In this document: positions 1-64,000 of the stretch, in pieces
Layout of the letters: each line of letters opens with the position of its first letter
Numbering within the stretch: the first letter of the stretch is position 1
Source: Candidatus Limnocylindrales bacterium
GTDB lineage: Bacteria; Chloroflexota; Limnocylindria; Limnocylindrales; CSP1-4
DNA length: 64,000 bases
Direction of reading: 5' to 3'
Assembly (NCBI GenBank): GCA_035692005.1
Contig: DASSII010000100.1
Location: 5,554-69,553 of the forward strand
Position numbers and translations under genes: made by a program
The notes under the pieces: model-generated
Database searches by the model: none
What the model was told of the DNA's origin: nothing
The model's input: the letters and a program-made list of their open reading frames with translations, nothing else

Positions 1-960
1 AGCGAGCTGTTCGTCTACAACTGGACCGACTACATCGGCGACACCACCATCCCCTCGTTCGAAGCGAAGTACGGCATCAAGGTCACCTACGACTTCTTCT
101 CCAACACCGATGAGGCGTACGCGAAACTGGGCAGCGACGGTGGCGGCTACGACCTGTCGTTCCCGATCTCGGTCGACATCCCTGCCTTCGTGAAGAAGGA
201 TGCGCTGCTGCCGCTCGACAAGTCGCTCCTGCCGAACATCGTCAATCTCGGCAAGGAGTGGTCAGATCCGGGCTACGACCCGGGCAACACCCATTCCGTG
301 CCGTACATGTGGTGGACGACCGGCGTGGCCTATGACTCGACCCGGATCAAGGACACGCCGACGAGCAGCAAGGCATTGTGGGACGCGCGCTGGGCGAAGC
401 ACATCGCGATGCTCGATGACGTCCAGGAGACGTTCGCGACCGCGCTCATCCAGCTCGGCTACAGCGCGAACACGACCGACACCAGCGAGATGGACCAGGC
501 GCTCGCCCTGCTCGAGCAGCAGAAGCCGCTCGTCCGCCTGTACAGCACCGACACGATCACGACGATGAGCTCGGGCGACGTGTGGATCGGCCAGATCTGG
601 GGAGCCGACCTGTACCAGATCAACCAGGAGAACGAGAACGTCGTCTACTACATCCCCGAGGAGGGTGGCGTCCGCGGCTCCGACACGATGGCCATCTTCG
701 CCGGCGCCAAGCACCCGATCGCGGCGCACCTGTTCATCAACCACATGCTCGATGCGCAGGTGTCGGCCGCGAACACCAACTTCATCGGCTACATGGGTCC
801 CAACGCCGCGGCCAAGGAGTTCATCAGCCCCGACATCCTGGCCGACCCGTCGGTCAACCCCGATCAGGCCCTCGTCGACAAGCTCGAGGAGCTGCTCGAC
901 CTCGGTCAGGACGTGCGTGACGAGTACCTGAAGCGCTGGCAGATCCTGCGCGGTGGCTGA
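1..960 (+). CDS. Polyamine-type (PotD/PotF-like) ABC transporter substrate-binding protein; 5' end outside window
   Basis: Frame 1 is open from base 1 (SELFVYNWTDYIGDTTIPSFEAKYGIKVTYDFF...) and continuous with the listed 190..960 ORF. Sequence is typical of the spermidine/putrescine binding-protein family. Overlaps the next permease gene by 8 nt. Confidence 0.8.
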   Translation, partial: SELFVYNWTDYIGDTTIPSFEAKYGIKVTYDFFSNTDEAYAKLGSDGGGYDLSFPISVDIPAFVKKDALLPLDKSLLPNIVNLGKEWSDPGYDPGNTHSVPYMWWTTGVAYDSTRIKDTPTSSKALWDARWAKHIAMLDDVQETFATALIQLGYSANTTDTSEMDQALALLEQQKPLVRLYSTDTITTMSSGDVWIGQIWGADLYQINQENENVVYYIPEEGGVRGSDTMAIFAGAKHPIAAHLFINHMLDAQVSAANTNFIGYMGPNAAAKEFISPDILADPSVNPDQALVDKLEELLDLGQDVRDEYLKRWQILRGG

Positions 961-1882
961 GGCCACGGACGCGGGTCAACGGCGGGCGACCGGCGACGCG
1001 GTGCGTGCCGGGTCCGAGGGTTCCGTCCGGTCGCTCGGCGACCGGCTCGCCGCCGCCGTCCTGCTCGTCCCGGGGATCGCCTGGCTGATCGCCTTCTTCG
1101 TCGTCCCGCTGGCGATGATCTTCCTGGTCAGCCTGGGCTCGCGTGACGCGCTCGACCGGATCGTCCTGGACCAGCTCAGCCTCGACAACTACGCCCGGGC
1201 GTTCGATCCGGGCTTCCTCCCGACGTTCTTCAACTCGCTCCGCTACGCCGCGGCCACGACCGTCCTGTCGCTCGCCATCGGCTACCCCATCGCGTACTGG
1301 ATCAGTCGCTACGGCGGTCGCCACAAGGCGCTGCTGCTGATCCTGGTGATGCTCCCGTTCTGGACCAGCTATCTCATCCGGACCTACGCCTGGATGATCA
1401 TCCTGCGCGACAACGGGGTGGCGAACTCGATCCTCCAGGCGGTCGGGCTGATGCACGAACCGATCATCCTGCTCAACACCGACTTCTCGGTGATCCTGGG
1501 CATGACCTACGGCTTCCTGCCGTTCGCCATCCTGCCGCTGTACGTGTCGATCGACCGGCTCGATCCGGCCCTCATCGCCGCCGCACGCGACCTGTACGCC
1601 AACGGGCGGGAGGCGTTCCTGCGGGTCACCCTGCCGCTGACCGTGCCGGGCATCGTGGCCGCCACGATCCTCACCTTCATCCCGGCCATCGGCGACTTCG
1701 TGACGCCGGATCTGCTCGGCGGCGCCCAGACCACGACCATCGCCAAGGTCGTCCAGGAGCTGTTCCTCGAGGGCCGCGACTGGCCCTACGGCGCGGCGCT
1801 CGGGTTCGTGCTGATGGTCGTGACGTTGGGCGGGACGATCGTCGCGCTGCGGCCCCTGCGCGCCGAGGTCGTCGGCACATGA
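953..1882 (+). CDS. ABC transporter permease (PotB-like)
   Basis: GTG start overlapping the upstream stop. Multi-TM protein with a binding-protein-dependent permease signature region (LYANGREAFLRVTLPLTVPGIVA). Confidence 0.8.
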   Translation: MAEATDAGQRRATGDAVRAGSEGSVRSLGDRLAAAVLLVPGIAWLIAFFVVPLAMIFLVSLGSRDALDRIVLDQLSLDNYARAFDPGFLPTFFNSLRYAAATTVLSLAIGYPIAYWISRYGGRHKALLLILVMLPFWTSYLIRTYAWMIILRDNGVANSILQAVGLMHEPIILLNTDFSVILGMTYGFLPFAILPLYVSIDRLDPALIAAARDLYANGREAFLRVTLPLTVPGIVAATILTFIPAIGDFVTPDLLGGAQTTTIAKVVQELFLEGRDWPYGAALGFVLMVVTLGGTIVALRPLRAEVVGT

Positions 1883-1892
1883 GGGCCCGGCG

Positions 1893-2696
1893 ATGAGCGG
1901 CCGCAATCGCTGGCTGTCCGCCTATGCCGTGATCGGGTACGTGTTCCTGTTCGCGCCGATCGTCGTCCTGATCATCTTCTCGTTCAACGACTCGCGCCGG
2001 AACTTCCAGTGGCGCGGGTTCACGCTCGATTGGTACCCGACGCTGCTGGCCAACGACCAGCTGCTCGACGCGCTGTTCGTGACCCTGCGCGTGGCCGCGG
2101 TCGCGGTCGTCGTTTCGACGCTGCTGGGCACGCTGTTCGGGCTGGCCCTGGCACGGCTCCGGTTCCGCGGGCGGGCGGCGACCGAGACGCTGCTCCTGGT
2201 GCCGATGGTCACGCCGGAGATCGTGATGGGCCTGAGCCTGCTGGTGTTCTTCTACCAGCTGTTCGGGTCGCGTGGCTCGTTCACCCAACTGGCGCTGGCT
2301 CACATCACCTTCTGCATCAGCTACGTGGCCATCGTCGTGCGGGCGCGGGCGGCCGGCATGGATCCACGTCTCGAGGAGGCCGCGCGTGACCTTGGCGCCT
2401 CGGCCTTCGGTGCGTTCCGCTACGTGACGCTCCCGCTCGTGGCGCCGGCCGTGCTGTCGGGGGCGTTGCTGGCCTTCGCGCTGTCGTTCGACGACTACGT
2501 GGTGACGACGTTCAATGCCGGGGTCGGGTCGTCGACCCTGCCGCTCTACATCTACGGCAAGGTCAAGTTCGGGGTCACGCCCGAGATCAACGCCATCTCG
2601 ACGCTCATCGTGGCCGTCACGGCCGTGGTCGTGCTGGCGGCCTGGCGAGTCAGCCAGCGGCGGGCCGAGGCGACCGCCACGGATGCGGGTCGCTAG
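1893..2696 (+). CDS. ABC transporter permease (PotC-like)
   Basis: 267 aa, 6-TM-like. EAA-type loop (EEAARDLGASAFGAFRYVTLPL). Sits directly after the first permease. Confidence 0.8.
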   Translation: MSGRNRWLSAYAVIGYVFLFAPIVVLIIFSFNDSRRNFQWRGFTLDWYPTLLANDQLLDALFVTLRVAAVAVVVSTLLGTLFGLALARLRFRGRAATETLLLVPMVTPEIVMGLSLLVFFYQLFGSRGSFTQLALAHITFCISYVAIVVRARAAGMDPRLEEAARDLGASAFGAFRYVTLPLVAPAVLSGALLAFALSFDDYVVTTFNAGVGSSTLPLYIYGKVKFGVTPEINAISTLIVAVTAVVVLAAWRVSQRRAEATATDAGR

Positions 2697-3994
2697 CGGT
2701 TCGTGGCCGCCCTGGAGCGAGCGCCCGTCCGGCTGACGCCAGCGTTCGTCTCGGTCGTCGCGGCCGTCGCCCCGCCGTTCGCGTCGGGTTTGGGCGGCGG
2801 CAGGTCGTACCGCTCGCGGACGACCCGCTTCGACCACACCGCGTCGCCGACGTAGCGATCGGCGACCATCTGGTCGAAGGCGTGGACCGACGCCTCGACG
2901 TTCGAATAGCGTCCGGCGACGAACGACGACGAACGGGTCCCGCGCTGCTGCAACTCGCAGACGTGCCAGTCCTGGGTGTTGGTCAGGTCCCAGAAGGCGA
3001 TCTCGTCGGACGGATCGAACCCTGGGGCGGCGATCGTCTCCGCCTCGAACAGCCAGTCGCACACGACGGTCGTGCGATCCGGCCCGCTGGGCACCAGGCG
3101 GTGGACGAGCAGGTAATCCGGGTGGATCGACAGGAAGGTCGTCGGCCACACGAGGTAGTAGTAGACACAGCGTTCGTCGCGAGGCGTGATCCCGCGCATC
3201 GGCGGCCGGCCGTCGCGCGAGCCGTGGCCGCCGTCGAGGGCCATCGTCTCGGCGCCGTCGGCCAGCTCCATCCAGCCGCCCTGCCAGGCACCATCGGGGT
3301 CGAAGTCACCGCCGAGGTCATACGGGGTGAGCTTGTTGAGCTGCGGGTGGACGCCCGGGCAGTGGTAGCACTCGCTGTAGTTCTCGGCGATGAACTTCCA
3401 GTTCGCCGCCACCTCGTATTCGATGCGCTTGGCGCGCCGCAGCGTCGTGAAGTCGAACCTGGTCCACTGCTCGACCAGGTCGCCGAGCTGGTCGCGCAGC
3501 GACGTGGCGCCGGGGTCAAGGTTCAGGAAGATGAACCCCTGCCAGGTGTCGAGGCGGACCGCCGCGAGGCCGTAGTCGGCGAACGCGAAGTCGTCCAGAT
3601 CGTCGGTGTGCTTGGCCCGGACGAGCGCGCCGTCGAGGTCGTAGATCCAGGCGTGGTAGGGGCACTGGAAGCGGACGACCTTGCCGCATGGCTCCTCGGC
3701 GACGGCCGTGCCGCGATGGCGGCACACGTTGTGGAACCCGCGCAGCTGGCCATCCCGACCGCGCACGACGATGAGTGGATCGCCGTCGACATCGACCAGC
3801 AGATAGCTGCCGGGATCCGCGACATCCTCCTCGCGCGCGACCATGACCCAGTCGCGCCGAACGATGTTGGCACGCTCCCAGTCGAAGATGGCCGAGTCGT
3901 GGTACGCCCGCTTGGGCAGCAGCGACGCGGCGCGATACTCGCGGCGGATCGAGGCAAGCTCGTCGGGCGTGATCGGCGACGGTCCGTGGGTCAT
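2693..3994 (-). CDS. Rieske [2Fe-2S] non-haem-iron oxygenase, alpha-subunit type (GbcA/ring-hydroxylating family)
   Basis: Rieske motif CRHRG...(17 aa)...CPYHAW. C-terminal catalytic domain with NYSECYHCPGVHP. 4-nt overlap with the upstream GcvT-family gene. Confidence 0.8.
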   Translation of the reverse strand: MTHGPSPITPDELASIRREYRAASLLPKRAYHDSAIFDWERANIVRRDWVMVAREEDVADPGSYLLVDVDGDPLIVVRGRDGQLRGFHNVCRHRGTAVAEEPCGKVVRFQCPYHAWIYDLDGALVRAKHTDDLDDFAFADYGLAAVRLDTWQGFIFLNLDPGATSLRDQLGDLVEQWTRFDFTTLRRAKRIEYEVAANWKFIAENYSECYHCPGVHPQLNKLTPYDLGGDFDPDGAWQGGWMELADGAETMALDGGHGSRDGRPPMRGITPRDERCVYYYLVWPTTFLSIHPDYLLVHRLVPSGPDRTTVVCDWLFEAETIAAPGFDPSDEIAFWDLTNTQDWHVCELQQRGTRSSSFVAGRYSNVEASVHAFDQMVADRYVGDAVWSKRVVRERYDLPPPKPDANGGATAATTETNAGVSRTGARSRAATNR

Positions 3995-5163
3995 GACTTG
4001 GGCACGTCCTTGCGCGGATCGAGGAACGGGATGGACGCGGTCGTGGCCGGCCAGATCCCGCCATCGGGAGCGACGATGTCGAGGGCCACCCCCGGGTCGG
4101 CCAGGCCGATCGGCACCCAGACGTAGCCGATGTTCTTGTCGAGCCTCGGCGACCAGATGAGATCGGTCACCGTGCCGACGGGCTGGCCATCATGCACGGC
4201 GTCGCACGCGCGCGACAGCTCGAACGGGAGGGCGTCGCCGGCGACCTCGATCCCGACGAGCTTGCGGTCGACCCCGGTCCGGCGGATCTCCTCGAGGGCG
4301 GCCTTGCCGATGTAGTCGGCGTCCTGGACCTCGACCAGCCGCTCCAGACCCATGACGTGGAACGGGGTGTCCCTGATGGTGATATCGGAGCCGTAGTTGA
4401 AGATGCCCGCCTCGATGCGCCGGGCTTCGCAGGGTGCGATCGGACGGATGCCGTGCGGAGCCCCGGCCGCCATGATCCGGTCCCACAGCTCGGCGCCACG
4501 CGACGGGTCGCGCAGGTAGATCTCGTAGCCGACCTCGCCGGTCCAGCCCGTCCGGCTGATGACGACGGGGATGCCGTCGAGCTCGGTCTGGAGCGTCCAG
4601 TAGTACTTGATGTCGAGGATCTCCTCGCCGAACAGCGCGACGAGGGTGTCCTTCGACTTGGGCCCCTGGACCTGGACCGGGTAGACCTCCGGCTCGCGCA
4701 CCGTGACGTCCATCCCGCTGTGCACGGCCACGCCACGAGCCCACAGGCCGGCGTCGCTATCGGCCAGCGCCAGCCACCAGCGATCGGCCTCGATCCGGAG
4801 CAGCACCGGGTCGTTCACGATGCCGCCGTCCTCGGCGGTGATGAGCACGTACTTGCCCTGACCGACGGCGCATCTCGTCAGGTCCCGGCAGGTCAGCGTG
4901 TTGACGAACGCGGAGGCGTCAGGACCGGTGATCTCGACGATGCGCTCGACCGACACGTCCCACAGGGTCACGTCGTTGAGCAGCGCCCAGTACTCCTCGA
5001 CCGGATCGGCGTAGTAACCCGGCAGGTACATGTGGTTGTAGATGTCGTACGCGCTGCAGCCGGCCTCCCGCGTCTTGTCGAAGAACGGCGAGCGTCGGTA
5101 CCACGGGCCGAAATAGAGCGTCGAGGACTCGCTCGTGGCGGGACTCGCGAGCGGGGTGGCCAT
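3991..5163 (-). CDS. Aminomethyltransferase (GcvT/DmdA) family protein
   Basis: 390 aa with GcvT-family features (SAYDIYNHMYLPGYY, VSVERIVEITGPDA, ISRTGWTGEVGYEIY). GAGGAGG Shine-Dalgarno upstream of the ATG at 5163. Confidence 0.8.
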   Translation of the reverse strand: MATPLASPATSESSTLYFGPWYRRSPFFDKTREAGCSAYDIYNHMYLPGYYADPVEEYWALLNDVTLWDVSVERIVEITGPDASAFVNTLTCRDLTRCAVGQGKYVLITAEDGGIVNDPVLLRIEADRWWLALADSDAGLWARGVAVHSGMDVTVREPEVYPVQVQGPKSKDTLVALFGEEILDIKYYWTLQTELDGIPVVISRTGWTGEVGYEIYLRDPSRGAELWDRIMAAGAPHGIRPIAPCEARRIEAGIFNYGSDITIRDTPFHVMGLERLVEVQDADYIGKAALEEIRRTGVDRKLVGIEVAGDALPFELSRACDAVHDGQPVGTVTDLIWSPRLDKNIGYVWVPIGLADPGVALDIVAPDGGIWPATTASIPFLDPRKDVPKS

Positions 5164-5440
5164 GGTCGGGTGCCTCCTCGACGGATGATGCGTCCGGCCG
5201 ATCGTGCCCGATGGGGATCCTATTGCCCCTCATGTCCCATCGTGCGGACCGGCAGATCGGCGGACGCAGCCGCGTCGCGTGACGCGCCCGGACAGGACGA
5301 TGCCCGGCCTGCGGAGTGCGCAGGTCGGGCATCTCTGGCCGATCTCCCCCCGGAATAAGGCCATGGCCAACAGTACCGGTCAGGTCCCGGTCGCGCAAGT
5401 ACCTGACGCACGAATCGGTGCCGGGCAGCACCGTGCCGGG

Positions 5441-7111
5441 CTACTCGAGCGTGACCCGTTCGTGCCAGTGTGGAACGTGCGTCGCGAGCCCGAGCGCGCG
5501 GACCTTGGGTTCGAGCGCGACCTGCGCCTCGGGGTCGCCGTGGACCAGGAACACGCGTCGGGGATAGCCGGCATCGCCGGGCCGTCGGCCAGCCACGAAT
5601 CGCCCGAGCCAGTCGAGCAGCTCGCTCTCGTCGGCATGGGCCGAAAAGCCACTGATCGAGCGCACCTGGCACTTCACCTCGCGCGGCTGGCCGTCGATGC
5701 GGACCTCGCGGGCACCGGCCTGCAGGTGGGCGCCGAGCGTGCCCTCACCCTGGTAGCCGACGAACAGGATGGTGGCCGCCGGATCGTCGATCAGGTGGCG
5801 CAGGTGGCCGACGACCCGCCCGCCGGTGAGCATGCCGTTCGAGGCGACGATCATGTACGGACGGGCCGCGCGCTCGATGGCCTGCGACGCCTTGATGTCG
5901 TTGGTGACGATCTGGCCCGGGTAATCGAGCGGGGTCTCGCCGTCGCGCAGGAGCCGGGCGGTCTCGGCGTCGTAGTAGTCCGGATGATGGCGGTAGACAT
6001 CCGATGCCTTCGACGCCATCGGCGAGTCGAGGTACAGCGGCAGCTGCGGGATCTCGCCACGTTCGATGAGTCGATCGAGCTCCCACACGATCTCCTGGGT
6101 GCGCCCGATGGCAAAGGACGGCACGAGCAGGACGCCATCCGCCTCGGCCACCAGCCGGACCGTCTCGGCCAGCAGGCGCACCGCCTCGTCCTGCGGCTCG
6201 TGTTCGCGGCCGCCGTACGTCGACTCGACAAGGATGTAGTCCGCGGCCGTGAGATAGGTCGGGTCGCGAAGGATCGGCGTGCCCGGTCGACCGAGGTCGC
6301 CGGAGCACACGATCACGGTCTCGTCGCCGCCATCGCGCTCCACGACGCGCAGCCGGATGATGGCCGAGCCGAGGATGTGGCCCGCGTCGAGGAAGGCCGC
6401 CCGGACGCCCGGCGCGACCTCGATCTCCTCGTCGTAGCCATGTGCCTGGAACGAGGCGAGGCTCCGTTCGGCGTCCTTGACCGTGTACAGCGGCACGTCG
6501 AGATCGATGTCGACCGCCGCCGGCTGTGCCCGCAGATCGGCCTCGGGATCCCGCGGCCACGTCGCGGCCGGCTCGGGCTCGATCGTCGTCGGAACATGCT
6601 CGCCGCCATCGGTCTCGAGGGCGATCGCCCGTGCCGCGCCACCGGCCGCGGTCTCGACGGCGACCTCCTCGGACGCGCCGGCAGTCGCCAGGTCGACGGC
6701 GGCCTGGTAGACCTCCGCTTCCTGTCGATCGTCGGCCTCGACCTTGTCGGGATGTCGCTTCTCCCAGCGTGCCTCGCGCTTGGCGAACTCTTCGTGCAGA
6801 TGGCCCGAGTCGAGCAGGACGAGGGTGGCCAGCTCGATCGTCCCGGCGGTCGCGTGGATCGGGCCGGTGTAGCCGCGCTTGACGAGGAGCGGCAGCAGGC
6901 CGCAGTGGTCAAGGTGGGCGTGGGTCAGCAGGACGGCGTCGATCGAACCGGGATCGAACGCGAACGGGATGCGGTTGCGGACCGATTCATTCGGGCTGCC
7001 CTGGAACATCCCGCAGTCGACGAGCACCCGCGCGCGCTCGGTCGTGATGAGGAACTGGGAGCCGGTGACGGTCGTGGCGCCGCCGAGGAACTGGATCTGC
7101 ATACGCGCCAT
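5441..7111 (-). CDS. MBL-fold beta-CASP hydrolase (RNA-metabolising type)
   Basis: N-terminal MBL motif LLTHAHLDHCG. C-terminal beta-CASP/RMMBL-like region (SGFSAHADESELLDW). Carries a roughly 100-aa acidic, low-complexity insertion. Confidence 0.75.
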   Translation of the reverse strand: MARMQIQFLGGATTVTGSQFLITTERARVLVDCGMFQGSPNESVRNRIPFAFDPGSIDAVLLTHAHLDHCGLLPLLVKRGYTGPIHATAGTIELATLVLLDSGHLHEEFAKREARWEKRHPDKVEADDRQEAEVYQAAVDLATAGASEEVAVETAAGGAARAIALETDGGEHVPTTIEPEPAATWPRDPEADLRAQPAAVDIDLDVPLYTVKDAERSLASFQAHGYDEEIEVAPGVRAAFLDAGHILGSAIIRLRVVERDGGDETVIVCSGDLGRPGTPILRDPTYLTAADYILVESTYGGREHEPQDEAVRLLAETVRLVAEADGVLLVPSFAIGRTQEIVWELDRLIERGEIPQLPLYLDSPMASKASDVYRHHPDYYDAETARLLRDGETPLDYPGQIVTNDIKASQAIERAARPYMIVASNGMLTGGRVVGHLRHLIDDPAATILFVGYQGEGTLGAHLQAGAREVRIDGQPREVKCQVRSISGFSAHADESELLDWLGRFVAGRRPGDAGYPRRVFLVHGDPEAQVALEPKVRALGLATHVPHWHERVTLE

Positions 7112-7144
7112 GGTGACAGGCGCGGACGCCGACCGGCGCCGGGC

Positions 7145-9040
7145 TCACACGGTCAGGACGAGCGCATCGACCGCGATGGCGAGGAACAGCAGCGACAGGT
7201 AGCTGATGGAGTAGCGGTACAGGGCGATCGCGCCCGCGGTGGACGCTTCCTCCGACGCGCCGCGCTGCCACAACCGATAGGCCTGCCAGATGAACATGGC
7301 GCCTAATGCGACGGCCGCAAAGAGGTAGATCAGGCCCATCCGTGCGACGGGCCAGAGCACGAGCGAGATGGCCACCATCAGCAACGTGTAGAGGGCGATC
7401 TGGCGCGTCGTCTCCGGGATGCCCTTGACCACCGGCAGCATCGGCACGCCGGCCGCCGCGTAATCCTTGCGGATGCGCAACGACAACGCCCAGAAGTGGG
7501 GCGGCGTCCAGTAGAAGACCAGGGCGAACAGGATGAGCGCGGGGATGCCGACGTCCCCGGTCACGGCCGCCCAACCGATGACCGGCGGCAGCGCCCCAGC
7601 GGCACCGCCGATCACGATGTTCTGCGGTGTCGTGCGCTTCAGCAACATGGTGTAGACCACGACGTAGAACCCGATCGCGAGCAGGGTCAGGAAGGCGGCC
7701 AGCAGGTTGACCGTCCACGCCATCAGCACGAACGAGGCGATGCCGAGCGCGATGCCGAACACCACGGCCCGTTCGGGCTCGACCTGGTGGGCGGGCAGCG
7801 GTCGCCGACGCGTCCGGGTCATGAGCTCGTCGATGTCGCGGTCGATGTAGCAGTTGATGGCGTTCGCGCTGCCCGCCGCGAGCGTGCCACCGATGAGCGT
7901 CCAGGCGACGAGCCAGCCCCAGTCGCCCCAGTCGATGCCCGGCACCCAGCGGGTGGCCAGGACCATGGCCGGCACGGTGGTGACCAGCAGCAGCTCGATG
8001 ATGCGCGGCTTGGTCAGCGCGACGTAGGCGCGGATCGTGTCGATCGGCGACGACGCCCGCCGCGGCGGCTGGGCTGCGGCGTCGGTGTCCCCGCTGCCGC
8101 CGGCACCCCGCTGCGCGTCGCGATCGGCGTCCGTCATCGGGCCGGCCGGCGCGGTCACGGACCGGGCGAGGTAGAAGCTCTTCACGGTGAGGGCCACGAG
8201 CATGGCGAAGATGACCGCGCCGAGCGCCAGATGCAGGGTCTGGGTCCAGGCCGACAACCGCGTCAGGACCTGCAGCCCGCCGATCACGATCTGGATCGCG
8301 AACAACAGCGCGGACGACCACGCCAGACGGACCAGGGTCGGTCGGTCGCGTTGCGTCCGCCAGGCGATGACCGCCACGACGCCGACGATGGCGCCCACGA
8401 CCGCGGCGACCCAGCGGTGCAGCACGTGGGCCGACGTGACCTCGGTCAGGGCCGGGGTCAGGGTCCCACTCATCAGCGGCCAGTCGGGGAAGATCAGCGC
8501 CGAGTCGGTCGCGGTGACATGCGATCCGAACAGCAGCAGGGCGAATGTCGCGACCGTGGCGAACGCGGCCAGGAGCGTGAACCGTTGGCTCGCGCCAGCC
8601 GTCCCGAAGCGGGCCGGGAAGCCGGCACGCACGGTCAGGTAGACGAGCAGCGCCACGAGCAGCATCGCGGCGGCCAGGTGGGCAGTGACGGACTCCCCGC
8701 TGTTGCCGAGGCGGACGGTCTCGCGGCCGAGCCATGCCTGGAACCCGACCAACCCCACGGCCGCGACGGCCGGCCAGACCAGGGAGCTGCGCTGTCGGTG
8801 ATCGCGGACCGCCAGGGCTGCGAGGCCAAGGATCTCGAAACCGATGACGACAGCGATCGTGCGGTGGATCCACTCGATCCACGCCTTCGGGTCGTCGAGC
8901 GGCGGGAGCAGCTGGCCGTGGCACAGCGGCCAGTCCGGGCAGCCGAGGCCGGAATCGGTGGCGCGCACGACGACGCCGACGGTGACCAGCAGGATCGCGG
9001 TCCCAAGGGTCAACGCGGCAAGCTTCTGGAAGCGGCTCAA
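7145..9040 (-). CDS. Fusion protein: haem A synthase (CtaA/COX15) N-terminal half plus protohaem IX farnesyltransferase (CtaB/CyoE) C-terminal half
   Basis: N-terminus has GCPDWPLCHG and multiple TM/His segments (CtaA). After a polar linker comes YVALTKPRIIELLL ... NCYIDRDIDELMTRTRRRPLP (UbiA/CtaB motif). It is a single uninterrupted 631-aa ORF. Confidence 0.8.
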   Translation of the reverse strand: MSRFQKLAALTLGTAILLVTVGVVVRATDSGLGCPDWPLCHGQLLPPLDDPKAWIEWIHRTIAVVIGFEILGLAALAVRDHRQRSSLVWPAVAAVGLVGFQAWLGRETVRLGNSGESVTAHLAAAMLLVALLVYLTVRAGFPARFGTAGASQRFTLLAAFATVATFALLLFGSHVTATDSALIFPDWPLMSGTLTPALTEVTSAHVLHRWVAAVVGAIVGVVAVIAWRTQRDRPTLVRLAWSSALLFAIQIVIGGLQVLTRLSAWTQTLHLALGAVIFAMLVALTVKSFYLARSVTAPAGPMTDADRDAQRGAGGSGDTDAAAQPPRRASSPIDTIRAYVALTKPRIIELLLVTTVPAMVLATRWVPGIDWGDWGWLVAWTLIGGTLAAGSANAINCYIDRDIDELMTRTRRRPLPAHQVEPERAVVFGIALGIASFVLMAWTVNLLAAFLTLLAIGFYVVVYTMLLKRTTPQNIVIGGAAGALPPVIGWAAVTGDVGIPALILFALVFYWTPPHFWALSLRIRKDYAAAGVPMLPVVKGIPETTRQIALYTLLMVAISLVLWPVARMGLIYLFAAVALGAMFIWQAYRLWQRGASEEASTAGAIALYRYSISYLSLLFLAIAVDALVLTV

Positions 9041-9188
9041 CGGGTCTCCTGTGGCCTCGGCGGGGCGGGGACGGGAACCAGCGATGTGCCACCGGCCGAA
9101 CAGCGACCGCCATTCTAGCGCGACCGGGTCCCGGCGCCCGTGAGGGCCGGTCGCGGCGGCTTGTGACCGCCTCGGCTACGCTTCGGCC

Positions 9189-10181
9189 ATGACCTCCCGG
9201 TTCCGACGCGCGGCCGCCCTGCTGGCCGTCAGCTTCCTCGCGTTCGCCTGTACCACCGGCGGCCCGTCGTCAGCCGTGTCCTCGGGTGCGACGACCGGCT
9301 GTCCCGCGACGCCGCCGCCGACGGGCACGCCGACCGGCTGGGACGTCGCCGCCACCCGTCCATCGGTGTTCCCCCAGATCATCAATCCGAGCGGGGCGAT
9401 CGCCTGTGGCGCCACCCGGCTGATGTTCTCGTTCCTCAACGCCGACAACGTTCCGGTCGCCAAGCCCGACCGATCCGTCGAGGTGGCGCTGTACGACCTT
9501 GGGGCGGACCCGGGCACGGCGCGCATCACCGCCCCGGCGACATTCATCTGGGCGATCGAACCGACGACCGGGGTGTACGTCGTCGATGCCGACTTCCCGA
9601 CCTCCGGCGTATGGGGGGCGGAGTTCCGGACGGCCGTCGGTGACAGCCCGGCCGAGACGATCCGGATGACGTTCGAGGTCCAGCCGACATCCTCGGTGGT
9701 GGCCGTCGGCGACAAGGCGCCCGCCTCGAAGACCCCGACGCTGGCCGACGTCGGCGGCGATGTGGCGAAGATCTCGACCGACAGCCACCCGGTCGCCGCG
9801 TTCTACGAGACGTCCGTGGCCGACGCCCTCGCCGCGCACGAGCCGTTCGTGCTCGTCTTCGCGACCCCCAAGTTCTGCGTATCCGCCCAGTGCGGACCGA
9901 CCCTCGATCGGCTCAAGCCCATCGCGGCGAAGCACCCGAACGTGGCCGTCATCAACGTCGAGCCGTACCAGCTCAAGCTGGTCGATGGCACCCTCCAGCC
10001 CGTGACGTCCGGCGACCCACCGCAGCTGACGCCGGCCGCCGCGACGAACGAGTGGCGCCTGTCGGCGGAACCGTGGGTCTTCGTCGTCGACAAGGACGGC
10101 ATCGTCCGCTCGTCGTTCATGCTCATCTTCAGCGACGCGGAGCTCGAGTCGGCGATCGCGGCGGTCGAACCGGCCTCTTGA
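9189..10181 (+). CDS. Secreted lipoprotein with C-terminal thioredoxin-fold-like domain (TlpA/Sco-like, uncertain)
   Basis: Lipobox-like signal (LLAVSFLAFAC). C-terminal VLVFATPKFCVSAQCGP...VAVINVEPY resembles a redoxin fold, but the Cys spacing is C-x5-C rather than CxxC. Confidence 0.5.
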   Translation: MTSRFRRAAALLAVSFLAFACTTGGPSSAVSSGATTGCPATPPPTGTPTGWDVAATRPSVFPQIINPSGAIACGATRLMFSFLNADNVPVAKPDRSVEVALYDLGADPGTARITAPATFIWAIEPTTGVYVVDADFPTSGVWGAEFRTAVGDSPAETIRMTFEVQPTSSVVAVGDKAPASKTPTLADVGGDVAKISTDSHPVAAFYETSVADALAAHEPFVLVFATPKFCVSAQCGPTLDRLKPIAAKHPNVAVINVEPYQLKLVDGTLQPVTSGDPPQLTPAAATNEWRLSAEPWVFVVDKDGIVRSSFMLIFSDAELESAIAAVEPAS

Positions 10182-10210
10182 TCGACGCCAGGGCACGGAC
10201 GACCGTACCC

Positions 10211-10786
10211 GTGACGTCTCGCGGCCGGCGGGTCGTGCGGCCGCTCGCGGCGCTCGTGGCCGCCTTCGTCACGACCACGGTCGTGGCGACGTGCTCGATG
10301 CTGCCTGCCGGCCAGCCCATCGCCGTCGTGAAGAACGCGCTGGCGGGGATGGCCGCCCACGATCTCGCCGGTGCGGCGTCGCTCGTGTGCGTCGAGCGAC
10401 GTGACCCCAATGACTTCCCGGTCACGCTGTCCGGGATCTTCGAGCCCGTCGGCGCGATGCCGGGGTTCGACATCCCTCGCACGCTGTCCGTGATCGAACT
10501 CGATGTCAGCCGCCTCGTCGTCGCCGAGCGGAGCCGAAGCAAGGACGGCACGACGGCCGAGGTCGCCATCACCGGCGTTCTCGTCGAGCGATTCGACCCA
10601 GCCAAGGTCGAAGCCCTCTTCCGTGCCTACGCGTCCGAGTTCAGCCAGCCGATCGAGCAGGACCTGCTCGACGCGACACTGGCCAACGTGTCGCGCGGGC
10701 CCGTCGAGGTCGAGATCCGGGAGACGGTACCTGTCGTCCAGCAGGACAACGCCTGGCGGATCTGCCCGGCTGGACCAACACCCTGA
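10211..10786 (+). CDS. Hypothetical lipoprotein
   Basis: In-frame GTG at 10211 gives a signal/lipobox (RPLAALVAAFVTTTVVATC). The upstream part of listed ORF 9890..10786 overlaps the previous gene and looks non-coding. Confidence 0.45.
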   Translation: MTSRGRRVVRPLAALVAAFVTTTVVATCSMLPAGQPIAVVKNALAGMAAHDLAGAASLVCVERRDPNDFPVTLSGIFEPVGAMPGFDIPRTLSVIELDVSRLVVAERSRSKDGTTAEVAITGVLVERFDPAKVEALFRAYASEFSQPIEQDLLDATLANVSRGPVEVEIRETVPVVQQDNAWRICPAGPTP

Positions 10787-10843
10787 CGCGCGGTCGGCGT
10801 GCTGGGTCGACCGCCGTTGGTGCACCAGCGCGTCACCGATCGC

Positions 10844-11206
10844 TCAGCGCGGCGCGTCCTCGAGCCGGATCGCCAGCCGGTCGTTGCCCTCGAGCCGGTA
10901 CCAGACCCGGACCGGATCGGCCGTGGCCTGGTGCTCGGCGAGGTGGCCGGGCGGGAACTGGGCACCGTTCGCCAGGGCGCGCAGGTCGAACCGGATCAGC
11001 TCACCGCCGGCCTGGCGAAGCGTGAAGCCGCGAACGTCCCCCAGCCCTTCGGCCTCGACGGCGACGATCACGCCGCTGACCGCGACCGTGCCCGGCGGTC
11101 CGCCGGCGGACGGCGCAGCGCCTCCGGAGAAGAGCGCTGCGGCCCCGGCCAGCACGATGACCCCGATGAGGGCCAGCCCGAACAGGCGCCGTGTCCGCGG
11201 GTCCAT
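10844..11206 (-). CDS. Hypothetical membrane-anchored protein
   Basis: 120 aa with an N-terminal TM helix (LFGLALIGVIVLAGAAALF). Starts 3 nt after the pyrE stop, so it is probably co-transcribed. Confidence 0.5.
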   Translation of the reverse strand: MDPRTRRLFGLALIGVIVLAGAAALFSGGAAPSAGGPPGTVAVSGVIVAVEAEGLGDVRGFTLRQAGGELIRFDLRALANGAQFPPGHLAEHQATADPVRVWYRLEGNDRLAIRLEDAPR

Positions 11207-11209
11207 CGG

Positions 11210-11917
11210 TCAGGAGGTCGCGGCGCCTGGTGCGGCTCCGCCGCTGCCCGGCACGTGGATCGGCTCGCCGGCCGCACAGCCCGGACAGCTGTCCGAGCCG
11301 GGCTCGTAGGTCGGCAGGTCGAGCTGCCACAGGGCCCGCAGCGGGTACGTCCGGCCGGTCGCGGGCGAGCTCAGCGTCGCCCGACCCCCGCTCCGATCGA
11401 CCAGCACCGCGCACTCGACGATGTCACCACCCATCGCCTCGACCGCCGGGATCATCGCCAGGAGCGACCCTCCGGTGGTGAGGATGTCGTCGACGAGCAG
11501 CAGGCGCTCCCCGGGCGCGATCGTGAAGCCGCGCCGGAACTCGCGGCGTGGCGTGGCAGCGGCCTCACTGACCTCCTCGGCGAAGATGCTCCGGACGCCG
11601 AGCTGACGCGCGGTCTCGAAGGCGAGGATGACGCCGCCGGTCGTCGGCCCCGCCACGAGGTCGACGAGGGGATGATGGTCGGGGCCGTCGGCGGCCCGCA
11701 GGCGGGCGGCCCAGAACCCGCACAGCTCGCTCGTGGCGGCCGGGTCCGAAAGCACCGCGAACTTCTCCACATAGGCATCGCCGTGGCGCCCGCTCTTGAG
11801 CTGGAAGTGGCCCTCGCGGACGGCGCCGGATGCTCGAAACAGCTCCTCCGTGCGGCGCGCGATGACCGCCCTGGCGGCCACATCCAGCGCCGGCCTGATC
11901 GTGGTCATGTCGCCCAT
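11210..11917 (-). CDS. pyrE: Orotate phosphoribosyltransferase
   Basis: PRPP-binding motif LLLVDDILTTGGS. GHFQLKSGRHGDAYVEKF is typical of PyrE. Confidence 0.85.
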   Translation of the reverse strand: MGDMTTIRPALDVAARAVIARRTEELFRASGAVREGHFQLKSGRHGDAYVEKFAVLSDPAATSELCGFWAARLRAADGPDHHPLVDLVAGPTTGGVILAFETARQLGVRSIFAEEVSEAAATPRREFRRGFTIAPGERLLLVDDILTTGGSLLAMIPAVEAMGGDIVECAVLVDRSGGRATLSSPATGRTYPLRALWQLDLPTYEPGSDSCPGCAAGEPIHVPGSGGAAPGAATS

Positions 11918-11953
11918 GCTAGCCGGTCGGCGGCGTGGGTCCCGCCGCCACGC

Positions 11954-13084
11954 TCAGGGCCGGTATTCGACGCCCTTCGCCGAGGGCAACCCGGCCTTGC
12001 GCGGCAGGGCGCTGCCGATCAGCTCGCGGTGGGTCGCGTGACCCTGGCCGGCGCACCACGCAGCGAGCTCATCGACGAGGCGGATGGGCAGCGTCGGGTC
12101 GGCGAAGATCGCGGTCCCGACCTGGACCGCCACGGCACCGACGGCCAGGAAGTCGAGGACGTCGGCGAGATCGGTGACGCCACCGATGGCGATGACCGGG
12201 ATGTCCACCGCCTGCGCCGCCTCGTAGACGACCCGCAGCGCAACGGGCTTGACGGCCGGGCCGCTGAGCCCGCCGTAGACGTTGCCGAGCAGCGGACGGC
12301 GGCGGTCCGGGGCGACGGCGATGCCGGACAGCGTGTTGATGGCCGTCAGGGCGTCGGCGCCGGCGTCGGCGATGGCGCGGGCGATCGGCCGGATGTCGGA
12401 CACGTTGGGCGACAGCTTCACGAGGAGCGGCAGGTCGGTCGCCCGGCGGACCGCGGCCGTGACCTCGGCGGCGGCGGCCGCATCGATCGCGAACTGGAGG
12501 CCGCCCTTGCCGACGTTCGGGCACGAGATGTTGAGCTCGATGCCGGCGATGCCGGGGATGCCCTCGAGCCGGCTGACCACGCCGACGTAGTCGCCGACCG
12601 ATTCGCCGGCCACGTTGACGATGACCGGGACACGCCAGCCGGCCCAGGCCGCGGCGTACTTCTGGACGACCGCGTCGACGCCCGGGTTCTGCAGGCCGAT
12701 CGAGTTGAGCATCCCGCCGGGCGTCTCGGTCACCCGCGGCGTGGGGTTGCCGACCCGCGGATGGAGCGTCGTCCCCTTGCAGCAGATCGCCCCAAGCCGG
12801 TCGACATCGACGACGTCGCCGTACTCGATGCCGTAGCCGAACGTGCCCGATGCGACCAGGATCGGGTTCGGCAGCACGAGCCCGCGCCCCAGGTCGACGG
12901 ACAGGTCGACGTCGGTCGGGTCGATCGGCGGGGCCGCGCCGTCGTCAACGCCCGCCGCCGGACGCCGTTCTGCGCTCGCCCGGGTCCGGGCCGGCTCGAT
13001 CGCTGGCCGGCCGCGGTGGACGGTGGGCAGGCGCTTGGCGGCCACGGGACGGCCGCTGGTGATGGCGCGTCGCCTGGCCTTCAT
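11954..13084 (-). CDS. pyrD: Dihydroorotate dehydrogenase, class 1B catalytic subunit
   Basis: Motifs VASGTFGYG, NSIGLQNPG, LSGPAVKPVALR and IGGV are present. The ATG at 13084 overlaps the pyrK stop (ATGA). The start is uncertain, and the N-terminal roughly 55 aa are low complexity. Confidence 0.85.
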   Translation of the reverse strand: MKARRRAITSGRPVAAKRLPTVHRGRPAIEPARTRASAERRPAAGVDDGAAPPIDPTDVDLSVDLGRGLVLPNPILVASGTFGYGIEYGDVVDVDRLGAICCKGTTLHPRVGNPTPRVTETPGGMLNSIGLQNPGVDAVVQKYAAAWAGWRVPVIVNVAGESVGDYVGVVSRLEGIPGIAGIELNISCPNVGKGGLQFAIDAAAAAEVTAAVRRATDLPLLVKLSPNVSDIRPIARAIADAGADALTAINTLSGIAVAPDRRRPLLGNVYGGLSGPAVKPVALRVVYEAAQAVDIPVIAIGGVTDLADVLDFLAVGAVAVQVGTAIFADPTLPIRLVDELAAWCAGQGHATHRELIGSALPRKAGLPSAKGVEYRP

Positions 13085-13950
13085 GTCCAGCCAGACTCCC
13101 AGGCCAGTTCGTCGGCGGCGAACACCGGCCCTTCGCGACAGACCCGTTGCGGGACGCCGCTCGAGCCCATGACCACGCAGCCCAGGCAGGCGCCCACGGC
13201 GCAGCCCATGTTCTGCTCCATCGACACCTGGAGGAAGGCCTTGCGTCGGGCGGCCGGGGAGCCGGAAGGGTCGGCCCTGCCGGCGCCCCGCTTGCGACCG
13301 AGGGTGGCGACCCCGAGCCGCTGCTGCCGTCCGGCCGCCTGCCGCGCGAGGGCCGCCAGCATGCCGGTCGGGCCGCAGGCGAACGCCTGATCGGCCCACG
13401 CCTCGTACGCTGGCACCAGGTCGGTCACCAGACCGTGGTGGCCCAGCGAACCGTCGTCGGTGGCGACCACGTACTCGACCTCGTCAGGCAGCAGGCTCGA
13501 CGGATACACCTCCCGGGCAGTCGCCGCGCCGAACAGCAGCGTTACCTGGCGACCATCGCGGATCGCCTCGTCGGCGAGCATCCGGACGCCGGCCATCCCA
13601 AGGCCGCCCGCGATCAGCAGCAGGTGACGGCTGCGCGGATCGACCTCGAATGGCCGTCCGAGCGGGCCGAGCATGTCGACCGCGTCGCCCGTCCGCAGCC
13701 GGGCGAACCACTCGGTCCCGCGGCCGATCACGCGGAAATGGATGGTGACGATGCCGCTCGTGGCATCGGTCGTATTCAGCGAGAACGGACGACGCAGGAC
13801 GAGTCCCGACAGGTCACCGGCCCGGATGTGGACGAACTGGCCCGCCCGTGACCCGCTCGCCAGGTCGGGCGCGTGATAGGCCTGCAGCCACTGATCGGCC
13901 AGGATCTCGCGGCTGTCGACGAGTTCGGCAGCGCCGAGCCGCATCGTCAC
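13081..13950 (-). CDS. pyrK: Dihydroorotate dehydrogenase electron-transfer subunit (FAD/2Fe-2S)
   Basis: FNR-like fold (RPFSL, LLIAGGLGMAG). C-terminal cluster motif CAVGACLGCV...C. Carries a basic insertion before the cluster. Confidence 0.8.
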   Translation of the reverse strand: MTMRLGAAELVDSREILADQWLQAYHAPDLASGSRAGQFVHIRAGDLSGLVLRRPFSLNTTDATSGIVTIHFRVIGRGTEWFARLRTGDAVDMLGPLGRPFEVDPRSRHLLLIAGGLGMAGVRMLADEAIRDGRQVTLLFGAATAREVYPSSLLPDEVEYVVATDDGSLGHHGLVTDLVPAYEAWADQAFACGPTGMLAALARQAAGRQQRLGVATLGRKRGAGRADPSGSPAARRKAFLQVSMEQNMGCAVGACLGCVVMGSSGVPQRVCREGPVFAADELAWESGWT

Positions 13951-14900
13951 GCGGTCGGACGGCCCTCCGCGTCCTCCTCCTCGTCATCGTCATCGTCGTC
14001 GTCGTCGCCGTCCAGGTCGGTCGTCTCGGCCGCCTCCGATGCTTCGGACCCGGCCTCACTCGCCCCGGCCGAGAAGTCTGGTGCGACGGCCGGAAACGCC
14101 TCGGCCAGCGCGTCCGCGAGGTCGCCGAAGACATCGGTCGGGTCGTAGAACTCGACCAGCTCCTCCGCGCCGGACAGCGTCCGCCATGCGCCGTCGGCCT
14201 CCTCGGGCACGACCTCCGCCCGGAACGAACCGGTCGAGGTCAAGGTCAGGCGCTCGTCATCGTCGTCGACGATGACGAGGTCACCGACCAGGTTGGCCGC
14301 GGTGGCGGCAGCGATCTCGAACTCGTCGAGGAGGCGCGATTCGCTGCGCTGGCTGCGCTCCTGGAACTCGAGCGCGAGGTCGTACAGGCGCCGCGCCGCG
14401 GCCTCGTCGTCGTCGAGCTCGGCCTCGGGCGGCTGTCCCGCCGCCCACGAATCGGCCGCAGCGGCATAGGGATCCTCACCGAGCGTGACCGTCTCCTCGG
14501 GCGAGATGCCGGCCGCCTCGAGCACCTCCTCGCTGCCGGTCGGCACCTCGGCGAACCCGGCCGCCTCGCGAGCCGCCTCGGTGAACGCGCTGTACAGGTC
14601 GGCCGGGTTGTACAGCTCGACCAGCTCCGAGGGTGACTCGATGACCTCGGTCTCGCTCACCCAGTCGCCGGTCAGGTCGTCCAGGTATCGCGTCCGGCTG
14701 CGAAAGGTGCTGTCGGGGGCGATGGCGAGGTAGTCGGGATCCTCATCGATGAGGGTCAGCCCGCCGTACGCGGCGATGCGTTCCTTGTGTCGATCGAGGA
14801 AGCGACGCAGCTGATCGGTCGACTGGGCCAGGAAGTCGGCGCGCTCGAGGGCGGCATCCGATGCGATCTCGCCGAGCAGGTCGTTGCGGCTCGAGTCCAT
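13947..14900 (-). CDS. Highly acidic hypothetical protein with internal duplication and a poly-Asp/Glu tail
   Basis: ATG at 14900 is preceded by GGAGG. Two roughly 100-aa modules each end in ELVE(L/F)Y(N/D)P(A/T)D(L/V). C-terminus is DLDGDDDDDDDDEEEDAEG. Its stop overlaps the pyrK start (GTGA). Confidence 0.6.
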   Translation of the reverse strand: MDSSRNDLLGEIASDAALERADFLAQSTDQLRRFLDRHKERIAAYGGLTLIDEDPDYLAIAPDSTFRSRTRYLDDLTGDWVSETEVIESPSELVELYNPADLYSAFTEAAREAAGFAEVPTGSEEVLEAAGISPEETVTLGEDPYAAAADSWAAGQPPEAELDDDEAAARRLYDLALEFQERSQRSESRLLDEFEIAAATAANLVGDLVIVDDDDERLTLTSTGSFRAEVVPEEADGAWRTLSGAEELVEFYDPTDVFGDLADALAEAFPAVAPDFSAGASEAGSEASEAAETTDLDGDDDDDDDDEEEDAEGRPTA

Positions 14901-14988
14901 GTCTCGCCTCCGTCTGTTCGGTTCGTCGCCGGGTGGCAGGTTCTCTCGTCGGATGCCCATCGCGCTGGTCCTTCTGTGTGCGGCCGGG

Positions 14989-15315
14989 TCAGGGATGGTA
15001 TTCGAGGTTGGGGCCCATGCGTTCGCGCAGGAACATCGAGTGGTGGCGCTCGAAGATCCATTCGCCGGCGCGATGGCCCAGGGCACGCGTGGCTTCGTCC
15101 CGCTCGAGCTTGTCGAGGGTCGCGTAATCGGGCAGGTCCAGGAGGATGACATTGTCGAAGTCCCAGCCGTGGGCCACGTTGTACCAGCCGATGAAGCGGA
15201 TGCCGAAGCGCGCCTCGTAGTCCTTCACCTGACGCGGAAAGATCGTGCGCATGAAGAACTTGAAGAACGGGTCGCGGCCTCGACGGACGGAGAAGTAGGT
15301 CGCGAGCACGGGCAT
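14989..15315 (-). CDS. Hypothetical protein (108 aa)
   Basis: Strong GC3 codon bias and a non-repetitive, globular-looking sequence (FIGWYNVAHGWDFDNVILLDLPDYATLDKLE). No family recognised. Confidence 0.5.
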   Translation of the reverse strand: MPVLATYFSVRRGRDPFFKFFMRTIFPRQVKDYEARFGIRFIGWYNVAHGWDFDNVILLDLPDYATLDKLERDEATRALGHRAGEWIFERHHSMFLRERMGPNLEYHP

Positions 15316-15381
15316 GTCGGCATTGTCGCACGCGCTCCGGCTGCGTCGTGGCGTGCCCGGACCCCGTGCCCGCTGACCGGG

Positions 15382-15777
15382 TCAGGCGCCCGGATGGTCC
15401 TCGCCGGCGTCATCGCCTGCCGTCGCCGCCTCGTCCTCGAGCTCGCCGACCGTCTTGGTCGCGCTGCGCAGCGGCCGCCGACGGCTGCGCCGGTCGGCCG
15501 CCACCAGTCGCAACAGGAAGATGATCGTCTGCCCGGTCGTCAGCAGCAGGCCGATGACCACGAACAGGAGCACGGCGCTGACCGTGTCCGGCCAGCCCCA
15601 GACGACGCTCAGCGGCGTCAGGACGATGAACACCAGCAGCACGGCGAGCTGGAACCTGAAGCAGCCGAGGCCCGGACCACGCTGCGCCTCGAGATCGTCG
15701 CCCTTGTACTGGACGGGCCCGGTCGGGCGTGGTGGACGAGGCGGCGTGGGGTCGGCGTTGGGATCGACGTGGGTCAC
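15382..15777 (-). CDS. Small integral membrane protein (2 TM), hypothetical
   Basis: An in-frame GTG at 15777 gives a protein with two hydrophobic helices (FQLAVLLVFIVLTPLSVVWGW; AVLLFVVIGLLLTTG) and an acidic tail. Confidence 0.4.
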   Translation of the reverse strand: MTHVDPNADPTPPRPPRPTGPVQYKGDDLEAQRGPGLGCFRFQLAVLLVFIVLTPLSVVWGWPDTVSAVLLFVVIGLLLTTGQTIIFLLRLVAADRRSRRRPLRSATKTVGELEDEAATAGDDAGEDHPGA

Positions 15778-15841
15778 GAGCCGCAACGATACGGGACGCG
15801 GCCCGCCAACGCCCGGAGGGCCGCAGGCCGCCCGCGCGGGC

Positions 15842-16384
15842 TCAGGACGTCGGGTCGGTCGCGAGGCCGGTGACGACCTCGACCCCGGGCAGGGACAGCA
15901 GGATGGCCGGCGCGGCGAGCACCTTCCAGGAACGCGACCCGCCGCCGAGCACGATCCGATCACGCTCCAACACGCGCGCATCGACCCAGATCGGCAGGTC
16001 GGGCGGCAGGCCGAAGACGGTCACCCCGCCGATCTCCATCCCGGTGATATCGCGGGTCGCCTCGGCCGGGGCGAACGACGCCTTGCGCGTGCCAAGCCGC
16101 TCACGCACGGTCCGGTTGACGTCCAGCCGATACGGCGCCAGCACGACGCAGGCGGCATAGCGCGGCACATCGCTCTTGCCGATGACGAGGATCGTGTTCG
16201 CCGAATCCTCGGGCGCGAACCCGTAGGCGGCGCAGAAGGCGGCGGTGTCAGCCAGGGCCGGGTCGCAGGCGAACAGCGCATATGGGACGCCGAGGCGATC
16301 GAGCGTGCCGACCATTCGGGCACGCCCCGCGGGATCGTGATCGGGGGCGGGTTCGGGGATCACAGGATCGACGGGTCCGGTCAT
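15842..16384 (-). CDS. YbaK/EbsC-type aminoacyl-tRNA deacylase domain protein
   Basis: ATG at 16384. The sequence (LDRLGVPYALF..., VVLAPYRLDVN, GMEIGGVTVFGLP, IVLGGGSRSWKV) matches the YbaK/ProX editing-domain pattern. Confidence 0.65.
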   Translation of the reverse strand: MTGPVDPVIPEPAPDHDPAGRARMVGTLDRLGVPYALFACDPALADTAAFCAAYGFAPEDSANTILVIGKSDVPRYAACVVLAPYRLDVNRTVRERLGTRKASFAPAEATRDITGMEIGGVTVFGLPPDLPIWVDARVLERDRIVLGGGSRSWKVLAAPAILLSLPGVEVVTGLATDPTS

Positions 16385-16425
16385 GCCACCAAGCGTACGA
16401 CGCGGACCGCTACCATCGGGCGGCC

Positions 16426-18108
16426 ATGACCGATCCGACCGATCCGACCGATCCCGCCATCGCCCGACGTCCGACCGCAGCGCTCGACATCGAGGCGTAC
16501 CTCGCCCGCTTCGAGTGGCATCCCGAGCCGGAACTGATCGGCTACCTCGATGAGGGCGCGTCCCGGGCGTCGATGGAACGACTCGGCCGGCGGACCTGGG
16601 ACGCGGCGCTCGACTTCCTGTACGGCACGGCGGTGACGCGGGCGATGGGCGACCCGTCGCCCTATCCGGAAGCCCGTCGTCGGTTCTTCGCCTCCGATCC
16701 GGCCGGCCCGGCCGAGGGGCCGCGCCGCGCACCGATGACGCCGTCACCCGCCGCCGACGTCCTGGCCGAGTTCTCCACTCGGGTGGCGGGCGGACTGATG
16801 AATGCCCAGCACCCCCGGCAGTTCGGGTACTTCACGCCGCCGCCCCTGCCGATGTCGATCATGGGCGAGCTGCTGGCCCAGGTCGCCAACCAGGGCGTCG
16901 ATGTGTGGCACGCCGGACCGTACGCCGCATTCGTCGAGGAAGAAGTCGTGCGCTGGCTGTGCGACCTCGTCGGTTACGGCGCCGGCTCATTCGGGCTGCT
17001 CACGAGCGGCGGCATCATGGCCAACTTCATGGGCATGACCCTCGCCCGCGACCTGCAGCTGGGGCGCATCCGCAACCGGCCCGGCCCGCCACGCGGCGCC
17101 GACCTCGAGGGCGCCCGGGTCTACACCAGCGACCAGACCCACTTCTCGATCGCCCGTGCACTCGACGAGCTCGGGTTCCCGCCGGCGACCCTTGTGGTGC
17201 TGCCCGCCGACGGTGACTTTCGCCTTCGCGGCGCAACCGTCGCCGACGCCGTCGCCCGTGATCGAGTCGCCGGGCTCACCCCGTTCGCCATCGCGGCCGT
17301 GGCCGGTTCGACCAACACCGGCTCGGTCGACGCCGTCGGGGAGCTAGCTGACGTGGCTGCCGGCGAGGGGTTGTGGCTCCACGTGGACGCGGCGTACGGC
17401 GGCGGCGCGCGCCTGTCCGAGCGTGACCGCGACCGCGTCCCGGACCTCGACCGCGCCGATTCGGTCACAGTCGATCCGCACAAGTGGTTCTTCCAGGCAT
17501 ACGACATCGGCGGCCTGCTGGTGCGCGACGGGCCTGCGCTCGCGGCGGTGTTCGGCGGCCGTGCGCCCGAGTACTACCGCGGCGGCGAGACGACGGCGAC
17601 GTCCACGGCCGGGCCGACCGCGCCCGCGACGGCGACCGCGCCGGACAGCGGCGATCCCGACGACGACGCTCCCGACCACGACGACCAGGCCGGGCAACTC
17701 AACTTCTACAAGCTGGGCTTCGAGGGGACACGCCGTTGGCGTGCGCTCAAGCTGTGGATGACCTGGAAGCACCTCGGCACGACCGGGTTCGGCCGCCTCA
17801 TCGAGGCCAATGACGATCTCGCCGCGTACCTGGCCGAGCGCTGCCGGACCGCGTCGGATTTCGAGACGCTGCCCGATCGGCCCCAGCTTTCGGTCGTCTG
17901 CTTCCGACACCTGCCCGACGGTCGCTCCGGGGCCGCCCTCGACGCCCACCAGGACCGCATCCAGGCGGCGCTCGAGGCGTCGGGCGACGGGTGGCTGACG
18001 ACGACCCGCCTGCGCGGCGCGACGTGGTTGCGCGCCGGGATCGTGAACTACCTCTCGACCGAGGACGATATCGACCGCCTGCTCGACACCCTGCGGCGTC
18101 TCGCCTGA
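16426..18108 (+). CDS. Pyridoxal-phosphate-dependent (group II) amino-acid decarboxylase
   Basis: PLP-lysine motif SVTVDPHKWFFQ, plus TSGGIMANFMGM and HVDAAYGG. Carries a T/P/D-rich insertion. The ATG at 16426 is followed by a 3x 9-nt repeat. Confidence 0.8.
   Translation: MTDPTDPTDPAIARRPTAALDIEAYLARFEWHPEPELIGYLDEGASRASMERLGRRTWDAALDFLYGTAVTRAMGDPSPYPEARRRFFASDPAGPAEGPRRAPMTPSPAADVLAEFSTRVAGGLMNAQHPRQFGYFTPPPLPMSIMGELLAQVANQGVDVWHAGPYAAFVEEEVVRWLCDLVGYGAGSFGLLTSGGIMANFMGMTLARDLQLGRIRNRPGPPRGADLEGARVYTSDQTHFSIARALDELGFPPATLVVLPADGDFRLRGATVADAVARDRVAGLTPFAIAAVAGSTNTGSVDAVGELADVAAGEGLWLHVDAAYGGGARLSERDRDRVPDLDRADSVTVDPHKWFFQAYDIGGLLVRDGPALAAVFGGRAPEYYRGGETTATSTAGPTAPATATAPDSGDPDDDAPDHDDQAGQLNFYKLGFEGTRRWRALKLWMTWKHLGTTGFGRLIEANDDLAAYLAERCRTASDFETLPDRPQLSVVCFRHLPDGRSGAALDAHQDRIQAALEASGDGWLTTTRLRGATWLRAGIVNYLSTEDDIDRLLDTLRRLA
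16429..16455 (+). repeat. Tandem 9-nt repeat (accgatccg x2 plus accgatccc) encoding TDP-TDP-TDP at codons 2-10 of the decarboxylase
   Basis: Read directly from the sequence: atg accgatccg accgatccg accgatccc. Confidence 0.9.
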
Positions 18109-18112
18109 CCGG

Positions 18113-18562
18113 TCAGTGCGCCGCCGACCCGCGCGCCGCGTTGAGCATCCCGCCGACGTGCTCCAGCAGCTTCCAGGCGACCTCGGCGTCGCCGCGCACG
18201 AAGGCCCGGAAGTCCCACATCGTCATGACCATGCAGCGCAGGTCGGTGACGGCGGTGACGGTCGCGGTCCGGACCCGGTCGCTGATCAGGGCGACCTCGC
18301 CGAAGTAGCTGCCGGGCGCGACCCTGGCGACCTCCTGGCCGTTGACCGTCACCACGCCCTCGCCCTCGGCCACGACGAAGAAGCCGATGCCGTGCTCGTC
18401 GCCCTCGCGGACCACGACCGAGCCGGCCGGGAAGGTCCGCTCGGAGAAGTCGCGACCGAGCTGCTCGAGGTGTTTTCGGTCGAGGCCGGACAGCAACGGC
18501 ACTCCGGCCAACAGGTCCGCGATGTCGCTCATGACGGCCTTCCCTCCTGGTGCATCGACCAC
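18113..18562 (-). CDS. Stand-alone cyclic-nucleotide-binding (CAP effector) domain protein
   Basis: 149 aa. cNMP-binding beta-barrel pattern (VVREGDEHGIGFFVV..., YFGEVALISDRVRTATVTA). No HTH or other output domain. Confidence 0.75.
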   Translation of the reverse strand: MVDAPGGKAVMSDIADLLAGVPLLSGLDRKHLEQLGRDFSERTFPAGSVVVREGDEHGIGFFVVAEGEGVVTVNGQEVARVAPGSYFGEVALISDRVRTATVTAVTDLRCMVMTMWDFRAFVRGDAEVAWKLLEHVGGMLNAARGSAAH

Positions 18563-18581
18563 GGCGATGTGTGGGACGCCA

Positions 18582-19907
18582 CTATGACCGCGGTCGGGAC
18601 CGCGCGGCGAGTCGATCCTGCAGTCGGAACCACTCCCCGGCCAGCGGCATGAACCACGGGCGGCCCTCGTACGGCACGGGGACGAGCGGGAAGCCGAGGC
18701 GGGTCAGCTGCGGCGCGTCCCCGCCGGCCAGCCACGCGCCGACCTTCGTGCCGAGGTTCGTCATCAGCGCGACGCCGGTCCCGCAGCAGCCGACGGCGTA
18801 GGCAACGCCGTCCCTGGTCCGCCCGACATGCGGCATCCGGTCGAACGTGAAGCCGACGTTGCCGCCCCAGGCGTACTCGATCCGGTACTCGGCCAGCTGG
18901 GGATGGACCTCGAGGAGGCCGCGCCACAGGATCGCCGCGGTGTGGTCGATCGTGGTCGGCATGAACGACGCTCGGCCGCCGAAGACCATCCGTCGATCGG
19001 CCGACACGTGCCAGTAGTACAGGAAGTTCTTGGTGTCGAAGAACGCACGGCCCCTGGGCGACAACTCGTGGGCCAGCGCCTCCGGGAGGGGTTCGGACGC
19101 GATGATGTACGAGCCGATCGGGATGACCCGTCGACGCAGCCAGGGCAGCAGGCCACCGCTGTAGCCGTTGGTGGCGACGAAGACGTCCCGTGCCCGGATC
19201 GTGCCACGCGTGGTCGTGACGTCGAACCGGCCGTCCGGCCCGCGGCGGATCCCCTCCGCCCGGACGCCCTCGTGCAGGTCCGCTCCGTGACGGGCGGCTG
19301 CGGCAGCGAGCCCGGCGAAGTACCGACCGGGATGGACGAGCGCGCTGCCCTCGACGACCAGCGCACCGAAGTAGGCGTCGCTGCCGATCTCCTCGCGGAT
19401 GCGCTCGCGTGGCACGACCGAGGCCCGGACGCCGACCGCCGCCAGGCTGTCGCGCGCGTGCTCGAGCTCGCGGGCGTGCGACGGGGCGAAGGCGAGCTCG
19501 AGGTGGCCGACCTCGCGGAACTCGCAGTCGATCGCTTCCCCGGCGATGAGGTCCCGGACGAGATCGAAGGAGTCGAGGGTCTCGCGGTACAGCGCCCGAC
19601 CGGTTTCGGGACCGTGGCGCTCGACCAGCTCGGCGGCGCTCCACTTGTACCCGGCGTGGACGATGCCGCCGTTGCGCGTCGAGGCTCCCCAGCCGAGGGT
19701 GTGCGCCTCCAGCAGGGTCACCGCCACCCCCCGGCGGGCGAGCTCGCGGGCGGCCGTGATGCCGGCGTACCCGCCGCCGATCACGACGACGTCGGCCGCG
19801 GTCGGCAGGGCACGTCCGGAGCGATCGGGCAGGTCGGCCATCGTGGCCTGCCACAGGGAGCGTCGCTCGTAATCGGGGTTGAGGTCAGGGAGCGCCGAGG
19901 TCGCCAT
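18582..19907 (-). CDS. FAD-dependent oxidoreductase (DAO family)
   Basis: ATG at 19907. Dinucleotide-binding motif DVVVIGGGYAGITAARELARRG. DAO-like body. Only the C-terminal 441 aa of the listed 780-aa ORF look coding. Confidence 0.8.
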   Translation of the reverse strand: MATSALPDLNPDYERRSLWQATMADLPDRSGRALPTAADVVVIGGGYAGITAARELARRGVAVTLLEAHTLGWGASTRNGGIVHAGYKWSAAELVERHGPETGRALYRETLDSFDLVRDLIAGEAIDCEFREVGHLELAFAPSHARELEHARDSLAAVGVRASVVPRERIREEIGSDAYFGALVVEGSALVHPGRYFAGLAAAAARHGADLHEGVRAEGIRRGPDGRFDVTTTRGTIRARDVFVATNGYSGGLLPWLRRRVIPIGSYIIASEPLPEALAHELSPRGRAFFDTKNFLYYWHVSADRRMVFGGRASFMPTTIDHTAAILWRGLLEVHPQLAEYRIEYAWGGNVGFTFDRMPHVGRTRDGVAYAVGCCGTGVALMTNLGTKVGAWLAGGDAPQLTRLGFPLVPVPYEGRPWFMPLAGEWFRLQDRLAARSRPRS

Positions 19908-20117
19908 CGTCCGGAGCGTAGCCGAGGGCGTGACCGTCGTGCCCGTCGTCGCGCCGGACGCGCTGACCCGAAGGTCCGGGGAGCCGGTCCGGACGCCCTG
20001 GAGTACGATCGGGTCGGGACGGATCGACGTCCGGAGCAGCCCCGCCATCGCGGACGCAGCCCGCAGTGCGGACCCGACTCGCCGTCGCGTTCCCGCAACC
20101 GGTCTCGGGAGTCCATC

Positions 20118-20954
20118 GTGCGCACGTTGGCCGTCATCAACCGCAAGGGCGGCAGTGGCAAGACGACCACCGCGGTCAACCTGGCCGCGGCGATCGCCGA
20201 GCTGCACATGCCGGTCCTGCTCGTCGACCTCGACCCGCAAGGCAGCGCGTCGGACTGGCTCGAGGGGACCGGCGCCAACGACCAGGCGATGTTCCAGGCG
20301 ATCATGAGCACGGCCGACCTCGCCCGGCTGGCCACTCCGACCGGCGTCCCGGACCTCGACATCATCGCGGCCACGCCATGGCTGGTGACTGCCGAGCGCT
20401 CGCTCCTGGGCGAGCTGAGCCTCGGCGTCCAGCGCGCGATCCAGGGCTTGCCGCGCCGCTGGGCCTTCGTCATCGTCGACTGCCCGCCGTCGCTGTCCTA
20501 CCTGTCGGTCGGCGTGCTGATGGGCGTTCGCGAGCTGGTCATCCCGGTCGAGGCCCACGGCATGGCGCTGACCGGCGCAGATGCGGTCATCGATGAGTTG
20601 CCCTCGGTCCGCGCGCTCAACCCCCACCTCGCGACGACCTACCTGCTGCCCTGCCGGGTCACCCGCACGAACCATGCACGGAGCGTCGTCCGGACGCTCG
20701 AGACCGACTATCCCGACGTCGTCACCCGTACGCGCATCCGCGAGACGATCAAGTTCGCCGAGGCGGCCGAGGCGCACCAGCCGATCATGACCTACGCGCC
20801 CCGCAGCGTCGGGACGGCGGACTACCGCGCATTCGCACGCGAGATCCTCGGGCTCGATATCCCCGCGCCCGGTGAGAGCGACGGGGAGCGATCGACCGAG
20901 GAGCGGCCCGGCTGGCTGCGCCACCTGGTGTCCCGCGCGGGAGCGACCCGCTGA
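20118..20954 (+). CDS. ParA/Soj-family ATPase (orphan, no ParB seen)
   Basis: GTG at 20118. Deviant Walker A INRKGGSGKTTTAVNLA, LVDLDPQGSAS and VIVDCPPSL are present. Confidence 0.8.
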   Translation: MRTLAVINRKGGSGKTTTAVNLAAAIAELHMPVLLVDLDPQGSASDWLEGTGANDQAMFQAIMSTADLARLATPTGVPDLDIIAATPWLVTAERSLLGELSLGVQRAIQGLPRRWAFVIVDCPPSLSYLSVGVLMGVRELVIPVEAHGMALTGADAVIDELPSVRALNPHLATTYLLPCRVTRTNHARSVVRTLETDYPDVVTRTRIRETIKFAEAAEAHQPIMTYAPRSVGTADYRAFAREILGLDIPAPGESDGERSTEERPGWLRHLVSRAGATR

Positions 20955-21181
20955 GCGGCACGCCGCGACCGTCGGCCGAGGCGGTCGAAGCCCTCGTCCG
21001 GGCCATCGAAGCGAAGGAGGCCCGGGAGACCGGCGCGCCGCCGGCGGCCGATGCGGAGGACGACCCGGGCCCGCCCCAGCCCGCCAGCACCCCGGCGGCG
21101 CGTCGGGGATGGACGCTCCCGCCGCTGCCGGTCGCCATCAGCCCGGTCGGCCCGACGACGCGGGGGCCGCTCCCCGGCGTC

Positions 21182-21604
21182 ATGGACCGACAGCGCTGGG
21201 AGGGCCTGCTCGCCCACGAAGCGCAGCGCCAGGAGCGTTACCCGCGGTCGACCGCGGTCGTCGTCGTCGAACTCGACGGCCTCGACGAGCTGGTCGCGCG
21301 GATGGGGCCGGCCGCGGTGAATCGGCTCGTCCCGCCGTGTGCCGGGATCCTCGTGTCGGTCGCGCGGGCATCGGACCGGATCGCCCGGCTCGCGACCGGA
21401 CGGTTCGGCGTCATCCTGTTCGAGACCGATGACGATGGCGCCGCCCGCTACGCGGCCCGGGCGGTCGCCACGACGCAGGCATGGCTCGCGACCAGCCCAT
21501 GGGACGTGCGTCTGTCGGCCGGTTGGACATCGACCCGCGAGCCGAGCGACCTGCGCCGGGCGGTCCGGACCGCCGAGGACGACCTGCGCGCCCGGCGCGC
21601 TTGA
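21182..21604 (+). CDS. Degenerate GGDEF-like domain protein (catalytic motif replaced)
   Basis: The sequence aligns by eye to the GGDEF fold: VVVVELDGLDELVARMGPAAVN... then RLATGRFGVILFE where RxGGDEF is expected. The same frame is open upstream to 20876 with protein-like sequence but no ATG/GTG, so the true start may be a non-canonical codon near 20951. Confidence 0.5.
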   Translation: MDRQRWEGLLAHEAQRQERYPRSTAVVVVELDGLDELVARMGPAAVNRLVPPCAGILVSVARASDRIARLATGRFGVILFETDDDGAARYAARAVATTQAWLATSPWDVRLSAGWTSTREPSDLRRAVRTAEDDLRARRA

Positions 21605-21611
21605 CGGGCCG

Positions 21612-22271
21612 TCAGCCCAACCACGGACCGAACAGCGAGTCGAGCCCGGGGACGTCGTGGCAGGTGCGACAGCGGGCCTCGTACGATTCGGCCTTGCCGG
21701 TCGCGTCGTTGAGGCCGCCGACGACGATGGTCGGCGAATCCGCCGGGGCGGGCCGGCCGTTGATGAGTCGCTGCGTGCGCGTCGCCACGCCCTTGCACAC
21801 GACGCAGATCGCGGTCAGCTTGACGACCTCGTCGGCGACCGTCAGCAGGCGCGGCATCGGCCCGAACGGCCATCCCCGGAAATCGCGGTCGAGCCCGGTC
21901 AGGATCACCTGACGACCCTCGTTGGCGAGGCGGTCGACGACCTCGACGATGCCGTCGTCGAAGAATTCGGCCTCCTCGATGCCGATGACATCCGGGTCGA
22001 TCTCGGCCACCACCGCGGGGATGGCCGCCGAATCGGGCACGGCGCGCGACGGGAAGGCGACGCCGGAGCGCGACTCGATCCGCCCGCGGCCGGCCCGGGT
22101 ATCGATCTCGTGGTCAAGTACGAGCACTCGCCGGCCGGCGATCTCGGCCCGGCGCAGCAGCCGGATCAGCTCCTCGGTCTTGCCCGACGCCATCGGCCCA
22201 CACAGCAGGGTGATCCAGCCGTTCGGCTGCGGATCGCCCGGTCGGGGCTCGGTCGGACGCGGGCTCTGCAC
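21612..22271 (-). CDS. tdk: Thymidine kinase
   Basis: P-loop GPMASGKTEELI. C-terminal zinc ribbon cysteines (CVVC ... CRTC). Confidence 0.85.
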   Translation of the reverse strand: MQSPRPTEPRPGDPQPNGWITLLCGPMASGKTEELIRLLRRAEIAGRRVLVLDHEIDTRAGRGRIESRSGVAFPSRAVPDSAAIPAVVAEIDPDVIGIEEAEFFDDGIVEVVDRLANEGRQVILTGLDRDFRGWPFGPMPRLLTVADEVVKLTAICVVCKGVATRTQRLINGRPAPADSPTIVVGGLNDATGKAESYEARCRTCHDVPGLDSLFGPWLG

Positions 22272-22320
22272 GTGGACAAGCGTAGCGCGGCGCGAGGCGA
22301 TCGGGCGTGACCGGTCGGCC

Positions 22321-23696
22321 TCAGTCGGGCGCCTCGTAGGCGAGGTGACCGGCCGCCACGGTGAGCAGCACCCGGCCCGGCAGCTCCATCCCCAGCAACG
22401 GCGTGTTCTTGCCCCTCGAGACGAGCGCCGCCGGGGTGACGGTCCAGCGCTCGGAACGATCGAACACGACCAGGTCCGCCGGCGCGCCTTCGACGAGGCC
22501 CGCGGACCCGCGACGGGTGCGCGATCCGAGCAGCCCCGCCGGGCCGCCCGACAGGGCGTCGATCGCCCGCAGCAGCGTCAGCCGTCCGGCGTCGACCGCG
22601 ACGAGCACCAACCCGAGTGCGGTCTCGATGCCGCTGATGCCGTTCGCCGCCAGGCCGAACTCGACCGCCTTGTCGACCTCGGTATGGGGCGCGTGGTCCG
22701 TCGCGATCGCATCGGCCGTGCCGTCGGCCAGGGCCGCCAGACAGGCCAGCGCGTCGGCCGGCGTCCGAAGCGGCGGGTTCACCCGCAATGCGGACGCAAA
22801 CGGCGCCGCCACCCGCGCATCGTCGCGCCACGGGTCGGGATCGGCGCCCGTCTGCCAGGCGAACCGACGTGCGCCCGCGAGCCATTCGTCGGTCAGCGCG
22901 AGGTGGTGGGGCGTGACGTCGCAGGTCACGGGCAGGCCGGCCGCCTTGGCGCGGCGCACGAGGTCGAGCGCCCCCGCGGTCGACACATGGGTCAGGTGCA
23001 GCCGGGCGCCCGCGACGTCGCGGCAGACGTCGGCGAGGATCGCCAGGTCGCGCGCGACGGCCGCCTCCTCCGCCGCGGCCGGCCAGCCGCGCAGGCCGAG
23101 CACGGTCGCCACGAACCCCTCGTTCGCCTCGGCACCTTCGGTCTGGCTGGCATCCTCGGGATGATCGACGATCGGGAGCCCGAATCCTCCGGCGTAGGCC
23201 AGCGCGTTGCGCAGGATCGTGGCGGAGCGGATCGGCGACCCGTCATCGGAGAAGCCGACGACGCCGGCGTCGGACAACTCGCCCAGCGCGGCGAGGGTCT
23301 CGCCTGCCCGACCGACGGTGACCGCACCGTAGGCGAGCAGCTCGAGCGGGGACCCGGACGTGACCGCGGCGGCGCGGATGTGCGACAGGACCCCCGGCTC
23401 GTCGAGTGCGGGAGTGGTGTTCGGCATGGCGCACACCGTCGTGAAGCCGCCGTGGGCGGCCGCCGCCAGCCCGGAGGCGATCGACTCGGCATCCTCGTTG
23501 CCGGGCTCGCGCAGGTGGGTGTGCAGGTCGATGAACCCGGGGGCCACGACGACCCCGCTCGCGTCGACGCCCTCAGCGTCGGCGTCGACCAACCAGGTGA
23601 CCGCCTCGAGGATCCCGTCCCGGACGACGATGTCACCGGGACCCTCGCGCCCGGCGGCCGGATCGACCAGCCACGCGCGCGAGAGATCGAGGTCGA

Positions 23697-23700
<4 letters not shown>
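22321..23700 (-). CDS. pyrC: Dihydroorotase
   Basis: GTG at 23700 overlaps the pyrB stop. Metal-binding motif FIDLHTHLREPG, plus a DHAPH-type motif (ATDHAPH). Confidence 0.85.
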
Positions 23701-25368
<1,668 letters not shown>

Positions 25369-25408
25369 GCGGCCGAAGGGTGTGCCCGAAGGATACCGCG
25401 CCGGACGG

Positions 25409-25969
25409 TCAGTAGACGTAGACCGTCACGTCGGTGGTGCCGCTCCACGACGGGCAGCCGCAGATCTCGAAGAAGTCGTCGACATACAGGTCGACGACCC
25501 GGTCCGGGGCCAGCGGGCCGTAGTCGTTCACCACGCGCTGCACGCAGCCACCGGCCCCGCAGATGATCACGGTCGTGCCACGCGGCAGCCGCATCGCGGT
25601 CGTGCCGTTGTGATAGAAGGTCGCGGTGCCCTTGAGCGTCGACTTGGCAGGCTTGCGGGCAGAGCCCGAGCCGGGCTCCGGCTGGTCCACCCCGGGGCGC
25701 GCCGTCGGACCGGCGATCTCGGGTGCCTCGCCGGGTTCGATGAAGCGGGTTGCCGCGTGGATCGCTGCGGCCGACCGGAAGGCGCCGTCGGGCGCCGCGA
25801 TCGACAGGGGCGATGTCGCGCCGGACGCCGGGATCGAGAGCGACTGGAACGCACCGGCGGGAACGGGCTCCAGGGCGCTGGGGGCGCGGGAGCCGGCGAG
25901 ACCCGGCAGTGCGGCCAGGGCGAGGGCGGCACTGAGGACCGACCCTACGACCAACCATCTGGGTCGCAC
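25409..25969 (-). CDS. Secreted RlpA-like double-psi beta-barrel (DPBB) protein
   Basis: Signal peptide is present. C-terminal GTATFYHNGTTAMRLPRGTTVIICGAGGCVQRVVNDYGP is characteristic of the RlpA/expansin-like DPBB domain. Confidence 0.65.
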   Translation of the reverse strand: MRPRWLVVGSVLSAALALAALPGLAGSRAPSALEPVPAGAFQSLSIPASGATSPLSIAAPDGAFRSAAAIHAATRFIEPGEAPEIAGPTARPGVDQPEPGSGSARKPAKSTLKGTATFYHNGTTAMRLPRGTTVIICGAGGCVQRVVNDYGPLAPDRVVDLYVDDFFEICGCPSWSGTTDVTVYVY

Positions 25970-26014
25970 GATAGGCCGGGAACGATACGCCCTCCGGCGG
26001 GCGCGTGCCAGTCC

Positions 26015-27826
26015 TCAGCGTACGACGACGATGCCGTCCCCGGGCGTGCTCTCGACCGTGCCGACGTCGCCGGCCGACCACGCCGCGATCTGGATCCGAC
26101 TCCCCTCGCCACCCTGTCCGGGCGGCGTCGCCCATGCCAGCCGGCCCTCCCCGATCGAGAAGCCCAACAGTGCCGGCACGTCATGCGGCCCACCGTCGAC
26201 GCGGGCAAGCCGCTCGTCCCGGGTGTCCACCCGGAACAGGCTGAGCCGGCCGATCGCCGGGTCCTGGGCGTCGGCGACCCATGCCGCGACCCACTCCCCG
26301 GACCCGTCCCAGCGGATGTCGAAATCGCCTGGTGCGTGGTCGGCGACGACCCGGGCGTCGCGGTGGCTTCGGTCGCGCCCGGCGCCACGACTGGACCAGC
26401 TGCGCAACTCGAGCGCGCCGAACGCGGGCGCCCAGGTCCCGTCGGGATGCTGTTCGATCGTCCCGGCCCAGCCGATCGCGAGCGTGCCGCTCGGGTCGAC
26501 GACGGGCCGCCACAGGTCCCCGAGGCGGGTCTCGGTCCCGTTCGCCGGATCGATCCGAACGGTCACGACGGTACTCGTCGGTCCAGCCGGGTTCGCGGGC
26601 CGGCTCGCGACGAGCTCGTCACCGGCCCACGACCCGAAGTAGGTCGTTCCATCCGTGGTCAGGGCGTGCGCCTGGCCGTCGCCGACCCGCCACACGTAGA
26701 CGTTCGGACCGGTCGACCGATCGGTCGGCCTGGCGGTGAACGCGAACCACGCCCCATCGGCCGAGAACGCCGCCGATTCGCCGACGACGTCGATGTTGCT
26801 GGCGATGGCGATGGCGGTCGCGATCGTCGGCTCGGGGCTGACGGTCGGCGAGGCGGTCGGCGTGGCGGTCGGCGTGGCAGATGAGCCGGCCGACGGCGTC
26901 GGGCTCGAGACCGGGTCGGAGCTCGGACTCGGTTCGGGTGATGCCGGGGTGGATCCGTCGCTGGGGCTCGCGGTCGGCGACGGCGACGTGCTCGGTGCCA
27001 CGGTCCGGGTCGGGACCGGCGTGGGCGTTGCCGGAGGCGTCGAGGCCGTCGGAGCCGGGGTCGCCGTGGCTTCGGGCAGATCGACGATGAGCAGCTGGTC
27101 GCCGGCGACGCCGTTGTCGTCGATGGCGACCGCCTCGCGGCGGGTCGGCGACCCGATGATCGTCCGGGGCGCGCGGGTCAGCGCGACTTGCAGGCGGCGC
27201 CCCTCGCCGACCATCGGGCAATCGGACACCTGGGCCGGACACACCCGGTCCACGTTGACGGCGGCGAGGCCGGGGCGACCGCCGGGACCGGCGTCGATCC
27301 AGGTCACATCCCCGGCGCCGACGGCGATCGGGGTGGCTTCGGCGGCGGCCGAGGCGGCAGCGGTCGGGCTGGCGAGGATGGCGACATCGGGGGAGGCGCC
27401 CGGCGTGGAGCCCGTCCCGCCGATGCGGAAGGTCCCACCCGACAGGGTGCTGACGCCGATGACGAGGGCGATGACCGCCACCCCGGCGATGGCCCCGAGC
27501 GGCAACCGGGACCGGCTCGCGGTCCGGCGCTCGGCGTCTCGGCCCGACCCGGCGGATTCCTGCTCGATCGCCGCCGCGGTCCGCGCCCACAGGTCGCGCG
27601 GCGGCTCGGGGGTCTGGCTGCGCAGGGCCCGCAGCGCGTCGCGCTCGGCCACATAGGCGGTCGCGACGGCGGTGCACTCGGCGCAGTTCGCCAGGTGCTC
27701 GTCCAGCCACGATGCCTCCGCGAGGCCGAGCGGTCCATCCAGCCGCTCGGCGGCCCGGACCCGTGCCCGGTCGTGGGCGGACGGCCAGTGATCCGGCCGT
27801 CGACGCAAACGGGGGAATCGACTCAT
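26015..27826 (-). CDS. Anti-sigma factor (zf-HC2) with a large extracytoplasmic domain
   Basis: N-terminal H-x3-C-x2-C (HLANCAEC), one TM helix (LPLGAIAGVAVIALVIGV), a P/T/S-rich linker and a beta-rich C-terminal region. 4-nt overlap with the sigma gene. Confidence 0.7.
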   Translation of the reverse strand: MSRFPRLRRRPDHWPSAHDRARVRAAERLDGPLGLAEASWLDEHLANCAECTAVATAYVAERDALRALRSQTPEPPRDLWARTAAAIEQESAGSGRDAERRTASRSRLPLGAIAGVAVIALVIGVSTLSGGTFRIGGTGSTPGASPDVAILASPTAAASAAAEATPIAVGAGDVTWIDAGPGGRPGLAAVNVDRVCPAQVSDCPMVGEGRRLQVALTRAPRTIIGSPTRREAVAIDDNGVAGDQLLIVDLPEATATPAPTASTPPATPTPVPTRTVAPSTSPSPTASPSDGSTPASPEPSPSSDPVSSPTPSAGSSATPTATPTASPTVSPEPTIATAIAIASNIDVVGESAAFSADGAWFAFTARPTDRSTGPNVYVWRVGDGQAHALTTDGTTYFGSWAGDELVASRPANPAGPTSTVVTVRIDPANGTETRLGDLWRPVVDPSGTLAIGWAGTIEQHPDGTWAPAFGALELRSWSSRGAGRDRSHRDARVVADHAPGDFDIRWDGSGEWVAAWVADAQDPAIGRLSLFRVDTRDERLARVDGGPHDVPALLGFSIGEGRLAWATPPGQGGEGSRIQIAAWSAGDVGTVESTPGDGIVVVR

Positions 27827-28398
27827 CGCTCGGCCCCGCGTGTGTGGACGTCACGCGCCGCCTCTGCCTTCGCGTCGGCCGCCCGTTCCGCGGCCAGCGC
27901 CTGGCGCAGGCTCTCACGGGCTCGGGTCAGCAGCGCCCGTGCCGCGACGTGGCTCACGCCAAGGGCCGCGGCGAGCTCGAGTCCGGTCAGGTCATGCAGC
28001 TCGGCGAGGAGCAGGGCCGCGCGCTGGCGCTCCGGGATCCGCTCGAGGGCGCGCTGCAGGTCGCCGGACAGCCGGGCATCCATGACGAGGTGCTCGGCCG
28101 ACGGCGCGGCGCCCCGCGATTCGCCGGTCCACGGCAGGAAGCGGATGATCTTGCGGCGGCGGATCTCGTCGAGCGCGACGCGATGGGCGATCTGGTACAG
28201 CCACGCCCGCGCGTTCTCGGGCTTCTCGAGCGACTCGTAGTTCCTGTACGCCTTGATGAACGCGTCCTGGGTCATGTCGGCGGCCACCTCGGGGTCGCGC
28301 ATCATCCGCAGGAGGTAGGCGTAGATCTCGCCGTGGTGCTTGCCGAACAGCGTCTCGACGAAGGCCGCCGCTTCGTCGCGGTCCCAGGTGCCGCTCAT
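27823..28398 (-). CDS. ECF-type RNA polymerase sigma factor
   Basis: ATG at 28398. Region 2 (DMTQDAFIKAYRNY, ARAWLYQIAHR) and region 4 HTH (LAAALGVSHVAARALLTRARESL). Confidence 0.85.
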   Translation of the reverse strand: MSGTWDRDEAAAFVETLFGKHHGEIYAYLLRMMRDPEVAADMTQDAFIKAYRNYESLEKPENARAWLYQIAHRVALDEIRRRKIIRFLPWTGESRGAAPSAEHLVMDARLSGDLQRALERIPERQRAALLLAELHDLTGLELAAALGVSHVAARALLTRARESLRQALAAERAADAKAEAARDVHTRGAER

Positions 28399-28597
28399 CG
28401 GACGGCCTCGACCGAACCGGAGCGCGTCGGGGCGGCCAAGCAGGTCGCGAGGGTCAGCGGTCGAGGGTTCGATGGCCACGTGGGCTCCGTGCGGGTGACG
28501 TCGCGGAGCGCGCGCCATGGGCTGTTCGCGCTCGACATCGCAAGGACGGGGCGTCGGTGCGGCATGTGACGCCCGTCACGCACGGGCGCGGCCCCGA

Positions 28598-29602
28598 TCA
28601 ACCCGACCCACCTCCCTCCGGATCGGCGCGGCCCAGCAGCTCCTCCACCGCATCCTCGGGCGAGACGGGGTTGACCGGCAATCCGGTTCCGAGCTCGAGG
28701 CCGGCGATCTCGCGCAAGCGCGGGTGGATCTCCCAGTGCCAGTGGTACGTGCCGTCGACCTGCTCGCGCAGCGGCGCGGTGTGGAGGACGAGGTTGTAGG
28801 GCGGACCATCGAGGGCGCTGGCGAGGCGAGCCAGGACGTTGCGCAACGCCTCCGCGGTGGCCTTGATGTCGCGCTCCGTGGCGCGCGCGAAGTCGGCGTC
28901 GTGGCGGCGGGGCACGATCCAGACCTCGAACGCCGAACGGGACGCGTACGGCGCGAATGCGACACTGTCGTCGTCCTCCCAGACAAGGCGGTCCGGGCGG
29001 ATCGTCTCGTCGCGGACCAGCCGGCAGAACGGGCACTCCCCCTCGCGGATGACGAACCGCGCCGCACCGCCCAGCTCTTCGGCGATGCGATGCGGGATCT
29101 GGGGCAGGTCGTACAGGTCCAGGCACAGGTGGTTGGTCCGGGCGCCGGCCTGGGCGCCCCAGTTCTGGACGACGGTCAGGTAGTCGGTCTGACCGGCGGT
29201 CCGCGCCTCCGCGATGGCATCGCGTGCCCCGGCGACGAGCGCCTCGATGAGCTCGCTGCCGACGGCATGGAGTGGGCGATGCTCGCCGGGCGGGGCGACG
29301 ACGGTGCGCCAACTGCCGGTCGCCCGCGCCTGGGCGAGGGACACCTGGGCCAGGCCGTGGTCGCGATCGAGCTCGCGCGCCTCGGTGTCGGTCCCGACGA
29401 CGTGGAACGCGAAGTCCTTGAGCATGCGCAGCCGCACGCCGTCGCCGGATGGGGTCGAGCAGTTGGCGCAGCCGAAGAGGCGGTCGTCGACGGGCTCCGC
29501 CGCCCGGGCGAACCGGTCGCGATGGAAGGCGCGGTCGACGATGGTCGCGACCCACCAGCCAGTGATGGGGTCCTTGCGCAGCTCGAACAGGCCGCCCGCC
29601 AC
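28598..29602 (-). CDS. GalT-branch HIT-superfamily nucleotidyltransferase (galactose-1-phosphate uridylyltransferase-like)
   Basis: GTG at 29602, 7 nt after the lipB stop. Zinc-type Cys pairs (CANC, CPFC), then FAPYASRSAFEVWIVP and the His motif YHWHWEIHP. Confidence 0.6.
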   Translation of the reverse strand: MAGGLFELRKDPITGWWVATIVDRAFHRDRFARAAEPVDDRLFGCANCSTPSGDGVRLRMLKDFAFHVVGTDTEARELDRDHGLAQVSLAQARATGSWRTVVAPPGEHRPLHAVGSELIEALVAGARDAIAEARTAGQTDYLTVVQNWGAQAGARTNHLCLDLYDLPQIPHRIAEELGGAARFVIREGECPFCRLVRDETIRPDRLVWEDDDSVAFAPYASRSAFEVWIVPRRHDADFARATERDIKATAEALRNVLARLASALDGPPYNLVLHTAPLREQVDGTYHWHWEIHPRLREIAGLELGTGLPVNPVSPEDAVEELLGRADPEGGGSG

Positions 29603-29609
29603 GACGGGA

Positions 29610-30440
29610 TCAGGCCTCGTCGCGGCCGGTCGGACCGACCGCCAGCGGCGCGTCGATCGCCGCCGCGAAGGCCCGGGCGAAGATCCAGCCAGCTCGCTCG
29701 ACCGATCCGGTCGTCGGACCGTCCTGGGTCCCGAGCTCGCGGGCGATGGAGGTCGAGGCCACACCGGGCATGCCACACGCGTCGATCAGCTCGAAATCGG
29801 CCAGATCGACGGTGACGTTGAGGGCGATCCCGTGATAGCTGACGCCGCGCTCCACCCGGAGGCCGAGGGCGCCGATCTTGCGCGGATCCGGCCCGTGCGG
29901 ATCGCACCAGCAACCCGGGTGGCCGTCGCGTCGGTCGGCCGCGACCCCGTGGGCGGCACAGGTCTGCGCCAGGGCCGTCTCGAGCGCCCGCACGAATGGC
30001 CGCAGCAACAGCCCGCGCTCATGGAGGCGGACGATGGGATAGGCGACCAGCTGACCGGGACCGTGATAGGTCACCTCGCCGCCGCGCTCGATCCGCTCGA
30101 CGTCGATCCCGCGCCGGCGGAGCTCGCTGTCCGGAGCGCGGATGTGCGCCGCGTCGGCGTTGCGTCCGAGGGTCAGGACCGGCGGATGCTCGAGGAGCAG
30201 CAGGCGATCCCCGATCCGCCCGGCGGCCCGGGCGTCGACCAGGCGCTGCTGCAGGGCGTGGGCCGTGCGGTACGGCGTCCGGCCGAGCCAGTGGGCCTCG
30301 AGCGGCGCGTGCGTCGGCAGCGGCGTCGGCAGCGGCGTCGGCGTGGCGACAGGCGCATCGGGCGCGCGGAGTTCAGCGAGCGCGCGGGGCGTATCGGGCA
30401 CGCCGGGCGCGCCGCGGTCCGGATCGGTGAGGGTCGCCAC
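29610..30440 (-). CDS. lipB: Octanoyltransferase (lipoyl(octanoyl) transferase)
   Basis: Motifs LLLLEHPPVLTLGR, GGEVTYHGPGQLVAYPI and KIGALGLRVERGVSYHGIALNV are present. The start is uncertain; GTG at 30440 was chosen. Confidence 0.85.
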   Translation of the reverse strand: MATLTDPDRGAPGVPDTPRALAELRAPDAPVATPTPLPTPLPTHAPLEAHWLGRTPYRTAHALQQRLVDARAAGRIGDRLLLLEHPPVLTLGRNADAAHIRAPDSELRRRGIDVERIERGGEVTYHGPGQLVAYPIVRLHERGLLLRPFVRALETALAQTCAAHGVAADRRDGHPGCWCDPHGPDPRKIGALGLRVERGVSYHGIALNVTVDLADFELIDACGMPGVASTSIARELGTQDGPTTGSVERAGWIFARAFAAAIDAPLAVGPTGRDEA

Positions 30441-30617
30441 GCGCGCACGATAGCAGGGGGTCCGGGAAGCCCCCGTCCGGACGGCCGGAGGGCGGCCCGA
30501 CGGGTGGCCCAAGGGTACCGGGGGACCCGGCCCGACAGGGTCCCTGCAGGATGCGGCCACACGCGGTACGTTACAGACTCATCACAGTCCTCTTGCCTGC
30601 CAGTAGGTCTGCATCGC

Positions 30618-30842
30618 ATGTCTGACATCCGCATCCGAGCCCGCTCGTGCATCGCCGATCCCGAGCTGGCTCGTGCCGCCACCGTCGACCTTCCGACCGC
30701 GGTCACGTGGCGCCGGCCACATGCGCCGCGAGCGGTCGTCGAGACGCTCGTCGAGGCGCTCGCCGCGGTGCGCTCGCAGAGCGAGCCCGAGCGGGTCATC
30801 GTCCTCAGCCTCGCCGCCGTTCCGGTACGCGCCCGGCGCTGA
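30618..30842 (+). CDS. Possible small ORF (74 aa) upstream of the cyclase
   Basis: The ATG at 30618 follows the only relatively AT-rich stretch of the intergenic region. No family recognised; it may be non-coding leader. Confidence 0.25.
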   Translation: MSDIRIRARSCIADPELARAATVDLPTAVTWRRPHAPRAVVETLVEALAAVRSQSEPERVIVLSLAAVPVRARR

Positions 30843-30856
30843 CCGGGCGGCGCGAG

Positions 30857-31711
30857 ATGCCGAGACTCCAACGCAAGGATTTCGATCAGCCGGACGAGGT
30901 CCGCACCTTTGCCAGGGGTCACGCCGAGGTCGTCCGCCTCGATGAATTGACCGTCGGCCGTTCCCAGTGGGAGCCCGGATGGCGCTGGTCGGAGGACCTG
31001 GCACCGATCATGGGCACCGCCACCTGCCAGGTGCACCACCTCGGCCACTCCATCTCGGGCGTGCTCCATGTCCGCTGCGACAACGGGGACGAGCTCGACA
31101 TCGGGCCCGGCTCGATCTTCGAGATCCCGCCCGGACATGACGCCTGGGTGGTCGGCGACGAGCCCTGGGTGACGGTCGAGTGGACGAGCGCGCACCTCGT
31201 CGGAGTCGGCCCGTCCGATCCGGGCGAGCGGGTGCTCGCGACGATCCTGTTCACCGATATCGTCGACTCGACGGCCACGATGGCGCGCGTCGGTGACGAC
31301 GCCTGGCGGGAACTCCTGCGCGCCCACAACGCGCGGCTGCGCAACGACCTCAACACGTATCGCGGGCGGGAGGTGGCCACGACCGGCGATGGCTTCCTGG
31401 CAGCGTTCGACAGTGCGACCCGGGCGGTCCGCTGCGCGATCGCGATGACGCGCTCCGCACGCGACGTCGGCCTCGAGGTGCGCGTCGGGCTGCACAGCGG
31501 CGAGGTCGAGTTCGTCGGCGACAACGTCCGCGGCGTCACCGTCCATGCGGCCGCCCGCGTGATGTCCCTCGCCGGCGCCAGCGAGGTGGTCGTCTCGAAC
31601 ACGACCCGCGATCTGCTCGAAGGGTCAGGCATCGATCTGGCGGACGCCGGTCGGCACGTGCTCAAGGGACTGTCCGGGGAGCGGCAGGTGTATCGCGTCG
31701 TTCCGGGGTGA
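30857..31711 (+). CDS. Cupin-domain-fused class III adenylate/guanylate cyclase
   Basis: The N-terminal roughly 115 aa are cupin-like (CQVHHLGHSISGVLHV...IFEIPPGHDAWVVG). C-terminal CYCc motifs are ILFTDIVDSTA, ATTGDGFLAAF and GLHSGEVE. Confidence 0.8.
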   Translation: MPRLQRKDFDQPDEVRTFARGHAEVVRLDELTVGRSQWEPGWRWSEDLAPIMGTATCQVHHLGHSISGVLHVRCDNGDELDIGPGSIFEIPPGHDAWVVGDEPWVTVEWTSAHLVGVGPSDPGERVLATILFTDIVDSTATMARVGDDAWRELLRAHNARLRNDLNTYRGREVATTGDGFLAAFDSATRAVRCAIAMTRSARDVGLEVRVGLHSGEVEFVGDNVRGVTVHAAARVMSLAGASEVVVSNTTRDLLEGSGIDLADAGRHVLKGLSGERQVYRVVPG

Positions 31712-31754
31712 TCGGCGCCGGGGTTTCGCTTCGGGGGTTGGGGCGTGGCCGGGG

Positions 31755-32116
31755 TCTGATGCCCGGCAGGCATCGATTTCGGATCGAGCGGCCGGGGGCT
31801 GGGGGTGGCGGGGGCGCCGGCGTCGCGGTTGGCACGACTGAGGCGTCGACCGACGGGGTTCGGCCCGGTTGCCTGCCTATGAGGCATCGATCCTCGGGCT
31901 TGGCGGCCATCGATCGGCTGGCGACTCGCGGAACCGGTGCGATCGATGCCAGCGGGGCATCGATCCCTGGCCTGGGTGGTCGGCGACAGGTGCGACAGGG
32001 CGTGGGCCAGCAACTGGGCGCCGATCGATGCCTATGGGGCATCGATCCGGTGTGATGAGGGGACATCGACGGGGCCGGTGCGCGAACCCCACGGGATCGA
32101 TGCCGGCCGGGCATCA
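31755..32116. repeat. Intergenic array of short palindromic hairpin units with core GATGCC-N5-GGCATC / GGCATCGATCC
   Basis: Perfect 10-bp stems: gatcgatgcc-agcgg-ggcatcgatc (31941..31965) and gatcgatgcc-tatgg-ggcatcgatc (32023..32047). 6-bp versions lie at 31758..31774 and 32099..32115. A tgcct-atg-aggca unit followed by tcgatcc lies at 31874..31893. Degenerate half-copies lie near 31906..31918 and 32061..32072. Confidence 0.7.
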
Positions 32117-32143
32117 CCGAGGCCCGGCCTAGTGGCGGTATCG

Positions 32144-32172
32144 TTGTGCGGGTCCAGCCGAGCCTCTAGAAT
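32144..32172 (+). promoter_or_regulatory. Sigma-70-type promoter candidate for tRNA-Gly
   Basis: TTGTGC (32144..32149), a 17-nt spacer, then TAGAAT (32167..32172). It sits about 44 nt upstream of the tRNA 5' end. Confidence 0.5.
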
Positions 32173-32215
32173 GCGAGCTCGGCAGGACGCCGGCACGGGG
32201 CCCTGCCCCTCCCGA

Positions 32216-32291
32216 GCGGGAGTAACTCAGCTGGCAGAGTGTCTGCTTCCCAAGCAGAATGTCGCGGGTTCGAATCCCGTCTCCCGCTCCA
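32216..32291 (+). tRNA. tRNA-Gly (anticodon CCC)
   Basis: Hand-folded cloverleaf. Acceptor GCGGGAG/CTCCCGC; D arm ACTC..GAGT; anticodon stem TCTGC/GCAGA with loop TTCCCAA; T arm GCGGG-TTCGAAT-CCCGT; discriminator T and encoded CCA. Confidence 0.9.
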
Positions 32292-32367
32292 CTCCCTCCC
32301 CTGACGCGCGTCGGTGCGCGACCCGAGGCCCGCGGGGTACGCTGGGTGTGGACGTGAACGTATCAAG

Positions 32368-32841
32368 GTGATTCCAGCGCTCGGTCCCCGCGGCGAGGGG
32401 TGGGTCCTCGCCCAGGGCGTGCTCCTCGTGCTGGTCGCGGCCGCCGGCTGGTCGCTCGGGCCGGACTGGTCTGGTCCCATCCGCGTCGGTAGTGTCGTGC
32501 TCGGGATCGCGCTGCTGGTGAGTGGCGCCGTCCTCGTCGTCCGTGGCGTGGTCGACCTCGGTCACGCCCTGACGCCGCTTCCGCGTCCCCGCGATGACGC
32601 CGAGCTGGTCGAGACGGGCGCCTATGCCCTGGTGCGCCACCCGATCTACGGCGGCCTCATCCTCATGGCGTTTGGATGGGCGATCGCGCGGGCGTCCGTG
32701 TTCGCGGTCGTCCTCGCCGGGCTGCTCACCGCGTTCTTCCATCTGAAATCGAGGCGGGAGGAGCGCTGGCTCGAGACGCGATACCCGGGCTACGCGGCCT
32801 ACCGCGCCGGCACCCGCCGGTTCGTTCCCTGGATCGGATGA
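32368..32841 (+). CDS. Isoprenylcysteine carboxyl methyltransferase (ICMT)/phospholipid methyltransferase-family membrane protein
   Basis: Motifs LVETGAYALVRHPIYGG ... EERWLETRYPGYAAYRAGTRRFVPWIG are present. A GTG at 32368 is preferred over the listed start at 32314, which lies only 22 nt after the tRNA. Confidence 0.7.
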   Translation: MIPALGPRGEGWVLAQGVLLVLVAAAGWSLGPDWSGPIRVGSVVLGIALLVSGAVLVVRGVVDLGHALTPLPRPRDDAELVETGAYALVRHPIYGGLILMAFGWAIARASVFAVVLAGLLTAFFHLKSRREERWLETRYPGYAAYRAGTRRFVPWIG

Positions 32842-32882
32842 TCGGCACCGCGAAGTCTTGCTGACCTTGGGCGGGTAGCTCC

Positions 32883-33464
32883 CTACGTCTCGGCGGCCGG
32901 CCGGTACTCGTCCGCGCGCAAGCCGAAGGTCCAGGCGACGGCCGCCTGGCAGGTCCGGACGTGGGGTGGAACGCGCAGGAAGTACGACTGGCGCGTGCCG
33001 TCGGACTCGGGCGTGCTGTTGGTGACCTCGACGGCTACGACCTGGGCGCCGCCATCGGGGTCGTCGAACCGCCACAGACGACGCGGCTGCCCGAGACCAT
33101 CCACATCCGCTGCGACGACACGACCCCGCCCCGTCACCAGCCGCTCCACGCCGAAGGCACGCACGGCCAGGGCGGTGCGGGCTCGCGACAGCTGCGATGC
33201 CGCGCGCCGCTGCCGGGCGCGGCTGTCATGGACGTAACCGAGGCAGACGTAGGCCGTCGACACGGCCACACCAGCGACGATCGGCAACGGCTCGCCGAAC
33301 CCGGCGGCGTGCACGGCCGTCGCCACCAGGGTCGTGATCGACCACAGGATCGCGATGAGCATCGCCGTGCCGCCGACCATCGTGGCGGTCGTCAGGTCCT
33401 CGCCCGTCCAGCAGCGTCGGATGAACCGGAGCGCGGTTCGGAGCGTTTCCATGGCGGCGAGCAC
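32883..33464 (-). CDS. Hypothetical membrane protein (2-3 TM plus a soluble C-terminal domain)
   Basis: GTG start directly abuts the upstream stop. TM segments (MVGGTAMLIAILWSITTLVATAV; IVAGVAVSTAYVCLGYV). C-terminal VEVTNSTPESDGTRQSYFLRVPPHVRTCQAAVAWTFG. Family not recognised. Confidence 0.5.
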   Translation of the reverse strand: MLAAMETLRTALRFIRRCWTGEDLTTATMVGGTAMLIAILWSITTLVATAVHAAGFGEPLPIVAGVAVSTAYVCLGYVHDSRARQRRAASQLSRARTALAVRAFGVERLVTGRGRVVAADVDGLGQPRRLWRFDDPDGGAQVVAVEVTNSTPESDGTRQSYFLRVPPHVRTCQAAVAWTFGLRADEYRPAAET

Positions 33465-33827
33465 TCAGTCGAACCGCCAGCGCTCACGCTCATGGCGATC
33501 GTCGTCAGCCTCGGTCCATTCGCGCTGCAGGACGATTTCATAGCGTCCGGCGGGCAGGCGGATCGGGGCGTGTTCCTCGTGGGTCACGTCGACGTCCGCG
33601 ACGAGCTGCAGGAAGCGGCCCCGCTCGTCGGCTGACAGGAACGTCGCCTCCTCTTCTGGCGCGGTGATGGCATGGGCGTGGCCGGTCAGTTCACCATGGG
33701 CGAGCACGATCCGGCCGCCCTCCCGCTCGATCCGTCGGGCCTGCGGCGGGATACGGTCGACGGCACGGATGAGCACGTCCCCCTGGCGGTAGACGATGGA
33801 TCGTTCGGACATCGGCCGGGCCTCCAT
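33465..33827 (-). CDS. Hypothetical small protein (about 115-120 aa)
   Basis: Globular-looking sequence (IVYRQGDVLIRAVDRIPP...IVLAHGELTGHAHAI...). The start is ATG at 33827 or at 33812. The rest of the listed 266-aa ORF looks non-coding. Confidence 0.5.
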   Translation of the reverse strand: MEARPMSERSIVYRQGDVLIRAVDRIPPQARRIEREGGRIVLAHGELTGHAHAITAPEEEATFLSADERGRFLQLVADVDVTHEEHAPIRLPAGRYEIVLQREWTEADDDRHERERWRFD

Positions 33828-33971
33828 TCGGGGCTGGAGGTCGGGCATCGGACCTCGCTCGCCCTTCCTCCACGCTGGCACGACCCGGGCGCCCGCCAAC
33901 CCGTACTTTGGTACTGCACGGGCTGCAAGCGATGTCCCGTCGTTCGCGTTCGGATGCATGGAGGGGGCCGG

Positions 33972-34385
33972 ATGCCGTTGCCACAGCGCCTTGGCCGGAT
34001 CAACCGGCGGGTGACGAACCCCATCCTGTGGCCGATCCTCGCCCGGCTGCCGCGGTCCGGCTTCGGCCGGGTCGTCCACGTCGGGCGACGATCCGGGCGG
34101 GTGTACCGCACGCCGATGCTCGGCTTCGTGCACGGTGACCGCATCGTCTTCGCGCTCACCTACGGCCCGCGCACGCAATGGGTCCAGAACGTACTGGCGG
34201 CCGGGGCGTGCGACTTCGAGACGCACCGGACGATGCACCACCTCGTCGAGCCAAGGCTGATCCACGACCCGGAGCGCCGGCGCGTGCCGGAGCCGGTCCG
34301 GGTCGTCCTCGGCTGGTTGCAGGCGTACGACGTGCTCGAGATGCGCCTGGGCGCGACCCGCGGCGGCCGTCAGGCGGGCTGCTGA
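33972..34385 (+). CDS. Nitroreductase-family deazaflavin (F420)-dependent oxidoreductase-like protein (DDN/DUF385 type)
   Basis: ATG at 33972. The pattern INRRVTNPIL...VHVGRRSGRVYRTPM...TQWVQNVLAAG matches my recollection of the family. Confidence 0.6.
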   Translation: MPLPQRLGRINRRVTNPILWPILARLPRSGFGRVVHVGRRSGRVYRTPMLGFVHGDRIVFALTYGPRTQWVQNVLAAGACDFETHRTMHHLVEPRLIHDPERRRVPEPVRVVLGWLQAYDVLEMRLGATRGGRQAGC

Positions 34386-35305
34386 CTCGTCGGGAGCGTC
34401 GTCAGCGGTGATCGCGCGACGTCACGATCCAGGCTGCCGTACAGGCGCCAGGCGATGACCCCGCTGGCAATGGCGAGCGCGCCGAAGATGGCGATCGGCG
34501 GCACCTGCGGCTGGCCGGTCGCCAGCCACTCCACGACGAGCATCGCCACGATCGCCGAGGCCATGGCCAAGCCCTTCACGATCACGACCGAGCCGAGCAG
34601 GTAGCCGATGGGCAGTCGTCGCTGGGTGGTGACCGCGAGCGCGATGCCGAGCGGCAGGAGCACGCCCAGATCGAACACGGGCACGACCAGGGTCGTCGCT
34701 CCGTACAGCTCCGGGACGTCATCGACGCCGATCGTGCGGATGACCAGGGGGAACCACAGGCCGCCAAGCAGCAGCGCCATGAACAGCCCGTAGCCGATCA
34801 TGGCGCGGCGGGGGAACCGCGGCCCGAATCGGGATGGGAGCTCGTCGAGGGCGATCCCGCCGACGAGCAGGGCGATGCCGAACAGGCTCAGCGAGAACGT
34901 CCCGATGTAGACGAGATACAGCGGCCCATAGGCGAGGAAGACCGCGTACTCGATGTACTGGTACGCGAGATACGCGAGCAGGCCGAGGACGACGAGGCGC
35001 GCCCGCAGCGAGCCGGCGCGCAGCGCCGGGACGGTCAGGGCCAGCGCCGGGACGACGAGCAGCAGCGTGACCAGATCCCAGCCGATGCCCTCGGCGCCGA
35101 TGTTCTGGCCGTTGAGCCGATAGATGCCGTTGACGAGCAGGTCGGCCTCGGACCCACGGGAGGTCGTGAACGTCCGCGTCGTGAGGTCGCCCCGGAGCAG
35201 GACGCCGGCCCCGCTGGCGACGGCTGCGAGCAACCCTGCAGCCACGGTGATGAGCAGCGTCAACGCGGAGACCGGCCGCGGACCGGATCGCTCGAGCGTG
35301 TCCAT
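34370..35305 (-). CDS. Hypothetical integral membrane protein (about 8 TM)
   Basis: ATG at 35305. Repeated hydrophobic helices. The 3' end overlaps the convergent DDN-like gene by 16 nt. Confidence 0.55.
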   Translation of the reverse strand: MDTLERSGPRPVSALTLLITVAAGLLAAVASGAGVLLRGDLTTRTFTTSRGSEADLLVNGIYRLNGQNIGAEGIGWDLVTLLLVVPALALTVPALRAGSLRARLVVLGLLAYLAYQYIEYAVFLAYGPLYLVYIGTFSLSLFGIALLVGGIALDELPSRFGPRFPRRAMIGYGLFMALLLGGLWFPLVIRTIGVDDVPELYGATTLVVPVFDLGVLLPLGIALAVTTQRRLPIGYLLGSVVIVKGLAMASAIVAMLVVEWLATGQPQVPPIAIFGALAIASGVIAWRLYGSLDRDVARSPLTTLPTSQQPA

Positions 35306-35370
35306 GACGCCAGTCAAGCGGGACCGGCACACGACTGCGAGGGCCGAGCGACCCGATCGCGCCGGGTCGA

Positions 35371-36660
35371 TCAGCCCGGTCCGGCCGGGACCGCCTCCCC
35401 GAGCGTGGGCTCGGCGTCCGCGAGGAGGCCCCAGCGCCAGGCGACGGCCAGCGCGACCAGCGCGATGATCGTGACCGCGACGCCGCCGACGAGGATCGCC
35501 TCGGCGACCCCGGCGACGCCGGCGATCGCCCCGAAGATCAGGCCGCCGATCGGGGTCGTGCCGGCGTTGACCGTGACATAGGCGGCCATCACCCGACCAC
35601 GCAGGCGGTCCGGGACCGCCATCTGGATGAGCGTGTTCGTGTTCATCGAGATCCCCACCGAGCTCGCACCCACGATGAACATGCAGGCCAGCGACAGCGG
35701 GAACGAGCGAGAGAACGACAGGCCGATCTCGAGCGCGCCGAGGGCCAGCGCGGCGATGACGATCTTTGCCACGCGCGGCCGGCCGAGGGCCGCCACGATG
35801 AGCGCCGAGACGACGGAGCCGAGACCCGATGCCGCCATGAGGAAGCCGAAGCCCTCGGCCCCCACGTTCAGCACGTCGCGGGCCAGCGGCGCGATGAGGA
35901 CCTGGAAGTTCATGCCGGCCGTGGACACCAGGGCGACGATCGCCAGGGCGAGCAGCACGTGGCGGGTCCTGACCACGTAGCGCAGGCCCTCGGCCAGGTT
36001 GGCCAGGACCGCACCGAGTGACCGCGGCAGGGCGGTCGGCGCGATCGGCTGGAGCTCCGACGCCCGCATCGCAAGCAGGCCCGCGATGACGGCCAGGAAG
36101 CTGAGACCGTTGAAGGCGAAGGCGAAGGCGACGCTGAACGCCCCGATCGTCAACCCGGCCACGGCCGGGCCGACCACCTTGGCGATGTTGACGATGGCCG
36201 AGTAGAGCGCTACCGCGCTGACGACATCGTCGCGCCCGACCATCTCGTACACGAACGATTGGCGGGTGGGCAGGTCGATGACGCTGGTGAAGCCGAGGAG
36301 GGTGGCCATCACCAGCACGTGCCAGACCTGGGCCGTCCCCGTGGCGGCCAGGATGGCCAGCGTGAACGCGAGGGTCATCGAGATCGCCTGGGTCGCGATG
36401 AGCGTTCGCCGCTTCGACAGCGCGTCGGCGACGATGCCACCGAACAGGCCGAACAGGAGGACCGGCCCCCACTGCGCCGCCACCACGAGTCCGAGTGCGA
36501 ACGGGTCGCTCGTCAGCGTGAGCACGAGCCACGTCTGCGCGGCGCGCTGCATATGGGTCCCGACCAGCGAGATCAGCTGACCGACCCAGTACAGGCGATA
36601 GTTGCGATGCTGCAGCGCCCCGAGGCCGCGGGAACCGCGCAGGACGCGGAGCGGCCCCAT
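35371..36660 (-). CDS. MFS transporter (EntS/MFS_3-like)
   Basis: 429 aa, 12-TM pattern. N-terminus NYRLYWVGQLISLVGTHMQ is typical of this MFS subfamily. The start overlaps the ackA stop by 1 nt (TGATG). Confidence 0.8.
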   Translation of the reverse strand: MGPLRVLRGSRGLGALQHRNYRLYWVGQLISLVGTHMQRAAQTWLVLTLTSDPFALGLVVAAQWGPVLLFGLFGGIVADALSKRRTLIATQAISMTLAFTLAILAATGTAQVWHVLVMATLLGFTSVIDLPTRQSFVYEMVGRDDVVSAVALYSAIVNIAKVVGPAVAGLTIGAFSVAFAFAFNGLSFLAVIAGLLAMRASELQPIAPTALPRSLGAVLANLAEGLRYVVRTRHVLLALAIVALVSTAGMNFQVLIAPLARDVLNVGAEGFGFLMAASGLGSVVSALIVAALGRPRVAKIVIAALALGALEIGLSFSRSFPLSLACMFIVGASSVGISMNTNTLIQMAVPDRLRGRVMAAYVTVNAGTTPIGGLIFGAIAGVAGVAEAILVGGVAVTIIALVALAVAWRWGLLADAEPTLGEAVPAGPG

Positions 36661-37823
36661 CAGGGCCGGGTCGTCAACGCCGTGATCGCGCCGCGGGCCA
36701 TCACCACGTCCTCGCGGGCATGGACCCGCAGGATCGCCACACCGTCCGACGCCGCGGCGATGACCGCATCGCGCTCCGCTCCGCCCACCGGTTCTGTCGG
36801 CGGAACGGGCACGCCCATCGACCCCAGTCGTTCGCAGATCGCCCTCCGGACAGCGACTGCGTGCTCGCCGATCCCGCCAGTGAACACGATCGCGTCGATC
36901 GAGGGCAGCGTCGTGACCGCGGCCGCGATCCCGGCGGCCGCCCGGCGAACGAACAGGGCGATCGCCATGCGGGCCCGTTCGTCACCGTCCGCGGCCGCGC
37001 CTTCGAGGGCGCGCATGTCGGCCGAGCCGCCGACTCCGAGGAGGCCCGAACCGTGGTCGAGGTCGCGCTCGATGTCGTCGGCCGGCAGGCCGGCGCGCAG
37101 CAGGCGGAACACGATGCCCGGGTCGATGGAGCCGGCGCGGGTGCCCATCATCAGCCCCTCGAGCGGGGTGAGGCCCATCGACGTGTCGATCGACCGGCCG
37201 GCCTCGACCGCCGTCACCGAACAGCCCCCACCGAGATGGGCGACCACGAGGCGGAGCGCGTCGACCGGCCGATCGAGCAGGCTCGATGCCCGTCCCACGG
37301 CCCACTCCACGGACAGGCCGTGGAATCCGTAGCGCCGGATCCCGTAGTCGATGGTCCAGCGATCCGGCACCGGATAGCGCCGTGCGGCGAGCGGCATCGT
37401 CGCGTGAAAGGCGGTGTCGAACAGGGCCACCTGCGGCGTCGAGGGCAGGCGCTCGCGGGCGGCCTCGATGGTGGCCACCGCCAGCGGGTTGTGGAGCGGC
37501 GCCAGGTCGACCACGCGGGTGAGGGCGTCGATCACCTCGTCGTCGATGCGGACCGGGGCGCTGAACCGCTCGCCCCCATGGACGACTCGATGCGCCACGG
37601 CCGCCAGCGACTCGGGGGCGATCCCGGCGTCGGCGGCCGCCGCGTCGAGGACGGCATTGATCGCCGCGCGGCGCTCCGCCGGTGGGGCGGCGGCCGACCA
37701 GTCGATGGTCTGCTCGAACAGAGCTGTCTCGTCGGGCAGGTCGAGGACGGTGCCCTTGAGGGTGGCGGAACCGGCGTTGAGGACGAGGACCCGTCCGGCG
37801 ATCGGTGCGCTCAGTAGGGCCAC
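36660..37823 (-). CDS. ackA: Acetate kinase
   Basis: Motifs [35 protein letters not shown] and IVFTGGIGE are present. The nearest in-frame start is GTG at 37823, 13 nt inside the phosphoketolase gene. Confidence 0.85.
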
Positions 37824-40189
37824 GTCCAGTCGCGGATCTCGACCGGGTCCTCGCCGTGCTCGCGCGCGTAGGCGCGGGCCTGCAGCCGGGCGTCGGAGAA
37901 CTGCTGGCGGAGCGCCGCCGCCCGCGATCCCAGGCCGGGCACCCGGTCGATGACGTCCATCGCCAGATGGAATCGGTCGAGGTCGTTGCGCATGACCATG
38001 TCGAACGGCGTGGTGACCGTGCCCTCCTCCTTGTAGCCGCGGACATGCAGGTTGTCGTGGTTCGTGCGCCGGTAGGCCAATCGGTGGATGAGCCACGGGT
38101 AGCCGTGGTAGGCGAACAGGATCGGCTTGTCGGTCGTGAAGATCGCGTCGAAGTCGCGGCTCGGCAGCCCGTGTGGGTGCTCCTTCTCGTCCTGCAGGCG
38201 CATCAGGTCGACGACGTTGACGAACCGGATGCGGAGTTCGGGCAGGTGCTCGCGCAGGAGCGCCACCGCGCCGAGCGCTTCGAGGGTCGGCGTATCGCCG
38301 CACGCGGCGATGACCACGTCGGGATCGCCAGCGTCGTTGCTCGCCCAGTCCCAGATGCCGAGGCCCCGGGTGCAGTGCAGGATGGCGTCGTCCATGGACA
38401 GGTAGGTCAGCGCGGGCTGCTTGCCGGCGACGATGACGTTGACATAGTCCCGGCTGCGCAGGCAGTGGTCGGCCACCGACAGGAGAGTGTTGGTGTCGGG
38501 CGGCAGGTAGACCCGGATGACCTCGGCCTTCTTGTTGACGACGTGGTCGATGAAGCCTGGGTCCTGGTGGCTGAAGCCGTTGTGATCCTGGCGCCAGACA
38601 TGGCTCGTGAGCAGGTAGTTGAGCGACGCGATCGGGCGTCGCCACGGGATCTCGCGGGTCATCTTCAGCCACTTGGCGTGCTGGTTGAACATCGAGTCGA
38701 CCACGTGGATGAACGCCTCGTAGCAGCTGAACAGCCCGTGCCGGCCGGTCAGCAGGTAGCCCTCCAGCCAGCCCTGGCAGAGGTGCTCGGACAGGACCTC
38801 CATGACCCGTCCGTCCGGTGCCAGGTGCTCGTCGGTCGGACGCGTCTCGGCGATCCAGGTCCGATCGGTCGCCTCGAACACGGCGTCGAGGCGGTTGGAG
38901 CTGGTCTCGTCCGGGCCGAACAGCCGGAACGTCGCCGGGTTCTCGGTGATGACGTCGCGCAGGAAGGTGCCCAGCACGCGGGTCGCCTCGCTGCTGGCGG
39001 TCGCGGGATGCTCCACGTCGACCGCGTAGTCGCGGAAGTCGGGCAGGCGCAGGTCGCGCAGCAGGGCGCCGCCGTTGGCGTGTGGGTTGGCGCTCATCCG
39101 CCGCGGGCCGACCGGCGGCAGCGCGGCCAGTTCGGGACGGAGCGCGCCCGCCTCGTCGAACAGCTCGTCCGGGCGATACGACCGCATCCAGTCCTCGAGC
39201 TGGGCCAGATGCGCCGGGTTCTGGCGGACATCGGACAGCGGCACCTGGTGTGACCGCCAGGTGCCCTCCATCGGCTTGCCGTCGACCACCTTGGGGCCCG
39301 TCCAGCCCTTCGGCGTGCGCAGCACGATCATCGGCCAGCGCGGCCGCTCGAGCGAACCCTCCCGGGCTCGAGCCTTGATGGCGGCGATGTCGTCGAGCAC
39401 CGCGTCGAGCACGTCGGCCAACGCCCGGTGGACGAACGCCGGATCATCGCCGGCCACGACGTACGGCGCGTAGCCGTAGCCTTCGAGCAGGCTCGTCAGC
39501 TCCGCGTCGGGGATCCGGTCGAGCACCGTCGGGTTGGCGATCTTGTAGCCGTTGAGGGCCAGGATCGGGATGACCGTGCCGTCGACCTGGGGGTCGAGGA
39601 ACTTGTTGGCGTGCCAGCTGGCGGCCAGCGGCCCGGTCTCTGCTTCGCCGTCGCCGATGACGCAGAACACGATCAGATCCGGGTTGTCGAACGCGGCTCC
39701 ATAGGCGTGCACGAGCGCGTAGCCGAGCTCGCCGCCCTCGTGGATGGAGCCCGGCGTCTCGGGCGTGACATGGCTGCCGATGCCGCCGGGGAACGAGAAC
39801 TGCCGGAACAGGCGGGCCATCCCCTCCTCGTCGGCGGTCAGGTCCGGATAGACCTCGCCCTCCGTCCCGTCGAGGTAGGCGTTCGCGACCGCGGCCGGGC
39901 CGCCATGGCCCGGCCCGACGATCCACATCGCATCGAGGTCGCGGGCCTTGATGACCCGGTTGGCGTGGACGTACACCAGGTTGAGCCCGGGCGTGGTGCC
40001 CCAATGGCCGAGCAGCCGCGGCTTGATGTGCTCCGGTCGCAGCGGCTCGCGCAGGAGCGGGTTGGCAAGGAGGTAGATCTGGCCGACGGACAGGTAGTTG
40101 GCGGCCCGCCAGTACGCGTCGATCCGGGCGAGCTCGTCGTCGGTCGCCGCGGGCCGTGCGGCCTCGGGCTTGGCTGCGGTGGAGACCAT
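37811..40189 (-). CDS. xfp: Xylulose-5-phosphate/fructose-6-phosphate phosphoketolase
   Basis: ATG at 40189. Motifs [28 protein letters not shown] and EGGELGYAL are present. 792 aa, as expected for phosphoketolase. Confidence 0.9.
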
Positions 40190-40250
40190 CGTGCCACCTC
40201 GTTGGATCGGTGCGTCGGGCGTGGCCCTCCAGCCTACTGCGACGCGAGGT

Positions 40251-40661
40251 TCAGGACGAGGGAACGATGACGACCCGACAGGCCGCCTCCTCGGCGACAT
40301 GCGACGACACGCTGCCGAGCAGTAGCCGGCTGAGGTTTCGACGCCGTCGCGAGCCGAGGACGACGACGTCGGCCCGCTCCGTCCAGGCGGCCTCGAGGAT
40401 GGCCTCGCCAGGATCGCCGTGCCACACGACCGAAGTGGCGCTGACACCGGCCGCCCGGGCGCGCTCGGCGATCGCGCCGGCGCCAGCCTCGAGGCGGGCC
40501 CGGTCTCGATGCGAACGGGCGACCGACAGCACGATGAGGACCGCGCCGTGCCCGCGCGCCAGCTCGATGGCCTCGTCCGCGGCGCGGCGCGACGGACGCT
40601 CGAGATCGGTCGCGAGGAGGACGTGCCGGATCGGCGCAGGATGACGCTTCATCGCTGACAT
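40251..40661 (-). CDS. Universal stress protein (single USP domain)
   Basis: Motifs HVLLATDLE... and [35 protein letters not shown] are present. Confidence 0.8.
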
Positions 40662-40713
40662 GGTCGCTCATCCGAGCGTCCGCGCGCCAGTCGCCAGGCG
40701 GCACGCAGACGGC

Positions 40714-40743
40714 GGGCCGACCGGCCCGTGGGTCGGTCGGCCC
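40714..40743 (-). terminator. GC-rich hairpin downstream of the flavodoxin-like gene (possible intrinsic terminator, no U-tract)
   Basis: 10-nt perfect inverted repeat gggccgaccg / cggtcggccc separated by 10 nt. Confidence 0.35.
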
Positions 40744-40779
40744 GAGTGCCTCCTCCGGGGATGCGGTGTCGGGCGACGG

Positions 40780-41286
40780 TCAGGCCGTCGCGACGGGCGT
40801 GGCGGCAAGCTGGTTCGCGATGTCGCCGACCCACTCGGTGATGTCGGGCCACGGCCGGAAGTCGCCGTACGGCGCCCGCACGCCCTTGACGATCAGCCGC
40901 TCGCCCAGGCCGAGGTCGCTGCCGACCAGCCGACCCGGGAAGACCCGGTGGTCGAGCGCGTGGGTGGTCTCGATCAGCGCCGCCGCATCGACCGGGTCGA
41001 CTTCGGGCTTTGCCGGGTCGCCGAGCGGTCCGCTCGAGTAGAGCCACACGCGACGCGTCGCGAAGGCCGGCGCGAAGCGCTCCACGAACGCCTTGGCCGG
41101 CTCCAGCCAGCGCCCCAGATAGACACCGCTGCCCAGCACGATCGCCTCGACGCCGTCGAGCGTCGTGACGTCCTCGGGCTCGCGGACCTCGGCCTCGATG
41201 CCGCGGTCGGTGAGGATGCCGGCGATGACGTGGGCGATCTCCATCGTCGATCCGTGCCGGCTGGATGCGCTGACCAGGACGGTCAT
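40780..41286 (-). CDS. Flavodoxin-like fold protein (HemG/Flavodoxin_5 type)
   Basis: N-terminus MTVLVSASSRHGSTMEIAHVIAG is typical of FMN-binding flavodoxin-like proteins. 168 aa. GAAGGAG Shine-Dalgarno. Confidence 0.7.
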   Translation of the reverse strand: MTVLVSASSRHGSTMEIAHVIAGILTDRGIEAEVREPEDVTTLDGVEAIVLGSGVYLGRWLEPAKAFVERFAPAFATRRVWLYSSGPLGDPAKPEVDPVDAAALIETTHALDHRVFPGRLVGSDLGLGERLIVKGVRAPYGDFRPWPDITEWVGDIANQLAATPVATA

Positions 41287-41308
41287 CGGTCGTGCTCCTT
41301 CTCGCGGA

Positions 41309-41352
41309 TCGAGCGGCGCCGTTCGAACGTGAGGTCGGTCGAGCGGCGCCGT
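41309..41352 (-). promoter_or_regulatory. Perfect 14-nt direct repeat (tcgagcggcgccgt x2, 30-nt period) upstream of the flavodoxin-like gene
   Basis: Copies lie at 41309..41322 and 41339..41352, which is 23-66 nt upstream of the start codon at 41286. Confidence 0.3.
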
Positions 41353-41409
41353 CCATGCCGATGCTCGTCGGGCGGGGCCGCCCCGGGCAGGGCCGATGGG
41401 CCCGAAGGA

Positions 41410-41438
41410 CGGCGCCCAACGGCCCGTTGCGGGCGCCG
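41410..41438 (-). terminator. Hairpin immediately downstream of the tandem-USP gene
   Basis: cggcgccc (41410..41417) pairs with gggcgccg (41431..41438), with an inner aacg/cgtt pairing. It lies 7 nt after the stop codon. No U-tract. Confidence 0.4.
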
Positions 41439-41444
41439 GGCGAC

Positions 41445-42401
41445 TCAGGACGTCGTCGCGACCGAGTCGGCGGCGTCGGTGGTGTCGATCGCGGGGCTGC
41501 CGCCGTGGTGTCCCGGGCGGACGACGAGCACCGACATCGGGGCGTGATGGAGCACGTCCCGCGACACGCTGCCGAGCAGCAGGCGCTTGACGACCCCCAG
41601 TCCGCGGGTGCCGATGACGATGATGTCGGCCCGCCAGGCGGTCGCTTCGGCGACGATCGTCGAGGCCACGTCACCGCCGCGGTCCTTGGCATCGGCCGTG
41701 ACGTGCTCGGACCGGAGTCGGGCGGCCGTGTCGGCGGCCGCCTTGGCCGCATGCCCGTGCGCGATGTCGATCACGTCGCCGTACGCCTCGAGCGCCGCAA
41801 GGCCGTCGACCGGTGACAGGCCGGTCCACCACGGCATCCCCGGGTCGACCACGCTGACGACCCGCAGCTCCGCGTCGGCGAACAGCCCGGAGTCCGCCAC
41901 GAACGCCGCCGCCTGGCCGGCCGTCGGCGAGCCGTCGGTGGCGACGAGGACGCGATCGGACCCGTCGCCGCGCACGACCAGGACAGGGCACGGCGCGTGG
42001 TCGACCACCTCCGACGAGACTGACCCGAGGAGCAAGCGCGCCACCGCGCTCTGCCCCCGCGCACCGACGATGACGAGGTCCGCACCGAACCGCTCCGCGT
42101 GGTGCAGGATCTCCGATGCCGGGCGACCCGATCCGACGCGCACGATGACCGTGCGACCCTCGCCCTCGACTGATCTGGCGAGGTCCTCGAGCCGGATGCG
42201 GACCTCGTTTCGGGCGCGCTCGAGGGCCTCGGGCGACTCGACCACCACCACCGCCGGCCATGCGCCGCCGTACAGGTCGTTGTCGTCAGCGATCACGGTC
42301 AGCAACTCGATCGTGGTGGCGAGAGGCAGGTGCAGGCGCTGGACGGCGGCGACCGCGGTCATCGACGCATCCGAGCCGTCGACGGCGAGCAGGATGTTCA
42401 T
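41445..42401 (-). CDS. Tandem-domain universal stress protein
   Basis: ATG at 42401. Two USP modules, each ending in the G-x2-G-x9-G(S/T) type motif ([19 protein letters not shown]; [19 protein letters not shown]). Confidence 0.8.
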   Translation of the reverse strand: MNILLAVDGSDASMTAVAAVQRLHLPLATTIELLTVIADDNDLYGGAWPAVVVVESPEALERARNEVRIRLEDLARSVEGEGRTVIVRVGSGRPASEILHHAERFGADLVIVGARGQSAVARLLLGSVSSEVVDHAPCPVLVVRGDGSDRVLVATDGSPTAGQAAAFVADSGLFADAELRVVSVVDPGMPWWTGLSPVDGLAALEAYGDVIDIAHGHAAKAAADTAARLRSEHVTADAKDRGGDVASTIVAEATAWRADIIVIGTRGLGVVKRLLLGSVSRDVLHHAPMSVLVVRPGHHGGSPAIDTTDAADSVATTS

Positions 42402-42524
42402 GGTCGAGCACCTCCTGGACACATGGTGCGCCGATTCGTGCCCTACCGAACAGGGCCCGGAGCACTGCGGAGCGGGTGACCCTCGGCCCCATCCGCAGGG
42501 ATCGCGACATGCGAGCATGTCGAG

Positions 42525-45110
42525 ATGCGTGATCAGCCGCCGGAGGCCGAGCCGGTCGATCCCGGCCGGTCGGTCGCGCAGTCCGACGCCCATGCCCGAC
42601 CCGTCGCCGACGTGCTCGCGCAGATCGGCGTCGATCCCGCCAGCGGGCTGAGCGCCCCGGACATCGTCCGTCGCCGCGCCACGGCGGGCACCAACGAGCT
42701 GGCTACCCAGGAGCGCCCGAGCGTCCTCGGCATGATCCGCGAGGCGATGACGGAGCCGTTCGTCCTGCTCCTGTTCGTCGCCGGGATCCTGGCGATGATC
42801 GTCGGCGAGGTCCGCGACGGCCTGCTGGTGCTGGTCGGCCTCGTCCCGATCGTCGGCGCGGACGTGCTGACCACGTTCCGCTCGGAGAACGCCCTCGAAT
42901 CCCTGCGCCAGGCCGCGGCGCCACGTGCCCGCGTCCGTCGCGACCGCCAGGTCGAGGACGTCCTGGCCGCGGATCTCGTGCCCGGCGACATGGTCCTCAT
43001 CCAGACCGGCGAGATCGTGCCGGCGGACCTGCGCCTGACACGCGCCGAGGCGCTGCTCATCGATCGGAGCATGCTGACCGGCGAATCCATCCCCGAGCCG
43101 GGGACGACGACGCCCGACCCGCCAGACGCGGCGATGGCCGATCGGCATGCACTGGCCTACGCCGGGACGGCGGTGGTCAGCGGACGCGCCGAGGGCGTGG
43201 TCGTCGCGACGGGACCGGCCACCGAGGTCGGCCGGATCGCACGCGACCTCGCGGTGACCGAGCGCCGCCGGTCGCCGCTCCAGCGCGAGCTCGACCGTCT
43301 CGTCCGGATCCTGCTGGTCGTCGCCGTCGGCCTCATCCTCATCACCACCGGCCTCGGCTTCGTGCGCGGCCATCCGCTCGGCGCCAACGTGCTGGCCGGG
43401 ATCTCGGCGGCCATCGCGGCCATCCCCGAGGAGCCACCGGTCCTGCTCGCCGTCGTGCTGGGCCTCGGGGCGTATCGCCTGCTCCGGCGGGGCGTCCTCG
43501 TCCGCCGGCTGAGCGCCGAGGAGACGCTCGGCGCGGTCGACCTGATCGTCACGGACAAGACCGGGACGTTGACCGAGAACCGCCTCGCCCTGCGTGACGT
43601 GTTGCGACCGGATGGGGCCGTGGTCGATCCCGCGGTCCGGGCCGATATCGTCCGGCTCGCCCTGCGCGCCGAAGAGGACGCCTGGCATCTCGATGACGGC
43701 ACCCGGCCGGGGTCGTTCAGTCGGGCGCTCCTGGCCGCCATCGGGGCGGACGATCCCGGCGCACGGCCGGACCCGGCGGACCTTGTCGCCGGCGAGGGGC
43801 CGACCGACGGCCACCCGTACTCGCTGACCTGGTCACGTCGCGGCGGCGCCACGGAAGGGCAGGTCATCGGGGCACCCGAGATCGTGCTGGGGTTGACGCT
43901 CGACCGGGGCGTCGATCGCGCGGCATGGATGGCCGTCGTCGATGCCGAGGCCGGGCAGGGGGGCCGGCTCCTGCTCCTCGCTCGGGCCACCACGCCGCGC
44001 GATGGCGACCAGCCGGTGCGCTGGTCGCCGGTCGCCGTCCTCGCCTTCGCCGATCCGATCCGGGCGGACGTCCCGGCGGCCATCGGCCTCGCCAGGCGAG
44101 CCGGCATCCAGACCATCGTGGTGACCGGCGACCACCCCGCCACCGCCGTGACGATCGCTCGGGCCGCCGGCATCGATGCCGATGATGTCGTCGTCGGGAC
44201 GGACCTGGCGGGCTGGTCCGACGCCGAGCTGACCGACCGTCTGGCGGCCATGTCGGTGGTCGCCCGGGCGGTGCCCGAGGACAAGTTGCGGCTCGTGGAC
44301 GTGGCGAGGGCGGCCGGACGGACCGTCGCGGTCACCGGCGACGGCGTCAACGATGCACCGGCCTTGCAGCACGCCGACGTCGCGGTGGCGATGGGCAGTG
44401 GTACGGCGGTCGCCCGCGAGGCCTCGGACCTGGTCCTCGGCGACGACTCGTTCGCGACCCTGATGTATGGCCTGCGCGAGGGGCGACGCATCGTCGCCAA
44501 CGTCCAGAAGGGCCTCGTGTTCGTCGTATCGACCCACGTCGCGCTGCTCGGGTTCATCCTCATCGCCACCATCGCCGGGTTCTCGCAACCGCTGCTGCCG
44601 ATCCAGATCCTGTGGCTCGAGCTGTTCATCGACCTTGCCACATCGGTCGCGTTTGAACGGGAGCCCGAGGAGCCTGGCGCGATGGACCGACCGCCGCGCC
44701 GGCGCGATCGACCGTTGCTGACGGGCTCCCTGCTGGCCCGCATCAGCCTGGCCGGCGGTTTCAGTGCGGTGGCAGCGCTGATCCTGATGCTGACCCATGA
44801 CGGCACCCCGGACCACGTGCGCTGGCTGGCCTACACGTCGCTGGTCGTCGCCCAGATCGTTCGCGCCTACGCCAACCGCAGCCTGGAGCGGCCGGTCACC
44901 TCGCTGCGACCGAACGGCCTGCTGGCCGGGGCGATCGTCATGGTCCTGCTCGCGCAACTCGCCATCCCGGCGGTCCCGGTGTTGGCGGACGCGTTTCGGG
45001 CCACGCCGCTCGATGCCACGGATTGGACGTTGGTGGCGGCCATCGCCCTGGGGCCAGCCGTGCTGGCCGAGGTCCTTCGGCGCACCACCGGGCGGGTCTG
45101 GGTCGCCTGA
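42525..45110 (+). CDS. Cation-transporting P-type ATPase (P2-type, Ca2+/Mg2+-like; CtpF-like)
   Basis: Motifs DKTGTLTENRL, TGDGVNDAPAL and TGES are present. N-terminal cation-ATPase domain and 10-TM architecture. Confidence 0.9.
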   Translation: MRDQPPEAEPVDPGRSVAQSDAHARPVADVLAQIGVDPASGLSAPDIVRRRATAGTNELATQERPSVLGMIREAMTEPFVLLLFVAGILAMIVGEVRDGLLVLVGLVPIVGADVLTTFRSENALESLRQAAAPRARVRRDRQVEDVLAADLVPGDMVLIQTGEIVPADLRLTRAEALLIDRSMLTGESIPEPGTTTPDPPDAAMADRHALAYAGTAVVSGRAEGVVVATGPATEVGRIARDLAVTERRRSPLQRELDRLVRILLVVAVGLILITTGLGFVRGHPLGANVLAGISAAIAAIPEEPPVLLAVVLGLGAYRLLRRGVLVRRLSAEETLGAVDLIVTDKTGTLTENRLALRDVLRPDGAVVDPAVRADIVRLALRAEEDAWHLDDGTRPGSFSRALLAAIGADDPGARPDPADLVAGEGPTDGHPYSLTWSRRGGATEGQVIGAPEIVLGLTLDRGVDRAAWMAVVDAEAGQGGRLLLLARATTPRDGDQPVRWSPVAVLAFADPIRADVPAAIGLARRAGIQTIVVTGDHPATAVTIARAAGIDADDVVVGTDLAGWSDAELTDRLAAMSVVARAVPEDKLRLVDVARAAGRTVAVTGDGVNDAPALQHADVAVAMGSGTAVAREASDLVLGDDSFATLMYGLREGRRIVANVQKGLVFVVSTHVALLGFILIATIAGFSQPLLPIQILWLELFIDLATSVAFEREPEEPGAMDRPPRRRDRPLLTGSLLARISLAGGFSAVAALILMLTHDGTPDHVRWLAYTSLVVAQIVRAYANRSLERPVTSLRPNGLLAGAIVMVLLAQLAIPAVPVLADAFRATPLDATDWTLVAAIALGPAVLAEVLRRTTGRVWVA

Positions 45111-45191
45111 GGGCCGGGTCCGGGCCGGGTCGAGGGGCACGATCGATCGGTACGTTCGGCACTGCCGAGGTGACCCACGCGCGGGCACGCT

Positions 45192-45722
45192 GTGGCCATG
45201 GAGCCAGCCATCCGCCTGCCGAACGACATCACGATCCGCGCCATCGCGCCCGCTGACCGCGCCGGGCTGCGCCGGTTCTACGGCGAGCTCTCGCGGGACA
45301 GCCTCAACGCCCGCTTCCACGGCGCCACCCGCGGCATCGCCGATCCCGTGGCCCGCTTCTTCTGCGGGCCCGACCACGAGCATCGTGAAGGGCTCGTCGC
45401 CGAGATCGCCCGGGCCGAAGGCGGGCCGCGGATCGTCGGCCACCTGTGCCTCGAGCCCCTCGCCGACGGCGAGGTCGAGATGGCCATCGCCGTCGCCGAC
45501 GCATGGCAGGGTCAGGGCATCGGCCGGGCGTTGCTGGCAACGTCGATCGCCTGGGCTCGGCTCCACGGTGTCACCCGGCTGCGAGCCTCGATGCTGTGGA
45601 GCAACGCGGCGATCCTCGGGCTGCTGCGCTCGGTCGGCCGACCGCTGACGGTGCGCGCCTCGGACGACGGCGACCTCGAGGCCGTCATCGACGTGCGCGA
45701 CCCGGTGCCGACAGCGGCCTGA
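45192..45722 (+). CDS. GNAT-family N-acetyltransferase
   Basis: Acetyl-CoA-binding motif WQGQGIGRALL. 176 aa. Confidence 0.75.
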   Translation: MAMEPAIRLPNDITIRAIAPADRAGLRRFYGELSRDSLNARFHGATRGIADPVARFFCGPDHEHREGLVAEIARAEGGPRIVGHLCLEPLADGEVEMAIAVADAWQGQGIGRALLATSIAWARLHGVTRLRASMLWSNAAILGLLRSVGRPLTVRASDDGDLEAVIDVRDPVPTAA

Positions 45723-45775
45723 ACCCGGGCACCGGCCGGCGTTGCTCTCGGACGGGCCGCGTCGGCCCGCTTCCC

Positions 45776-46810
45776 TCAGAACATCTCGTCGAGCGACACC
45801 AGGTCGTAGCCGGCCTCGCGCAGGCCCGCCACGATGCGCGGCAACGCCTCCAACGTGTGGTACCCGCCGAGGTGCATCAGGACGATCGAACCGCCCTCGG
45901 CCTTGGCGAGGACCTTCGTGACGATCTCGTCCGCGGTCGGGCCGGGCGGATCGTTGCGGACGGGGCGCCAGTCGATCGTGTCGACGTCCCAGGTCACGGT
46001 GTAGCGGTAGCCGGCCGCACCGACAGCGGCGAGGACGTCGGCGTCGTACCCGCCGTTGGGCGGCCGGAAGAACGGTCGCGGGTCCTGCGAGCAGGCCGTC
46101 CGCAGGGCGGTCGCGGTCCGCTGGAGCTCGGACCGGATGTCGGCCCGGGTCAACGTCCGGAAGTCCCGATGCGTGTACGAGTGGTTGCCGAGGGTCAGCA
46201 GGCCCGGGTGGGCTTCGATCCGCTCGAGGACGACGCGGCCGGCGTCGGTCGCGGTGTTGTCGGCCATCGCCCCGGTCATGAACACCGAGGCGTGCACGTC
46301 ATGAGCGATCAGGTAGTCGACGATGGCGACCGCATCGCCGACGCGCCCGCCCATATCGAACGTGAGGGCGATCTGGTCACGGTCGCGCGGTCCATGTCGC
46401 AACAGCCGGCTGGCGGGGATCGCGGTGGGCTTGGGCGTGGGGATCGGGGTGGGTCGTGCGGTCGGCCGCGGCGTCGGGGTGGGTCGCGGAGTGGGAGTGG
46501 GCCGTGCGGTCGGCCGCGGCGTCGGACTGGGGGTCGGCGTGAGGCGCGGAGTCGCCGTCGGCTCCGGGGTCGGGGTCGGTGATGCGGTCGGAGTCGGTGA
46601 TGCGGTCGGCGTCGCGGGCGCGGTCGGCGTGCCCGTCGACCCCTGGCTGGGCGACGGGCTGGACGATGCCGGCGGCGACGGGCTGGGCGGCGAGCCGAGG
46701 CACGCGGCGACGAGGACCGCGGTCAGCCCGAGTGCAAGCCTCGCGGCGCGTCGACGACCCGTCGCCTCAGCGCGCGATGACGACGGTCGCCCCCGTGTGC
46801 GTCGCCACAT
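45776..46810 (-). CDS. Secreted polysaccharide deacetylase (NodB/CE4) lipoprotein with a Pro/Thr-rich linker
   Basis: Lipobox ([11 protein letters not shown]), a long PT-repeat linker, then NodB motifs LTFDMGG, HSYTH and RPPNGGY. The start is uncertain; the ATG at 46810 would overlap the upstream USP gene by 44 nt. Confidence 0.7.
46455..46525 (-). repeat. Coding tandem repeat (48-nt period) within the Pro/Thr linker of the deacetylase
   Basis: A 23-nt perfect copy, cgtgcggtcggccgcggcgtcgg, occurs at 46455..46477 and at 46503..46525. It encodes the repeated [11 protein letters not shown]. Confidence 0.8.
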
Positions 46811-47168
46811 GCTCCGAGACACTCCCCTGGAGCAGCCGCGACACGGCACCGAGGCCACGGGAGCCGACGACCACGGTGTCGAAATGACCGCTCGTCGCGA
46901 TCCGCTCGATCGCCTTGGCCGGGTCGCCGGCCGGCTCGAGCATCTCGGCGTCGACGCCGTGCTCGCCCAGGATCTGTCGGGCTTCGAGCAGCTGCTCTGC
47001 ATGCGCGGTGCGGTCATCCCACGGATCCATCGGGCTGCGACCCGGGTGCATGGGCACGACGCTCACGACCGAGAGCGCCCCATCGAACCGCTTGGTGAGA
47101 TCGATCGCGAGCTCCAGGGCTCGCTTGGCGGGCGGCTGTCCGTCGTACGCCACCAGGATGTTCTTCAT
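46767..47168 (-). CDS. Universal stress protein (single USP domain)
   Basis: Motifs [10 protein letters not shown]... and [33 protein letters not shown] are present. Confidence 0.8.
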
Positions 47169-47370
47169 GTCCGAACTCCTCTCGGGGTCATGCGTCGGGA
47201 CCGGGCCGCCGGCCGGGGGGCCGGACGGCCCTGGTCACGGCTGCCTCATGGCCCACCCGGGTCCACTCAGGTGCCGTTCGATGACGATCGTCGCGCGCGG
47301 CCGCCCACAGCGACAGGGCCGGGCGGCTCCAACGGACCGGGCGGACCGGCACATTCGATGGCCCGCCCGG

Positions 47371-48093
47371 TCAGGTCCGTCCGATGTGCTCGAGCAGGCG
47401 TCCGCCGTCGTGCCAGGCATCGGGGTGCAGCCGCCGGATCCGATCGGCCTCGACCCGGGCGAGCGCCGCGAACGGTGTCTCGCCGCCGGTCAGCAGGCGG
47501 ACCCGCCGGTAGCGGGCGGTCGCGTCGCGCAGGAAGGCGGCATACCGGGCGAGGGGGGTCGACTCGGCCAGCATCGCCTCGAAGCCGGGCACGTAGTCGA
47601 CAGTCACGAGCAGACGCCCGAAGAAGGCCCCGACGGCGTCGGCACCTTCGTCCCAGCCCTGCGAATGACCGCCGCGGCGGAGGAGCGGCGCGGACGACTG
47701 GAAGCTGACGATGACCGCATCGTCGATCACGTCGGCAGCGCACCAGCCACCGAACGCCAGATACTCGTTGGAGACCCCGAGCCGGTCGGTGATCCGGATC
47801 TCCCCCCACGAGAACTCGGTGTGCAGCGGCATCCTCGAGCGGCGGGTGATGTCGCGCCGGCTGCCACGGGCGGACGTGCTGGCCCAGAACTCGACGAACT
47901 CCGGGTCATAGTGCTCGAACGTCGGAGTGCGACGCAGCGCGACGATGAGCGACGCCGGTCCCGGTCGATCCGGCAGGTCAGGATCGGCCAGAAATCCCCA
48001 GCCGGCCAGCCGATGCGCAGCGACGCGCAGGATCTCGGCGTCCGCACCGGGTGCAGCTGTCTCGACGCGGACGGGCGCGGTGTCCAGCATCAT
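47371..48093 (-). CDS. Hypothetical protein (240 aa), translationally coupled to the hemerythrin-like gene
   Basis: ATG at 48093 overlaps the upstream stop (ATGA). Non-repetitive sequence. No family recognised. Confidence 0.5.
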   Translation of the reverse strand: MMLDTAPVRVETAAPGADAEILRVAAHRLAGWGFLADPDLPDRPGPASLIVALRRTPTFEHYDPEFVEFWASTSARGSRRDITRRSRMPLHTEFSWGEIRITDRLGVSNEYLAFGGWCAADVIDDAVIVSFQSSAPLLRRGGHSQGWDEGADAVGAFFGRLLVTVDYVPGFEAMLAESTPLARYAAFLRDATARYRRVRLLTGGETPFAALARVEADRIRRLHPDAWHDGGRLLEHIGRT

Positions 48094-48563
48094 CGATGGA
48101 CCCCCTCGGCTCCGACACGCTCCCCGTCGAGCAGCGGCAGGAGGTATCGCTCCTCGCGTTCGAGGTGGGCGTCGAGCATCGCCTCGAGCGCGAACAGGTC
48201 GCGTTCGACGATCCGGGTGTGCGGTCCGTCGGCCCGGCCGAGCTCGACCAGGCGATCGCGGACGCGACCGGCCAGGCGGGCGATCTGGCGATGGTCGAAG
48301 CGGATCGAGCGGGTCGCCCAGTCGGTGCCGGCCAATTCGTCGAGCTGGGGATAGAGCCAGCCCTCCTCCCAGGCCATGTGCGGTGCCAGCACGAGGTCGA
48401 TCCAGCGGCATACGTGTCGGACGCGCTCGACGGCCTCGGGCCGTGGGCCCTCGCTCAGCGCGATGGCCGCCTCCCGGATCTGATCGATGCCCGGGCGGAT
48501 CTCGACGTGCTCGTGTTCGGCAAACGCACGCATGGCATGACTGGCGAGAGCGGTGCGCGTCAT
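48090..48563 (-). CDS. Hemerythrin-like (HHE cation-binding) domain protein
   Basis: ATG at 48563. Helical protein with spaced His/Glu ligand-like residues (FAEHEHVEIRP..., LAPHMAWEEGWLYP, FDHRQI, LDAHLEREERYLLPLL). Confidence 0.65.
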   Translation of the reverse strand: MTRTALASHAMRAFAEHEHVEIRPGIDQIREAAIALSEGPRPEAVERVRHVCRWIDLVLAPHMAWEEGWLYPQLDELAGTDWATRSIRFDHRQIARLAGRVRDRLVELGRADGPHTRIVERDLFALEAMLDAHLEREERYLLPLLDGERVGAEGVHR

Positions 48564-48587
48564 GGCTTCGGTCCTCGTGCGAACGAT

Positions 48588-48613
48588 GTGGTCAGAACGA
48601 TGCGCCTGACCAC
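48588..48613 (-). promoter_or_regulatory. Inverted repeat in the hemerythrin gene leader
   Basis: gtggtcag (48588..48595), N10, ctgaccac (48606..48613). It overlaps the direct repeat gaacgatg at 48581..48588 and 48595..48602. It lies 25-50 nt upstream of the ATG. Confidence 0.3.
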
Positions 48614-48770
48614 CCACGCGGCCCAGTGCCGAGCGACCCGTCCCCGAGGGTCGGGATGGCCCGTCGACCCACGCGCCGGGGTTCGGGCCGGGCGGCTCGC
48701 CCGATGGTGACTTGTGGCCCGTGAACGGGGGATGGCGCCACACCGACCATCGTGCTCTAGGAGGTCAGCC

Positions 48771-49010
48771 ATGCATACCCTGTCGCCGCGCCGCCGACCG
48801 AGCGCCGACGGACGCGCCCTCACGGTCGAGGCCGGCCAGGTCGTCTGCCCGCGCCGCGGGCTCGTCGACCTGGAGGTGTGCTGGGTGTGTCCGGCCTACC
48901 GCGGTCTGAGCACGGGCCATTTCGAGGGCGTCCTGTGTTCGACCGGGGCCAGCCTGATGTCCACCGTCGGCAGCTGGCTACCGACGGTCGCCGGCGACAC
49001 GAAGCGTTGA
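48771..49010 (+). CDS. Small Cys4 protein (79 aa), hypothetical
   Basis: Strong Shine-Dalgarno (taGGAGGtcagccATG). Cysteine pattern C-x10-C-x2-C-x14-C. First gene of the plus-strand run leading into the hydrogenase genes. Confidence 0.45.
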   Translation: MHTLSPRRRPSADGRALTVEAGQVVCPRRGLVDLEVCWVCPAYRGLSTGHFEGVLCSTGASLMSTVGSWLPTVAGDTKR

Positions 49011-49022
49011 CGGGGGCCGGCC

Positions 49023-49499
49023 ATGACGCTCGAAGCGGATCCGGTAGAGGAGCTGGTCGCCCTCGGGATCGCCGCTGACCTGTCGGGCGCCGCTCGACGG
49101 CGCCTGGCCACGATCGCCCGCATCGAGGAGCTGCCGGCCGGCAAGGTCGTGTTGCGCGAAGGCCAACCCACCCTCGAGCTCGGCGTCGTGCTCGATGGCC
49201 GGGTCGCGCTCCAGACCCATCTGCCGGGGCGCGCTGACCTGACCCTGATGACCCTCGATCGAGGCGACATCTTCGGCTGGTCTGCCGCGCTCGGCGATCC
49301 GTCGACGTCATCGGTCGTCGCGCAGGTGCCGACCCGCGCCGTGCTGCTCGAACGCGACGGATTGCTCGACGCGCTCGCCGCCGACACCGAGTTCGCGGCC
49401 GTGATCTACCGGCGCCTGTTCCAGGCCGTGACCAGCCGCCTCGTGGCGACCCGCCTGCAGCTCCTCGACCTGTACGCCAGCGCCGAGGGCCGGGCATGA
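49023..49499 (+). CDS. Stand-alone cyclic-nucleotide-binding domain protein
   Basis: 158 aa. CAP effector-domain pattern (VVLREGQPTLELGVVLDGRV..., GDIFGWSAAL). No output domain. Its stop overlaps the start of the hydrogenase diaphorase gene (ATGA). Confidence 0.7.
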   Translation: MTLEADPVEELVALGIAADLSGAARRRLATIARIEELPAGKVVLREGQPTLELGVVLDGRVALQTHLPGRADLTLMTLDRGDIFGWSAALGDPSTSSVVAQVPTRAVLLERDGLLDALAADTEFAAVIYRRLFQAVTSRLVATRLQLLDLYASAEGRA

Positions 49500-51511
49500 C
49501 CACACGGCCCGAACCGCCCGTCGCCCACGACGATCCGCCGCGCTTCCTGCCACGAGCCGAACTCGATCGGCTGTTCGGGGCCCTGCGCGCGACAGGTCGC
49601 ACGGTGATCGGCCCGACGATCCGGGAGCAGGCCGTCACCTATGACCAGATCGACGGCACGGATGACCTGCCCATCGGCTGGACGGCAGACACGGCCCCCG
49701 GGACCTATCGCCTCACGCGCAACGACGGCGTGCGGGCGTTCGACTACGGCATCGGCCCGACCGCCTGGAAGCGCTATACGCATCCGCCAAGGATCCCGCT
49801 GACGGTCAGCGCACCGTCGCCGGTCGGCCCGACCGTCGCGCCCGTGACGCCCGACGCACCGCCGCTCGCGTTCGTTGGCGTCCGCGCCTGCGAGCTGGCC
49901 GCCCTGCGCATCCAGGAGCGGGTCATGCGCGCGGGGCCGGCCGGTGACGTGGATCACGCGGCCCGGCGAGACGCGGCGCTGGTCGTCGCGGTGGAGTGCG
50001 CCGTCGCCGGATCGACCTGCTTCTGCACCTCGATGGGCACCGGACCCGAGGTCGGCGAGGGCGCCGACATCGTGCTGTCCGAGCTCGATGAGGGCTTCGT
50101 CGTGCGTGCCGAGAGCGGGCCAGGGCAGGTCGTCGTCGACGCCCTCCGGGTCGACGCCGCGAGCGATGATCAGACCGGGCGGGCGACGGCCCAGGTGGCG
50201 GAGCTCCGCGAGACGATGGGCGACCCCGTCCCGACGGCGGGCCTGCCCGAGCGGCTGCGCGCGGCCATCGACCACCCGCACTGGGCCGAGATCGCCGAGC
50301 GCTGCCTGGCATGCACCAACTGCACGCTCGTGTGTCCGACCTGCTTCTGCACCAGCGTCGGCGTGGCCTCGGATCTTGACGGCCAGGCGGCAACGACGGA
50401 TCGGACCTGGGACAGCTGCTTCAGCCTCGGATTCGGGCGGGTCGCCGGCGACGCGAACTTCCGGCCGCGCGTCGCGGACCGCTATCGCCAGTGGCTGACC
50501 CACAAGTTCTCGACCTGGTGGGACCAGTTCGGGTCGTCGGGTTGCGTCGGCTGCGGCCGTTGCATCGCCTGGTGCCCGGTCGGCATCGACGTCCGGGCGG
50601 AGCTGTTGGCGGTGGCCCCGCCGCACGCGCCGGCGGGACCGATCCCGTGGCCCGTCGCCCCGCCGGACGGCCACGCCCCCGCTCCGCTGGCGACCGTGGA
50701 GCCGGCACGCTACGTCGAGACCGAGGTGACCGACGTCCGCCGCGAGACGAACGACACGGTCACGTTGCGGCTGGCGACCGACGATGCGGCCCTCCTCGCG
50801 GCGCAGCCGGGCCAGTTCGTGATGGTCGCCCAGCCCGCCCAGTCGGCGCCGCCGATCTCGATCTCGCGGATCCTGCCCGACGCGCTCGAGCTGACCATCC
50901 GGCATGTCGGCCCGGCGACCGCCAGCCTGACCGCCGCCCGGCCCGGAGGACGCTTCGCGCTGCGCGGGCCGATGGGCCGGCCCTGGCCGATCGACGAAGC
51001 ACGCGGCCGCGACGTCGTCATCGTCGCCGGCGGGATCGGGCTCGCTCCCCTTCGGCCGGTGCTCGATGCGGTCCTGCGCGATCGGCCGCGGTTCGGTGCC
51101 GTGCGCATCTTCCACGGCGCCCGGACGCCCGCCGACCGCCTGTTCGTACCGGAGTTGGCGGCGTTGGCCGGACGAGTCGACGTCGAATTCGCGGAGATCG
51201 TCGATCGCGCCGGACCCGACTGGTTCGGCCGGGTCGGCGTCGTGACCCAGCTGTTCGAGCACGCGACGTGGGCCGGGGCGGGCGCCACGGCCTTCATCTG
51301 TGGACCGGACCGGATGATGCAGGCCACGGTCCGCGGCCTGGCCGCGCATGGCCTCAGCGCCGACCGGACGTGGGTCACCCTGGAACGCAACATGGCCTGC
51401 GGCGTGGGCCTGTGCGGCCACTGCCAGCTCGGACCGTACTTCGTGTGCCGTGACGGGCCCGTCTTCTCCGTCGCCGAGCTCGGCGATGCGTTCACGACGG
51501 AGGGCTTGTGA
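49496..51511 (+). CDS. Fused hydrogenase diaphorase subunit: HyhB/AsrA-like 4Fe-4S domain plus HyhG/AsrB-like FAD/NAD(P)-binding 2Fe-2S domain
   Basis: The N-terminal half has CFCTSMG, CLACTNCTLVCPTCFC and CVGCGRCIAWCP. After a Pro-rich linker come an FNR-like module (ISISR, VVIVAGGIGLAPL) and the C-terminal cluster CGVGLCGHCQLG. Confidence 0.8.
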   Translation: MTTRPEPPVAHDDPPRFLPRAELDRLFGALRATGRTVIGPTIREQAVTYDQIDGTDDLPIGWTADTAPGTYRLTRNDGVRAFDYGIGPTAWKRYTHPPRIPLTVSAPSPVGPTVAPVTPDAPPLAFVGVRACELAALRIQERVMRAGPAGDVDHAARRDAALVVAVECAVAGSTCFCTSMGTGPEVGEGADIVLSELDEGFVVRAESGPGQVVVDALRVDAASDDQTGRATAQVAELRETMGDPVPTAGLPERLRAAIDHPHWAEIAERCLACTNCTLVCPTCFCTSVGVASDLDGQAATTDRTWDSCFSLGFGRVAGDANFRPRVADRYRQWLTHKFSTWWDQFGSSGCVGCGRCIAWCPVGIDVRAELLAVAPPHAPAGPIPWPVAPPDGHAPAPLATVEPARYVETEVTDVRRETNDTVTLRLATDDAALLAAQPGQFVMVAQPAQSAPPISISRILPDALELTIRHVGPATASLTAARPGGRFALRGPMGRPWPIDEARGRDVVIVAGGIGLAPLRPVLDAVLRDRPRFGAVRIFHGARTPADRLFVPELAALAGRVDVEFAEIVDRAGPDWFGRVGVVTQLFEHATWAGAGATAFICGPDRMMQATVRGLAAHGLSADRTWVTLERNMACGVGLCGHCQLGPYFVCRDGPVFSVAELGDAFTTEGL

Positions 51512-52371
51512 TGACGCTCGCGGCAGCGACCTCCGGGCGGACCGCGGTCCCCGCCCGACCACGCATCGCCATCGTCAAGTTCGCCTCGTGCGACGGCTGC
51601 CAGCTGACGCTGCTCGATCTCGAGGACGAGCTGCTGGCCATCGCCGAACGGATCGACCTGGTCGAGTTCGCCGAAGCGACCTCGCAGCGCTCGTCCGGTC
51701 CCTACGACGTGCTGTTCGTCGAGGGATCGGTCAGCACCCCCGAACAGGCCGAGGAGATCGTCCGGCTGCGGGCCGCCTCGACGCTGCTGGTGACCATCGG
51801 CGCGTGCGCGACCTCGGGCGGCATCCAGGCGCTGCGCAACTGGGCCGACCACGATCTCGTCCGCGCGGCCGTCTATCCGGACCCGACGATGGTCGACTCG
51901 CTGGCGACCGCCACGCCGATCGCCGATCACGTGGCGGTCGATGCGGAGATCCGGGGCTGTCCCATCTCGCCCGCCCAGCTGCGCGAGTTCGTCACCGCCC
52001 TGCTCGTCGGGCGGCGGCCCGGCCTGCCCGATGAAGCGGTCTGCGCCGAATGCAAGCGGCGCAACATCGTGTGCGTCGCGGTCGCCCGCGGCATCACCTG
52101 CCTGGGACCCGTGACGCGTACCGGTTGCGGTGCCCTGTGTCCGGCCTACGGTCGCGGCTGCTACGGCTGCTTCGGGCCGCGCGAGTCGGCCAACGGGCCG
52201 GGGCTCGCCCGCTGGCTCGAGCGCGACCTGCCCCCGGCCGACGTGGCACGGGCGTTCGCCCTGTTCAACGCCTGGTCCCCGCCGTTCCGGACCGTCATCG
52301 ACGAGGCCGGCGGACCACCCGGGCCGATCGACGGCAGGCCGACCCCGGAGGCGAGCGATGCACACCACTGA
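51508..52371 (+). CDS. [NiFe]-hydrogenase small subunit, group 3 type (NuoB-like)
   Basis: Motifs KFASCDGCQ, GACATSGG, IRGCP and the C-terminal Cys-rich ferredoxin-like part CAECKRR...CLGPVTRTGCGALCP...CYGCFGP are present. The start overlaps the upstream stop (GTGATG). Confidence 0.85.
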   Translation: MMTLAAATSGRTAVPARPRIAIVKFASCDGCQLTLLDLEDELLAIAERIDLVEFAEATSQRSSGPYDVLFVEGSVSTPEQAEEIVRLRAASTLLVTIGACATSGGIQALRNWADHDLVRAAVYPDPTMVDSLATATPIADHVAVDAEIRGCPISPAQLREFVTALLVGRRPGLPDEAVCAECKRRNIVCVAVARGITCLGPVTRTGCGALCPAYGRGCYGCFGPRESANGPGLARWLERDLPPADVARAFALFNAWSPPFRTVIDEAGGPPGPIDGRPTPEASDAHH

Positions 52372-53689
52372 GCAGCTCAGCGGGGGCCCGGATGTCGCCG
52401 ATCTGACGATCGACGTCCGCAACCTCACCCGGGTCGAAGGCGAGGGCTCGCTCCACCTGCAGGTGCGCGATGGCGTCGTCGAGTCGGCACGTCTCGAGAT
52501 CTTCGAGGCGCCGCGCTACTTCGAGCGCCTGGTGGTCGGTCGGACGATGGACGAGGTCATCGACATCGTCACCCGCATCTGCGGCATCTGCCCGGTCGCC
52601 TACCAGATGACCGCCGTCCACGCCGCCGAGGCGGCCTTCGGCATCGACGTCGACCCGGCCGTGGCCGCCCTGCGCCGCCTGTTCTACTGCGGCGAATGGA
52701 TCGAGAGCCACGCCCTGCACCTGTACCTCCTCCACCTGCCCGACTTCCTCGGTTATCCGAGCGCCCTCGACCTGGCCCGCGACCATCGATCGGCGGTCGA
52801 GGGGGGCCTCCGGCTCAAGCGGGCCGGTAATCACATCGTGGCCACCATCGGCGGGCGGGCGATCCACCCGGTATCGGTCCGCGTCGGGGGCTTCTCGCGG
52901 ATCCTGCGGCGCGACGAGATCCGGGCCCTGCGCGCCGATCTCGAGGAGGCGCTCGGGCTGGCCGAGGCGACCATCGATCTCGTCGCGACCCTCCAGCCAC
53001 CCACATTCCGCCGCGACATGCGGCTCGTGGCGCTGCGCGACCCGTCGGCCTACCCGATGAACCACGGCCGGATCGTGTCGAACGACGGGATCGACCTGGC
53101 GGCCGACGCCTGGGAGTCGCTGTTCGACGAGCACCAGGTGGCCTGGTCGCACGCGCTGCAGGCGCACGCGCCCGACGGCCGACCGTACCTCCTCGGGCCG
53201 GCGGCGCGCGTCACGCTCGACGGCGACCGGCTGCATCCGCGCGCCGCGGCAGCCCTCGACCGTCTGGGGCTGGCCGACGAGATCGCCCATGAACCCCATT
53301 GGAGCATCGCCGCCCGGGCGATCGAGCTCGTGCACGCCGTGGCCGAGGCGATCGACATCGTGGAGGCATACGAACCACCGCTCGAGGCCGCCGTGGCATG
53401 GCGTCCGCGAGCGGGCCGCGCCGCGTGGGCGACGGAGGCCCCGCGCGGGATGTTGTTCCAGCGCTTCGATCTCGATGAGGGTGGTTGCGTCACGGACGCC
53501 CGGATCGTGCCACCGACCAGCCAGAACCAGGCGGCCATCGAAGCGGACCTCGCCGCCTTCGCCCCGACCGTCCTCGAGCGGCCTCGAGCGGAGGTCACCC
53601 ACCTGATGGAGCAGCTGATCCGCAGCTACGACCCGTGCATCAGCTGCGCCACCCACTTCCTGGATGTCCAGGTGGAGGAACTGTCATGA
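52358..53689 (+). CDS. [NiFe]-hydrogenase large subunit, group 3b-like
   Basis: ATG at 52358. N-terminal metal-site motif RICGICPVAY and C-terminal DPCISCATH. About 443 aa. The AsrA/AsrB-like partner subunits point to group 3b. Confidence 0.9.
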   Translation: MHTTEQLSGGPDVADLTIDVRNLTRVEGEGSLHLQVRDGVVESARLEIFEAPRYFERLVVGRTMDEVIDIVTRICGICPVAYQMTAVHAAEAAFGIDVDPAVAALRRLFYCGEWIESHALHLYLLHLPDFLGYPSALDLARDHRSAVEGGLRLKRAGNHIVATIGGRAIHPVSVRVGGFSRILRRDEIRALRADLEEALGLAEATIDLVATLQPPTFRRDMRLVALRDPSAYPMNHGRIVSNDGIDLAADAWESLFDEHQVAWSHALQAHAPDGRPYLLGPAARVTLDGDRLHPRAAAALDRLGLADEIAHEPHWSIAARAIELVHAVAEAIDIVEAYEPPLEAAVAWRPRAGRAAWATEAPRGMLFQRFDLDEGGCVTDARIVPPTSQNQAAIEADLAAFAPTVLERPRAEVTHLMEQLIRSYDPCISCATHFLDVQVEELS

Positions 53690-54258
53690 CTGCCCTGCTG
53701 CCGACGGGGCCATTCGCCCCGGAGTCGGATGTCACCGAGCTGAGCCCGGAGGTGCATCACCTGGTCACGATCCGGGTCGAGATCCTCGCCTGCGGTGCGC
53801 CCGACCGGGGGGACGACGGGGCCGCGATCGCGGCCGTCGCCCGCCTCGCCGACGCGATGCCCGAGGACGTGCGCATCCGCATCGTCGGCCAGCTCGACAT
53901 CGACGACCTGCTGGCCGTGCCTGCCGGCGCGGGGGCCATCGTCGTCGACACGGCGGTCGGCATCGACCCGGGCTGGATCGTGGAGATCCCCTTCCGGGGC
54001 CTGGCCGGACGCGAGTCGGGCATCCGTCCGCGCTCCTCGCACGCCCTGTCCATCCCCGAGACCATCGGGGTCGCGTCGATGATCCGTGGGCGGCCGCTCG
54101 AGGGCATCGTGGTCGCCATCGGCGGCGTCGACTTCGGGCTCGGTGACTCGCTCAGCTGGCCGGTCATCGCCGGCATGGACGCGTTCACGATGGCCATCGC
54201 CGATGCGGTCCGGCGGGTGCGCGAATCGGTCGTGCGGGTCCCCGTTCCGCGTCGCTGA
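53686..54258 (+). CDS. Hydrogenase maturation endopeptidase (HycI/HoxW family)
   Basis: ATG at 53686 overlaps the large-subunit stop. ILACGAPDRGDDGAAIAAV matches the G-x-G-N/D-x3-DDG pattern. Confidence 0.7.
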   Translation: MTALLPTGPFAPESDVTELSPEVHHLVTIRVEILACGAPDRGDDGAAIAAVARLADAMPEDVRIRIVGQLDIDDLLAVPAGAGAIVVDTAVGIDPGWIVEIPFRGLAGRESGIRPRSSHALSIPETIGVASMIRGRPLEGIVVAIGGVDFGLGDSLSWPVIAGMDAFTMAIADAVRRVRESVVRVPVPRR

Positions 54259-54281
54259 CGTCGCCACAGCCCGGCGTGATC

Positions 54282-54311
54282 CGGCGGGCGGGTCCCCGCA
54301 TCCGCCCGCCG
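54282..54311. terminator. Bidirectional hairpin between the convergent hydrogenase and SQR-like operons
   Basis: ggcgggcgg (54283..54291) pairs with ccgcccgcc (54302..54310) around a 10-nt loop. A flanking c/g pair extends the stem. Confidence 0.45.
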
Positions 54312-54315
54312 ACGA

Positions 54316-55473
54316 TCAGATCCGGCCGCGCGGCACCGTGTGCCAGTACGTCTTGTTGAAGACGATCTTGCCGAGGTGCCACAGCTGGTTGGGGCGCGGT
54401 GGACGCGGCGGATGGTCGTAGTCGAACCGCAGCATCGTGCCCTTGCCGTCGCCGATCTCGAAGAAGCACATGACCCGGCCTTCGTAGTCGGCGTGCTTGC
54501 CGGCCGGCTGCCGACCTTCGACGGAGGCGACGATCCGCTCGGTCACCACCGGGGCCTCGAAATGCGCCGTCGAACCGGCCTTGGACAGCGGCAGGTCCGT
54601 GGCGTCACCGAGCGCATAGACGTTGGGGCGGTCGGCCACCTGGAGGGTATGGCGGTCGGTCGGCAACCAGCCGCCGGGGGCCGGCGCCAGGCCGGCGTCG
54701 ATCAGGAACTGCTGGCCCTTGTGCGGCGGGACAAGGATGAGCAGGTCGTACGGCAGCTCCTCCCCCTCCAGGCTGCCGATGACCTTGCGCACCGGGTCGA
54801 TCGTCTCGACGTTGAAGAAGGTGTGCAGCTCGATCCGCTTCTCGGCCAGGATCGGCGTTGCCATATCGGACACGGACTCGATGGTGAAGGCCCGTCCGAT
54901 CGGCGAGCAGAAGTGGATCTCCGAGGCGTCGCGCAGCCCACGTCGACGGAGCTCGTCCTCGATCAGGAAGGCGACCTCGAGGGGCGCCGGCGGGCACTTG
55001 TAGGGCATCCCCGCGATGCCGATGACGATGCGCCCGCCACGGAACGCGTCGAGCGCCGCGCGCAACCGCGTGGCGGCCTCGGCCGTGTAGAAGTGGTGAG
55101 CCTCGGTCGCGAAGTGGTCGATCGCCTCGGGCACGAGGCGGGATCCGGTCGCCACCACGAGATAGGCGTAGTCGAACGTGCGGCCATCGGCCAGCCGGAT
55201 CCGTTGGTCGGCCTCGTCGAGAGCGACGATCTCGCCGACCTCGAGGCGCACGCGGGAATCGAGCAGACTCCGCTCCGGGCGCTCGAGGTGGTCGGCGCGT
55301 TCGCCGCCCATGGCGATGTACATGAAGCCCGGCTGGTAGACATGCGACCCGGTCTGGTCGAAGACGACGACCTCGATCTCCCCCCGGTCGATCCGCTGCC
55401 GCAGGCGGCGCACCAGGAGATTGGCGGTGAGGGTCCCGCCGACCCCGCCGCCAAGGATGGCGATCCGTTGCAT
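54316..55473 (-). CDS. Sulfide:quinone oxidoreductase-like FAD-dependent oxidoreductase
   Basis: Motifs IAILGGGVGGTLTAN, MPYKCPPAPLEVAF and ALGDATD are present. 385 aa. Confidence 0.7.
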   Translation of the reverse strand: MQRIAILGGGVGGTLTANLLVRRLRQRIDRGEIEVVVFDQTGSHVYQPGFMYIAMGGERADHLERPERSLLDSRVRLEVGEIVALDEADQRIRLADGRTFDYAYLVVATGSRLVPEAIDHFATEAHHFYTAEAATRLRAALDAFRGGRIVIGIAGMPYKCPPAPLEVAFLIEDELRRRGLRDASEIHFCSPIGRAFTIESVSDMATPILAEKRIELHTFFNVETIDPVRKVIGSLEGEELPYDLLILVPPHKGQQFLIDAGLAPAPGGWLPTDRHTLQVADRPNVYALGDATDLPLSKAGSTAHFEAPVVTERIVASVEGRQPAGKHADYEGRVMCFFEIGDGKGTMLRFDYDHPPRPPRPNQLWHLGKIVFNKTYWHTVPRGRI

Positions 55474-55482
55474 GGGGTCCTC

Positions 55483-55728
55483 CTAGCGTCGCTTCTCGAC
55501 GACGATCTCGTCATACCCCTCGCGCGTCTCGACGCCGACCAGCCGATGGCCGGCTTTCTCGACCCACTTGGGGATATCGGTCCGCGAGCCCTGGTCCGTC
55601 GAGCGGACGGCGATGACCGTGCCGACGTCGGATTCGCGGATGACGCGGATGAGCTCCATCAACGGGCCGGGGCAGTAGCTGCCTCGAGCGTCGACGATGC
55701 GCGTTTCGGAGGTGGAGGTCTCGATCAT
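55483..55728 (-). CDS. TusA/SirA-family sulfurtransferase
   Basis: ATG at 55728. Active-site motif DARGSYCPGPLM (CPxP). 81 aa. Confidence 0.75.
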   Translation of the reverse strand: MIETSTSETRIVDARGSYCPGPLMELIRVIRESDVGTVIAVRSTDQGSRTDIPKWVEKAGHRLVGVETREGYDEIVVEKRR

Positions 55729-55745
55729 GGCGATCACCCGGCTTG

Positions 55746-56309
55746 CTAGATGAACAACGGGACGGAGTCTTCGGTCATCAGGCCGATGACGGTGGCGGCG
55801 CCCACGGGCTCGCCCATGCCATCGACCATGTCGTCGGGCTTGAGCCCGAACATGTCCATCGTCATCTGGCAGGGGATGAACTCGACGCCCATCGCCTGGG
55901 CGGCTTCGAGCAGCTCCTTGGGGCTGGCCACATGGTGCTTGCGGGCGAGCCGACGCATCATCCACGGGCCCATCCCGAAGAAGTCCATCTTCGACAGCTT
56001 CCGATGGCTGATGCCCGGCCGCTGCATGACCGACATCATCTTCTGCATCCAGTCGTCGCCGGTCACCCGTCGGTCGTCGCGGACGAACACGGGCAGTCCC
56101 CAGAACGTCACGAACACGCGGGTCCGGACGCCCATCGCGGCACTCGTCGAGGCGAGGATCATCGTCGCCCAGACCTTCTCGAGGTCACCGCTGTAATCGA
56201 TGATGAGGATGTCCTTGGGCTTGACCGCGGCGTCGGGCGCGGGCGCGGGCTCCGGGGTGGTCGTGACGAGGGGGGCGTCGAGCGGACGCTCGATCGTGGT
56301 GGTAGGCAT
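55746..56309 (-). CDS. DsrE/DsrF-like family protein (long form)
   Basis: ATG at 56309. The core ILIIDYSGDLEKVWATMILASTSAAMG...FVTFWGL...FIPCQMTMDMFG resembles DsrE2/DsrE3-type proteins. Confidence 0.6.
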   Translation of the reverse strand: MPTTTIERPLDAPLVTTTPEPAPAPDAAVKPKDILIIDYSGDLEKVWATMILASTSAAMGVRTRVFVTFWGLPVFVRDDRRVTGDDWMQKMMSVMQRPGISHRKLSKMDFFGMGPWMMRRLARKHHVASPKELLEAAQAMGVEFIPCQMTMDMFGLKPDDMVDGMGEPVGAATVIGLMTEDSVPLFI

Positions 56310-56317
56310 CGGGGACC

Positions 56318-56554
56318 TCACGTTCGGCGGATGACGAAGCGGTACACCGCGCCGTCCGAGGACTGATCGACCAGCTCGTTGCCGGTCGCACGGCACCAGG
56401 CGGGGAAGTCCTTGACCGATCCGGCGTCGGTCGCCAGGACCTCGATCACGGCGCCGCTGGGCAGGCCCTTGATGGCCTGCGCGGTCTTGACGATGGGCAT
56501 CGGGCAGGCGAGCTGCCGGGCGTCCACGGCAAGGTCGATCTCGACGAGTGGCAT
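56318..56554 (-). CDS. TusA/SirA-family sulfurtransferase (second copy)
   Basis: ATG at 56554. Motif DARQLACPMPIV (CPxP). 78 aa. Confidence 0.75.
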   Translation of the reverse strand: MPLVEIDLAVDARQLACPMPIVKTAQAIKGLPSGAVIEVLATDAGSVKDFPAWCRATGNELVDQSSDGAVYRFVIRRT

Positions 56555-56579
56555 GGCGGTCACCTCAGGCTGGATCGGA

Positions 56580-56993
56580 TCAGATGAAGACCACTTGGCC
56601 GTCACCGGCGTTCAGGTAGAAGGCGGTGACCCCCTCCACGCCATCGACGAGGGGGTCGAGGTCGGACGGAGTCAGGCCGAGGAGGTCCATCGACAACGAA
56701 CACGCCTGGATGTCGACCGCCCCGACGTCCTTGGCCATGCGCAGTGTCTCGGCCCACGGTGCCTGACCCGCGCGGGCCAGCGCGTCGACCGCGGCCCGGC
56801 CCGCTTCGCCCGCCTCCGGGGCGAGCCCGTGATCGCGCAGGATCCGGTCCGATCGGAAGGCGTCGAGCGCCCAGTACTGCAGGAACAGGTTGACGGGCTT
56901 GCCGAGCGCGGCCGCACCCGCGGTCAGGACCGCGGCAGCCTGCAGCTTGTCATCGGTGCCCGAGAACATGACGAGATTGAGCGGCTCTGCCAT
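56580..56993 (-). CDS. DsrE/DsrF-like family protein (short form)
   Basis: ATG at 56993. Motifs LNLVMFSGTDDKLQAAAVLTAGAAALG...NLFLQYWAL...IQACSLSMDLLG are present. 137 aa. Confidence 0.6.
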   Translation of the reverse strand: MAEPLNLVMFSGTDDKLQAAAVLTAGAAALGKPVNLFLQYWALDAFRSDRILRDHGLAPEAGEAGRAAVDALARAGQAPWAETLRMAKDVGAVDIQACSLSMDLLGLTPSDLDPLVDGVEGVTAFYLNAGDGQVVFI

Positions 56994-57228
56994 CGATGCG
57001 CCCCTTTCCCCCGCAGGGTGCGCCGCGACGGGCGGCTCGGCAGCGGCCGAGCGGCCCCAATCGAACGGGTACAACGGCCCGCGGCCTCCCGGAGGCGGGC
57101 CGAACGGCCCGCGTGTTGGGGCCGGACGCCACGTCCGGTCAGGCCTGTCAGCCGCGAGGCTGGCGCTACACGGATGCGTGGTTCGGCGGCCCCCACAGGC
57201 CGCCCAAGGCAGGCACAGGAGCGCGGAG

Positions 57229-57666
57229 ATGACACCCGACGACGACCGGCACGCGGCGCCCACCAGCCGCACCGTCGGCGACCTGATGACCCTGGAGCCG
57301 GTCGTGATCCGGTCCGATGCCTCGCTGTCCGAGGCCGTCCAGCTGATGGACCTGCACGCCGTCGGCGGGCTGCCAGTCGTCGACGGCGCGGGCGATGTGG
57401 TCGGGGTCATCACCAAGACCGACCTGGTCAACGCGCGCGCCACCGAGTACCTGTGGGCGAACTGGGACGAGCTGGGCGTGCGCCACCTGATGACCAGTCC
57501 GCCGCTGACGATCCGGCGGTCGACGACCCTCGACGTCGCGACGCGCCGGATGGAACGCCACCATGTCCACCGCCTGGTCGTGGTGGCCGATGACGACCCC
57601 GCCCTGCCCATCGGCGTCATCACCACGACCGACCTCGTGCACGCGCTCGCCCAGGACACGCAGTGA
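57229..57666 (+). CDS. CBS-domain pair protein
   Basis: ATG at 57229 with an AGGAG-like Shine-Dalgarno. Two CBS repeats (VGDLMTLEPVVI...GLPVVDGAGDVVGVITKTDL; VRHLMTSPPLTI...RLVVVADDD...IGVITTTDL). Confidence 0.75.
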   Translation: MTPDDDRHAAPTSRTVGDLMTLEPVVIRSDASLSEAVQLMDLHAVGGLPVVDGAGDVVGVITKTDLVNARATEYLWANWDELGVRHLMTSPPLTIRRSTTLDVATRRMERHHVHRLVVVADDDPALPIGVITTTDLVHALAQDTQ

Positions 57667-57706
57667 ACGATCGTCGCCGGGCGAGCTGCGTCGAGGGCCC
57701 CTCCTG

Positions 57707-57949
57707 ATGTGCCTCACCTACCCCGGTCTGGTGTTGTCGGTCGGCGACGGCGAAGCCGTCGTCCGGACGGAGGGTCGACAGCGCCGGGCCACCACCCTTG
57801 TCGTTCCGGATGTCGCGGTCGGTGACTGGGTCATCGTCGCGGCCGGTTCCATCGTCACGCGTCTCGACCCGGCCGAAGCGGCCGAGATCCGAGGCTTGAT
57901 CGAGATCGCGGACGGCCACGGAGGATCACCCGATGTCCACGCTCCCTGA
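57707..57949 (+). CDS. hypC: Hydrogenase assembly chaperone HypC/HupF
   Basis: ATG at 57707 gives the hallmark N-terminus MCLTYPG (essential Cys2). It is followed by ...VGDWVIVAAGSIV. 80 aa. Confidence 0.8.
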   Translation: MCLTYPGLVLSVGDGEAVVRTEGRQRRATTLVVPDVAVGDWVIVAAGSIVTRLDPAEAAEIRGLIEIADGHGGSPDVHAP

Positions 57950-58892
57950 CCCGCGTCGCGCCGCCCGGCTCGTGCCCCCGTCGACGGTCGGGGCCGGGCT
58001 CCTGCTGGCCGGCGCCACCGCCCTCATCAGCGGGCTGTCCGTCTTCGTCAACGCGTCCGCGGTGAAGGCCGTGCCGGATCCGGCCGTGTTCACGACGCTC
58101 AAGAACGCCGTCGCCGCGATCGTCCTGCTCGGGCTCGCCACTGCGGTCGTCCGGCCGTCCGACATCGGCGCCATCGGTCGCCGCGATTGGGGCTGGCTGA
58201 CCGCCATCGGCGTGATCGGCGGCGGTATCCCGTTCCTGCTGTTCTTCTCGGGCCTGGCCATGGCCAGCGCCCCATCGGCCGCGTTCATCCACAAGACGAT
58301 GTTCATCTGGGTCGCCCTGATGGCCGGCCCGGTCCTCGGCGAGCGGCTCGGCCTGGCGCCGATCGCCGCCCTCGGGGTGCTGCTCGTCGGCCAGGCGTTG
58401 ATCCTGCCGCCGCTCGGCATCGCCTGGGGCCTCGGCGAGACCCTCATCGCGCTGGCCACGCTGCTGTGGGCCGTCGAGGTCATCATCGCCCGGCGCGTGC
58501 TCGGGCGCGTCCGTTCGCCGATCGTCGGCGTCGCCCGGCTCGGCATCGGGCTCATCGTGCTGGTCGGCTACCTCGTCGTGAGCGGTCGTCTGGCCGGCAT
58601 CGCAACGCTCGATGGCGCGGCCTGGGCCTGGGTGGTCATCACCGGCGGCCTGCTGTCCGGCTATGTCGCGACGTGGTTGGCCGCCCTCCGCCGGGCCCCG
58701 GCCAGTCAGGTGAGCGCCATGCTCGTCCTCGGTGCGGTCATCACCGGCCTGCTCACGACGGTCAGCAAGGGCGTGCTGCCTGACACCACGATCGTGGGTG
58801 GCTACGCGCTCATCGCGCTGGCCGTCGCCGCCATCGCCTGGATCGGGCTGCGCCGGGCGGCCATCGGCCGTCCCGCGCCCCAGGCGACCTGA
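57933..58892 (+). CDS. EamA/DMT-superfamily transporter
   Basis: 319 aa. 10-TM pattern with two EamA-like halves. Overlaps hypC by 17 nt. Confidence 0.75.
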   Translation: MSTLPDPRRAARLVPPSTVGAGLLLAGATALISGLSVFVNASAVKAVPDPAVFTTLKNAVAAIVLLGLATAVVRPSDIGAIGRRDWGWLTAIGVIGGGIPFLLFFSGLAMASAPSAAFIHKTMFIWVALMAGPVLGERLGLAPIAALGVLLVGQALILPPLGIAWGLGETLIALATLLWAVEVIIARRVLGRVRSPIVGVARLGIGLIVLVGYLVVSGRLAGIATLDGAAWAWVVITGGLLSGYVATWLAALRRAPASQVSAMLVLGAVITGLLTTVSKGVLPDTTIVGGYALIALAVAAIAWIGLRRAAIGRPAPQAT

Positions 58893-58906
58893 GCCCGCCA
58901 CAGGCC

Positions 58907-59725
58907 ATGTCCACCTCGCTGCCGCCAGCGGTCACGACGAGCCGGCCATCGCGCCGGGACCGGCGAGTCGAGGCGCCGCTGGCGCCGGTGGCGCCGTCCG
59001 GCCCGGTCCTGTTCGCCCGCTACGCGTATGGGCCCAACCGGTTCGGCTACTGCGGTCCCGACGATGCCGACGAACTGCTGGAGGCGGGCGCGGCGCAGCA
59101 GGACCGGGCCCTGCGCGCGCTCGCCACGCAGTTCGAAGGGGCCTTCCCGTACCTCGCCCTCATTGCCCGCTCGAACGACATCGCCGATCCGCTCGATGCT
59201 CGCGTCGTGGAGGCCTACTGGCTCGGCAACGAGCTGCTCGCCGCGATCCCGGCCGGATCCTTCGGCGCGTCGCTCGACGAACGGTTCCGGAGTCGCGTCC
59301 GCACGGACGCGTGGCGCTGGCTCGCCACCAAGCCTGCGGCCGGCGCCCGACCCGTGCACGCCTTCCACGTCTTCGACGTGTTCCCGCGGGTCGGGCTGAT
59401 CCGGGGCGGCGCCGTCGACGACATCGTCGGGACGATCGATTCGTGCCGCATCCGCTGGGGCCGGGTGCTGGAGCGGATCGGCGAGGAGCTCGTCGTCTCG
59501 GCTCCGCGGCTCGACCTCGTCGACGGTCGACTGCGGCTCGGTCGCGCACGGCCAGAGCGCGTGCGCGCGTGGCGCGACGCGACGGGCTTCATCGATGCCC
59601 CTCGACCCGGCGATATCGTGTCGATCCACTGGTCATGGGCGTGCGACCGCCTGGACGGCCGCCAGCTCGGCAACCTGGTCGCCTGGACCGCACGGCAGCT
59701 GGACATCGCGAACCAGACGATCTGA
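58907..59725 (+). CDS. Conserved-looking hypothetical protein (272 aa)
   Basis: Non-repetitive sequence (FARYAYGPNRFGYCGPDD..., VVEAYWLGNELL, HAFHVFDVFP). I cannot assign a family from memory. Sits 14 nt after the EamA gene. Confidence 0.5.
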   Translation: MSTSLPPAVTTSRPSRRDRRVEAPLAPVAPSGPVLFARYAYGPNRFGYCGPDDADELLEAGAAQQDRALRALATQFEGAFPYLALIARSNDIADPLDARVVEAYWLGNELLAAIPAGSFGASLDERFRSRVRTDAWRWLATKPAAGARPVHAFHVFDVFPRVGLIRGGAVDDIVGTIDSCRIRWGRVLERIGEELVVSAPRLDLVDGRLRLGRARPERVRAWRDATGFIDAPRPGDIVSIHWSWACDRLDGRQLGNLVAWTARQLDIANQTI

Positions 59726-59778
59726 CGCAGCTCCGAGCCTGACGGCGTCGCCGCCGCGGCAGCCCCTGAGGATCGGTG

Positions 59779-61029
59779 TCAGGCGACGGGTTCGCGACCG
59801 CCCTGCCGCGGCACCATCGACACGGCCAGCAGCAGGACGGTGGCCCCGGTCGCGAGCCCGCTGAGGGCGCCCCCGACCAGGACGAGCGTGTCCTGCCCGA
59901 GCGGGACCCCGATGGCGAGGGCGACGACGCCGGCCTCGAAGCCGACGACCCGCAGCCACGCGCCGCGCCCGAGCAGCCCGCGAGCGCGCCGCCGCGATGA
60001 TCCGTCCCCGGGTCCGATGGTCGGCACCAGATGGGCCGCGGCACCGAGCACCGCCTGGAGGACCGTCCCGACGGCGAGCGGCACGCCGACGACCGCGAGC
60101 GACCAGCCGGCCGGGCTCGCACCGGCGCCGATGACCAGTCCCGCGGCGGCCCACACGCCCGCCGCGAACCACGCCGAAGACGCCACCAGCGACCAGGTCG
60201 TGAACGCGTGCCAGCCGGGATCGGTCGTCCAGCGACCGCGGGTCGGCTGGCGGGCAGCCTTGGCCACGTAGGCCGGGACGGCCGCAGCGCCGACGATCGC
60301 CAGCAGGGCACCGGCCCGCGCCAGCGGATCCGCTTCGATCGCGAAGCCAGCAGCCACCGCGCCGACCCCGGCCGCCAGGCCACCGATCGCGACCCACGCG
60401 GTCCGCCCCTCCACGATCCGGGCCCCGAGCACGGTCGGTACCAGGTGGATATACGTCCCGGCGATCGTCAGGCCGACGAAGCCGATCAGGTTGAGCCAGG
60501 CATGGACCGGCTTGAGGACGGCCCATCGCTCGGTGACCGGCGCGAACGTGTGGAGCATCCCGGTGACGAGGGTGACCCCGGCGATGACGAAGGCGATGCC
60601 GACGAGGTAGGCCACCAGGACCGGCCAGCGCTTCGGTCCGAGCGCGCGGCGCATCGGTCCCACGGTCACCGCCGCCAGGCCGATGAGCCCGAGCAGGTAG
60701 ACACCTGCCCCGACGAGCGACGCGGCGCGGGCCGCGACCGGCACTGCCAGCGCGATGGTGAGCGCGCCGACCGCCAAGGCCACGATGACCGCGCCCCGGG
60801 CGACGGGACGAGCGGGCGGCGCCGCCGCCAGGGCTGCCGTGAAGAACGGCATGACCGCGCCGATGGCCACCCCCGCGCCGCCGGTGAGCAGCAGGTGGAG
60901 GGCCATCCACGGTCCCCGCCCCAGCACCACCGCCGCGACGGCGCCGACGACGAAGGCCAGGGCCAGTGCGACCCCGGCCGCGGTCAGCCGCCGATCGGCA
61001 TCGCGCCGGATCGGCTGACGCCCCGACAA
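59779..61029 (-). CDS. Polytopic membrane protein, possibly NnrS-like
   Basis: About 12 hydrophobic segments. HAWLNLIGFVGLTIAGTYIHLVPT resembles the NnrS H-A-x3-L-x-G-F-x4-I-A-G...VP pattern as I recall it. The start is uncertain: TTG at 61029 or ATG at 60906. It lies directly downstream of nirK. Confidence 0.4.
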   Translation of the reverse strand: MSGRQPIRRDADRRLTAAGVALALAFVVGAVAAVVLGRGPWMALHLLLTGGAGVAIGAVMPFFTAALAAAPPARPVARGAVIVALAVGALTIALAVPVAARAASLVGAGVYLLGLIGLAAVTVGPMRRALGPKRWPVLVAYLVGIAFVIAGVTLVTGMLHTFAPVTERWAVLKPVHAWLNLIGFVGLTIAGTYIHLVPTVLGARIVEGRTAWVAIGGLAAGVGAVAAGFAIEADPLARAGALLAIVGAAAVPAYVAKAARQPTRGRWTTDPGWHAFTTWSLVASSAWFAAGVWAAAGLVIGAGASPAGWSLAVVGVPLAVGTVLQAVLGAAAHLVPTIGPGDGSSRRRARGLLGRGAWLRVVGFEAGVVALAIGVPLGQDTLVLVGGALSGLATGATVLLLAVSMVPRQGGREPVA

Positions 61030-61105
61030 CGCGGGTACCCCGGCGGAGGAGGCTCCGCCGGGGTGGGGCTGACCGAGGATCGGGAGGGGGCGACCCACCC
61101 CCGGT

Positions 61106-62512
61106 TCAGTTGGTCGGATCGCCGTCGCCTGCCTGGACGATGCCCAGGGCGCCGCGTCCGACGAAGTTGAAGGCGTGGGTGACCATCGGATACTTGCCGT
61201 CCTCGGCGGTCGTGAACTCGACGATGCCACCCTGTGCCGGCGAGAGATCCATGGCCTGCGAGCCCCAGTTGCCCGGGTTGCCCTTGGCCAGGTGGATGCC
61301 TTCCTTGATGACGGTGTCGAAGATCGTGCCGACGATGTGGAACGAGCTGTCGATGCTGGGTCCTGCGTCAAGGACGAAGATCCGGTTGGTCTCGCCGGTG
61401 CCGACCTGGAGGGGCGCGTTCTGGTACTGGTTGGCGACGCCGTTGAAGACGACGAAGTCGGGAGCCGGCGCGCCGGCGGCCGCCTTGGTCAGGTCGGATG
61501 GCTGGCCCTGCGGCCCGAGATACCACTCGCTCTGGACGATGGCGAACTCGTTGTCGACCTTGGGCAGGCCCTCGGCCGGCTCGACGATGACCATGCCGTA
61601 CATGCCGTTGGCGATGTGATGCAGCGTCGGCGCGGTGCCGCAGTGATACATCCACACCCCGGCATAGTCGGCCGTCCACTCGTACAGCAGTTCCTCGCCG
61701 GGGGCGATCGAGCGCATCTCGTCGTTCCATGCCACCTGGCTCGCGTGGAAGTCGATCGAGTGCGACAGCTTGTTCTCGGGTGGGTTCTTGAGGTGGACCC
61801 GGATGGTGTCGCCGACCTTGACCCGGATGACCGGCCCCGGGACGGTGCCACCGAAGGTCCAGACCTGCTGGACGAAGCCCTCGGCCACGGTCATGGTCTG
61901 CTCGGTCATCACGAGGTCGATGTCGTGGACCTTGCCGGGCAACAGCGCCGGGGCCTTCGGGTCGTAGACGACCGGGGCGGGCGCGTTGGGGTCGGCCTCG
62001 ACCGTCGTGGCCGGCGCCGGCCCGCCGTGGCTGTTGGGATCCGGACTCGCGACGGCGGTCCCGGCGACCTTGACCTCACCGGTCATGCCCGCGGCCGCAT
62101 GGCCGGGGATCGAGCACAGGAAGGTCGTCCCGCCGGCCGGGATGTCGACGTCGAGCGTCACGGTCTGGCCGGGGTCGGCGAGCACGAGCTCCCCGTTCGG
62201 GAAGCTGATGTCGTGCGGGATGGCCCCGGTGTTGACGAGCTTCACCTGGTAGCGTCCGGCCGCCGGGACCTCGAGGGTCTTGGGCTTGAAGCCCAGGTCG
62301 AACGCCTCGATGTCGAGCGTGCCTCCGGCCGCAGCCGGGGCGGATGCGGCCGGTCCGGATGCGGCCGGTCCCGACGGCGCCGTCGACGGCGAGGCGGCCG
62401 GAGCCGCGCCACCGCTGGCCGCCGGCGGATAGGTCCAACCCGGGGCCTTGCCCGCAGCACACGCACCCAGGGCAAGACTCGCCCCGAGCAGCAGGATGAT
62501 CATTCGACGCAT
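61106..62512 (-). CDS. nirK: Copper-containing nitrite reductase with an N-terminal extra cupredoxin domain; lipoprotein
   Basis: ATG at 62512 with a GAAGGAG Shine-Dalgarno. Lipobox LGASLALGAC. Extra type-1 Cu domain (IPHDISF...FLCSIPGHAAAGM). NirK core motifs HSIDFHA and YHCGTAPTLHHIANGMYG. Confidence 0.85.
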   Translation of the reverse strand: MRRMIILLLGASLALGACAAGKAPGWTYPPAASGGAAPAASPSTAPSGPAASGPAASAPAAAGGTLDIEAFDLGFKPKTLEVPAAGRYQVKLVNTGAIPHDISFPNGELVLADPGQTVTLDVDIPAGGTTFLCSIPGHAAAGMTGEVKVAGTAVASPDPNSHGGPAPATTVEADPNAPAPVVYDPKAPALLPGKVHDIDLVMTEQTMTVAEGFVQQVWTFGGTVPGPVIRVKVGDTIRVHLKNPPENKLSHSIDFHASQVAWNDEMRSIAPGEELLYEWTADYAGVWMYHCGTAPTLHHIANGMYGMVIVEPAEGLPKVDNEFAIVQSEWYLGPQGQPSDLTKAAAGAPAPDFVVFNGVANQYQNAPLQVGTGETNRIFVLDAGPSIDSSFHIVGTIFDTVIKEGIHLAKGNPGNWGSQAMDLSPAQGGIVEFTTAEDGKYPMVTHAFNFVGRGALGIVQAGDGDPTN

Positions 62513-62590
62513 CGTCGTGGGCTCCTTCAACAAACACATACGGTAGCGGTCATGGTTACGGCCTGCGAAGCCGCTCGACAGGGCCATGAG

Positions 62591-63070
62591 TCACCTTCTG
62601 TTCGGGACCGTCGGGACCATCGGGACCATCGGCCCCTCGGCGCGTCCGGCAGGATCAGGCTCCTCGGGGAGGGCCACGTCGGCGAGGGTCGCCCCGGACA
62701 GCCGATCGAGCATCGCCGCCTGGGCATCCCGGAACACGCCGTGCGCCGAGCAGTATCCGTCGCGACCGCATGGCCCGCCGCGCAACACGCAGCTCGTGCG
62801 GCGGCTGTCACCCTCGACGGCCTCGATGACCTCGAGCAGGCTGATGGCCTCGCGTCGACGGGCCAGCAGGTAGCCCCCGGTCCGCCCGGTCCACGACACC
62901 ACCAGGCCAGCCCGGACGAGGGCCGCCATGACCTGCGGCAGGAACGCGACCGGGATGTCCATCAGGGTCGCGATCTCGCGGACGCTCGTCGGTCGCTCGC
63001 GGCCCGGCTGGGCCAGGGCGAGCATCGCCCGGACGGCGTAGTCGCCGCGGCGGGTCAGTTCGAGACGCAT
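62591..63070 (-). CDS. Rrf2-family transcriptional regulator (NsrR/IscR-like, Cys-containing)
   Basis: N-terminal wHTH MRLELTRRGDYAVRAMLAL. Cys cluster CVLRGGPCGRDGYC. C-terminal P/V-rich tail. Confidence 0.8.
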   Translation of the reverse strand: MRLELTRRGDYAVRAMLALAQPGRERPTSVREIATLMDIPVAFLPQVMAALVRAGLVVSWTGRTGGYLLARRREAISLLEVIEAVEGDSRRTSCVLRGGPCGRDGYCSAHGVFRDAQAAMLDRLSGATLADVALPEEPDPAGRAEGPMVPMVPTVPNRR

Positions 63071-63115
63071 GCACGGCTCCCGGCGAATGATCGCTGTCGA
63101 CGCTTCGAGCGCCGC

Positions 63116-64000
63116 TCAGATGCCCGGCAGCTGGCAGATCAGGGCGCTCGAGCCGGCGGCTCGGGCCGCGCGGGCGACCGGCGACGTCGCCGCGACGGGC
63201 CCGCTCGTCGGGGCGACGCCGGCGCTGGGATCCTGGACGACCAGGGCCGTGACCATGCCGAACATGCCGTCCGCCCCCTCGGCGTGCTGGAGGATGTGGC
63301 AATGGAACGCCCACGCCCCCGGCTCGTCGCAGTCGACCACGACGTCCCAGCGTTCGCCCGGGTTGACGCCGAGCGTGTCACAGGTGAACGCGGCTGACCC
63401 GAGCGCGTGCCCGTCGCGCGCGACCACCCGCATCGGCATCCCGTGGAGATGCCACGGATGCATCATGTTGCCCTCGTTCATGAACCGGATCGCGATCGTA
63501 TCGCCGAGCGCGGCCACGATCGGCGAGGTCGCCGGGAAGCCGCGTCCGTTGATGGTGAATCCGCCCAGCGCATCGTTGCTGATCCAGACGATGTCCTGGC
63601 TGACGCCGTACAGCTTGTCGTAGCGCTGGGCCGGGTCCCTTGGCTCGACGATGAATGCGCCGAGCAGGCCCCGTCCGACCTGGTCGGTCGCATTGTGGTG
63701 CGAGTGGTACATGTGCGATCCGGCGGCGCGCGCGGTGAACTCGTAGGTGAAGCTGGCCCCTGGCTGGATCGGATCCTGGGTGATGAGCGGCACGCCATCC
63801 ATGTTGTTCGGCAGCCGCTGCCCGTGGAAGTGGATCCCGGTCGATTCCGACATGTTGTTCTTGAACGTCACCCGGACGCGATCACCCTCCACCACCGTCA
63901 GCCGCGGTCCGGGCCACGTCCCGTTGAACCCGAGTGCCTGGACGGGATCCTTCTGCGCGTCGATGCGGTGATCCATCTCCTCGATGGTCAGGTCGAACAC
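63116..64000 (-). CDS. Multicopper oxidase; 5' end outside window
   Basis: Copper-site motifs HFHG, HSHHN, HPWHLHG and HCHILQHAEGADGMFG are present. The ORF is open to the window edge. Confidence 0.8.
   Translation of the reverse strand: MFDLTIEEMDHRIDAQKDPVQALGFNGTWPGPRLTVVEGDRVRVTFKNNMSESTGIHFHGQRLPNNMDGVPLITQDPIQPGASFTYEFTARAAGSHMYHSHHNATDQVGRGLLGAFIVEPRDPAQRYDKLYGVSQDIVWISNDALGGFTINGRGFPATSPIVAALGDTIAIRFMNEGNMMHPWHLHGMPMRVVARDGHALGSAAFTCDTLGVNPGERWDVVVDCDEPGAWAFHCHILQHAEGADGMFGMVTALVVQDPSAGVAPTSGPVAATSPVARAARAAGSSALICQLPGI

Follow-up and report, generated by a model that had tools for sequence, protein, structure and literature searches.

Convergent group 3b [NiFe]-hydrogenase and type III-like SQR-TusA-DsrE2 operons in Limnocylindria: candidate modules of one hypoxia/sulfide regulon

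Limnocylindria are widespread, uncultured Chloroflexota of soil and freshwater. The window analyzed here is a 64-kb stretch of DNA from this class (Chloroflexota) rather than from Actinobacteria, and an island at about 36.7-64 kb includes an 11-kb block of hydrogenase and sulfur genes. Besides this block, the island encodes acetate kinase, phosphoketolase, a flavodoxin, three Usp domains, a P-type ATPase, a hemerythrin, a NirK-like protein and an Rrf2 regulator. Two separate, convergent transcription units lie within the block: a hydrogenase (hyh) operon on the + strand and a sulfur operon on the - strand. ORF, Pfam and NCBIfam analyses show that every gene listed in a first-pass annotation of this DNA is real and correctly placed. 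The features are as follows.

48707..48720, +, DosR-box-like site GTGACTTGTGGCCC, 51 nt upstream of the hyh operon
48771..49010, +, 79-aa four-Cys mini-protein, first gene of the hyh operon (ORF)
49023..49499, +, stand-alone cNMP-binding-domain protein without an output domain (PF00027, 5e-14)
49496..51511, +, fused HydB (AsrA-like, Fe-S) and HydG (AsrB-like, FAD/NAD(P), Fe-S) diaphorase subunit (Fer4_22, NAD_binding_1, DHODB_Fe-S_bind)
51508..52371, +, [NiFe]-hydrogenase small (delta) subunit (Oxidored_q6, 2.5e-22; ShyD, 2e-43; HydD, 2e-41)
52358..53689, +, group 3b [NiFe]-hydrogenase large (alpha) subunit by sequence comparison (RICGIC and DPCISCATH motifs; ShyA, 1e-76)
53686..54258, +, hydrogenase maturation endopeptidase (TIGR00072, 1e-13, above cut-off)
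54278..54317, unstranded, GC-rich hairpin between the convergent operons (-36.3 kcal/mol, z = -3.0)
54316..55473, -, type III SQR-like flavoprotein, last gene of the sulfur operon (NF049943, 2e-99)
55483..55728, -, TusA sulfur carrier 1, CPGP Cys motif in YCPGP (PF01206, 8e-20)
55746..56309, -, DsrE2A-like sulfurtransferase (DrsE_2, 3e-40; PDB 3PNX, 5e-14)
56318..56554, -, TusA sulfur carrier 2, CPMP Cys motif in ACPMP (PF01206, 2e-24)
56580..56993, -, short DsrE2B-like sulfurtransferase, first gene of the sulfur operon (DrsE_2, 6e-14; PDB 2QS7, 3e-19 over the full length)
57097..57110, unstranded, palindromic box GGGCCGAACGGCCC in the divergent DsrE2B/CBS intergenic region (motif scan)
57229..57666, +, CBS-pair protein, divergent from the sulfur unit (PF00571, 8.5e-29)
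57707..57949, +, HypC chaperone (PF01455, 6e-18; TIGR00074)
57933..58892, +, EamA/DMT-family transporter (PF00892, 2e-19)
58907..59725, +, DUF6390 protein, helical N-domain and HypC-like OB domain (PF19927, 6e-81)

The protease and SQR genes are separated by a 57-nt gap, which holds the hairpin already noted in the first pass. Its longest unbroken paired run is 12 bp and one arm overlaps the SQR stop codon. No T-tract is found at the hairpin.

Motif, PDB, NCBIfam and diaphorase-subunit comparisons place the hydrogenase in group 3b, in agreement with the first-pass annotation. The Ni-Fe ligand motifs RxCGxC and DPCxxCxxH appear in the large-subunit translation as TRICGICPVAY and YDPCISCATHF, and are invariant in 15 homologues. 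The nearest solved structures are the alpha subunit of Pyrococcus furiosus sulfhydrogenase I (SH-I; 9nez, 4e-68) and the cytosolic [NiFe]-hydrogenase of Thermococcus kodakarensis (5yxy, 2e-64), with weaker matches to Mvh (7e-48), NAD-reducing (5e-39) and Frh (1e-39 or weaker) enzymes. NCBIfam agrees, with ShyA at 1e-76 compared to ~1e-39 for VhuA and FrhA. Both the beta and gamma (AsrA/AsrB-like) subunits are present as one 671-aa fusion, which matches AsrB (2e-47), HydG (4e-41) and ShyB (1e-40). The enzyme shares the same four functional modules with the two archaeal hydrogenases, but its matches fall under the NCBIfam equivalog cut-offs, two of its subunits are fused, and its host is a bacterium that is presumably mesophilic, given its soil origin. 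Almost every related locus has the cNMP-domain gene 5' of its hydrogenase genes. All four Cys residues of the preceding mini-protein are invariant among the 12 distinct homologues compared, and Pfam and NCBIfam searches return no match for it.

The sulfur operon encodes two carriers and two sulfurtransferases, families that have been reviewed (PMC11094781), followed by the SQR. Both TusA proteins carry the CPxP Cys, and both DsrE2 proteins have the expected Cys in the C-terminal third; that of IPCQ in DsrE2A aligns with the Cys of 3PNX, and that of QACS in DsrE2B with the Cys of 2QS7. The SQR contains Pyr_redox_2 and FCSD_central domains. Its sole strong NCBIfam match is to the type III (selenoprotein subtype) model, with 333 bits against a cut-off of 525. 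Human SQOR is the nearest PDB entry (2e-32), and both redox Cys residues are aligned: those of PYKCPPAP and VMCFFEIG correspond to the SQOR residues in VKCAGAP and TSCPLV, which we take to be Cys201 and Cys379. More than 120 clusters of SQR homologues show at least 80% identity, and all are 385 aa long.

All loci with sufficient DNA share the order DsrE2B-TusA-DsrE2A-TusA-SQR (type III-like) without exception, at 70-88% identity. Of the ~45 loci with room for it, nearly all have an ArsR gene 38-251 nt upstream (mostly 40-110). Its product has one conserved Cys and finds its best solved match in Rv0081 (6jmi, 4e-14), with BigR not much weaker (3e-11). The sulfur unit is an autonomous operon, usually with its own ArsR regulator. 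Units located in or next to a hyh/hypoxia-gene cluster lack the ArsR gene; these are the units of the window's clade and of loci L078, L123 and L124.

The first-pass annotation asked whether SQR-TusA-DsrE genes accompany hyh genes more often than chance and whether their adjacency is conserved. Sulfur units are found near hyh genes in 7 of 80 hydrogenase loci and in 7 of 19 SQR loci with long flanks. For well-flanked hyh loci the count is 5 of 49; for SQR loci, hyh genes are present in 6 of 13 that have at least 8 kb of flank and in 1 of 6 on long contigs. Linkage occurs at frequencies of 10-46%, whereas under 1% would be expected per 20-kb span, if a genome of a few Mb is assumed. Linkage is well above chance, in loci that are not phylogenetically independent, and takes at least five different arrangements. 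The exact layout of the window, on the other hand, is confined to near relatives at roughly the genus level. In a sister clade of ~80% identity, the slot between the protease gene and CBS-hypC holds either PFOR or nothing in the contexts examined. Sulfur units are absent within 10 kb at ~90% of hyh loci, and most lie away from hyh, adjoining PFOR, CBS, Usp or DosS/DosR genes. Units without hyh in the vicinity have PFOR/OFOR, acetyl-CoA hydrolase, CBS, Usp, an FNT transporter and DosS/DosR homologues as neighbors.

A second connection between the two operons comes from a sequence motif, GKGMC-N4-GGCCC. The window contains eight sites, all promoter-proximal and all between 40.7 and 62.6 kb. On both strands there are 12 matches against 3.45 expected, a number reached in none of 100 shuffles. 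Across loci, the motif is present upstream of the cNMP gene (40/63), the ArsR gene (25/38) and the hemerythrin gene (19/34), compared to 0-4% of loci for internal operon genes and 1.3% of random 150-nt windows. Enrichment upstream of hyh, ArsR-SQR and hemerythrin genes is roughly 30-fold or more. The position of the hyh box GTGACTTGTGGCCC is conserved in clades of 80-99% and roughly 70% identity, and the palindromic box GGGCCGAACGGCCC is kept in a 96%-identity relative (L165) in which the flanking sequence has changed. In L102 and L116, the box upstream of ArsR is identical to the hyh box of the window. Boxes precede the hyh and sulfur operons even in loci where the two are not adjacent.

The motif resembles the core of the Mycobacterium tuberculosis DosR consensus TTSGGGACTWWAGTCCCSAA (PMC2275270), with one half-site that differs (GGCCC vs GTCCC). 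We consider it a candidate, DosR-box-like operator of both units. Half of the sites in the window are perfect GGGCC-N4-GGCCC palindromes, and these could be hairpins instead of operators. DosS/DosR homologues lie beside hyh or sulfur units in ~20 related loci, where the response regulator matches DevR (3c3w) at 1e-55 and the GAF domain matches DevS at 8e-38; a search of the 64-kb window itself found no DosS/DosR genes. With one candidate operator common to the two units, independent regulation is improbable. The first pass had named such regulation as grounds for rejecting its H2-sulfur proposal; the common candidate operator speaks against it, but the sulfur unit does usually have an ArsR regulator of its own.

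Two of the closest parallels come from mycobacteria. The Hyh enzyme of M. smegmatis is induced by DosR (10.1101/2023.09.11.557286). Like the window enzyme, it is a cytosolic group 3b hydrogenase with an AsrA/AsrB-like diaphorase, encoded among hypoxia-type genes such as Usp; a DosR-box-like site lies upstream, and relatives of the window have DosS/DosR homologues nearby. The Limnocylindria system differs in its HydB-HydG fusion, in the four-Cys mini-protein and cNMP-domain protein that lead the operon, in the HypC-EamA-DUF6390 accessory set, in its Chloroflexota host and in the GGCCC half-site of its box, and its regulation is predicted. Rv0081 of M. tuberculosis is an ArsR-family member of the DosR regulon and the first gene of the hydrogenase-like Rv0081-0088 operon. 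The ArsR gene of the relatives is also the first of its operon, behind DosR-like boxes, but it heads a sulfur-relay/SQR operon rather than a hydrogenase operon, its product has the single conserved Cys, and it is absent in the clade of the window.

For the sulfur unit, the S. aureus cst system (cstR-cstA-cstB-sqr) detoxifies sulfide and likewise combines SQR and TusA-like sulfurtransferase functions under a dedicated repressor. It has a type II SQR, a persulfide dioxygenase and a CsoR-type repressor, whereas the SQR of the window is type III-like and no O2-dependent step is present. A closer match is found in Methylacidiphilum fumariolicum SolV, in which type III SQR, TusA and DsrE2 genes (MFUM_v2_0219-21) are co-transcribed and induced by sulfide, and in which the authors suggest that a group 3b hydrogenase reduces S0 (PMC10205796). 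Compared to this three-gene operon, the carriers are duplicated in the window (DsrE2B-TusA-DsrE2A-TusA), and the Limnocylindria unit usually lies behind an Rv0081-like ArsR gene and DosR-like boxes and is linked to hyh in a subset of genomes. The first-pass view that the gene combination was undescribed thus holds in part: the SQR-TusA-DsrE2 operon is published for SolV (PMC10205796), while we found no report in the literature of physical linkage, or of a shared operator, between hyh and the sulfur unit.

Taken together, the gene content and the motif distribution make it fairly probable that the hyh and SQR operons are two co-regulated modules of one hypoxia/sulfide regulon, not a fused H2-sulfur machine, and that the surrounding island at 36.7-64 kb is of a low-oxygen, fermentation type. 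The first module would be a group 3b, NAD(P)-linked operon (mini-protein, cNMP-domain protein, HyhBG, HyhS, HyhL and protease) with CBS-HypC-EamA-DUF6390 as its accessory set. Judged by mycobacterial Hyh, its most likely role is to keep NAD(P)H in balance, with H2 evolved or re-oxidized when respiration is limited. In the second, to judge from the protein families and the SolV precedent, SQR most likely oxidizes sulfide and passes the electrons to quinone, and the sulfane sulfur would move to the TusA and DsrE2 cysteines. Common control would be exerted by a DosS/DosR-type system through the DosR-box-like candidate operator; sensors of this type detect O2 and redox state and, in M. tuberculosis, H2S as well. 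We propose that the units are neighbors because they belong to one regulon, and exchange of substrates between Hyh and SQR would not be required. In the clade of the window, the sulfur operon would have been inverted into the variable slot that separates the protease gene from CBS-hypC, with loss of its usual ArsR gene. The recurrent tight linkage, along with the loss of ArsR in this clade and in the three other loci, could also reflect a closer functional tie than shared regulation.

Such a tie was the proposal of the first-pass annotation. There, SQR would make sulfane sulfur, TusA and DsrE2 would carry it, and the HydB/HydG side of the hydrogenase would reduce it with H2 or NAD(P)H, giving either H2-driven persulfide reduction or a sulfide/sulfane loop. 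The group 3b assignment, with sulfhydrogenase activity in the nearest solved relatives, is consistent with this direct coupling, as are the recurrence of linkage in at least five arrangements, the missing ArsR gene in hyh/hypoxia contexts, the operator common to both operons, and the presence of both systems in SolV, which reduces S0 with H2 (PMC10205796). We nevertheless judge it unlikely. Most hyh loci have no sulfur unit within 10 kb and most sulfur units lie elsewhere, often beside PFOR; the slot of the sister clade is filled by PFOR or empty; and the units occupy opposite strands in the window, with the sulfur unit under its own regulator in other genomes. Moreover, SQR and a sulfhydrogenase running together would merely cycle sulfur, and the sulfhydrogenase activity of P. 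furiosus SH-I is, to our knowledge, not regarded as its physiological role. Coupling of H2 to sulfane sulfur is possible, yet nothing that we found points specifically to such electron flow.

The loop can also be read as a link between the cytosolic group 3b hydrogenase and the respiratory chain, in which SQR would deliver electrons to quinone and HydB/HydG would re-reduce the sulfur at the expense of H2 or NAD(P)H. Overall, electrons would pass from H2 (or NAD(P)H) to quinone by way of a catalytic sulfur pool on TusA and DsrE2. We think this quite unlikely. If true, it would be a new route for a soluble hydrogenase into the quinone pool during oxygen limitation, activated by a DosR-type regulon with a sensor that detects sulfide as well.

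It is very unlikely that the adjacency is neutral, the sulfur operon having entered the hydrogenase cluster at a slot prone to recombination, with no functional or regulatory link. The content of the slot does vary between clades (empty, PFOR or SQR unit), the sulfur unit lies on the opposite strand behind a strong hairpin, and the exact layout is restricted to near relatives; but the excess of linkage over the frequency expected for a 20-kb span, its at least five independent arrangements, and a box that precedes both operons even when they are apart all argue for a connection. Least probable of all is a biosynthetic role, in which SQR, TusA and DsrE2 turn sulfide into protein persulfide for the Fe-S clusters or thio-cofactors of Hyh and PFOR at low oxygen: E. 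coli TusA-family proteins do transfer sulfur for biosynthesis and the unit repeatedly adjoins Fe-S-rich Hyh and PFOR/OFOR, but no Suf, Isc, Nif or thiolation genes lie beside it in any locus examined, the closest described operon (SolV) is a sulfide-responsive detoxification and energy system, and DsrE2 types are known from dissimilatory sulfur oxidizers.

The two-module regulon suggests that Limnocylindria possess a mycobacteria-like, DosS/DosR-type dormancy regulon. It would include a group 3b hydrogenase of fermentative function and also a putative type III SQR relay operon, in which it would differ from the known mycobacterial regulons. DosS of M. tuberculosis binds H2S (PMC9062744), and therefore sulfide sensing and sulfide removal within one regulon would form a coherent circuit. 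This would account for the ability of these aerobes to withstand anoxic, sulfidic microsites, and the candidate operator could be used for regulon prediction across the class.

Finally, the accessory genes bear on hydrogenase maturation. HypC-EamA-DUF6390 genes lie downstream of hyh in 33 of 49 well-flanked loci. In HypC, the canonical His51 position is occupied by Ala. The 272-aa protein, labeled as unknown in the first pass, belongs to Pfam DUF6390 and has a HypC-like domain. Foldseek on its AlphaFold2 model (pLDDT 83.6) returns HypC (2z1c_B) as the top PDB match (probability 1.0, target-normalized TM-score 0.62, E = 0.035), and the C-terminal domain has an OB-fold and C-terminal helix like those of HypC; hhalign also relates the two (E = 7e-4). 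The equivalent of HypC Cys2, the essential residue at the mature N-terminus, is an invariant Cys that is internal in DUF6390 (residue 180 in the hhalign register), so the protein is HypC-like and not a member of the HypC family. These results provide a first functional lead for DUF6390 as a putative HypC-like hydrogenase maturation factor.

The window has a GC content of 72%, so open reading frames were picked by third-position GC and then tested against Pfam and NCBIfam. These checks recover every gene named in the first-pass annotation. The genes of the block are listed below with coordinates and strand.

Genes and features of the hydrogenase/sulfur block
48771-49010, + strand: mini-ORF of 79 aa, with four Cys invariant in 12 distinct homologues
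49023-49499, + strand: cNMP-binding domain alone
49496-51511, + strand: 671-aa fusion of a HydB/AsrA-like Fe-S module and a HydG/AsrB-like FAD/NAD(P) module (HyhBG)
51508-52371, + strand: hydrogenase small subunit (HyhS)
52358-53689, + strand: hydrogenase large subunit (HyhL), with RICGIC and DPCISCATH motifs
53686-54258, + strand: maturation protease
57-nt gap 3' of the protease gene: GC hairpin, longest uninterrupted run 12 bp (-36.3 kcal/mol, z = -3.0)
54316-55473, - strand: SQR-like flavoprotein
55483-56993, - strand: TusA, DrsE_2 protein, second TusA and short DrsE_2 protein, in coordinate order
57229-59725, + strand, divergent from the sulfur unit: CBS-pair protein, HypC, EamA transporter and DUF6390 protein

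Among solved structures, the large subunit is closest to the alpha subunit of P. furiosus sulfhydrogenase I (4e-68), followed by the cytosolic hydrogenase of T. kodakarensis (2e-64). Other solved enzymes match far more weakly (7e-48 for Mvh, 5e-39 or weaker for the NAD-reducing enzymes), and ShyA and HydA top the NCBIfam ranking. These matches, together with the AsrA/AsrB-like diaphorase, assign the hydrogenase by sequence to group 3b, the identity given to it in the first-pass annotation. Scans of 48.4-59.9 kb returned no sigma-70 promoters or intrinsic terminators, and are uninformative in a GC-rich genome. For the hydrogenase, the SQR and the DUF6390 protein, the nearest homologues are from soil or freshwater metagenomes, with Candidatus Limnocylindrales or Chloroflexota as the named sources. 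An actinobacterial origin, suggested by the 72% GC, is rejected because the close homologues are all from Limnocylindria/Chloroflexota MAGs.

The sulfur unit is an autonomous operon of an already known kind. Type III SQR is the sole strong family match of the flavoprotein (2e-99), whose two redox cysteines both line up with the redox pair of human SQOR. Among solved structures, the DrsE_2 proteins match 2QS7 (3e-19) and 3PNX (5e-14), both DsrE2-type, and keep the active Cys; both TusA proteins retain the CPxP cysteine. The SQR is highly conserved, with more than 120 clusters at least 80% identical, every one 385 aa long. Among loci retrieved through SQR, the order DsrE2B-TusA-DsrE2A-TusA-SQR is constant and its members are never separated.

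The first-pass annotation treated the hydrogenase (hyh) operon and this unit as one neighbourhood, a candidate H2-sulfur redox module. We surveyed 80 species-representative hydrogenase loci (62-95% identity) by tblastn with all window proteins; relatives' loci carry L-numbers here. The cNMP-HyhBG-HyhS-HyhL-protease core is nearly universal; in 33 of the 49 loci with good flanks, HypC-EamA-DUF6390 comes next. Only seven of the 80 (L016, L035, L047, L061, L066, L077, L078) have the sulfur unit within 10 kb of the hydrogenase, and it is near hyh in 5/49 loci with at least 6 kb on each side. Starting from SQR, hyh-cluster genes are found in 6/13 metagenome loci flanked by at least 8 kb, in 9/32 flanked by at least 3 kb, and on one of six long contigs. 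Chance linkage is estimated at well under 1% for a 20-kb span in a genome with an assumed size of a few Mb; the linkage is therefore real and non-random. It is also loose, as most hyh clusters have no sulfur unit nearby. Several arrangements occur.

Position of the sulfur unit relative to the hydrogenase cluster
Window clade: inverted between the protease gene and CBS-hypC
L016, L110, L124, L098, L112, L108, L087, L144, L035, L066, L061, L170: 3' of DUF6390, same strand
L047, L078: 5' of the hyh operon, then CBS
L077: after phosphoketolase
L091: immediately 5' of hypC-EamA-DUF6390

Linkage is above chance and takes several arrangements, but the layout of the window itself is limited to near relatives, and about 90% of hydrogenase loci have no sulfur unit within 10 kb. 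The window layout is common to contigs from four samples (96%-identical SQR) and probably also to an 88%-identity relative. In the contexts examined from an approximately 80%-identity sister clade, the slot between protease and hypC is filled by PFOR genes or empty. Where hyh is absent, the neighbours of the sulfur unit are PFOR/OFOR, acetyl-CoA hydrolase, CBS proteins, Usp, a formate/nitrite transporter and a two-component system.

By gene content, the surroundings of the block read as a low-oxygen/fermentative island. Upstream are genes for acetate kinase, phosphoketolase, flavodoxin, tandem Usp, a P-type ATPase, a GNAT protein, a polysaccharide deacetylase, another Usp and hemerythrin; downstream are a NirK-like copper protein, an Rrf2 regulator and a further multicopper protein. 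Coordinates of some flanking features are listed below.

Features flanking the block
36660-40192, - strand: phosphoketolase (XFP) and acetate kinase in tandem at the island edge, with a palindromic box at 40714 upstream
47371-48411, - strand: conserved-looking 346-aa ORF adjoining hemerythrin, no Pfam/NCBIfam match; the relatives' equivalent is ~235-240 aa
59779-61371, - strand: conserved-looking 530-aa multi-pass membrane protein ORF downstream of DUF6390, no Pfam/NCBIfam match
61106-64000, - strand: NirK-like copper nitrite reductase (N-terminal cupredoxin), Rrf2-family regulator and further multicopper protein

The tandem of phosphoketolase and acetate kinase fits substrate-level ATP formation under oxygen limitation.

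Footprinting of hyh upstream regions reveals a conserved element, which reads GTGACTTGTGGCCC in the window and GCGGGACCAATGGCCCTCG in the ~70% clade, ~45 nt 5' of the cNMP gene. It was generalized to the scan motif GKGMC-N4-GGCCC, a candidate operator (the box) similar to the core of the DosR consensus from M. tuberculosis, TTSGGGACTWWAGTCCCSAA (PMC2275270). The window contains eight distinct sites; on both strands there are 12 hits against 3.45 expected, a count reached by none of 100 shuffled windows. Mapped onto gene starts, all eight are promoter-proximal and fall within 40.7-62.6 kb.

Boxes in the window
Single, upstream of a gene or operon: phosphoketolase; flavodoxin; second Usp; hyh operon
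Single, in a divergent region: Usp/ATPase; DsrE2B/CBS
Two, at 62581 and 62622: 5' of the NirK-like gene, at the Rrf2/NirK junction

Across loci, presence was counted within 350 nt upstream of a gene. The box precedes the cNMP gene in 40/63 loci, the mini-ORF in 11/18, hemerythrin in 19/34 and, in relatives, the ArsR gene described below in 25/38. Internal operon genes have it in 0-4% of loci only (for example HydD 0/80, SQR 0/68, TusA 0/80), and 1.3% of random 150-nt windows contain it.

This ArsR/SmtB-family gene lies 38-251 nt (mostly 40-110) 5' of the sulfur unit, on the same strand, in nearly all of ~45 loci with room for it. It is absent from the window clade, L078, L123 and L124, and in all of these loci the sulfur unit lies inside, or next to, a cluster made up of hyh or other hypoxia-type genes. 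The best solved match of the regulator is M. tuberculosis Rv0081 (4e-14), with BigR (3e-11) and SqrR (3e-7) weaker. With this ranking and a single conserved Cys, assignment as a two-Cys persulfide sensor of the SqrR/BigR type was rejected; the apparent upstream Cys of "CAYVD" is conserved DNA 5' of the start codon. In relatives the first box is ~65 nt 5' of the ArsR gene, and in L102 and L116 it matches the hyh box of the window at every letter. A second DosR-like box and then TGCGCA-N2-5-TGCGCA repeats follow (L016, L035, L102, L110 and others), the repeats probably being an autoregulatory ArsR operator.

A GAF-HisKA_3 kinase and a LuxR-type response regulator adjoin hyh or the sulfur unit in ~20 loci (L175, at 5249-7089; L015, L018, L029, L031, L032, L038, L054, L057, L066-L068, L070, L072, L076, L100, L102, L131, L148, L157). 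The best solved match of the kinase GAF is the DevS/DosT haem-GAF domain (8e-38), and that of the response regulator is DevR/DosR (1e-55). The regulator is 81-88% identical across most loci and 69% in L070. Neither DosS/DosR nor any LuxR-type regulator is encoded in the window, as judged from ten candidate ORFs and tblastn with the L175 proteins. Our literature searches turned up no DosRS system described from Chloroflexota, and nothing relevant on DosR together with SQR/TusA/DsrE.

Shared regulation of hyh and the sulfur unit is likely. Most parsimoniously, the window would contain two modules under common control, both belonging to a DosR-type low-oxygen/sulfide regulon, in which the hydrogenase would serve as an NAD(P)H/H2 redox valve and the sulfur unit as a sulfide-oxidizing relay, the two working in parallel. 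The group 3b Hyh of M. smegmatis is induced through DosR and, under hypoxia, gets rid of reductant by evolving H2 (10.1101/2023.09.11.557286). In M. tuberculosis, H2S is bound by DosS, which turns on the DosR regulon (PMC9062744). Methylacidiphilum fumariolicum SolV has a sulfide-induced operon of type III SQR, TusA and DsrE2, and the authors suggest that the group 3b hydrogenase reduces S0 with H2 (PMC10205796). Direct transfer from H2 to sulfane sulfur, as the first-pass annotation proposed, is possible; such a loop, if true, would link H2 to quinone. The first-pass interpretation is supported in part, by the group 3b identity, the non-random linkage and the likely shared regulation. Direct coupling itself finds no specific support. 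Nothing in these data points to the hydrogenase, rather than to PFOR or other island genes, as the sulfur unit's partner.

The DUF6390 protein (58907-59725), on which we found no papers, was modeled with AlphaFold2 from 30 homologues (pLDDT 83.6). The model shows an N-terminal domain of helices and, after it, a β-domain that carries a terminal helix, and its top PDB fold match is HypC 2z1c (probability 1.0, TM-score 0.62 normalized to the target). Profile-profile comparison with the cluster HypC family by hhalign is weak (E = 7e-4, probability 26%) and is used only with the fold match. It pairs W184-G185 with HypC P6-G7, a register that sets the invariant Cys180 against HypC Cys2, with the likewise invariant His241 falling on the canonical HypC His (His51). 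In the cluster HypC (57707-57949; also the HypC genes of L005-L084), Ala (GDWVIVAAG) replaces this His (vHvGfA); the neighboring DUF6390 protein retains it. DUF6390 thus seems to join a helical domain and a HypC-like OB domain in one protein. The fold, the Cys180/His241 register and the Ala of the cluster HypC suggest that it probably acts as an accessory factor in hydrogenase maturation in this group 3b lineage, a role that fits its conserved position directly after hypC-EamA.

In the sister clade, the PFOR (pyruvate:ferredoxin oxidoreductase) genes of the protease-hypC slot are interleaved with CBS-pair genes, and such genes are also frequent neighbors of the SQR unit (L001/L002 ~11978-16107, L006-L009, L171, L174 and L176 for the two settings together). 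The window's CBS gene beside hypC could be what is left of a PFOR-CBS cassette. A second conserved upstream element, CCAGTGCCG(A/T)(G/T)CGACC ... GGGCCGGSCGGCTC, lies at 48600-48700 in the hemerythrin-hyh interval and recurs in L005, L007, L013 and L169; it may belong to the divergent gene. Finally, the window encodes two cNMP proteins without an output domain, one heading hyh (49023-49499), plus an adenylate/guanylate cyclase, the others being among 18113-18703 and 30626-31711. On visual inspection, the phosphate-binding Arg seems to be missing from the hyh-linked protein (FGWSAALGDPSTSS), whose ligand may therefore not be a cyclic nucleotide.
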